Shown here: positions 1-24,000 of the stretch, piece by piece | Layout: the number at the start of each line of letters is the position of its first letter | How positions within the stretch are numbered: position 1 is the stretch's first letter | Source of the DNA: Alkalimonas mucilaginosa | GTDB lineage: Bacteria > Pseudomonadota > Gammaproteobacteria > Enterobacterales > Alteromonadaceae | Assembly (NCBI RefSeq): GCF_036327005.1 | Contig: NZ_JAUGZK010000004.1 | Coordinates: 324,170-348,169 of the forward strand | Reading direction: 5' to 3' | DNA: 24,000 bases | Notes under the pieces: generated by a model | What the model saw: the letters and a program-made list of their open reading frames with translations, nothing else | Told to the model about the DNA's origin: nothing | Databases searched by the model: none | Translations under genes and position numbers: made by a program

Positions 1-447
1 TTGCACCGCCAGTTTGCATTGAATGAAATCGCTGTGGCGAATAAAGAGCAAGTCGGCAATTTTACGCAGCATGGCTTCTTCATGTGGGTCCAATTGGCCA
101 TCATGGTAGGCAATACGCCAGAGCTGCTCCAGTAACTCCAACCGCTCTGGGTAGCTCAGATCTTTCATTTTGGAAGTAAAGCGGTGCAGGCAAACCGAGT
201 CACTGCTGAGCTGCTTGGCCCGGCTGAACACCACTTCGGCATCTGAAGCAGCTAATTGATACTCATCAGTCAGGTAATTGAGCACCACATCGTGTTCGGC
301 GCTGGCATCCTGAAAGTCAGCTGCAGCCACTTCCAGCATCAGCACTACCGACATCAACTGCGCTTCGCTGACCAGCTTTAGTGCCGGGCAATCGGCGACC
401 GGCTCTGTACCACTACGCTCCAGTAATTGCTTAAATAATTGAAACAT
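1..447 (-). CDS. TerB-family (tellurite-resistance TerB-like) protein; C-terminus runs off the window
   Basis: Absent from the ORF track because it is open at the window edge. The reverse complement of 447..1 reads MFQLFKQLLERSGTEPVADCP...ELLEQLWRIAYHDGQLDPHEEAMLRKIADLLFIRHSDFIQCKLAVQ with no stop. An AGGAG lies 5 nt upstream of the ATG (rc of about 453-457). The helical pattern with DGxLDxxE resembles the TerB/DjlA-N domain. Confidence 0.6.
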   Translation of the reverse strand, partial: MFQLFKQLLERSGTEPVADCPALKLVSEAQLMSVVLMLEVAAADFQDASAEHDVVLNYLTDEYQLAASDAEVVFSRAKQLSSDSVCLHRFTSKMKDLSYPERLELLEQLWRIAYHDGQLDPHEEAMLRKIADLLFIRHSDFIQCKLAVQ

Positions 448-547
448 ACCTGCTCCTGTCTCCAGCTTTTGCCGTGATTGGCCGCTTGATTTTTTTACTC
501 TGCTACCCAATTGTACAGATCAGTTCATTTTTATCTGAGTGCTTTTT

Positions 548-1369
548 ATGCCAATGGTTCTGCTGGCGCTAATTACCTTGTTGCTACTAGGCTGGCTGCT
601 GGGGCAACCTTACTGGCGGCGCTGGCAGCGCCAGCGGTTATTGAAACAGCCTTTTCCACACAGCTGGCGGCAGATTTTAAAACGCCGGCTGCCTTATTTT
701 CGGGCTTTGCCAGCCGACTTGCAACTGAAGCTGAAAAAGCTGATCCAGTTGTTTATAGCAGAAAAAGACTTTGTTGGTTGTGCTGGCCTGGTGATGGATG
801 ATGAGATCCGGGTGACCATTGCCGCACAGGCTTGTTTGCTGCTGTTGGGCCGGCCGAATGATTTGTATCCTGGTTTGCGACAGATTCTGGTGTATCCGGC
901 GGCCTTTGTGGTGCCAAACAGGCAGCCGGATGCTGCCGGTGTGGTGCACCATGGGGCCGGGGTATTGCTGGGCGAGTCCTGGGGTCAGGGCCAGGTGATT
1001 TTATCCTGGCAGGACTCGCTAAAAGGTGCTGCCGATCCCTTTGATGGCCATAATGTGGTGATCCACGAGTTTGCCCATCAGCTCGATCAGCAAAAGGGCT
1101 ATGCCAATGGTGCTCCCGATTTGGGTGCCGGTCTGGATGTAAAGCGTTGGTCTGAGGTATTTCAGCGTGCTTTTGATCGCTTGCAACAGCAGTTAAGCCG
1201 TGGGCAGCCTGGTGTATTCGATCCCTATGCGGCTACCAATCCGGCCGAGTTTTTTGCTGTTGCAAGTGAGGTGTTTTTCGAGCAACCGCACAGCATGCAA
1301 CAACAAGAGCCAGAGCTCTATCAGCAGTTACAGCAGTTTTACCGGCTTAACCCTGCACTATGGCAGTAA
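548..1369 (+). CDS. mtfA: M90-family zinc metallopeptidase (MtfA-like) with N-terminal hydrophobic anchor
   Basis: HEFAH zinc motif in 'NVVIHEFAHQLD'. 'ILVYPAAFVVP', 'GESWGQGQVILSW' and 'DPYAATNPAEFFAVASEVFFEQP' line up with E. coli MtfA as I recall it. The ORF opens at GTG 539; ATG 548 or 554 are alternative starts, so the start is uncertain. Confidence 0.8.
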   Translation: MPMVLLALITLLLLGWLLGQPYWRRWQRQRLLKQPFPHSWRQILKRRLPYFRALPADLQLKLKKLIQLFIAEKDFVGCAGLVMDDEIRVTIAAQACLLLLGRPNDLYPGLRQILVYPAAFVVPNRQPDAAGVVHHGAGVLLGESWGQGQVILSWQDSLKGAADPFDGHNVVIHEFAHQLDQQKGYANGAPDLGAGLDVKRWSEVFQRAFDRLQQQLSRGQPGVFDPYAATNPAEFFAVASEVFFEQPHSMQQQEPELYQQLQQFYRLNPALWQ

Positions 1370-1384
1370 AGGAGGGAGCATTGC

Positions 1385-2086
1385 TCAGGCTTTATCCAGG
1401 CCCAGTGCCGATCGGATGCTGTTGGCAAAATCGGTAAAGCGCTGTTTTAAACTTCGTTTGATCGATACATCCAACGAGCCCAGTACCGAATAGCCTTCAA
1501 TCCGGATGCAGTGGGTTTTGCGGCTACCCGGTCCGCCTGAACCCACCGAGTTATCACTGGATGCGGCAATGTTATTCAGTTCACTGATCACCGCCACATG
1601 CTCCGGTACCTGAATGCTGACACTGCCCAGCCAGTTGGTCAGTTGCAAGGTCAGTTGTTGGTGCTCAAAAACGGCTTCGGAAAAATCCAGTTCCACCGAG
1701 GACAACGCATTAATAAGAGTAAGGTGTTGGGGCACCCGCCAGGGCCCGGAACGCTCATCACTGCTTAGAATAGAGACCAGGCGGTCTTTATCGGTTAGTT
1801 CGTCAGCGGTCTTTGCCCCAGCGGAGCCTGGTGCTGCCGTGGTTGCATCAAAGTTCTGTGACCACATGGCCCGGTATTTGGCATCCGGCTCTAAGGTCAA
1901 ATCTGCCACTTGCTCAATCAGTACATAGGGGTCGTCGGAGTTGGTAGCAATATCGAGCCGGCGTTCAAAGGCCTGCTCAGAAATCACACTGTGGCTGTAG
2001 TTCATGATCAGTTGATCGATAACAGCTTCGCGTACCTGGGCGATGGGCCTGTCTTCCAGTTTCACCCCTGTGATATCTATCGCCAT
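1385..2086 (-). CDS. Hypothetical soluble protein; N-terminal DUF1707/SHOCT-like helix plus LiaF-C/DUF2154 (toastrack)-like C-terminal domain
   Basis: 233-aa ORF. The N-terminal 'REAVIDQLIMNYSHSVISEQAFERRLDIA' pattern resembles DUF1707. The C-terminal 'INALSSVELDFSEAVF...LGSVSIQVPEHVAV' resembles the LiaF C-terminal beta-rich domain. No TM segment is visible. Confidence 0.5.
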   Translation of the reverse strand: MAIDITGVKLEDRPIAQVREAVIDQLIMNYSHSVISEQAFERRLDIATNSDDPYVLIEQVADLTLEPDAKYRAMWSQNFDATTAAPGSAGAKTADELTDKDRLVSILSSDERSGPWRVPQHLTLINALSSVELDFSEAVFEHQQLTLQLTNWLGSVSIQVPEHVAVISELNNIAASSDNSVGSGGPGSRKTHCIRIEGYSVLGSLDVSIKRSLKQRFTDFANSIRSALGLDKA

Positions 2087-2215
2087 GGGTATTCCTCTAT
2101 CTCCATACGCCAGCCAGTCTGGCTACTTTTTCATCATTTTGGCTCAGGATGGCGTTTGGCGAAAGGGGCAAATTGTAAGTATTTCTAACCGTTTGGAAGG
2201 TGTAGCTTTTCGCTG

Positions 2216-2743
2216 CTACTCGTTGTTTGCTGAAGCTAAGCAGTCACTTAGCCAAATCAGCGCTCCGGTATCCACCCCGATGTTAGCGGCTTTTTGCTGG
2301 TAACGCAGGCAGTCATCGGCAGAAGGGGTGGGGCTTCTGGCTAAAATCCAGGCGTAATTTAGATTATGACCGACCACCAATGCCATGCTGTAGTCGGGCT
2401 CCAGTTTGGCAATGTTGTAACTGGCAAAAAAGGGCCCGAAGAAAGACACCTTCAGCTTGCCGGTTGCGTTATCACCGGCAAAATACGCACGTCCCTCGGC
2501 CTCGCGCCATTCATCGCGGCTTTGGTGATAACCACGATTCAACACCCGGACTCCTCCATCGTTGCGCATGCTGTAATGGGCGGTAACTTCGCTAAGGCCC
2601 CGTTCGAAGCGGTGATCCAGTCGGGCTATTTCGTGCCACTCGCCTAAATACGACTCCAGCTCGAACGGTGAAACAGGTTGCACGCTATTGGGTGTGCCTG
2701 TGCAGCCTGTCAGTAGGATAACAGCAGCAAATAACAATCGCAT
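2216..2743 (-). CDS. blc: Outer-membrane lipoprotein Blc (bacterial lipocalin)
   Basis: Signal peptide with lipobox 'LLTGC'. 'YLGEWHEIARLDHRFERGL', 'KVSFFGPFFASYNI' and 'YAWILARSPT' closely parallel E. coli Blc. Confidence 0.9.
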   Translation of the reverse strand: MRLLFAAVILLTGCTGTPNSVQPVSPFELESYLGEWHEIARLDHRFERGLSEVTAHYSMRNDGGVRVLNRGYHQSRDEWREAEGRAYFAGDNATGKLKVSFFGPFFASYNIAKLEPDYSMALVVGHNLNYAWILARSPTPSADDCLRYQQKAANIGVDTGALIWLSDCLASANNE

Positions 2744-2833
2744 GGTAAGGACCTTCAGGGTTGTTGAATACTATGCATCCGAATACGAGCCAGCACCGTA
2801 ATCGGTTGCATCGAAAACAAGGATACCAACACC

Positions 2834-3094
2834 ATGCCACATTCGTTTAACCAAGAACAGCTATCGCGCATTATTGAGATGGCCTGGGAAGATCGAACGC
2901 CTTTTGAAGCGATAACCATGAATTTTGCGTTATCGGAAGCCGAACTTATCCGCTTGATGCGCTCTGAATTAAAACCAGCCAGTTTCCGCTGCTGGCGTAA
3001 ACGTGTGGCTGGCCGCATTACCAAGCATGGGAAACTACGCTCTAAAGCGGTGAATAGAGGCTATTGTCCCAGCCAATACAAACACCGAAGCTAG
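2834..3094 (+). CDS. DUF2805 / TIGR03643-family small protein
   Basis: 86-aa ORF. 'IIEMAWEDRTPFEAI...FALSEAELIRLMRSELKPASFRCWRKRV' matches my recollection of the TIGR03643 family. It is divergent from blc. Confidence 0.65.
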   Translation: MPHSFNQEQLSRIIEMAWEDRTPFEAITMNFALSEAELIRLMRSELKPASFRCWRKRVAGRITKHGKLRSKAVNRGYCPSQYKHRS

Positions 3095-3181
3095 ATCTGC
3101 ATCAAAGGAAAGCATCATAGTTCACTTGGCAGCATGGAGCAGGCCAGCTAGAGTAAGGATACTCTGGCTTAAGGCGCTGTT

Positions 3182-4753
3182 ATGAAATCAACTGCTGGTG
3201 ATAAAACGAAAAACACTCAACCGCTTACTTTGAAGCGGGTGGGGATTGATACGTACCATGAAAACGTGGCTTATCTGCATCGGGACTGCGAAATCTACCG
3301 CGCCGAGGGGTTCCAGGCTTTAGCCAAGGTGGAAGTGGAAGCCAAAGGCAAACGTATTCTGGCCAGTTTGAATGTGGTGGACGATGCCAATATCGTCAAT
3401 GGCCAGCAACTGGGCCTGTCGGAAGAAGCTTTTGCTATGCTTGGCGCACCCGATGGCGATGCCGTTCGGGTTGCACCGGCCGAGCCACCACACTCCATTC
3501 CGGCTTTGCATCGTAAAATTGCCGGCGAACGGTTAATCCGGGAGGATTTTACCAGCATTGTGCAGGACATTGCGGCGCACCGTTACTCCAAAATTGAACT
3601 GACAGCTTTTGTGGTAGCTTGCAATCAGGGTGAGCTGGACCGCGAAGAAGTGTTCTTTTTAAGCGATGCCATGAGTAAAGTGGGGCGTAAACTGGATTGG
3701 CAGGAGCATCCGGTGGTGGATAAACACTGCATTGGCGGCATCCCCGGCAACCGTACTTCGATGCTGCTGGTGCCGATTGTGGCAGCCCATGGCATGCTCT
3801 GCCCCAAGACATCATCACGCGCCATTACCTCGCCGGCTGGCACAGCCGATACCATGGAGCTGTTAGCTGCGGTGGAAATGCCCTTCGAGCAACTCACCGA
3901 GATTGTGCACCGGCACCGCGGCTGTCTGGCCTGGGGCGGTACCAGCGATTTATCACCGGCCGATGATGTGCTGATTTCGGTGGAGCGGCCCTTGTCGATT
4001 GACTCGCCGGGCCAGATGGTGGCCTCTATTTTATCGAAAAAAGTAGCTGCAGGCTCCAGTCACTTGCTGCTGGATATTCCGATTGGCCCAACGGCTAAGG
4101 TGCGTAGCATGCCGGAAGCCCAGCGACTGCGTAAACTCTTTGAGTTCGTGGCCAAGCGTATGGGCCTGACCATCGATGTGGTGATTACCGATGGCCGTCA
4201 GCCGATTGGCTATGGCATAGGCCCGGCACTGGAAGCCCGCGATGTGATGCGGGTGCTGCAAAATCACCCCAAAGCTCCCAATGATTTGCGGCAAAAATCC
4301 TTACGCCTTGCTGGCCGCATGCTGGAGTTTGACCCCGATGTGCGTGGTGGTGATGGTTTTGGCATTGCCCGCGATATTCTGGACTCGGGCCGGGCGCTGG
4401 AAAAGATGCAGGCGATTATTGCGGCTCAGGGGCAGCGTGATTTTGATCCGGACAATCCGCCCTTGTCACCACTGTCGTTTGAAATAGCTGCAGCAGAGTC
4501 CGGTACTGTGGTAGCGATAGATAACATACAACTGGCACGTATTGCCCGCTCGGCCGGGGCACCGCGCGCCAAAGGGTCCGGGGTCGACTTGCTGGCTAAG
4601 TTGGGAGAGCCGGTGGTGGCCGGTCAGCCGCTTTATCGCGTGTATGCTGCTTACCCAACCGAGCTGGCTTTTGCCCGCCAGGCCTGTGAGCGCAGCTCTG
4701 GTTACCGGATTGGCGATGCCAGTCAGCTGCTGTCCCTGCATGTGGAGTATTGA
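3182..4753 (+). CDS. Thymidine-phosphorylase-family protein, long form ('putative thymidine phosphorylase' / AMP-phosphorylase-like, with about 90-aa N-terminal extension)
   Basis: 523 aa. '[26 protein letters not shown]' parallels DeoA 'VDKHSTGGVGD..S..L.P.VAA'. '[11 protein letters not shown]' and the C-terminal alpha/beta domain are present. It is about 80 aa longer than canonical DeoA at the N-terminus. Confidence 0.85.
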
Positions 4754-4758
4754 ATCTG

Positions 4759-5649
4759 ATGACGATTTTGTTGTGTTCCCCTGATGAAAAAGCTGCCGCA
4801 GAGCGGCTGGCCAATGCCTGTAAGCTGCCGCTGCTTTGCTACCAGCAGCATCGTTTCCCGGATGATGAGCTAAAGCTGACCCTGCCGTTTGCCGATGGCG
4901 ATGCACCAACACAACTGGTGCTGTACCGCAGCCTGGACCGGCCAAACGATAAGTTGGTCGAACTGATTCTGCTGGCAAAGCACTTGCGAGGCTGCGGTGT
5001 AAAGCGTGTGCTGTTGGTCGTGCCATATCTGGCTTATATGCGGCAGGATATTGCGTTTTACCCCGGGGAAATTGTTAGCCAGAAAATCATTGGCAGTTTG
5101 TTGGCGGATTTATTTGATGCGGTGATCACTGTCGATCCCCATTTGCATCGCATCGAACATTTGCGTGAAGCCATCCCAAGAGGCGACGCCATTGCGCTGA
5201 GTGGCGCCCCCAGGCTGGCGGATTTAATCGCGGAAAAATGTCAGCAGCCTTTGCTGATTGGGCCGGATGCCGAGTCGCGGCAATGGGTCGAACTGGCCGC
5301 AGCCCGCATTGTCTGCGATTATGGGGTCTGTAGCAAGGTACGGCATGGCGATAAAGAGGTGGTCATAGCCTTGCCAGATGTGGCGGTTAGCGGGCGCCAG
5401 GTGGTGCTGATGGACGATGTTGCCAGTTCTGGGCGCACCATGGCCAGAGCCGCCGAGCAGTTGCTGGCAGCCGGTGCCGCTTCAGTCGATGTGGCGGTGA
5501 CCCACGCGCTTTTTGCCGGTGACGCCCTGGCGACTATCCAGCAGGCTGGTGTACGGCATATCTGGAGTACCGACTGCATTGCGCACGATAGCAATGCCAT
5601 CAGTATGGCACCCATATTAGCAGAGGCCTTAGCGCCCCTCTTGATTTGA
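4759..5649 (+). CDS. Ribose-phosphate pyrophosphokinase (PRPP synthetase)-family protein, divergent
   Basis: 'VVPYLAYMRQD' corresponds to the PRS 'PYfgYaRQD' block. 'VVLMDDVASSGRTM' is the PRPP/PRTase loop. The ORF opens at TTG 4750, which overlaps the upstream TGA (4751-4753); ATG 4759 is the more likely start. Confidence 0.8.
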   Translation: MTILLCSPDEKAAAERLANACKLPLLCYQQHRFPDDELKLTLPFADGDAPTQLVLYRSLDRPNDKLVELILLAKHLRGCGVKRVLLVVPYLAYMRQDIAFYPGEIVSQKIIGSLLADLFDAVITVDPHLHRIEHLREAIPRGDAIALSGAPRLADLIAEKCQQPLLIGPDAESRQWVELAAARIVCDYGVCSKVRHGDKEVVIALPDVAVSGRQVVLMDDVASSGRTMARAAEQLLAAGAASVDVAVTHALFAGDALATIQQAGVRHIWSTDCIAHDSNAISMAPILAEALAPLLI

Positions 5650-5800
5650 ATTAAAGTGCACTACGACACAACGATCACCCTGGATCAGCAATATTTTTCG
5701 ATAGCAAGGAAGCGTTTATTTCATTAGAGATGTTTTAACTAAGCATGTATTGTGCACGCTATTACAGGCACTTCGCCTTTAAGCTGTAATGAGGTGTGCA

Positions 5801-7450
5801 ATGCAAAAAAAACAATCGATGACGGTGGCCAAGCGGCTGGGTTTGGGTTTTGGCATCGTGCTGCTCCTGATGGTGGGCCTGACCCTGATTGGGGTAGAGC
5901 GGGTTCAGCGAATTAATCAAACATTGACTGAGATGACCGAGCTGAATTCAGTCAAACAACGCTACGCCATTAACTTTCGTGGCAGTGTGCACGATAGGGC
6001 TATTTCACTGCGCGATGTCACCTTGGTCGACAATGCGCGTGATATCCCAGCGTTACTGCGTGATATTGAACAACTGGAATCATTTTATCTTAACTCCCGT
6101 CGCCTGATGGATGATATCTTCCAGCAGCGCAATGGCGTTAGCGCAACCGAGCGGCAATTGTTGCAGGCAATCGATGTGGTGGAGGCGAGAGCTTTGCCGC
6201 TGGCAAATCAGGTCATTCAATTACGCCAGCAAGGCCAGCAAAGCGAGGCACAGCGGTTGTTGCTGGCACAAGTCGGCCCAGTCTTTGTCGATTGGTTGGC
6301 CAGCATCAATGCCTTTATTGATTATCAGGAAGCAAAAAATCAACAAGCCACCGATAATGCCCAGGGTATCGCCGGGGCTTTTGCTCTGACCATGGTATTG
6401 CTGACTGCGGTGGCAATTTTCATAGGTATTGCCATGGCCGTCTGGATCCTGCGTTACTTACGTCAGGCACTGGGAGGTGAGCCGGATGAAGCAGCCGAGC
6501 TGGTGAGCCAGATTGCAGCCGGTGATCTGACGACGCAGATCCGCGACAGCCTGCCAAACAGCATGCTGGCGGCTGTGGCGAATATGCAGCTGCAATTACG
6601 GCAGACCCTGAGCGAGGTAGTAGGGGCAGCAAACACAGTCAAGACCCAGGCCGATGAGCTGGATCAGGCCGCACTGGAAGCACTGGAAGCCACCGAGCGA
6701 CAGGCGCATTCATCCACCGCATCAGCTGCCAGCATTGAACAAATGACGGTGAGTCTGAAGCAGGTGGCCAGTGTGGTCGATTTGACAGAACAAAACTCAC
6801 AAAAAACTGCAGATTTGTCGGATCAGGGGGCGCGCCTGGTACAAGACGCTGCCACTGAGATTGCAGTCGTTGCCGAGACCGTTGAGCAGTCAGCGAGCAA
6901 AATTGGCGAGTTGCAGCAGCGCTCCAAGGAGATTGCCGGTATCGCCAATGTGATTAAAAGCATTGCGGAACAAACCAATTTGCTGGCACTGAACGCGGCC
7001 ATCGAAGCAGCCAGAGCCGGTGAGTCTGGCCGCGGTTTTGCGGTGGTTGCCGATGAAGTAAGGCAGTTGGCAGAGCGCACCAGCAAGGCGACCACTGAGA
7101 TTGCCGGTATGATACAGCTGGTGCAGGATGATACTCAGTTAGCGGTTGCCTCGATGGAAACGGCAGCGCCGAGGGTGGCGGAAGGATTATCCAGAGCCAA
7201 TGATGCTGCCAGTATGCTGCAACAAATTCGCAGCCAGGCGATGGACTCGCTGAACAATGTTCGCGATGTTGCCCGCTCAACCAATGAACAATCGACGGCT
7301 GTCACCGAGCTTGCCAAACACATTGAGCAAATTGCCAGTATGTCGCGGGATAATGCGGTGGTGATGCAGCAAAACCGTGGTGCTGTTGCTGCGCTGCAGC
7401 GGGTGGCCACAGGCTTAGGGCAGCAGGTGGCTCGCTTTAGAACTAACTAA
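5801..7450 (+). CDS. Methyl-accepting chemotaxis protein (4-helix-bundle periplasmic sensor, HAMP, MA signalling domain)
   Basis: Two TM segments flank an approximately 160-aa periplasmic domain. The invariant hairpin '[38 protein letters not shown]' is present. GAGG (5791-5794) sits 6 nt before ATG 5801; the ORF-track start at 5789 is an alternative. Confidence 0.92.
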
Positions 7451-7474
7451 TTGGCAATGCATACAAACATTTTC

Positions 7475-7494
7475 AGCCAGGCTTATGCCTGGCT
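7475..7494 (+). terminator. Hairpin between convergent MCP and GGDEF genes
   Basis: agccaggc-ttat-gcctggct is a perfect 8-bp stem, followed by atttgtt on the + strand. Confidence 0.5.
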
Positions 7495-7499
7495 ATTTG

Positions 7500-8708
7500 T
7501 TAGCTGGAGGCCAGCACCACACAGTTGCGGCCTTTTTTCTTGGCTTTATACAAAGCTTCATCGGCCCGCTTAAGCAATGGCTCCGGTTTTTCGCTACCCT
7601 GGCGGATAGCGCAGCCCAGGCTAATGGTAATTTGCACGGTTTTACTACCGCTATTGTTATTGGCCGAGCGTTGTTTTTTGCCGGTTTCGTGGTCTTTGGG
7701 CCGGCCGCCCTGGCGCACAACCAGCGGGTAATCGGCCACTTGCTGGCGTACCTGCTCCAGTTGTTCTTTCAGCTTGTTCGGATTGGCATGATGAAACACC
7801 AGGGTAAACTCTTCACCGCCATAACGATAGGCCGACATACCGCGCTGTTTGGCCAAAATGGCACCCAGCAGTCGCAACACCTGATCGCCCACATCGTGGC
7901 CATAGGTGTCGTTGAATTTTTTAAAGTGATCAACATCCAGCATGGTCACCGCACTTTTTTTACCAAGCCGGTTTAAATGCCCCATCAGTGCCCGGCGCTG
8001 TGGTAACTGAGTCAGCTCATCGATGTAAGCCAGTTGCAGCATTTGCAAGGCAAGGGTCAGCAGCAAACACAAACTGGCAGTTAAGGTTGCCCAGCCAGAC
8101 AGATGAGGCTGCGCCAGCCACAGATAAAACAGCGTAAGACTAAGCAGCACCGCCAGTTGCCCCAGCATAGGCTTGGGCCAGTTGCGGTAACTGAGCAATG
8201 CCAGCCAGATAGTAGCTACCAGCAAGAGTGTTGCTGCTTGTAGCCAGCTTAGCTGACTTGCACTCAACACCGGCTGCAGTAGCCAATGGTAATCGGGCAG
8301 GTTGGTCTGCCAGTTGGGTAAAGGCAGATAGAGTAAACTCACAGGCAGCAAGGCACAGCTTAGCAATAAAGCGATCCCGGCTTTGGTAAGGAGAGGGGGC
8401 CGGGGCAGCAGCACCAATAAGCCGAGCCAAAGTGCACTAACTACAGGAAGATAACTGTACAACAAGGCAACATCAGGCTCGCTGATCGGGCGTTGCAAGC
8501 CCTGTTGCACAGTAAAATAATGCCCGGCCAAAAAAGCCAGCCAATACAGCCAGTCGGTTTGGCGCATTAGAAGCGCCAGCGAAGCAACAAAGGCCAGCGC
8601 CAGCCAGGCAGTGAGCGGGAAGGGGAGGGCCGCGAACAAGGCATGCTCAGGCCAGCCTATCAGCATCACGGCTAACAGCAACACAGGAGACAAGATCAAC
8701 CAGCGCAC
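7500..8708 (-). CDS. Membrane-bound diguanylate cyclase (multi-TM N-terminal domain + GGDEF)
   Basis: 'MLDVDHFKKFNDTYGHDVGD', 'YRYGGEEF' and 'RADEALYKAKKKGRN' are present. About 230 aa of consecutive hydrophobic helices lie N-terminal. The ORF opens at TTG 8714, but GAGG-ttgtgt-GTG favours GTG at 8708. Confidence 0.85.
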   Translation of the reverse strand: MRWLILSPVLLLAVMLIGWPEHALFAALPFPLTAWLALAFVASLALLMRQTDWLYWLAFLAGHYFTVQQGLQRPISEPDVALLYSYLPVVSALWLGLLVLLPRPPLLTKAGIALLLSCALLPVSLLYLPLPNWQTNLPDYHWLLQPVLSASQLSWLQAATLLLVATIWLALLSYRNWPKPMLGQLAVLLSLTLFYLWLAQPHLSGWATLTASLCLLLTLALQMLQLAYIDELTQLPQRRALMGHLNRLGKKSAVTMLDVDHFKKFNDTYGHDVGDQVLRLLGAILAKQRGMSAYRYGGEEFTLVFHHANPNKLKEQLEQVRQQVADYPLVVRQGGRPKDHETGKKQRSANNNSGSKTVQITISLGCAIRQGSEKPEPLLKRADEALYKAKKKGRNCVVLASS

Positions 8709-8863
8709 ACACAACCTCGAGCTGTTGACAGCATATTTTTATTCTGTGCTCAGTGTAGCAGCCTGCTGCCCCGAATTGAAACACCGCATGCATCAGAGTG
8801 CATGTTGCATAATGTTCTGTAAAATAATGCAGTACCTGAATCAATTTGAGCCAGTGAGTTGCT

Positions 8864-9121
8864 ATGCCCAAAAGATACCGTGAATCCGCGCTGGACCCTT
8901 ACATTATTGCTGGGCTTTGTGCTGTGCTGTCGCTGATGCTTTTTTACCGGGCCGCGAAAGGTTTGATTACTGGCGTGGCTCCCGGTTTGCACCACGCTGC
9001 TCTCGCCGGGCCTGTCCATACGCTGCAGGATGATCCTTCTATTTTCTGGTTTTCCATTGTGCTGCACCTTGGCTTTGCTTTCTTCACGGCCAGATATGCT
9101 TGGCTAACGTTTAGGAAGTAG
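8864..9121 (+). CDS. Small hypothetical membrane protein (2 predicted TM helices)
   Basis: 85-aa ORF with hydrophobic stretches 'IIAGLCAVLSLMLFY' and 'IFWFSIVLHLGFAFF'. An imperfect hairpin follows at 9124-9156. SD is weak, and an overlapping antisense ORF (8750..9067) competes with it. Confidence 0.4.
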   Translation: MPKRYRESALDPYIIAGLCAVLSLMLFYRAAKGLITGVAPGLHHAALAGPVHTLQDDPSIFWFSIVLHLGFAFFTARYAWLTFRK

Positions 9122-9170
9122 TAAAGCAGCTGCCGGGCATAGCCCGACAACTGCTTGGTGTGCTCAATGA

Positions 9171-9872
9171 CTAAAGGGTGGTCACCCAATCTGGCAGGTA
9201 CTCAATGGCCCACAGCTCCATCACCTTATCAAAACCGGTGAAGATCATCAGGGCTATCAGCAGCAGGGCATAACCCAGCAACAGTCGCCCAACTTTGCCG
9301 GAGGCGCGCAGGGTGTTCAGTCGGGTACCGGCGGCGTACCCCAGACCCACCAATGGCAAAGCGGTACCAAGGCCAAATGCCAGCATCACGCTAAACGACA
9401 TCATCAGGCTTTCCCCGGTTGAAGCCAGAGCGATAGCGGCACCCAGGGTAGGGCCTACGCACGGCAACCAGACCAGACCCAAAGAGCCACCGATCACAAA
9501 CTGAAAGGCTGGGCGGTCTGAGGAGTCTGCCAACTGGCCGCCAGCAGGCAACCGGCTGGTCAGGCGTGACAACAGCAGACTAAATTGCTGATTCAGCCAG
9601 CCAACCACCAGCACCAGCCCCATCAACAACATAAAGACTGCGGCAAAGGTACGCATAATATCGGGCGATAAACCGGCGCTGAGCAGCAGGTAGGTCAGCA
9701 AGGAGCCCCCCAGTGCAAAGGTAAAGGCCAAACCTGCCGCTAAAAACCAGACGCCGGTTTTGGATGCCCGCATGGCCGATGCCGTCACCGCCGGTATCAT
9801 CGGCAGAACGCAAGGTGATAACAGGCTCAGCACGCCTGCTATCAGTGCCAGTGGGATGGCGGTAAACTCCAT
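9171..9872 (-). CDS. Cytochrome c biogenesis CcdA / DsbD-beta-family transmembrane thiol-disulfide electron transporter
   Basis: 6-TM protein with 'LSPCVLPMIP' and a second conserved Cys in 'LPCVGP'. Its start lies 2 nt after the stop of the upstream thioredoxin gene. Confidence 0.85.
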   Translation of the reverse strand: MEFTAIPLALIAGVLSLLSPCVLPMIPAVTASAMRASKTGVWFLAAGLAFTFALGGSLLTYLLLSAGLSPDIMRTFAAVFMLLMGLVLVVGWLNQQFSLLLSRLTSRLPAGGQLADSSDRPAFQFVIGGSLGLVWLPCVGPTLGAAIALASTGESLMMSFSVMLAFGLGTALPLVGLGYAAGTRLNTLRASGKVGRLLLGYALLLIALMIFTGFDKVMELWAIEYLPDWVTTL

Positions 9873-9874
9873 AA

Positions 9875-10306
9875 TCAGTCAGCGCCCTGGTCGTGTTTTT
9901 TCAGTTCGGCAAAGATGGTACTTTCACGGGTTTGGGCCACACTAAACCAGAGCTGCTCTTCACCACGATACAGCGCCAAGGTCGACTGACGTGGCGCCTT
10001 GAAGTAACTGACCCAGTCTTTCTGGTTATCAAAATCTACTTGCAGCACCAGGATGTCGCTGTTGGGGTTTTGGGCAAAATAGTCATTCAATACGGTGTGC
10101 TGACGGCGACAGGTCGGGCACCAGGGGGCATACACATCGATCAAAATCAGCCGGTTTTCGGCTTGGGCATGCCGAAACGCGGTTTCGGTAAAGGCCATCT
10201 TGTGTTTGGCCAGGTACTCGCTGGACGCACTGGCAGGGGCTAGCAGCATAAATGCCGCTACAGCCAGGGCAAGGACTGAGATAACAACAGTAGTGATGAT
10301 TTTCAT
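9875..10306 (-). CDS. Periplasmic thioredoxin-family protein
   Basis: Signal peptide 'MKIITTVVISVLALAVAAFMLLAPASA'. Active site 'WCPTC'. Thioredoxin-fold length. Confidence 0.85.
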   Translation of the reverse strand: MKIITTVVISVLALAVAAFMLLAPASASSEYLAKHKMAFTETAFRHAQAENRLILIDVYAPWCPTCRRQHTVLNDYFAQNPNSDILVLQVDFDNQKDWVSYFKAPRQSTLALYRGEEQLWFSVAQTRESTIFAELKKHDQGAD

Positions 10307-10427
10307 AGTGAACCTCGTTACATGAATGGATGAAAGCCACTTCAGTGTAAAGAGGTGATAAAGGGTTCACATCAGCGAATACAACGGCGCAATCAACCAA
10401 AACACCGTATCGGAATTTTACTGCGGA

Positions 10428-11348
10428 TTAATGATGCAAGGCTCTGAACTCTCCGGGGGAGAGTGTCTCATGCTGCTTAAAAAATCGAATAAAGGCGGTG
10501 GCAGATTGATAGCCGATTTGTTCTGCTATGAGTTCCATGCTCAATTCGCTGTGGATCAACAGATAACGGCAGCGCTGCAGTCGCAGCTCATCCAGCAAGG
10601 ATTTGGCCGTCATAGCCATCACTTTATGGCAGCGCTCGGCAAAGGCGCTTTTGGACAGAAATGCCAGTGCGGCCATGTTCTCTACCGTCCAGTCAGCACC
10701 CGGCTCGTCCATGATGGCCAGTACCACCCGGCGTAGCGCCGGATCTTTTAGTGCCGCCAGCAGGCCTTGTTGCATGCTGTCGTCACTGAGCACCTGGCGC
10801 AGCAAGTGCAACACCACCACATCGCTCAAGCGACTGATAGCAGCCTGATAACCAGGCTGACGGGCTTGGGCTTCCTGCCGGATCAGCTGAATTAATGGAC
10901 TTAACCGGCCGGATTGCTGGTTGGCAGGCAGATGAATGTAGTCCGGCATCACCTGAAACAGATTGGCGGTGAGTGGTGATTCGACCGCAATGTCGTAGCA
11001 GACCAGACCACGCTCCAGGTGGTCAGGCACACAAAAGTTGGCGAAGTCGACTTCGCTGGTGTGTTCGTTGACCGGCTCGTCACTAAGCCAATGCCGGAAA
11101 CTGTGGCTGAAAAAAATGGCATCGCCGGCTTCCAATTGCACTTGCTGATGCAGTCGGCCCGGAATTGCCATCCAAACCCGGCCTTGCGTCACCACATGCA
11201 GGGCCGCTTTGCTTGATTTATTAGCCAGCATATTCCAGTGACCACAAAATCCGGACTCAAAATGCAGCTCAGAGCCAAAAGCGAGCTGCGATAACAATTG
11301 CTCAAGTGCTTCCGGTGTTTCGGTCGATGGGTCTGGTGCTTTTGTCAT
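10428..11348 (-). CDS. AraC-family transcriptional regulator with N-terminal cupin-type domain
   Basis: C-terminal double HTH ('...MENMAALAFLSKSAFAERCHKV...', '...IAEQIGYQSATAFIRFFKQHETLSPGEFR'). The N-terminal half has a cupin-like 'GDAIFFSHSFRHWL'. It is divergent from the 11440-14388 operon. Confidence 0.85.
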   Translation of the reverse strand: MTKAPDPSTETPEALEQLLSQLAFGSELHFESGFCGHWNMLANKSSKAALHVVTQGRVWMAIPGRLHQQVQLEAGDAIFFSHSFRHWLSDEPVNEHTSEVDFANFCVPDHLERGLVCYDIAVESPLTANLFQVMPDYIHLPANQQSGRLSPLIQLIRQEAQARQPGYQAAISRLSDVVVLHLLRQVLSDDSMQQGLLAALKDPALRRVVLAIMDEPGADWTVENMAALAFLSKSAFAERCHKVMAMTAKSLLDELRLQRCRYLLIHSELSMELIAEQIGYQSATAFIRFFKQHETLSPGEFRALHH

Positions 11349-11439
11349 TGTTGTCTTAGAGAAATAAAACTATGGTAGTAGTGATAGGACACAGAGCCAA
11401 GTGCTTTATTGTAAGCTACACCAACTGGATACAGAATGC

Positions 11440-11931
11440 ATGTTGATTATTAAACAAAACCTGCACCAATTGGATTTGCTGGGTATCATTCTACGGCAGG
11501 TGCAGCCTGAACATTACCGGCAGGTCAAAGACTGGCCCGGTGAGCCTTCAGTCGGTAAGCATATCCGTCATGTGCTGGACCATTATCAGCAGCTGTGGCT
11601 GGCATCCGACAGTCATCAGCTGGATTACCGGCTGCGGCTGCGCGATGAAGGCGCACAAAACGATCCGCGAAAAGCGCTGCACTGGATAGAGCGCTTGCAA
11701 ACCTGGCTGCAGTGCCTGGAAGCCGATGAGCTGGATGCCCGGCTGAGCTACCAATTTGCCGAAGGCACCACCTACACCAGCTTGCAACGCGAACTGGATT
11801 TTGTTGCCAGTCATGCGGTGCATCATCTGGCCTTGATCCATGCATTGCTGGAACCCTGGGGCTACAGCTGGCCCGCAGAAGCCGGCGTACACAGCTCGAC
11901 CCGAGAGTATCACAAACGATGTGCACCCTAA
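11440..11931 (+). CDS. DinB-family (DinB_2 / YfiT-like four-helix metal-binding) protein
   Basis: His-rich helix motifs 'GKHIRHVLDHYQQL' and 'ASHAVHHLALIHALL'. The ORF opens at GTG 11401; ATG 11440 gives a typical family N-terminus. Its 3' end overlaps the next gene by 13 nt. Confidence 0.6.
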   Translation: MLIIKQNLHQLDLLGIILRQVQPEHYRQVKDWPGEPSVGKHIRHVLDHYQQLWLASDSHQLDYRLRLRDEGAQNDPRKALHWIERLQTWLQCLEADELDARLSYQFAEGTTYTSLQRELDFVASHAVHHLALIHALLEPWGYSWPAEAGVHSSTREYHKRCAP

Positions 11932-13529
11932 GCTGGTGGTACCAGCAAGGACAGCTGCATATCCTGTTCAACCGGGATGAGCGAAAAAACCGCGCCCGGG
12001 CGCATGCACCCCAGCGTATTAGCCGGCAAGGTGTGGACGCCATCATGCCCATCGATCCAGACGGTGGTGGCAGCTGGGTGGCCGCCAACGACCAGGGCCA
12101 GGTCTTTTGCCTGCTCAACGATTATGCCGCCGCTTATCAGCCGGCACCTGGCATTCGCCGCAGTCGGGGATTGCTGCTAAAGGCACTGGCGCACAGCCTT
12201 GATTGGCAGGCGCTGGATGCTATGTTGCAGCCAGAGCAACTAGGCTGCTATGCACCTTTTCGCTTGCTGCTCTTTGTTGGGCAACAGGAGCCGCTGCTGT
12301 GGCATTGGGATGGCAGCCAGCTTCGCCAGCAGCTGGCACCAAGCTCGCCTTTATCCAGCTCCAGTGCTTTATCCGGGCTGATCCCAAGGCTCAGAGCCTG
12401 GCACTGGCAACGGGTAATGGCCCGCTCACCGTCACTGCAAACCCTGCAGCGATTGCATCGTAAAGCCGCACCTTTCGGCGCTTTTAGCGGCATCGCCATG
12501 CAGCGCAGCCTGGTGCAAACGGTCAGCATCACGCAATTGACCATTAAAGCGGGTAGCATCTGCATGCAGTATTGGGATGGACATCCGTCCATGCATCAGG
12601 CCGGTGACAGCCACAGTCTGGAGCTGCCACTGCGTAAGCAGTTGCTGGCAGAACGCTCCTTTAGCAGCCGGTTGGATGTAGAGGCTTTGTTTCGCCGTTA
12701 CAGCCCGGCGCTGGCTGACCAGCTCACCGGTTGGCAGTGGGCTTTATTGCGCTGGCTGTTGGCGGAAAAACCATTCAATCAGGGGCTGCAGCCTCTGAAT
12801 CAGCAGCCAGCCGAGCGATTTTTCGATGTGGCGCTGCAGTGCCTTCGGCTTCGCCCGGACATCATTGCCTGCCGCTGGCCTGTGAGCAGCAGTCGGCCGG
12901 TGTTTGTCTGCAATCACCCCACCGGCGGCATCGATGGTTTGCTGCTGATCAGTGTGTTGCAAAAGCGCTATCCAAATTTGCAGGTACTGGCCAACGAAGC
13001 GCTGACCGAAGTGCAGCAGCTGGCCGGGCGCATGGTGCCGATCCCGGTATTTGCTAAGCCTAAAGATGCGCTGCCATGGGTGCAGGCTGCTTTTGCCAGC
13101 GACGCACCCCTGTTGATTTTTCCGGCTGGTCGTACCGCCAGAAAGGGCGGCAAAGGTCAGTTGGACGATGGCAACTGGGCCAAATTGACGGTGACATTGG
13201 CCAGGCGGCAGCAGCGCAGCCTGACAGTGCTGCATCTGCAAAGTCAGAATTCGACTTGGTTCTATACGTTGGCCTGGCTGCGCACCAGACTGGGCATCCA
13301 GGCCAATCTGGAAATGCTGTTGCTGGTGCGGGAAATGCTAAAGCCCGCCAATCGTACACCACGACTGTATGTCGATATTCCGATGCATGCCGTTGAGCTG
13401 GACGCTCTGGCCGATACCGATCGGCAGCGTATCGCCTGGTTGAAACGCCGTTGCTATCAACTACCCACTATTTATCAGGAGGAACCCGATGCCGATGGTA
13501 AGCCCAGTTGCAGCCGCCGAGCCGGCTGA
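11919..13529 (+). CDS. Fusion protein: N-terminal NRDE/TANGO2 (DUF833)-like domain + C-terminal lysophospholipid (PlsC/OlsA/GlsA-type) acyltransferase domain
   Basis: A single uninterrupted 536-aa frame. It begins 'MCTLSWW..LHILFNRDER', which shows the Met-Cys N-terminus and the NRDE signature. The C-terminal half has 'VFVCNHPTGGIDGLLL' (acyltransferase His/Asp block) and 'LLIFPAGRTARKG' (FPEGTR-like block). Confidence 0.7.
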   Translation: MCTLSWWYQQGQLHILFNRDERKNRARAHAPQRISRQGVDAIMPIDPDGGGSWVAANDQGQVFCLLNDYAAAYQPAPGIRRSRGLLLKALAHSLDWQALDAMLQPEQLGCYAPFRLLLFVGQQEPLLWHWDGSQLRQQLAPSSPLSSSSALSGLIPRLRAWHWQRVMARSPSLQTLQRLHRKAAPFGAFSGIAMQRSLVQTVSITQLTIKAGSICMQYWDGHPSMHQAGDSHSLELPLRKQLLAERSFSSRLDVEALFRRYSPALADQLTGWQWALLRWLLAEKPFNQGLQPLNQQPAERFFDVALQCLRLRPDIIACRWPVSSSRPVFVCNHPTGGIDGLLLISVLQKRYPNLQVLANEALTEVQQLAGRMVPIPVFAKPKDALPWVQAAFASDAPLLIFPAGRTARKGGKGQLDDGNWAKLTVTLARRQQRSLTVLHLQSQNSTWFYTLAWLRTRLGIQANLEMLLLVREMLKPANRTPRLYVDIPMHAVELDALADTDRQRIAWLKRRCYQLPTIYQEEPDADGKPSCSRRAG

Positions 13530-14388
13530 GTTGATTGCACAGGAGCTGGCACAGTTAAAGCCGATTGCCAGCGTTCGCGGTTTGCTGGTATTCAGCGCTC
13601 AGGCTGCCAGCATGCCAGTGACCATGCTGGAAATTGGCCGTTTGCGCGAATTGATGTTTCGCAGTGCCGGCGCCGGCCGTAACCTAGCGCGGGATCTGGA
13701 TGCTCTGGATTATGGCGAGCATGCCTATCACCAGTTGCTGGTGTGGGATCCGGCCAGGTTGGAGTTGGTGGCCATTTACCGCTACCAGTTAGGCTGGCAA
13801 GCAGCTCAGCATGGCCATGCCTTGCTGCGTACCAGCCAGCTGTTTGATTACAGCAAGGCTTTTTGCAGCCAGGTGTTGCCCTATGGCATTGAGCTGGGCC
13901 GCTCGGTGGTCAATACCAGTGCTAAGGCCCGTACCCTGGGTTTCTTTGCGTTATGGGCCGGGCTGGGAGCCTTGGCCCGCATCCACCCGCAGCTGCAGTA
14001 CTTTTTTGGCAATGTTTCGCTCTATCAAAGCCTGGGCCAGCAAGCCATTGCCTGCATGGTGCAGTTTTGCCAGCAGCTGTATACTCCGACGCAGCCGATG
14101 ATGATGGCAAAAAACGGTCTGAATTACGCAACAGCACACACGCTGGAGTGTCGCGGCTGGGTAGAGTTGGGCCCAGACGGGCGTATCCGGCAGTTGCAGC
14201 AACTGCTCAAACCCTATGGTTGCCGTCTGCCGCCCATTTTGCAGTCGTATTTAAGTGTGGGCAACGGTATCTGGTTTGACGATGCCGCCTTGGATGAGGA
14301 TTTTGGCCTGGCCTATGAGCTTAGCATCATCGTGCCACTGACCGCAGTCAGCGGGGCTATCCGGCAGCGCTTTTTGCGCGAAGCCTAG
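13489..14388 (+). CDS. GNAT-fold N-acyltransferase of the OlsB / N-acyl amino acid synthase (Acetyltransf_5) type
   Basis: 'GRLRELMFRSAGAG...DLDALDYGEHAYHQLLVWDPARLELVAIYRY' resembles the conserved OlsB-family block. AGGAGGA (13476-13482) lies 6 nt before the ATG. It overlaps the upstream gene by 41 nt. Confidence 0.7.
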   Translation: MPMVSPVAAAEPAELIAQELAQLKPIASVRGLLVFSAQAASMPVTMLEIGRLRELMFRSAGAGRNLARDLDALDYGEHAYHQLLVWDPARLELVAIYRYQLGWQAAQHGHALLRTSQLFDYSKAFCSQVLPYGIELGRSVVNTSAKARTLGFFALWAGLGALARIHPQLQYFFGNVSLYQSLGQQAIACMVQFCQQLYTPTQPMMMAKNGLNYATAHTLECRGWVELGPDGRIRQLQQLLKPYGCRLPPILQSYLSVGNGIWFDDAALDEDFGLAYELSIIVPLTAVSGAIRQRFLREA

Positions 14389-14394
14389 CCTTTC

Positions 14395-14997
14395 TTAAGG
14401 CTTGCTGCTGCCATTCGAGCCCAGGCCGCCGCTTAACACCAGCTGCAGCGCTTCGGCTGGTTTCATCTCCAGATTGCGGGTGCAGCTGCGCGGTACGATG
14501 ATGGTGTAACCGCCGACGTTGTAGGCCATTGGGATAAACACTGCCAGTTGTTCGTCATTCATTAAAGAGGACATGCGATCGCCATCAAGGCCACCTTTTT
14601 TGGTGACGATACCAATTAGTTCTATATCTGTGCCCGGCAGTTTGACCATCACCACCGACTCATCGGCAAAGTTTTTGCCCGACATCACATCCATTAAATC
14701 CTGCAGCATGCCGTAGATTTGCTTGGTACCCGGCAGTTTGAGCAGCAGCTTGCCGGGCAACTGCCACAACCAGTCAAAACCGCGCCAGCGGGCGCTAAAG
14801 CCAATCACCACACACAGCAGCACAAAGGCGGCAATCGCCATGCCTGGCAGATACCAGCTCGGCGGTAACACCAGCTCCAGCAGCGGGGCCAGCCTGGACT
14901 CAATGGTCACCAGCAACCAGCGGATCAGCTCGATGGTAATGACAATGGGCAGAATAATGGCCAGGCCTTTAGCCAGGCTTTTAGCGATAATTTTCAT
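14395..14997 (-). CDS. DUF502-family membrane protein
   Basis: 'MKIIAKSLAKGLAIILPIVITIELIRWL', a second TM segment, then 'VVMVKLPGTD..IGIVT' and 'VFIPMAYNVGGYTIIVP' are typical of DUF502. The ORF extends to 15036, but ATG 14997 fits the family N-terminus. Confidence 0.65.
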   Translation of the reverse strand: MKIIAKSLAKGLAIILPIVITIELIRWLLVTIESRLAPLLELVLPPSWYLPGMAIAAFVLLCVVIGFSARWRGFDWLWQLPGKLLLKLPGTKQIYGMLQDLMDVMSGKNFADESVVMVKLPGTDIELIGIVTKKGGLDGDRMSSLMNDEQLAVFIPMAYNVGGYTIIVPRSCTRNLEMKPAEALQLVLSGGLGSNGSSKP

Positions 14998-15224
14998 AGG
15001 GTATTCACGGTTGAAAACGAAACTACTGAGCAGCATACCAGCTGAACAGGCGCTAAAGCGAGCAGACTAAGCTCTTTTGTACGCACATATCCCTCCTGCA
15101 CTTTATGAGCTTTAACAGGGCCTACCTACTATGTCGACATCAATTTTTGTGGCGTTGGTTTGCTACTGGTGCTATTGATATAACACGACTGCTAAAAACC
15201 ATAACAAAAACCGGAAAACTTGAA

Positions 15225-16526
15225 ATGACGTACAGGTTTACTGGCTCCCCAGTGTTGAGCTATCTGGGGACGACAAAAGAAGCGAAAAGAACTCACATAC
15301 CAAACTTTCTAGCCGAAGATGAATTAATTAAGCACCTGATTGCTTATGAGCCGATGTTTACGAGTTTACGCGGTAGTTTACGATGGGATCTCAGCAGTTG
15401 CTCAATAGTTACAGCCGATTTGGCAGTATTCAACGCTGCTATCGATGATCTGTTGTTAAGCATACTGAATCACTGTGTGTCACCGATTGTTGTGGTGACT
15501 GCACAAGCCAATGAAAACAGTTTAAAGGTTGTTTTTAAGGTTACTTCTGGAGTTCGAGCTAAAGCATTCTCGGATACTGATTTTCAACAAATCCGAAAGC
15601 TTATGCGCTCTTTAAATGCAGATGCCAGCCTAGCTGAATCTGAGGCTTTCCTGACCATTGAAATCACTTTGTCAGCTAAACAGCGCTTGGTTAATGGAGA
15701 GCACCCTGCGGAGCGGCAAATTACCCAATTTAACCTTCACGAATTGGCCAGACTTAATAATGATGCAGATAATTTTAATCCACTGGTTTTAATCGTCGAG
15801 CCTAATGATGAGCTTAGACGGTTTCTTGTAAGATTACTGCAACCAGATTACCGGGTGCTAGAAGCCATAACAGGCAAGCAAGCATTTGAGATAGCCTGCA
15901 ATGACATTCCAGATTTAATTGTTACCGATGTATTGTTGCAAGAGCTTGATGGTTTAAGCCTGCTCAAAGAATTATCAGCTCAGGAGAGTACCAGCCATAT
16001 TCCTGTAATGTTTTTATCTGGAATTAAAGCCAGTGAAGCCAAAATTGATGCATTACAGCTAGGGGCAGTTGATTATTTGACCAAACCCTTTATTGCGGCA
16101 GAATTACTGTTGAAAATTCGTAATGTGGTACAGACGCGTTACAGGGTCGTTTTGAGCAATGGCGGGAGGTTACCATTAGACCGTTTAAAAAATGCATTAC
16201 CAGAGCGTGAGTTAGAGTTTCTCACCAGACTGGAGCGCCTTGTTGCGCTTCTTTTCGCAGATCCCGAGCTGGATACAGCTTCACTGGCAACACATCTTGC
16301 AATGAGTGATCGGCAATTGCAGCGCAAGGTCAAAGCGCTGCTGCACCAAACACCGGTTGAGTATATTCGTGAGTACCGACTGCATCGGGCTAAAGAGCAT
16401 TTGTTGAAGGGGAAACCTGTTGCCTTGGTATCGGATTTAGTTGGTTTTGCATCTCCAAGCCACTTTAGTAAATGTTTCAAGTTGGCTTTTCAGCAGACAC
16501 CATCAGAGTTCGCCCAGTCGCTTTAG
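15225..16526 (+). CDS. Orphan response regulator: degenerate HATPase-like N-domain + REC + AraC-type HTH output
   Basis: The REC domain has 'LVLIVEPNDE', 'DLIVTDVLLQELDG', 'VMFLSG' and 'DYLTKPF'. The C-terminal AraC HTH has 'DRQLQRKVKALLHQTPVEYIREYRL...FASPSHFSKCFKLAFQQTPSEF'. The ORF opens at 15105, but residues 1-40 look non-protein-like, so ATG 15225 is preferred; the start is uncertain. Confidence 0.8.
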   Translation: MTYRFTGSPVLSYLGTTKEAKRTHIPNFLAEDELIKHLIAYEPMFTSLRGSLRWDLSSCSIVTADLAVFNAAIDDLLLSILNHCVSPIVVVTAQANENSLKVVFKVTSGVRAKAFSDTDFQQIRKLMRSLNADASLAESEAFLTIEITLSAKQRLVNGEHPAERQITQFNLHELARLNNDADNFNPLVLIVEPNDELRRFLVRLLQPDYRVLEAITGKQAFEIACNDIPDLIVTDVLLQELDGLSLLKELSAQESTSHIPVMFLSGIKASEAKIDALQLGAVDYLTKPFIAAELLLKIRNVVQTRYRVVLSNGGRLPLDRLKNALPERELEFLTRLERLVALLFADPELDTASLATHLAMSDRQLQRKVKALLHQTPVEYIREYRLHRAKEHLLKGKPVALVSDLVGFASPSHFSKCFKLAFQQTPSEFAQSL

Positions 16527-16552
16527 TAAGAATGATAGTTATTTAAAATGAG

Positions 16553-16582
16553 CGAACTGGAAGGGTAAAAACTTCCAGTTCG
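16553..16582. terminator. Hairpin between convergent regulator and lipoprotein genes
   Basis: cgaactggaag-ggtaaaaa-cttccagttcg is a perfect 11-bp stem. There is no strong U-tract on either side. Confidence 0.45.
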
Positions 16583-16592
16583 TACCAGAGTA

Positions 16593-18098
16593 TTAGTCAC
16601 ATGGTTGCCAACTCTGACCGTCAACACTACATTCAAATAAGCGGGTACCATCGTCTAACTCAGTTTCCCGCTCCCAGCGGCCATCCGAATATTTGTGAAT
16701 GGCGACACCATTTTGAATTTTACTTTTACGCCAATACTCTGTACTTACCCGTACTTCGCTGTCGTACTCATAACCCAATAAGTCAAAAAACTGCATAAGC
16801 TCTGTAGCTGGCAAAGTTGGCTTCTCTTTAACATTAATCCAATCAGGCAAGTCGAAGAAAACAGGTTGTGATTCTCTGAAAGAAAATTCAGCGCCAGTAG
16901 ATCCGCCATCTTCCTCATTTATACGAATGGATAATCCTCGCTCATAGGGCATTTCAAAATTATTGTTTACACATTGTTCCAGAGCCGGAAAGCTGACGGT
17001 CGGGACAATGTTTGCTAATTCATAATGAGTTTGTTCAAAGTCAAAACTGACTCGCTCAATATTACCGCAACGATAGCCACCGTCAGGGTCTCGATAGGTG
17101 TCTTGCCGAATACTCAACCAACCCTTCAGTGACTGATCATTCCATGGTTGTCCTAACTCATGAAATTTTGCAAGAACAAAATCCACTTCATCCAAATTTG
17201 GAGAGTCTACTAGTTTGACTCTCTCAATAAAATCTTCACTACCTAGAAAGATAATCTCATCGCGATACCAGCCATTGCTAACGTTAAAATATTCATCATG
17301 CTGAGTGCTACGATAAACAAACACGCGAACTTCATTTGCTGTAGGATAGGTTTTCCTTAATTCCGTTTTGTGTCGATATGCGGCTTTAAGACCTTGCATG
17401 ATATCTTGTGCGGCATGATAAGCCACTGAGTCATTATCTGCGATAAAATCAGCGTATAGCCGATCAGCGGATAGATTGTAGAATGACACAAGCCCACGAA
17501 CGGTTTCTTCGATTTCATTTTTCAGTGTTTGTACTTCTTCCACATGGTTTTTAAGGTAGTGACAGTGCTTTTCCTCTATGGTTCGTGGGTAGCTTCGCTC
17601 AATAGCTTCCCAAACCACCGTGGTTAACGGAGAAATATTTCGTGTAAGGCCGTCCCTGAAATCTGCTTCTGTAATCGGCTCAAAGGTGGGCTGTAATATG
17701 ATTTGATAAGCTTCAGTTACTTCTCCAAGATCTTCATCAAAAGCACCGACAGGCACATCGACGATCAAAGCAGAATATGCAACACACTCAGCAAAATCTT
17801 CCGGGATCTCCAAGTAGTAATCTCCGGCTTCTTCAGTAAGTTTTTGTGGTTCGTCAGGATCAGCTATTCCATTGCCATTAATATCTAAAAATACTGTACC
17901 TCCTACTATGTAACCATCTATTGCTTTTCCCGACACTGTTAAAAACCGCGCTGTCGGTGGTGTCACTCCTTGAGGAGGTGGTGTCACGCCTTGCGATGGT
18001 GGCGCTGGTTCAGAGCTGCCACCACCACCGCAAGCACTTAAAGCAACTGCAATGGCAGTGACAATTGCCAGTTTGGTAAATATTTGGTTTTTCTTCAT
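16593..18098 (-). CDS. Lipoprotein of unknown function (Pro-rich tandem linker, Ca-binding-like loop)
   Basis: Signal peptide plus lipobox 'AVALSAC' followed by GGGGS. Linker 'PPSQGVTPPPQGVTPP'. 'GKAIDGYIVGGTVFLDINGNGIADPDEP' is a DxNxNGxxD-type loop. The remaining ~400 aa or so resemble no family I recognise. Confidence 0.8.
   Translation of the reverse strand: MKKNQIFTKLAIVTAIAVALSACGGGGSSEPAPPSQGVTPPPQGVTPPTARFLTVSGKAIDGYIVGGTVFLDINGNGIADPDEPQKLTEEAGDYYLEIPEDFAECVAYSALIVDVPVGAFDEDLGEVTEAYQIILQPTFEPITEADFRDGLTRNISPLTTVVWEAIERSYPRTIEEKHCHYLKNHVEEVQTLKNEIEETVRGLVSFYNLSADRLYADFIADNDSVAYHAAQDIMQGLKAAYRHKTELRKTYPTANEVRVFVYRSTQHDEYFNVSNGWYRDEIIFLGSEDFIERVKLVDSPNLDEVDFVLAKFHELGQPWNDQSLKGWLSIRQDTYRDPDGGYRCGNIERVSFDFEQTHYELANIVPTVSFPALEQCVNNNFEMPYERGLSIRINEEDGGSTGAEFSFRESQPVFFDLPDWINVKEKPTLPATELMQFFDLLGYEYDSEVRVSTEYWRKSKIQNGVAIHKYSDGRWERETELDDGTRLFECSVDGQSWQPCD
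17956..17997 (-). repeat. Two tandem 21-nt units encoding the (P)PxQGVTP linker repeat of the lipoprotein
   Basis: ggtggtgtcactccttgagga / ggtggtgtcacgccttgcgat are adjacent, in frame, and match at 17/21 positions. Confidence 0.7.
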
Positions 18099-18261
18099 AT
18101 CACTCTCCTGATTATTAGGGATAACCCAAACTCGCCTGCAAGGACTCGTTCAGGCTTGGCAACAGGAGTAAATTACAGTGATCAACTAAACTGGTGGTGT
18201 ACGACAACGACCAGTTTGTGTAACTGACCGACAATATACCCATCGATAACTCATTCAAGCG

Positions 18262-18789
18262 ATGGTGAAATTTTTCTTATTCTTCATACATATCTTTTCT
18301 GTTGTGCTAAAACTGACAACTAGTGCTTCAACGATCATGGCTGCAGGTGTATTTGTTTTTCTTTATGGCTTCATTTTATATGGCATGTATGAATTAAGCT
18401 TCCAAGTGGTATCTTGGAAGAAACGTTTGAAAGAGAAATATCGGGGCAAGGAGCATTTTGGCTGGATAATGGTTCCGACTTTAATTGCAGGGGTTGGAGT
18501 AGGAGTGCCGCTAGTGTTTATTTCGATAATATCATTTGCTGTTTTAGTGGTACTTAATAGTTACACAGTAGGGGCTAATCGGGCAGCTGATGAAATCAAA
18601 GCTTTTGTTCAATGCGATCATCCTGAAGCAAGGTGTACCAGGATTTTCTCTGGTACTGACTTGATTGCTGAAGGTAAGATCGTAACGGTGTCAGCTAAAA
18701 GTCTAGCGGTATTTGATGGCCATAGAGTGTTAATTCTAGATCATGATAATCTTCGCGTTGAGACAGAAATACAAAAACAGCATAGGTAG
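18262..18789 (+). CDS. Hypothetical membrane protein (3-4 TM helices + approximately 75-aa C-terminal soluble domain)
   Basis: 175-aa ORF. Hydrophobic helices 'FFLFFIHIFSVVL', 'IMAAGVFVFLYGFILYGMY' and 'IMVPTLIAGVGVGVPLVFISIISFAVLVVL'. No clear SD; ATG 18337 is an alternative start. Confidence 0.55.
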   Translation: MVKFFLFFIHIFSVVLKLTTSASTIMAAGVFVFLYGFILYGMYELSFQVVSWKKRLKEKYRGKEHFGWIMVPTLIAGVGVGVPLVFISIISFAVLVVLNSYTVGANRAADEIKAFVQCDHPEARCTRIFSGTDLIAEGKIVTVSAKSLAVFDGHRVLILDHDNLRVETEIQKQHR

Positions 18790-18843
18790 CTTGTATATGA
18801 AGAGTTTTGCGGTATTTTTCCCCAACGTCACCGAGGTTAGCGT

Positions 18844-19359
18844 GTGATCTATTGGAAGTCGTTTCAACATCAGGGGAATGAATTTAGTCTTGAACATCTA
18901 CATCCCAAAATATGGCTCTATGAACAAGCTGCAACAGACACTAAGCCTGCTATACCTTATCGGATTAGGGTTATTTATAGTTTGCATTGTTTTACTGTGA
19001 TGAGGGATGAGACAAAGCCTAAGCTGGATTATTCAGACGACAGAGAAATAAGAACTTTTTGTTTCGATAGGTACGAGTGGTCGAAGCTTCTGAACGAGGT
19101 CATTGAAAACCTGGATGAAGGGCATGTATACCATACGGGGCGACAAAATTTTCTAAGAATCAGGAGCACTTCAGGCTCGGAGTATGAAGTGTTTTTTACG
19201 CTCATGAAGTCAAAAGAGAAAGGTGTCGATCTTCAGCTATACGTTCAATCTGCTTACCTGAGAACCAGAGGAAGTAGCCCAAAGGCTGGTAAGATTCGAT
19301 TTTCTGTTATTGCATACAACACGAAAGCAAATAAACCAATTAAGGTACATAAACGCTAG
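18844..19359 (+). CDS. Hypothetical cytosolic protein, family not recognised
   Basis: 171-aa ORF with a GTG start preceded by GAGG (18833-18836) at 7-nt spacing. A strong rho-independent terminator follows. No TM segment and no motif I can name. Confidence 0.6.
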   Translation: MIYWKSFQHQGNEFSLEHLHPKIWLYEQAATDTKPAIPYRIRVIYSLHCFTVMRDETKPKLDYSDDREIRTFCFDRYEWSKLLNEVIENLDEGHVYHTGRQNFLRIRSTSGSEYEVFFTLMKSKEKGVDLQLYVQSAYLRTRGSSPKAGKIRFSVIAYNTKANKPIKVHKR

Positions 19360-19364
19360 AAACT

Positions 19365-19389
19365 AAAAAAGCGCCAAAGGCGCTTTTTT
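19365..19389 (+). terminator. Rho-independent terminator of the 18262-19359 cassette
   Basis: aaaaaagcgcc-aaa-ggcgctttttt has a GC stem followed by T6. The symmetry is perfect, so it could work in both directions. Confidence 0.8.
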
Positions 19390-19653
19390 AGTTTAATCAG
19401 GGTCTTTGGGTATCACGCTCTTGGGCGGTAACCTTAATCTAATAAGGCGACATTAGCGCACTCTCTCGAGTCCTGTTTATACGCTAACAACGACAGTATA
19501 AACTATAGTTGACGGTCAACACATCGGACCAGTTTGATTTGGTGGTTATCCTAACGTTTTACAGGCTGTAGTTTGTTTAGTAGTATCTCGGTAGCACAGA
19601 GGTAGCACCGAGCTATTTTCAGGAAACCGGGTAAAACGACAAGCCTTTAAAAA

Positions 19654-19730
19654 TGGTGGCCCCAGCTGGACTCGAACCAGCGACCGATCGATTATGAGTC
19701 GAGCGCTCTAACCAACTGAGCTATAGGGCC
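19654..19730 (-). tRNA. ileX: tRNA with CAU anticodon; most likely tRNA-Ile2 (lysidine-modified, ileX-like), formally Met by anticodon
   Basis: The reverse complement is GGCCCTATAGCTCAGTTGGTTAGAGCGCTCGACTCATAATCGATCGGTCGCTGGTTCGAGTCCAGCTGGGGCCACCA (77 nt). It folds as a cloverleaf with an encoded CCA end and anticodon loop CU-CAU-AA. A G1-C72 pair and the lack of a GGG/CCC anticodon stem rule out the initiator tRNA. The C4-G69 and C5-G68 pairs and the T-arm/acceptor resemble E. coli ileX as I recall it. Its position downstream of rpoD is also as in E. coli. Confidence 0.9.
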
Positions 19731-19767
19731 ATGGTGTGGACATTCTTGCTAAGCAAAAACGGCTTGC

Positions 19768-19796
19768 AGTATAGAAAGTTTTGCTGCCGTTGTCAT
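19768..19796 (-). promoter_or_regulatory. Candidate sigma-70 promoter for the tRNA gene
   Basis: On the minus strand: ATGACA (-35, rc of 19791-19796), a 17-nt spacer, then TATACT (-10, rc of 19768-19773). It lies about 35 nt upstream of the mature tRNA 5' end. Confidence 0.45.
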
Positions 19797-19848
19797 CTGA
19801 CTTTGCTGGCTTATTGCTATCAAGCGGTTATTTTTTCTGCAAAAAGTA

Positions 19849-19871
19849 AAAGGCGCCGGGTAGGCGCCTTT
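19849..19871 (-). terminator. Rho-independent terminator downstream of rpoD
   Basis: aaaggcgcc-gggta-ggcgccttt. On the minus strand the stem is followed by TTTTACTTTTT. Confidence 0.75.
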
Positions 19872-19876
19872 GGTAT

Positions 19877-21718
19877 TTACTCGTCCAGGAAGCTTTTTAA
19901 CACTTCCGAGCGCGATGGGTGGCGCAGTTTGCGTAATGCCTTGGCTTCGATCTGCCGGATCCGCTCCCGGGTAACGTCGAACTGTTTGCCGACTTCTTCC
20001 AGGGTGTGATCGGTATTCATGTCGATACCAAACCGCATCCGCAGTACTTTGGCTTCACGGGCGGTAAGGCCGGCCAGTACTTCGTTGGTGGCGTTTTTCA
20101 GACTTTCCATCGTGGCTGAGTCCAGTGGTGATTCACCGCTGGTATCCTCGATAAAGTCGCCCAGATGCGAATCTTCATCATCGCCAATCGGGGTTTCCAT
20201 CGAAATTGGCTCTTTGGCGATTTTCAGCACCTTGCGGATTTTGTCTTCTGGCATTTGCATGCGTTCGGACAATTCTTCCGGTGTTGGCTCCCGGCCCATC
20301 TCCTGCAACATCTGCCGGGAGATCCGGTTCAGCTTGTTGATGGTTTCGATCATATGCACCGGAATACGGATGGTACGGGCTTGATCAGCAATGGAGCGGG
20401 TGATGGCCTGACGGATCCACCAGGTGGCATAGGTCGAAAACTTGTAACCACGACGGTATTCGAATTTATCGACGGCCTTCATCAGACCAATATTGCCTTC
20501 CTGGATCAGATCAAGGAATTGCAAACCACGGTTGGTGTATTTTTTCGCAATCGAAATAACCAGACGCAGGTTGGCCTCGACCATTTCCTTTTTCGCCCGG
20601 CGGGCTTTGGCTTCGCCAATGGACATCCGACGGTTGATGTCTTTAATTTTGGTAATGCTAAGGCCAGTCTCTTCCTCAACTTTCTTCAGTTTTTCAACAC
20701 AGCGATACAAATCGTCTTTGAAATCGCTCAGTTTTTCAGAGTGCGTTTTTTTGGCTGCAATTTCAGCATCGATCCAGGCCGTAGAGGTTTCATTGCCAGT
20801 GAAGGCTTTTACGAAAGCTTTCTTCGGCATTTTGGCATGTTCGACGCTGTGCTTCATCAGCAGACGTTCCTGCACCCGCACCCGGTCCATCATTTCGCGC
20901 ATGTTTTTGACCAGGCGATCGAATTGCTTCGGTACCAGGCGGAAACAGCGAAACACTTCACTCAGCTTCAGAATCTCTTCTTTGGTGGTGTCGTGCTCAC
21001 GGCCATTGCTGACAATGGAGTTACGGGTAACATCGTATTGCTGACGCAATTCACCGAATTTAATGCGGGCAACTTCCGGATCCGGACCGCTATCACCATC
21101 ATCGGCATCGTCGCTGTCGTCATCATCGTCGTCATCGTCGTCATCGTCGTTGTTGGATTCCGGCACATCTGAACCAATGTTGGTTGCAATTACCGGTGCT
21201 TCATCCAGCTCATTCGGATCGACGAATGCGGTGACGATGTCACTCAGTCGCATCTGGTCGGCTTCGAATTTATCCCACAACTCAAGCAGGTAGGTGATAG
21301 CTTCCGGATATTCCGCAACCGAGGTTTGTACCTGGTTGATGCCATCCTCGATGCGCTTGGCGATTTCAATTTCGCCATCCCGGGTTAATAGCTCGACGGT
21401 GCCCATTTCCCGCATGTACATCCGCACCGGATCAGTGGTGCGGCCGAGTTCTTTATCGACACTGACCAGCGCCTGAGCAGCTTCTTCAGCGGCATCATCA
21501 TCGGCGGCGGCATCGGCCATGATCAGATCATCGGCATCCGGGGCGGATTCAAACACCTGGATCCCCATGTCGTTGATCATGCGGATAATATCTTCGATTT
21601 GCTCCGAGTCGATAATGTCTTGTGGAAGGTGGTCATTGACTTCCGCAAAGGTGAGGTACCCTTGCTCTTTACCTTTCAAGATCAGGAGTTTGAGTTGCGA
21701 CTGAGGACTTTGCTCCAT
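19877..21718 (-). CDS. rpoD: RNA polymerase sigma-70 factor RpoD
   Basis: '[23 protein letters not shown]' is the canonical N-terminus and gives 613 aa. The region 2 block '[30 protein letters not shown]' and the region 4.2 block '[30 protein letters not shown]' are present. The ORF-track start at 21802 adds 28 implausible residues. Confidence 0.97.
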
Positions 21719-21802
21719 AGAGGCTATGCTTCCACTCAAGTTAATTAATAAACGAATTGCGAACTGGCAATTATAACAAACTGCGGCATTTCTAGCCAGC
21801 AA

Positions 21803-23551
21803 TTAGCTGGGTGCCGATCGCGGTTTTCTGCTTTTTAGTGCTGTAAGTAACAATACGTATTCCTGTTGCTCTACAGAGGTCAACTTTTGCAGTTTGGCTG
21901 TACGCTCCAGCGCCTCCAGGCGTTGTTGCAGATAAAGATCTTCTATCGCGGCAAAGGTATCCACAAATTCTGGCTCGATTTGCTCGGGTTCCAGTTGAGG
22001 ATCCCACACTGCCAGTTTATTGAGTATCGGATATTCCTGACTATTCCGCCAATGCTCTAACAGCTGAGCAGTACGAACCCCGGGGATTTCCAGGATTTTT
22101 TGTTGCAATGCCAGCAATAAATCAAAGCCCGGTAACTGGGCTCCTGCCAGCTCTTGTGCTTGCGGTATGCTGTTGGCCAACGCCGGGTATTGCAGTAATA
22201 AAGCAATGGCTCGGCGCATTGGGGTCATGCTTTGTGCTTTGGGCAGATAACGGGCGGTTATACCTTTGCCCGGAGCTGCTTTGGCCTCTTTGGGCTTGCC
22301 AATCAGGTTGTGCAGCTTATCACTGAGTTGTTCCCGGTAAAACTCACTGGGGATCTGACCGATCAGAGCTTTTCCTTCTGCCAATAGCGCTGATTTTCCA
22401 GCATCGGAACTGGCATCGTGTTGTGTCAGCAGGTACTCAAAGAAATAATGCTGCAAGCTGGCGGCTGCGGCAACACGCGCTAGAAAAGCCTCTTTGCCTT
22501 CTTGTTGTACCATGCTATCCGGATCTTCGCCATCCGGTAAAAAAACAAATTTAAGCTCCACACCATCTTTTAACTGTGGCAGAGCATTTTGCAAAGCACG
22601 CCAGGCAGCATCGCGGCCGGCACGGTCACCATCGTAGCAACAGACCACGGAGCGGCAATAGCGAAACAGCGTTTGCATGTGGTCGCTGGTCGTCGCAGTC
22701 CCCAGGCTGGCGACAGCAAAATCAATGCCTTGCTCCGACAGAGCCACCACGTCCATATAGCCTTCGACTACCAGCACCTGCTCCAGTCGTTCCTGCTGCT
22801 GACGGGCCTCAAATAAGCCATAGAGTTCACGGCCCTTATGAAACAAGCGGGTTTCCGGTGAGTTCAGATACTTGGGGGTGCCGTCATCGAATACCCTGCC
22901 ACCAAAAGCAATCACCCGGCCACGGCGATCACGAATGGGGAACATCAACCGGTTACGAAAAAAATCGTACTCGCGGCCTTGCTCATTGCGGCTGGTCAGT
23001 TTCAGCTCAACTAACTGATCGCGTACTTTCTTGTCCTTGCCCAACTGGCGCAGCACAAAATCCCAACTATCCGGTGCGACACCAATACCAAACTTCTGTA
23101 CCGTGTTGGCACTTAAACCCCGGCGCTTTAAGTAGGCTTGCGCCTGTGCACTGGCAGGACCATGCTGCAATTGCTGTTGCCATAAGCTACTGACTTTTTG
23201 CATCAGTTCGTAATCATCGGCCTGACCACTGGGGCGGGCAGGACCACCGCCTTCGCGTGGCACTTCAAGATGATGCATTGCCGCCAGTTCTTCAATGGCC
23301 TCAGGAAACTCCAGTTGCTCGTACTCCATCAAGAAGGTGATGGCGTTGCCGTGTGCTCCACAACCGAAACAGTGGTAAAACTGCTTGTCTTGGCTGACAG
23401 TAAAAGAGGGCGTTTTTTCGTTATGGAAAGGGCAGCAGGCAGAATGATTCCGGCCTTTTTTCTTCAAAGGCACACGTTGATCGATCAACTCGACAATGTC
23501 GGTTCGAGCCAGTAAATCATCAATGAACTGTCGCGGGATCTGTCCGGCCAC
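21803..23551 (-). CDS. dnaG: DNA primase DnaG
   Basis: GTG start. Zinc ribbon 'CCPFHNEKTPSFTVSQDKQFYHCFGCGAHGN'. Toprim 'VVEGYMDVVAL' and 'CYDGDRAGRDAA'. 582 aa, located between rpsU and rpoD. Confidence 0.96.
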   Translation of the reverse strand: MAGQIPRQFIDDLLARTDIVELIDQRVPLKKKGRNHSACCPFHNEKTPSFTVSQDKQFYHCFGCGAHGNAITFLMEYEQLEFPEAIEELAAMHHLEVPREGGGPARPSGQADDYELMQKVSSLWQQQLQHGPASAQAQAYLKRRGLSANTVQKFGIGVAPDSWDFVLRQLGKDKKVRDQLVELKLTSRNEQGREYDFFRNRLMFPIRDRRGRVIAFGGRVFDDGTPKYLNSPETRLFHKGRELYGLFEARQQQERLEQVLVVEGYMDVVALSEQGIDFAVASLGTATTSDHMQTLFRYCRSVVCCYDGDRAGRDAAWRALQNALPQLKDGVELKFVFLPDGEDPDSMVQQEGKEAFLARVAAAASLQHYFFEYLLTQHDASSDAGKSALLAEGKALIGQIPSEFYREQLSDKLHNLIGKPKEAKAAPGKGITARYLPKAQSMTPMRRAIALLLQYPALANSIPQAQELAGAQLPGFDLLLALQQKILEIPGVRTAQLLEHWRNSQEYPILNKLAVWDPQLEPEQIEPEFVDTFAAIEDLYLQQRLEALERTAKLQKLTSVEQQEYVLLLTALKSRKPRSAPS

Positions 23552-23571
23552 TGGATAGTTTCACTTTGCTC

Positions 23572-23603
23572 AGAAAAAGACAAACCGTGCCTGAAAGCAC
23601 GGT
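23572..23603 (-). terminator. T1-like attenuating terminator between rpsU and dnaG
   Basis: accgtgc-ctgaaa-gcacggt (23584-23603). On the minus strand the stem is followed by TTGTCTTTTTCTG, immediately upstream of the dnaG start. This is analogous to E. coli terminator T1. Confidence 0.6.
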
Positions 23604-23660
23604 GTGGTCAGCATATGCCAGTTCCCGACTCTTTGCATTCTAACAATCAAGAGTTGGGGG

Positions 23661-23721
23661 GCGTTTCATTGCAATCAAAAGCTGTTTGAAAACAGCAGCT
23701 GCCTGCCAGGCAATGAAACGC
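23661..23721 (-). promoter_or_regulatory. Long stem-loop in the rpsU-dnaG intergenic leader
   Basis: Perfect 12-bp stem gcgtttcattgc / gcaatgaaacgc (23661-23672 with 23710-23721). It encloses a nested hairpin gctgtt-tgaaa-acagc (23681-23695). Confidence 0.5.
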
Positions 23722-23750
23722 AGCCGTCGCTGTGACGTCTTTAGTACAAA

Positions 23751-23966
23751 TTAGTACAGACGGATACGACGTGCATTTTCGCGAGAAAGCTTCTTAGCGT
23801 GGCGTTTTACCGCAGCTGCTTTCTTACGCTTACGAATCCAGGTTGGCTTTTCGTAGAATTCTTTTGCACGCACGTCAGCCAGGATGCCAGCCTTTTCACA
23901 AGAGCGCTTGAAACGACGCAAAGCTACGTCAAAGGGTTCGTTTTCTTTTACTTTAACAACAGGCAT
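23751..23966 (-). CDS. rpsU: 30S ribosomal protein S21
   Basis: 71 aa, '[42 protein letters not shown]...[10 protein letters not shown]', near-identical to enterobacterial S21. GAGGTGA SD lies upstream. Confidence 0.97.
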
Positions 23967-24000
23967 TAAATTCTCACCTCGGTTTATCTGGTCAGTCAGC

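Follow-up and report, generated by a model that had tools for sequence, protein, structure and literature searches.

The window, a stretch of 24,000 nt from Alkalimonas mucilaginosa, carries three overlapping genes on the forward strand between positions 11440 and 14388. They encode a DinB-like protein, a fusion protein of 536 aa and an N-acyltransferase of 299 aa. The features of the locus are:

9171..10306, reverse strand: CcdA/DsbD-type membrane thiol-reductant transporter and thioredoxin, given as context only (Pfam DsbD_2/DsbD_TM, Thioredoxin)
10428..11348, reverse strand: divergent AraC-type regulator with Cupin_6 (Pfam, E 1.5e-33) and HTH_18 (E 2e-17) domains
11349..11439, no strand: divergent intergenic region, presumed promoter/operator by position only
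11440..11931, forward strand: His-rich putative metalloprotein of the DinB fold, 163 aa (Pfam DinB_2, Foldseek, alignments)
11919..12650, forward strand: TANGO2/NRDE Cys-Ntn domain of the fusion, approximately residues 1-244 (Pfam TANGO2, Foldseek, hhalign)
[quoted passage not shown]
12702..13463, forward strand: Acyltransf_2 domain of the fusion (GlsA/OlsF-N-like), putative lyso-aminolipid O-acyltransferase, residues 262-515 (Pfam, NCBIfam)
12912-12938 and 13119-13142, forward strand: NHPTGGIDG and FPAGRTAR motifs in the C-terminal domain of the fusion
13489..14388, forward strand: GlsB/OlsF-C-like putative amino-acid N-acyltransferase, 299 aa (Pfam, NCBIfam)

The DinB-like frame ends at 11931 and the fusion gene starts at 11919, giving an overlap of 13 nt. 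The frame of the 299-aa protein starts at 13489 and shares 41 nt with the 3' end of the fusion gene (13529). Gene positions and overlaps are exactly those given in an earlier sequence-only reading of this DNA, which had also suggested translational coupling. The three genes are a translationally coupled operon, and their arrangement is kept across phyla. For the DinB-like gene, the start is most likely ATG 11440 (163 aa) and not GTG 11401, since the close homologs all share a length of the 163-aa type.

The same reading had placed the operon under an AraC/cupin regulator. This gene is indeed located divergently, but it is not a member of the module, being confined to the Alkalimonas/Alishewanella/Aliidiomarina lineage: Alishewanella (L081) has it next to the cassette, as does Aliidiomarina (L086), and L082-L084 lack it. 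Its identification as RclR (NF040475) was rejected, with 89.4 bits against an equivalog cut-off of 400, leaving membership of the Cupin_6/AraC family only. A scan of 11349..11439 for consensus promoters gave no signal above chance. The trio of regulator, CcdA-type transporter and thioredoxin is the same in Alishewanella L081. In Cyclonatronaceae L084, a thioredoxin gene is located immediately 5' of the DinB-like gene.

The fusion is encoded by a single unbroken frame on the forward strand (11919-13529) that starts with MCTLSWW and carries ILFNRDER at residues 15-22. A survey of domain architectures and gene neighbourhoods, proposed along with the sequence-only reading, found the NRDE-acyltransferase fusion to be recurrent, with 58 proteins in total (57 from databases and the one from A. 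mucilaginosa). As the same single-ORF architecture occurs in all of these, from independent genomes and metagenomes, the uninterrupted frame is confirmed and a fusion created by assembly is excluded. A seemingly unfused homolog (P0017) proved to be a gene-calling error with an intact 536-aa ORF beneath. The carriers belong to three phyla, Pseudomonadota, Balneolota and Spirochaetota, in which the cassette is kept, and are largely alkaline or soda-lake taxa. In every case the partner of the NRDE domain is an O-acyltransferase and in none an N-acyltransferase.

The C-terminal half of the fusion matches Acyltransf_2 (PF19576) over residues 262-515 with 88.3 bits (cut-off 27, E 5e-25). Both motifs previously taken as signs of a PlsC/OlsA/GlsA-like acyltransferase are present, NHPTGGIDG at residues 332-340 and FPAGRTAR at residues 401-408, which together with the profile match upholds this assignment. 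Across 17 homologs, no variation is seen at N332, H333, P334, G336, D339, G340, F401, G404, T406 and R408. The 299-aa protein matches Acetyltransf_5 (PF13444; 35 bits, cut-off 22.4), in agreement with the proposed OlsB/N-acyl-amino-acid-synthase type, and its nearest NCBIfam families are GlsB and the C-terminal half of OlsF. In numbers, the C-terminal half of the fusion reaches 148.9 bits for GlsA (NF053697, equivalog cut-off 260) and 104 bits for the N-terminal half of OlsF, and the 299-aa protein 172.3 bits for GlsB (NF053696, equivalog cut-off 300) and 152 bits for the C-terminal half of OlsF. All four scores fall short of the cut-offs, so that equivalog status as GlsA, GlsB or OlsF was rejected. 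A single-polypeptide OlsF (NF052615, cut-off 620 bits) was likewise dismissed, the two modules being separate genes with 104 and 152 bits. A GlsB/OlsF-C-like gene is found directly 3' of the fusion gene in L081-L084, L086, L001 and L002. Judged by family membership, the C-terminal half is the putative O-acyltransferase, and the product of the next gene the putative N-acyltransferase, of an aminolipid pathway of the OlsF/GlsBA type. A literature search found no paper linking Alkalimonas with an aminolipid.

Two known systems are closest to this core. OlsF of Serratia proteamaculans, Flavobacterium johnsoniae and Vibrio cholerae, a bifunctional ornithine/lysine lipid synthase, has an Acyltransf_2-type module followed by an Acetyltransf_5-type module; this domain order, O-acyltransferase before N-acyltransferase, equals the gene order of the operon (PMC12971839). 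In Alkalimonas, by contrast, the modules are encoded by two genes that overlap, a TANGO2/NRDE domain of 250 aa is added, a DinB-like gene lies ahead, and the scores for OlsF are far below its cut-off. GlsB/GlsA of Bacteroides (commendamide, glycine lipid, flavolipin) is also a two-gene system of an N- and an O-acyltransferase from the same families and provides the best NCBIfam matches. Differences are the reversed gene order in Alkalimonas (A, then B), scores below 260 and 300, and occurrence in proteobacterial and soda-lake taxa. Among the 77 Bacteroidota-type loci retrieved, none had the NRDE fusion or the DinB-like partner.

The N-terminal half of the fusion matches TANGO2 (PF05742) over residues 1-173 with 35.0 bits (gathering cut-off 22.6), covering profile positions 1-172 of 257. 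It has the Met-Cys N-terminus and the NRDE motif (residues 18-21) of the family. The AlphaFold2 model of the fusion has a pLDDT of 89.5 and a pTM of 0.89, and the best Foldseek matches of the N-terminal domain are the human TANGO2 structures 9bwa and 8sv7 (E 3e-9 to 8e-9, target TM 0.57-0.62). These are followed by acyl-CoA:isopenicillin N acyltransferase (IAT, 2x1d) and then bile-salt hydrolases; penicillin V acylase and the bacterial NRDE protein 3gvz were also found. The earlier assignment of this half to the TANGO2/NRDE family is thus supported by profile and predicted structure alike, the latter being a Cys-Ntn fold. An alignment with hhalign pairs C2, NRDE, R25, D46, N67, R83 and G84 with C2, N25-E28, R32, D51, N75, R88 and G89 of human TANGO2, and the conserved positions of the NRDE domain thereby fall on human residues proposed to be catalytic or anion-binding (PMC13044924). 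The alignment spans fusion residues 1-119 only and includes no counterparts of human N157 and K166. The invariant residues S148, R159 and R196 are candidates for the remainder of the catalytic constellation (human N157/K166, bile-salt hydrolase N175/R228). Apart from the shared fold and residues, human TANGO2 resembles the bacterial domain in its lipid and acyl context, with acyl-CoA binding and a build-up of lysolipids on loss (PMC11867700). It differs in that identity is only about 13% and that the partners of the bacterial subfamily, a fused acyltransferase or a neighbouring DinB-like gene, are not reported for eukaryotic TANGO2 in the cited literature.

Among 99 fused and free members, C2 (99%), R19 and D20 (100% each), E21 (98%), R25, D46, N67 and R83 are conserved to at least 96%, and R159 and S203 also lie within 96-100%. 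The 45 fused members have the same invariant set as the 54 that stand alone. Cys2 and the strictly N-terminal position of the domain are what an N-terminal nucleophile demands of the sequence. IAT and bile-salt hydrolases share the four-layer alpha-beta-beta-alpha Cys-Ntn fold, which the operon's domain has by prediction, and form an acyl-Cys thioester, IAT from acyl-CoA and bile-salt hydrolases on N-acyl-glycine amides. Unlike IAT and some others, which are self-cleaving precursors, the domain would need only the removal of Met1; identity is 8-13%. Taken from model and sequence, the N-terminal domain is probably a complete and active Cys-Ntn fold.

A non-catalytic N-terminal domain, acting as a lipid- or acyl-binding, membrane-targeting or regulatory module, appears improbable. 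Four fusions have jointly lost Cys2 and NRDE and still retain the domain. Such joint loss is expected if both belong to one active site, and persistence of the decayed fusion suggests that a catalytic role is dispensable in some lineages. For human TANGO2, moreover, binding but no acyltransferase activity has been described (PMC11867700), and the pTM of the model suggests tight packing of the N-terminal domain on the acyltransferase. Against this, the conservation of Cys2 and of R19, D20, E21, N67, R83, R159 and S203 is hard to explain without chemistry at this site, and the strict N-terminal placement fits the need for a free N-terminal Cys.

Less probable still is a role in heme binding or trafficking, with the adjacency to acyltransferases incidental. 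The model would be HtpA (SO0126) from Shewanella oneidensis, the one bacterial TANGO2 homolog known to have been studied by experiment, which binds heme with a Kd of about 12 uM and modestly boosts cytochrome c maturation (PMC10470608). CcdA-like and thioredoxin genes near the operon would fit such a role, but these neighbours are lineage-specific, and HtpA is reported as a stand-alone protein. The heme role itself is contested: it has been challenged (PMC12782551), and heme binding was reported to be non-specific (PMC13044924). It also leaves the 58 O-acyltransferase fusions, the recurrent OlsB/OlsA-like neighbours and the DinB partner unexplained.

The DinB-like protein matches DinB_2 (PF12867; 30.7 bits, cut-off 24.8). 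Its subfamily, which numbers 1,749 clusters, is distinct and uncharacterised. Invariant in alignments are G39, H41, R43, H44, Y63, R66, R68, R117, E118, H125, H128, H129, A131, G149, S153 and T154, in the motifs GKHxRHxxDHY, DYxxRxR, RELxFxxSHxxHH and GVxxST; the invariant H41/H44, H125 and H129 form a putative metal triad. The AlphaFold2 model (pLDDT 94.8) has long helices, and Foldseek returned DinB/YfiT proteins, mycothiol and bacillithiol S-transferases, MDMPI and the N-domains of EgtB/OvsA. With the metal-dependent thiol S-transferases of the DinB/YfiT fold (BstA, mycothiol S-transferase) and the EgtB N-domain it shares a four-helix bundle and a putative His-based metal site. It is set apart from the S-transferases by its own invariant motifs, as a separate subfamily.

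At all fused and unfused loci examined, a DinB-like gene lies immediately 5' of the NRDE gene. The sole exception is L176, a fusion with a degenerate N-terminal domain. Conversely, in 37 of 71 metagenome loci seeded on the DinB-like gene alone, NRDE is encoded directly downstream. The DinB-like protein, earlier regarded as an extra partner, is instead a near-constant companion of this NRDE subfamily, fused or unfused. The conserved unit is the DinB-like and NRDE gene pair, adjacent and usually overlapping where unfused. This pair is widespread, and the fusion elaborates on it in a minority of cases. At 6 syntenic loci, unfused pairs are followed by OlsB-like and OlsA-like genes, an aminolipid synthase system non-orthologous to the GlsA/GlsB-OlsF-like one, and at 11 loci by a gene for an alpha/beta-hydrolase-VTT-ATP-grasp (DedA-type) protein. 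Given the fusions and the unfused pairs beside a second aminolipid system, the link of DinB-NRDE to lipoamino-acid acylation is recurrent. Pairs without any acyltransferase nearby (L089, L090, L092, L175) imply that the function of DinB-NRDE is not restricted to serving this O-acyltransferase.

Those structural relatives of the DinB-like protein whose function has been characterised (the mycothiol and bacillithiol S-transferases, MDMPI and the N-domains of EgtB/OvsA) would suit a supply of head groups from thiol conjugates, which we regard as improbable. Here, the DinB-like protein would be a metal-dependent thiol transferase and NRDE an amidohydrolase trimming the conjugate, with the freed amine N-acylated by the GlsB-like enzyme. 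The logic is that of EgtB with EgtC, BstA with Bca, or GST with gamma-glutamyl transpeptidase, and the product would be mercapturate-like with a fatty acid. Thioredoxin, CcdA, DoxX, GST, glutaredoxin, CMD and an ECF sigma factor with a zinc anti-sigma factor are among the neighbours of the pair, but these redox genes vary from locus to locus. The Foldseek matches to the S-transferases and their kin are weak (E 0.035 to 1), the top matches being uncharacterised DinB proteins. No linked genes for the biosynthesis of low-molecular-weight thiols were found, and DinB-like genes lacking NRDE still occur within OlsB-like/OlsA-like operons.

Judged from the enzyme families, the operon most likely produces an amino-acid lipid of the acyloxyacyl kind, of the same type as ornithine or glycine lipids. 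The GlsB/OlsF-C-like enzyme would attach a 3-hydroxy fatty acid to the amino group of an amino acid, and the Acyltransf_2 half of the fusion would then esterify a second fatty acid onto that hydroxyl. Tentatively, and with somewhat less than even confidence, we propose that in making this lipid NRDE acts as an acyl-thioester relay for O-acylation, aided by the DinB-like protein. After removal of Met1, Cys2 would become the N-terminal nucleophile; the domain would bind an acyl-thioester donor, probably acyl-CoA, and take the acyl group onto Cys2 as in IAT. From there the acyl group would be delivered to, or proof-read for, the O-acylation that follows next to it. As a guess, the DinB-like protein might help in a metal-dependent way by binding the substrate at its thiol or anionic portion. 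The acyl-thioester relay is favoured by acyl-CoA binding of human TANGO2 and by the O-acyltransferase as exclusive fusion partner. Purified human TANGO2 binds acyl-CoA via NRDE; when TANGO2 is lost, lysophospholipids rise and phospholipids fall, a defect in lyso-lipid O-acylation (PMC11867700). A further point in favour is that the acyl donors of OlsF have yet to be identified (PMC12971839). One point against a relay for O-acylation is that the NRDE gene of type II operons adjoins the OlsB-like N-acyltransferase gene and not the O-acyltransferase gene. The acyl donor of characterised bacterial OlsA and OlsB is acyl-ACP, not acyl-CoA, which counts against an acyl-CoA relay.

This position in type II operons would suit a close rival that we consider possible but rather unlikely, in which NRDE is an amidase or transamidase. 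Cys2 would attack the N-acyl amide of a lyso- or diacyl-aminolipid, leading to hydrolysis (turnover, or proof-reading of mischarged amino acids) or to head-group exchange as in bile-salt hydrolases, with the DinB-like protein positioning the incoming amine or carboxylate. To our knowledge, all characterised Ntn hydrolases are amide cleavers, and the intermediate of the pathway has the chemistry of an N-acyl amino acid; both points favour amide chemistry. The fold neighbours beyond TANGO2 are likewise amide-cleaving Cys-Ntn enzymes (IAT, bile-salt hydrolases cleaving N-acyl-glycine/taurine, penicillin V acylase), and ATP-grasp amino-acid ligases recur nearby, suggesting head-group elaboration. 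A Cys-Ntn hydrolase has been argued for TANGO2, and bile-salt hydrolase is also an amine N-acyltransferase (PMC13044924). On the other hand, a hydrolase fused to a synthase whose work it undoes needs a special rationale, TANGO2-family proteins are without any demonstrated amidase activity, and the human data favour acyl-CoA binding over amide substrates (PMC11867700).

A literature search found no description of the NRDE-acyltransferase fusion or of a DinB-NRDE aminolipid architecture, in line with the earlier statement that no characterised example was known. The DinB-NRDE-aminolipid architecture is new; the type of pathway is already known. The finding bears on the function of TANGO2, a human disease protein, and the fusion operon offers a simple bacterial system for testing what TANGO2-family proteins do.

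The fusion gene is the middle member of a three-gene cassette, and the surrounding genes were placed by the ORF map as follows.

10428-11348, divergent: gene with Cupin_6 and HTH_18 domains (Pfam)
11401/11440-11931, same strand as the fusion gene: DinB-like gene, DinB_2 (Pfam)
11919-13529, same strand as the DinB-like and N-acyltransferase genes: fusion gene, 536 aa, uninterrupted
13489-14388, same strand as the fusion gene: gene of a 299-aa protein, Acetyltransf_5 (Pfam)
14395-15036, convergent: DUF502 gene (ORF map and Pfam), at the end of the unit

The cassette genes overlap by 13 nt (DinB-like/fusion) and 41 nt (fusion/299-aa protein), so that the ORF map agrees with the sequence-only reading on the three overlapping genes and the uninterrupted 536-aa frame. 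The domain assignments proposed there were also borne out. The N-terminal part of the fusion matches TANGO2 (residues 1-173, 35 bits against a cut-off of 22.6; Pfam) and the C-terminal part Acyltransf_2 (residues 262-515, E 5e-25; Pfam), and the 299-aa protein is assigned to Acetyltransf_5. Among the NCBIfam models, the C-terminal half of the fusion scores 149 bits for GlsA and 104 bits for the N-terminal half of OlsF, and the 299-aa protein scores 172 bits for GlsB and 152 bits for the C-terminal half of OlsF. Every score is below its equivalog cut-off, which rules out equivalog status as GlsA, GlsB or OlsF; at the sequence level, such values show a family relationship rather than orthology for both acyltransferase modules. 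The predicted aminolipid core is thereby of a known kind, the OlsF/GlsBA type, and is treated as a new subfamily because it fails the GlsA, GlsB and OlsF equivalog thresholds. The divergent AraC gene lies where it had been described but does not belong to the conserved module, being lineage-specific, and its score of 89 bits, where the RclR model requires 400, led to rejection of an identity as RclR. In scans for promoters and terminators, no signal exceeded shuffled expectation.

Two other regions of the window were annotated. Between 15000 and 20000, GC content falls to 0.41-0.45, compared with 0.52-0.59 on both flanks; this stretch may be an acquired island adjoining rpoD and dnaG (19877-23551). 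It contains a hybrid regulator with receiver and AraC-HTH domains (15105-16526), a weakly YjaZ-like ORF (18844-19359, plus strand) and two ORFs (16593-18098, minus strand; 18262-18789, plus strand) with no match in Pfam or NCBIfam. At 3182-5649, an archaeal-type gene of the thymidine/AMP-phosphorylase family (NF003338, 695 bits) overlaps a PRK07199-type ribose-phosphate diphosphokinase-like gene by 4 nt, which looks like an ordinary nucleotide-salvage pair.

The fusion is not a product of assembly, a concern that had been raised with its first description, since the same architecture is kept in 58 proteins. This number, which includes the protein of the window, combines a word-index homology search (40 matches, about three quarters of them full-length) with an HMM search run exhaustively over 1.84 billion representatives. 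A scan of genome contigs added at least three further fusions, with unfused GlsA-like genes of Bacteroidota dominating among the matches listed. At 96% identity, a protein of Alkalimonas delamerensis is the nearest database entry. Fusions are carried by Alkalimonas, Arsukibacterium, Alishewanella, Idiomarina, Aliidiomarina, Salinispirillum, Natronospirillum and a member of the Cyclonatronaceae (Balneolota), as well as by soda-lake MAGs of Ectothiorhodospiraceae and Spirochaetaceae. A 17-sequence alignment shows the MC(T)xSW start, (N/S)RDE, NHPxGxxDG and FPAGRT to be invariant or nearly so. One apparent unfused close homolog (P0017, 343 aa) proved to be a gene-call artefact covering an intact fusion ORF, and a close Acyltransf_2 and Acetyltransf_5 relative that is unfused (L087/L088) has neither the NRDE domain nor the DinB-like gene. 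Locus L095 was set aside for its shortness. In a neighbor-joining tree of the N-domain, crude and used solely for this point, fused and free forms are intermingled, a pattern compatible with fusion or fission having occurred more than once. The carriers are mostly alkaliphilic or soda-lake taxa from three phyla (Alkalimonas, Arsukibacterium, Natronospirillum, Cyclonatronaceae and soda-lake sediment MAGs; e.g. loci L001, L002, L003 and L084). This apparent enrichment is anecdotal; it hints that the fusion may have spread horizontally within such habitats or may have a function at high pH.

For the full-length fusion, a confident AF2 model (pLDDT 89.5) has a pTM of 0.89, which for a two-domain protein suggests a defined inter-domain arrangement. 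In a Foldseek comparison with the PDB, the best matches were human TANGO2 (9bwa and 8sv7, E 3e-9 to 8e-9), followed by acyl-CoA:isopenicillin N acyltransferase (IAT; 2x1d), the bacterial NRDE protein CV2077 (3gvz), and bile-salt hydrolases (BSH) with penicillin V acylases. Because of these matches, the modeled N-domain is taken to be a complete Cys-Ntn alpha-beta-beta-alpha domain, in line with the TANGO2/NRDE half of Ntn-like fold expected from the sequence and with the Pfam match. Compared with the PDB by phmmer as a single sequence, the N-domain gave no relevant match, and an N-domain profile reached 8sv7 only at E 0.029. For the residue mapping, human TANGO2 was represented by what we take to be its sequence, residues 18-95 of which are identical to the profile-search match. 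This numbering fits all residues cited in PMC13044924.

Residues of the window's N-domain and their human TANGO2 equivalents (hhalign profile comparison)
C2: human C2
N18-E21: human N25-E28
R25: human R32
D46: human D51
N67: human N75
R83: human R88
G84: human G89

The alignment spans residues 1-119 only, and human N157 and K166 have no mapped equivalents. Across 99 fused and free members, conservation of at least 95% is found for C2, W6, R19, D20, E21, R25, D46, G51, W53, N67, S82, R83, G84, W130, S148, R159, R196, T201, S203 and Y218. In four fusions whose N-termini are intact, Cys2 and NRDE have been lost jointly, as expected of residues serving one site. Naturally 'dead' N-domains, in which Cys2 and NRDE are gone while the fold and the fusion are kept, were noted in Natronospirillum (L002, 5761-7254), in locus L176 (4001-5581) and in proteins P0057, P0058, P0061 and P0072. 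Of the two degenerate loci examined, the DinB-like gene is kept in L002 and absent in L176, where an ATP-grasp_4 gene lies upstream in its place.

The small protein encoded upstream is homologous in all cassettes according to alignments, with the invariant motifs GKHxRHxxDHY, DYxxRxR, RELxFxxSHxxHH and G(V/L)xxST. The overlap of its stop with the NRDE start, ATGTGCACCCTAA (window 11919-11931), is kept in Alishewanella (L081), Salinispirillum (L083), Aliidiomarina (L086) and locus L091; solely because MCTLS is encoded here in the frame of the fusion, the DinB-like protein ends in a conserved C-terminal 'CAP'. The pairing extends beyond fusions. A search of representatives found many stand-alone NRDE proteins (234-278 aa) that match the N-domain of the fusion at 205-270 bits, whereas the generic Pfam TANGO2 model gives the window's fusion 35 bits. 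All four stand-alone loci looked up have the DinB-like gene immediately upstream, and none has an adjacent acyltransferase. When a metagenome scan was seeded with the DinB-like protein alone, 71 loci extended far enough for an assessment: an NRDE gene was found directly downstream in 37 of them and elsewhere in the locus in two; the 32 loci with no NRDE gene mostly belong to one subclade. Comparative genomics thus shows the predicted TANGO2-family Cys-Ntn domain and the DinB-fold protein to be a conserved unit.

The DinB-like family comprises 1,749 clusters, for which the sources' sole name is 'DinB family protein'. Its AF2 model (pLDDT 94.8) is a DinB/YfiT four-helix bundle, and the characterised structural relatives, all with weak E-values, are MST, BstA, YfiT, MDMPI and the N-domains of EgtB/OvsA. 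MST, BstA and YfiT are metal-dependent thiol S-transferases. A CcdA/DsbD-type transporter and thioredoxin adjoin the AraC regulator in the window (9171-10306, minus strand) and in Alishewanella (L081, 1482-2614), the DinB-like gene of a member of the Cyclonatronaceae has a thioredoxin gene directly upstream (L084, 4822-5289), and free pairs have DoxX, GST, glutaredoxin, CMD and ECF-sigma with zinc anti-sigma as neighbors. These redox neighbors may connect a Cys-dependent enzyme with thiols or oxidative stress.

Neighbors of 23 unfused pairs were clustered. Same-strand genes for an Acetyltransf_5 protein (OlsB-like, 174 bits; NCBIfam) were found in nine loci and for a PF01553 PlsC-type acyltransferase (OlsA-like, 192 bits; NCBIfam) in six, and in 11 a protein of about 860 aa with alpha/beta-hydrolase, VTT (DedA/UptA-like) and ATP-grasp domains is encoded directly downstream. 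These recurrent neighbors therefore define at least four settings for the DinB/NRDE pair.

Type I: DinB - [NRDE~Acyltransf_2] - GlsB-like, the arrangement of the window
Type II: DinB - NRDE - OlsB-like - OlsA-like
Type III: DinB - NRDE - [ABH-VTT-ATP-grasp]; in some loci an Acetyltransf_5 gene lies upstream
Type IV: DinB/NRDE pair alone

Synteny is shared among the type II loci, which probably stand for one lineage. In the NRDE-less subclade, too, the DinB-like gene lies in an operon, together with OlsB-like, OlsA-like and [VTT-ATP-grasp] genes. By comparative genomics, the DinB/NRDE unit is shown to be repeatedly joined to two non-orthologous N-/O-acyltransferase systems predicted to make acyloxyacyl aminolipids. 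The large membrane protein with VTT and RimK/cyanophycin-synthetase-like ATP-grasp domains (L099, 4546-7014; L143, 4513-7083; L130, 4788-7760) follows the DinB-like gene or the pair and has an alpha/beta-hydrolase domain in most loci, not in L099. Such proteins are candidates for head-group extension or alternative O-acylation, because, for ornithine lipid, no gene is known to encode the ATP-dependent taurine transferase and the alpha/beta-hydrolase OlsI is able to serve as an aminolipid O-acyltransferase (PMC12971839). A DUF547 gene adjoins the cassette or the pair in unrelated loci (Salinispirillum L083, 4626-5453; free pair L090, 302-1165) and is also present in a soda-lake MAG without NRDE and DinB (L087, 3721-4554).

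From family knowledge, the GlsB-like enzyme would form an N-(3-hydroxyacyl) amino acid, which the Acyltransf_2 domain would then esterify (PMC12971839). With low to moderate confidence, we infer that the NRDE domain would take an acyl-thioester donor to give S-acyl-Cys2, as IAT does from acyl-CoA, and that this would serve the O-acylation step. The acyl-thioester reading is favored because human TANGO2 shows NRDE-dependent acyl-CoA binding and its loss leads to lysophospholipid accumulation (PMC11867700), because IAT is the closest enzyme of known mechanism by Foldseek, because the fusion partner is always an O-acyltransferase, and because the acyl donors of OlsF-type enzymes are unknown (PMC12971839). 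A close rival takes the N-acyl amino acid as substrate of the NRDE domain for amide hydrolysis or head-group exchange, which would be classic Ntn chemistry, with BSH as a precedent for hydrolysis as well as amine transfer (PMC13044924). Readings of lower probability are supply of the head group by a thiol-conjugate route, following EgtB/EgtC logic, and a wholly non-catalytic N-domain. The same holds for a heme role like that of HtpA, the Shewanella oneidensis TANGO2 homolog (PMC10470608), which is contested (PMC12782551, PMC13044924) and accounts for none of the gene-context data.

The fusion protein is named in databases only as 'NRDE family protein'. The literature consulted (a 2026 aminolipid review, TANGO2 papers and full-text searches) contained no description of an NRDE fusion, a DinB-like partner or the OlsB/OlsA-like recurrence, in keeping with the initial statement that no characterised example of this architecture was known to its author. 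TANGO2 is mentioned in none of the 15 top-ranked papers listed for a looser search. Likewise, these literature searches yielded no link between TANGO2 and aminolipids, Alkalimonas and aminolipids, the NRDE family and DinB, or N-acyl amino acid synthase and DinB.

Human TANGO2 deficiency is a severe metabolic disease, and the biochemical activity of the protein is still disputed, with heme chaperone, acyl-CoA binder and Cys-Ntn hydrolase as competing views (PMC11867700, PMC13044924, PMC12782551). Gene fusion and conserved gene order in bacteria offer some of the rare unbiased hints of function, and in this case they point consistently to fatty-acyl transfer onto lyso-lipids and to a putatively metal-binding DinB-like partner. 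Being small and suited to E. coli, the three-gene operon makes the question directly testable and offers a tractable bacterial handle on it. Aminolipid pathways gain an accessory module, and the ATP-grasp-DedA proteins are flagged as candidates for head-group extension. A further-reaching proposal, which we consider rather improbable as a whole, is that the DinB-like/NRDE pair makes up a so far unrecognised system of lipoamino-acid metabolism with two components, devoted to acyl transfer (or amide remodelling), in which an acyl-CoA-derived S-acyl N-terminal Cys feeds lyso-lipid O-acylation, and that this is the ancestral activity of the whole TANGO2 family. If true, the views of human TANGO2 as an 'acyl-CoA-binding protein' and as a 'Cys-Ntn hydrolase' would be reconciled, and the accumulation of lysolipids in TANGO2 deficiency would be explained.

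Follow-up and report, generated by a model that had tools for sequence, protein, structure and literature searches.

Genomic islands linked to tRNA genes and carrying P4-type tyrosine integrases are known elements with which the AT-rich islet of Alkalimonas mucilaginosa, located in a window of 24,000 nucleotides (the whole stretch of DNA analyzed), may be compared. The islet is similar to them in its position at a tRNA 3' end, its foreign composition and its absence from close relatives, but lacks an integrase, a flanking repeat or any mobility gene, and is made up by 4.6 kb of mostly fragmentary cargo which took the place of a resident gene. It is a degraded tRNA-linked genomic islet, of a known kind and ordinary as islands go. 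Other described systems resemble single parts of it. The small RNA SraL (RyjA) of Enterobacteriaceae (RF01408) is RpoS-dependent, represses tig, and was found only among enteric bacteria in a 2013 paper (PMC3753932). The ryjA gene is convergent with soxR, the two sharing the 3' end. In E. coli K-12 the sRNA gene sroH lies on the strand opposite to yjaZ (htrC), starting 1-2 nt past the yjaZ stop codon. Hybrid two-component systems (HTCS) feature a sensor, HisKA, HATPase_c and REC domains, and an AraC HTH. The features of the islet are collected in Table 1.

Table 1. Position and supporting evidence of the features of the islet and its borders
Feature	Position in the window	Strand	Evidence
Left junction, ~45 bp upstream of the DUF502 start codon	14998..15042	none	base-level junction comparison
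AT-rich islet, whole	15043..19653	none	G+C, blastn breakpoints, slot sequences of relatives
Orphan 5' part of first ORF, residues 1 to ~179	15105..15641	plus	homologue and Pfam searches, coding signature
3' portion of hybrid two-component sensor-kinase (HTCS) gene	15642..16526	plus	Pfam, PDB match, HTCS alignments
Lipoprotein gene, intact, 501 aa, lipobox LSAC, invariant Cys23	16593..18098	minus	105 homologues
Small membrane-protein gene, 5'-truncated	18262..18789	plus	representative search, family sequences, tblastn
yjaZ-family gene, intact, 171 aa, GTG start, GAGG 7 nt upstream	18844..19359	plus	NCBIfam, PF27200, E. coli YjaZ
SraL (RyjA)-like sRNA gene	19362..19488	minus	Rfam RF01408, custom model R1, covariation
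Conserved arm between sRNA promoter and tRNA 3' end	19489..19653	none	L048/L049/L050 alignment
tRNA-Ile(CAU), ileX orthologue	19654..19730	minus	ARAGORN (as Met-CAT); Rfam tRNA, 70.3 bits; E. coli ileX alignment

The islet is compositionally foreign. Its G+C content is 0.422, versus 0.544 in the left and 0.507 in the right flank, and all of the nine 500-nt windows inside it (0.398-0.460) fall below the lowest (0.468) of the 37 outside (Mann-Whitney p = 2e-6). GC3 in the four islet ORFs (0.34-0.41) is 0.2-0.3 lower than in 16 flanking genes (0.53-0.69), and a CAI-like index having the flank genes as reference is 0.49-0.57 for the former, 0.61-0.76 for the latter. The sharp compositional shift noticed in the initial annotation is confirmed by the large deviation of both windowed GC and codon usage, and the limits given there (15040-19653) are correct within 3 nt. 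Homology to A. delamerensis, as detected by blastn, breaks off at 15042 and restarts at 19651, and the right edge is the exact 3' end of the tRNA-Ile(CAU) gene found downstream of rpoD. The 45 bp at the left junction are common to A. delamerensis only, and do not occur in the three species keeping the ancestral solute-binding-protein gene described below; blastn matches end on this side at 15042 for A. delamerensis (L001), at 15002 for L002 and L003, and at 14997 for L004. These 45 bp also give the DUF502 ORF a spurious N-terminal extension of 13 codons. The first 25 nt from the tRNA 3' end do not recur, even with up to 3 mismatches allowed, local alignments of a 55-nt att-type segment did not rise above shuffled controls, and the repeat search reported nothing relevant at the islet. 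Degenerate att searches agree in this with the earlier failure to spot a direct repeat of the tRNA at the left border. Integrases, integrase remnants and remnants of the solute-binding-protein gene were looked for in the islet and not found, and the label integrase-less holds.

The tRNA is identical to E. coli ileX at 67 of the 77 window positions (~87%, manual count on the alignment). The linkage of rpoD and ileX, given in the initial annotation as conserved in enterobacteria, is found in E. coli, with mug between the two. Four other Alkalimonas species, each represented by one genome, do not have the islet, which is an indel relative to them, as expected. The slot is occupied in three of the four (A. 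cellulosilytica, an Alkalimonas MAG, and A. collagenimarina) by an SBP_bac_3-like (solute-binding-protein) gene, the SBP_bac_3 domain being detected in the slot gene of A. cellulosilytica. The islet is hence a replacement and not a pure insertion, the ancestral gene being absent from the slot; the former description of an inserted islet is right as to foreign DNA sitting at the tRNA 3' end, and misses the loss of the resident gene. Slot length varies in every genus sampled (0.09-8.8 kb). A. cellulosilytica (L002) and Arsukibacterium ikkense (L017) carry, at the same tRNA, a 52-nt repeat of the tRNA 3' end and an adjoining P4-type integrase. The ileX-type tRNA is therefore a proven, live integration site in relatives, in keeping with the preference of islands for tRNA 3' ends invoked earlier. 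The integrase resides at the tRNA-distal end of the island in these two genomes, whereas a recombinase-like gene is tRNA-proximal in locus L048, which indicates that more than one element family uses the ileX site.

The four enclosed genes had been regarded as orphans or unknowns. This is only roughly true. The first ORF features a receiver domain and an AraC-type HTH, the second gene encodes a conserved lipoprotein with about 100 homologues, the third belongs to a rare family, and the fourth to the YjaZ family, which has a name but no assigned function. The count of four holds for ORFs, and overlooks a fifth gene, that of the sRNA. Marine Alteromonadales of low GC and mobile elements harbour the nearest relatives of the islet genes, a result in line with the horizontal acquisition already proposed, in favour of which all the checks suggested in the initial annotation turned out; the Colwellia-type genomes hosting the best homologues have 35-37% G+C.

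The 5' part of the first ORF has no match at E<=0.01 in a search of 5.8 billion proteins, no Pfam signal even at E<=10, and a weak coding signature (GC1 0.47). It is probably not ancestral to the regulator, and may be decayed or foreign sequence joined to it in frame. What follows matches HTCS proteins (Response_reg, 2.5e-22; HTH_18, 8e-23; top PDB match, 4.3e-38, a 'hybrid two-component system protein'); it shares 46% identity with the C-terminal end of a Cognaticolwellia HTCS of 1310 aa and, by tblastn, 46% with the REC-AraC ORF of locus L043. The fragment retains the last HATPase_c strand, the receiver (residues 228-338) and the AraC-type HTH (residues 394-471). Receiver and HTH are as in HTCS, from which the fragment differs because sensor, HisKA and nearly all HATPase_c are missing, the G2 box being lost, and because the acidic pocket of the receiver is altered (VLIVEDND to VLIVEPND, a D-to-P change). 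As the kinase is missing and the pocket mutated, the product would be at best a phosphorylation-independent orphan regulator.

The lipoprotein is, by homology, a member of a conserved family of unassigned function; its best homologue is 64% identical, those of Colwellia and Psychrosphaera 47-54%. Its AF2 model (pLDDT 88.9) has no significant fold match in the PDB. Being full length and provided with a lipobox, it probably still works. The gene lies downstream of the HTCS gene, and co-oriented with it, in the donor-type genomes (L043, L044/L045), and is inverted relative to the regulator fragment in the islet; remnants of the middle genes of the donor cluster were sought in the islet and none found. 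Regulator and lipoprotein derive from one Colwellia-type locus. The membrane-protein gene belongs to a rare family (25 matches among 1.8 billion representatives), with members 207-247 aa long. Residues 1-171 of the query align to residues 57-227 of the homologues, with an abrupt start at ~57; the first ~56 codons, encoding the first helix with the YLCGYLYHAGYL motif, are gone, and tblastn detected no upstream remnant. This gene is probably dead. Gene fragments make up most of the cargo, so that the islet is to be seen as a fossil and not as a functioning island.

The tRNA-proximal 0.8 kb form an end module, in which a yjaZ-family gene and a convergent SraL-like sRNA gene are followed by a 165-nt arm abutting the tRNA. 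The module, yjaZ-family gene included, is 83.7% identical at the nucleotide level to that of L050, and 75% to those of L048 and L049. The yjaZ-family protein matches the NCBIfam YjaZ model over its full length (1.2e-14), bears the precomputed label PF27200 YjaZ, and is 31% identical to E. coli YjaZ over the full length (E 4e-17); its AF2 model (pLDDT 91.4) gave no fold match. The sRNA matches the full RF01408 model with 37.9 bits (E 4.7e-7), just under the gathering score of 39, and RF01408 matches were also found downstream of yjaZ in 7 other loci. The custom model R1, built from mobile-element copies, detects the sRNA in 8 distant loci outside its building set (56-62 bits), and also matches E. 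coli ryjA (25 bits). Double changes occur at 19 of 31 pairs, and 97% of cells are paired. The stems are those of SraL and the terminator is near-identical, and the sRNA shares its 3' end with the convergent protein gene, as ryjA does with soxR. Yet the host is non-enteric, the partner is yjaZ and not soxR, and the pair resides on mobile elements. The layout is identical to that of E. coli yjaZ-sroH and the proteins are homologous, but SroH matches neither the window hit of the Rfam sraL model nor R1 at E<=1, and the E. coli pair, flanked by rpoC and thiH, is not located at a tRNA.

A perfect 16-bp hairpin (19360-19394) forms the common bidirectional terminator of yjaZ and the sRNA. The predicted sRNA -10 box, TATACT, was identified by eye from the alignment at 19495-19500 on the minus strand, a canonically spaced -35 being absent. 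Given an intact ORF, conserved -10 and terminator, and a covarying RNA structure, the cassette looks able to work still. The arm contains the tandem GGTAGCAC-N3-GGTAGCAC (19590-19597 and 19601-19608, 11 bp apart), an octamer found within the window only here, and a candidate recombinase arm site or operator. Alignment with L048, L049 and L050 revealed invariant blocks in the arm, and continuity into the tRNA(CAU) of another organism. There too the end module abuts ileX, and in L048 a tyrosine-recombinase-like (integrase-like) ORF is found upstream. Two further carriers of the yjaZ/sRNA pair are a P2-like prophage, which has it at its end, and a Tn7-like transposon, where it is the first cargo. 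The genes upstream of yjaZ differ among loci; type I R-M, HigB, RT plus SIR2, and a NACHT-like giant protein are among the cargo of sister elements in which this end module recurs.

The islet is probably what remains, decayed and no longer mobile, of one or more mobile elements which entered the Alkalimonas chromosome at the 3' end of an ileX-type tRNA. An ileX-targeting integrative element would have integrated by site-specific recombination, an event suggested for this lineage by what is seen in relatives. The integrase, the distal att repeat and the solute-binding-protein gene of the slot would have been lost later through deletions and rearrangements, which would also have truncated the membrane-protein and the hybrid sensor-kinase genes and turned the lipoprotein gene round with respect to its regulator. 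Some observations weigh against this reconstruction, among them the use of the ileX site by more than one element family. Neither an att repeat nor an integrase fragment survives in the islet, A. delamerensis has the 45 bp of the left junction and nothing of the islet, and the nearest relative is not the same for the two flanks. Because of the latter, decay could have preceded arrival, the islet having been transferred from another Alkalimonas lineage by homologous recombination. Import as a block, by then without an integrase, through recombination between the conserved flanks (the DUF502 side and the ileX-rpoD side), the tRNA border being inherited, is possible but rather unlikely. Identity of the left flank is 95.3% with A. 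delamerensis and only 78.8% with the MAG (L003), and DUF502 shares 98.4% with A. cellulosilytica; for the right flank the values are 94.6% with the MAG and only 84.9% with A. delamerensis, and the slot is variable in all genera sampled. Such an import, however, merely shifts the integration to another lineage, as composition, donor affinities and an end module abutting ileX still require an original site-specific insertion, and a search of the species representatives yielded no Alkalimonas donor with the islet.

That the four genes are a working unit, in which the response regulator controls lipoprotein, membrane protein and YjaZ, for instance as a niche-adaptation or anti-phage module, is improbable. 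In its favour, the ORFs are open, other genomes have the regulator and lipoprotein families together, and defence genes reside on the sister elements. Against this, the regulator has neither kinase nor sensor and its acidic pocket is mutated, the middle part of the donor cluster is lacking, the lipoprotein gene is inverted, the membrane-protein gene is truncated, and the upstream neighbours of yjaZ are heterogeneous. The defence or immunity cargo hinted at in the initial annotation did not materialize, PADLOC giving no significant match and only three weak ones, all to the first ORF (E 8e-4 to 7e-3). An even smaller chance may be granted to a region ancestral to the genus and lost independently elsewhere, with a low G+C due to local mutational bias or function. 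The comparison covers four other species only, and A. delamerensis has the left-junction 45 bp; but the solute-binding-protein gene, found in three species including A. collagenimarina, the most distant one, is the parsimonious ancestral state of the slot, and neither GC3 nor the Colwellia-type and mobile-element affinities of the genes fit an ancestral region. Least credible is an assembly artefact, foreign low-GC DNA having been joined to an Alkalimonas contig at the repeated tRNA sequence. Contigs of related elements often break in this tRNA (those of L048 and L049 end inside it, that of L050 36 nt before), which marks a repeat-prone spot; both junctions, however, are contained in a single window and followed on either side by further Alkalimonas sequence, the left one is not at a repeat and its 45 bp are common to A. 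delamerensis, and the same arm-tRNA junction is found in independent assemblies.

As a probable remnant of mobile DNA at ileX, the islet is now an immobile patchwork; taken as a whole it is not a system, and shows no defence function. An interesting by-product of the analysis is that the yjaZ/SraL-like sRNA pair travels jointly in many bacteria, with phages, transposons and islands as its carriers.

The islet (window 15043-19653) has a G+C content of 0.422, against 0.544 in the left and 0.507 in the right flank, and all nine of its 500-nt windows fall below the lowest of 37 windows outside it (Mann-Whitney p = 2e-6). GC3 is 0.34-0.41 in the islet ORFs and 0.53-0.69 in 16 flanking genes; the islet deviates from the host in base composition as in codon usage, and the sharp shift reported in the initial annotation is real. 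Its last nucleotide (19653) lies directly 3' of the tRNA gene, whose 3' end is at 19654, in the place originally proposed for the border. The tRNA aligns to E. coli ileX, the tRNA-Ile(CAU) gene, with mismatches mostly at paired stem positions, and the linkage of rpoD and ileX named in the initial annotation is found in the E. coli record in the order rpoD-(mug)-ileX.

Features of the islet and of the adjoining tRNA gene (window coordinates)
Feature	Position	Strand	Remarks
Regulator ORF	15105-16526		Receiver domain and AraC-type HTH
Lipoprotein gene		Opposite to regulator ORF	501 aa, full length
Membrane-protein ORF	18262-18789		Rare family of 207-247 aa; matches from family residue ~57 on
YjaZ-family ORF	18844-19359		Intact
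SraL (RyjA)-like sRNA	19362-19488	-	Rfam RF01408; convergent with yjaZ, perfect bidirectional terminator in common
tRNA, anticodon CAU	19654-19730	-	ARAGORN and Rfam; downstream of, and co-oriented with, rpoD

A search of species-representative genomes with the adjoining DUF502 protein placed the window within Alkalimonas. The islet is absent from the same locus in A. delamerensis, A. cellulosilytica, an Alkalimonas MAG and A. collagenimarina, which bears out the indel suspected between DUF502, tRNA and rpoD. In A. delamerensis homology stops at window 15042 and restarts at 19651, the gap between DUF502 and tRNA is about 90 bp, and 45 bp of the left junction are held in common with the window. 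In A. cellulosilytica, the MAG and the more distant A. collagenimarina the slot measures 0.93-0.99 kb and encodes an SBP_bac_3-like periplasmic binding protein; its presence in three Alkalimonas makes this gene the likely ancestral occupant, which the islet appears to have replaced, and a simple insertion does not describe the change. In other genera the tRNA and DUF502 are 1.3-8.8 kb apart, with unrelated contents in between, so that the slot is a general hotspot. The junction sequence at window 15001-15036 (MLLSSFVFNREYP) lengthens the DUF502 ORF by 13 codons; the relatives begin at the MKIIAKSL methionine, and the longer ORF is thus probably a junction artefact.

A second indel borders the hotspot. 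A 5.3-kb block (window 9129-14395), including a TANGO2/acyltransferase fusion and a GlsB/OlsF-like N-acyltransferase, genes of the aminolipid-synthesis type, is absent from A. cellulosilytica, in which DUF502 comes straight after the sequence that corresponds to window 2-9128. In A. delamerensis (locus L001) about 1.8 kb of ordinary genes (8030-9826) separate rpoD from the tRNA, versus about 50 bp in the window, and another 1.7 kb (13600-15314) resides at the position of window 11353/11431. These extra segments of about 1.7 kb are not IS copies, being mutually unrelated and encoding ordinary genes.

The tRNA gene itself is a real integration site. In A. cellulosilytica and Arsukibacterium ikkense a 52-nt copy of the tRNA 3' end, 100% identical, lies beside a P4-type tyrosine integrase (domains Arm-DNA-bind_3 and Phage_integrase), the rest of the island extending beyond. 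No integrase domain was found in any islet ORF, and the integrases of these two genomes, used as tblastn queries, had no match in the window at E<1. Remnants of an integrase, of the SBP gene, or of the middle genes of a cluster known from Colwellia-type loci were likewise missing by tblastn. A pattern search allowing up to 3 mismatches detected no repeat of the tRNA 3' end (attL/attR) at the left border or within the islet, repeat finding gave no att repeat, and local alignment did no better than shuffles; none of the three kinds of search picked up even a degenerate att repeat in these positions. The islet remains, as described at the outset, integrase-less and devoid of a tRNA repeat at its left border, the domain, tblastn, repeat and alignment searches all being empty.

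The regulator ORF is a fragment. The closest solved structure is part of a 'hybrid two-component system', and the C-terminus of a 1310-aa Cognaticolwellia hybrid sensor kinase matches residues 228-469 with 46% identity. Aligned with intact relatives, the ORF shows similarity only from the last ATPase-domain strand onward; G2 box, kinase core and sensor are missing. REC and HTH alone were detected, with no signal for HisKA or HATPase_c even at E<=10. Hybrid two-component systems carry sensor, HisKA, HATPase_c, REC and AraC HTH in one polypeptide, a definition which the window ORF does not fit. The acidic pocket of the receiver reads VLIVEPND, versus VLIVEDND in intact relatives. A search of 5.8 billion proteins (E<=0.01) found no homologues of the first 226 residues, in which no Pfam domain appeared at E<=10; in the same search about 180 N-terminal residues of the ORF were without homologue.

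The lipoprotein has relatives in Colwellia, Psychrosphaera, Pseudoalteromonas, Shewanella, Vibrio and others, the family counting about 100 proteins. In the closest contexts, where the DNA has 35-37% G+C, the lipoprotein gene follows a hybrid kinase or REC-AraC gene at a distance of a few genes and in the same orientation. As just such a regulator accompanies the lipoprotein elsewhere, the two islet genes are leftovers of one donor locus, the orientation between them having been flipped. The cluster is conserved in Colwellia-type loci (L043, 196-5451; L044, 1129-9533), in the order hybrid sensor kinase (Reg_prop/Y_Y_Y sensor), Zn-ribbon peptide, 429/611-aa (Sel1/TPR) protein, 152-aa protein, lipoprotein; its two end genes alone are kept in the window. 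A weak Rfam match to RAGATH-35 inside the lipoprotein coding region (16834-16918, minus strand; 31.9 bits, gathering threshold 38.9, E 0.0017) is probably due to chance. No remnant of the missing 5' part of the membrane-protein gene was found upstream in the window, so its 5' truncation is clean.

By its matches the product of the yjaZ-like ORF ranks as a member of the YjaZ family (PF27200, a precomputed label; NCBIfam NF007263), and not as an equivalog. Along its whole length it shares 31% identity with E. coli YjaZ (BLASTP, E 4e-17), and residues 4-166 align to positions 8-174 of the 179 of NF007263 (E 1.2e-14), with a score of 54.7 bits, far short of the equivalog cut-off of 324. E. coli YjaZ/HtrC is a y-ome gene product of unknown function, and the literature on YjaZ and SroH yielded nothing on function. 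Structural models are confident for both YjaZ (pLDDT 91) and the lipoprotein (pLDDT 89), and neither fold has a PDB or viral-model match at E<=0.001; ART-PolyVal-like and beta-barrel matches of the two models were weak and not credible. The initial annotation had taken all four enclosed genes for orphans or unknowns. This holds only in part: the first has a receiver domain and an AraC-type HTH, the other three belong to recognised protein families, and a fifth gene, that of the convergent sRNA, had been missed.

The sRNA matches RF01408 over its full length at 37.9 bits (E 4.7e-7), below the gathering threshold of 39; seven other yjaZ-linked matches, located directly after yjaZ, score 29-35 bits. 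A covariance model built from ten sRNA copies (model R1) finds the sRNA in eight distant yjaZ loci outside the training set (56-62 bits, E ~1e-9). In these loci, which have 52-62% G+C and YjaZ proteins only 36-43% identical, it is encoded on the strand opposite to yjaZ, directly beyond the 3' end of that gene. E. coli ryjA is matched full length by model R1 (25.3 bits, E 0.006-0.011), whereas E. coli sroH has no match to it at E<=1. In an enlarged alignment, fitted to the model and hence favouring the structure, compensatory double changes occur at 19 of 31 pairs and 97.3% of cells are paired; covariation is far above shuffled and slid controls, the observed score being reached by none of 500 shuffles. 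Covariation and the reciprocal match to E. coli ryjA indicate that the sRNA shares the SraL/RyjA structure. A TATACT -10 box is predicted, by eye from the alignment of three related loci (L048, L049 and L050), 6 nt upstream of the predicted 5' end of the sRNA. SraL has been described as an enterobacterial, RpoS-dependent and Hfq-binding sRNA which represses tig (PMC3753932). RpoS dependence, Hfq binding and tig repression are features of the known system, whereas the window copy displays the predicted -10 box only. Pairing of the sRNA with the yjaZ translation-initiation region was no better than that of shuffles in seven loci (RNAduplex, z -0.7 to +1.5), a weak negative as the test is crude.

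Window 18834-19617 is 83.7% identical to the unrelated metagenomic contig L050, and window 18844-19701 75% identical to L048 and L049. In the latter two, homology extends across about 290 nt of noncoding sequence and reaches into the 3' end of a tRNA(CAU), the sequence of which differs from that in the window and so belongs to another organism. Homology extending in this way into a foreign tRNA marks the tRNA-proximal 0.8 kb of the islet as the conserved end of a family of ileX-associated elements; leftward from the yjaZ ribosome-binding site the cargo differs among the relatives. The arm between sRNA and tRNA (19489-19653) contains blocks invariant in L048, L049 and L050, including a tandem GGTAGCAC-N3-GGTAGCAC (19590-19608) found nowhere else in the window, which may serve as an operator or as an arm site for a recombinase, or may mark where an outward transcript begins. 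A short inverted repeat (CTCGGT...ACCGAG) encloses the tandem repeats, which follow closely on a promoter-like site of the plus strand (TTTACA-17-TAGTAT, 19558-19586).

Sister elements with the end module in common carry defence-type cargo. In L048 (1-9886) a divergent tyrosine recombinase, recognised through PHROG integrase families (E 1e-5), is encoded directly upstream of yjaZ, and a type I R-M system and HigB are also carried. In L050 (2-2893) the neighbours are a reverse transcriptase and a 596-aa SIR2_2 protein, a retron- or DRT-like set. L051 (1802-15704) encodes Tn7-like TnsA/B/C/D and a 2099-aa NACHT-like protein; in the Tn7-like transposon yjaZ is the first cargo gene, directly followed by the sRNA. 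In a P2-like prophage contig yjaZ and the sRNA sit beside the tail genes, at the contig end. The two are linked in every recovered yjaZ locus that includes the 3' DNA (more than 15 loci, 28-62% G+C), among them an island abutting ileX. A phage contig with terminase and portal genes (L068, 4850-4985) has the sRNA core without yjaZ and without the terminator hairpin. In L057 a match to PtaRNA1, a plasmid-transferred antisense RNA serving as antitoxin, was observed at 7726-7800 (41.5 bits, gathering threshold 47), about 1.2 kb from the yjaZ/sRNA pair, which is preceded by a replication-type HTH_36/DnaD_N gene, suggestive of a plasmid or ICE context.

A role in defence, hinted at for the cargo in the initial annotation, found no backing in this copy, although the sister elements do carry defence-type genes. 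PADLOC 2.0 returned three weak matches (E 8e-4 to 7e-3), all of them with the regulator ORF, while the remaining three proteins had none; 27 YjaZ family members gave no consistent match. A two-gene defence system made up of YjaZ and a variable upstream effector (TM protein, SIR2 or other) was rejected, the upstream neighbours being heterogeneous across 14 loci: acyl-CoA dehydrogenase, SIR2_2, HTH_36/DnaD_N protein, PrtN, recombinase-like ORF, TnsD and REC protein. A recurring neighbour of 595-596 aa is SIR2_2 in one locus and acyl-CoA dehydrogenase in the rest.

Horizontally acquired cargo stands as the main interpretation, and the islet is best read as a fossil, an immobile 4.6-kb patchwork. 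An ileX-targeting mobile element, or several in succession, would have inserted at the tRNA 3' end. Through deletions and an inversion the integrase, the distal att repeat and the resident SBP gene would later have been lost, and two cargo genes shortened. Of what remains, the lipoprotein gene and the yjaZ/sRNA cassette are intact. We infer that integration took place in the lineage of the window. Alternatively, homologous recombination may have brought the block in from another Alkalimonas, since the nearest relatives of its two flanks differ. The left flank (window 11431-15042) is 95-98% identical to A. delamerensis and A. cellulosilytica and 79% to the MAG, the right flank (window 19647-24000) 95% to the MAG and 85% to A. 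delamerensis, a discordance indicating homologous recombination with a boundary at the hotspot. As an island, the fossil patchwork represents routine decay at a tRNA integration hotspot, a well-known kind of event of modest interest; its value is that of a well-dissected case, in which the breakpoints are exact, a resident gene has been displaced and four fragments can be recognised.

The yjaZ/SraL-family cassette is the part worth following. E. coli K-12 yjaZ-sroH (L066, 4189786-4190487) has the same layout, sroH starting 1 nt past the yjaZ stop on the other strand, but SroH itself, unlike the sRNA of the mobile cassette, gives no match to the SraL-type model, and may be either a diverged or a replaced partner. 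SraL/RyjA of E. coli is encoded elsewhere (L067, 4277469-4278066), its gene overlapping the 3' end of soxR, whereas the window sRNA adjoins yjaZ. Tentatively, and with rather more doubt than confidence, yjaZ and its convergent sRNA could be viewed as an ancient, co-selected protein-plus-sRNA cassette residing at the att-proximal ends of prophages, Tn7-like transposons and tRNA islands in Gammaproteobacteria and beyond, with the 'core' enterobacterial SraL and E. coli yjaZ-sroH as domesticated descendants, and acting on the host to the benefit of the element. If so, action on the host would involve, for example, sRNA control of chaperone or termination factors along with YjaZ, a fold without solved analogue, and the element would gain through superinfection exclusion, stationary-phase fitness or anti-defence. 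The linkage opens yjaZ and sroH, two E. coli genes that are poorly understood, to testing, and suggests that SraL, described so far as a core sRNA of enterobacteria, has relatives in mobile elements.
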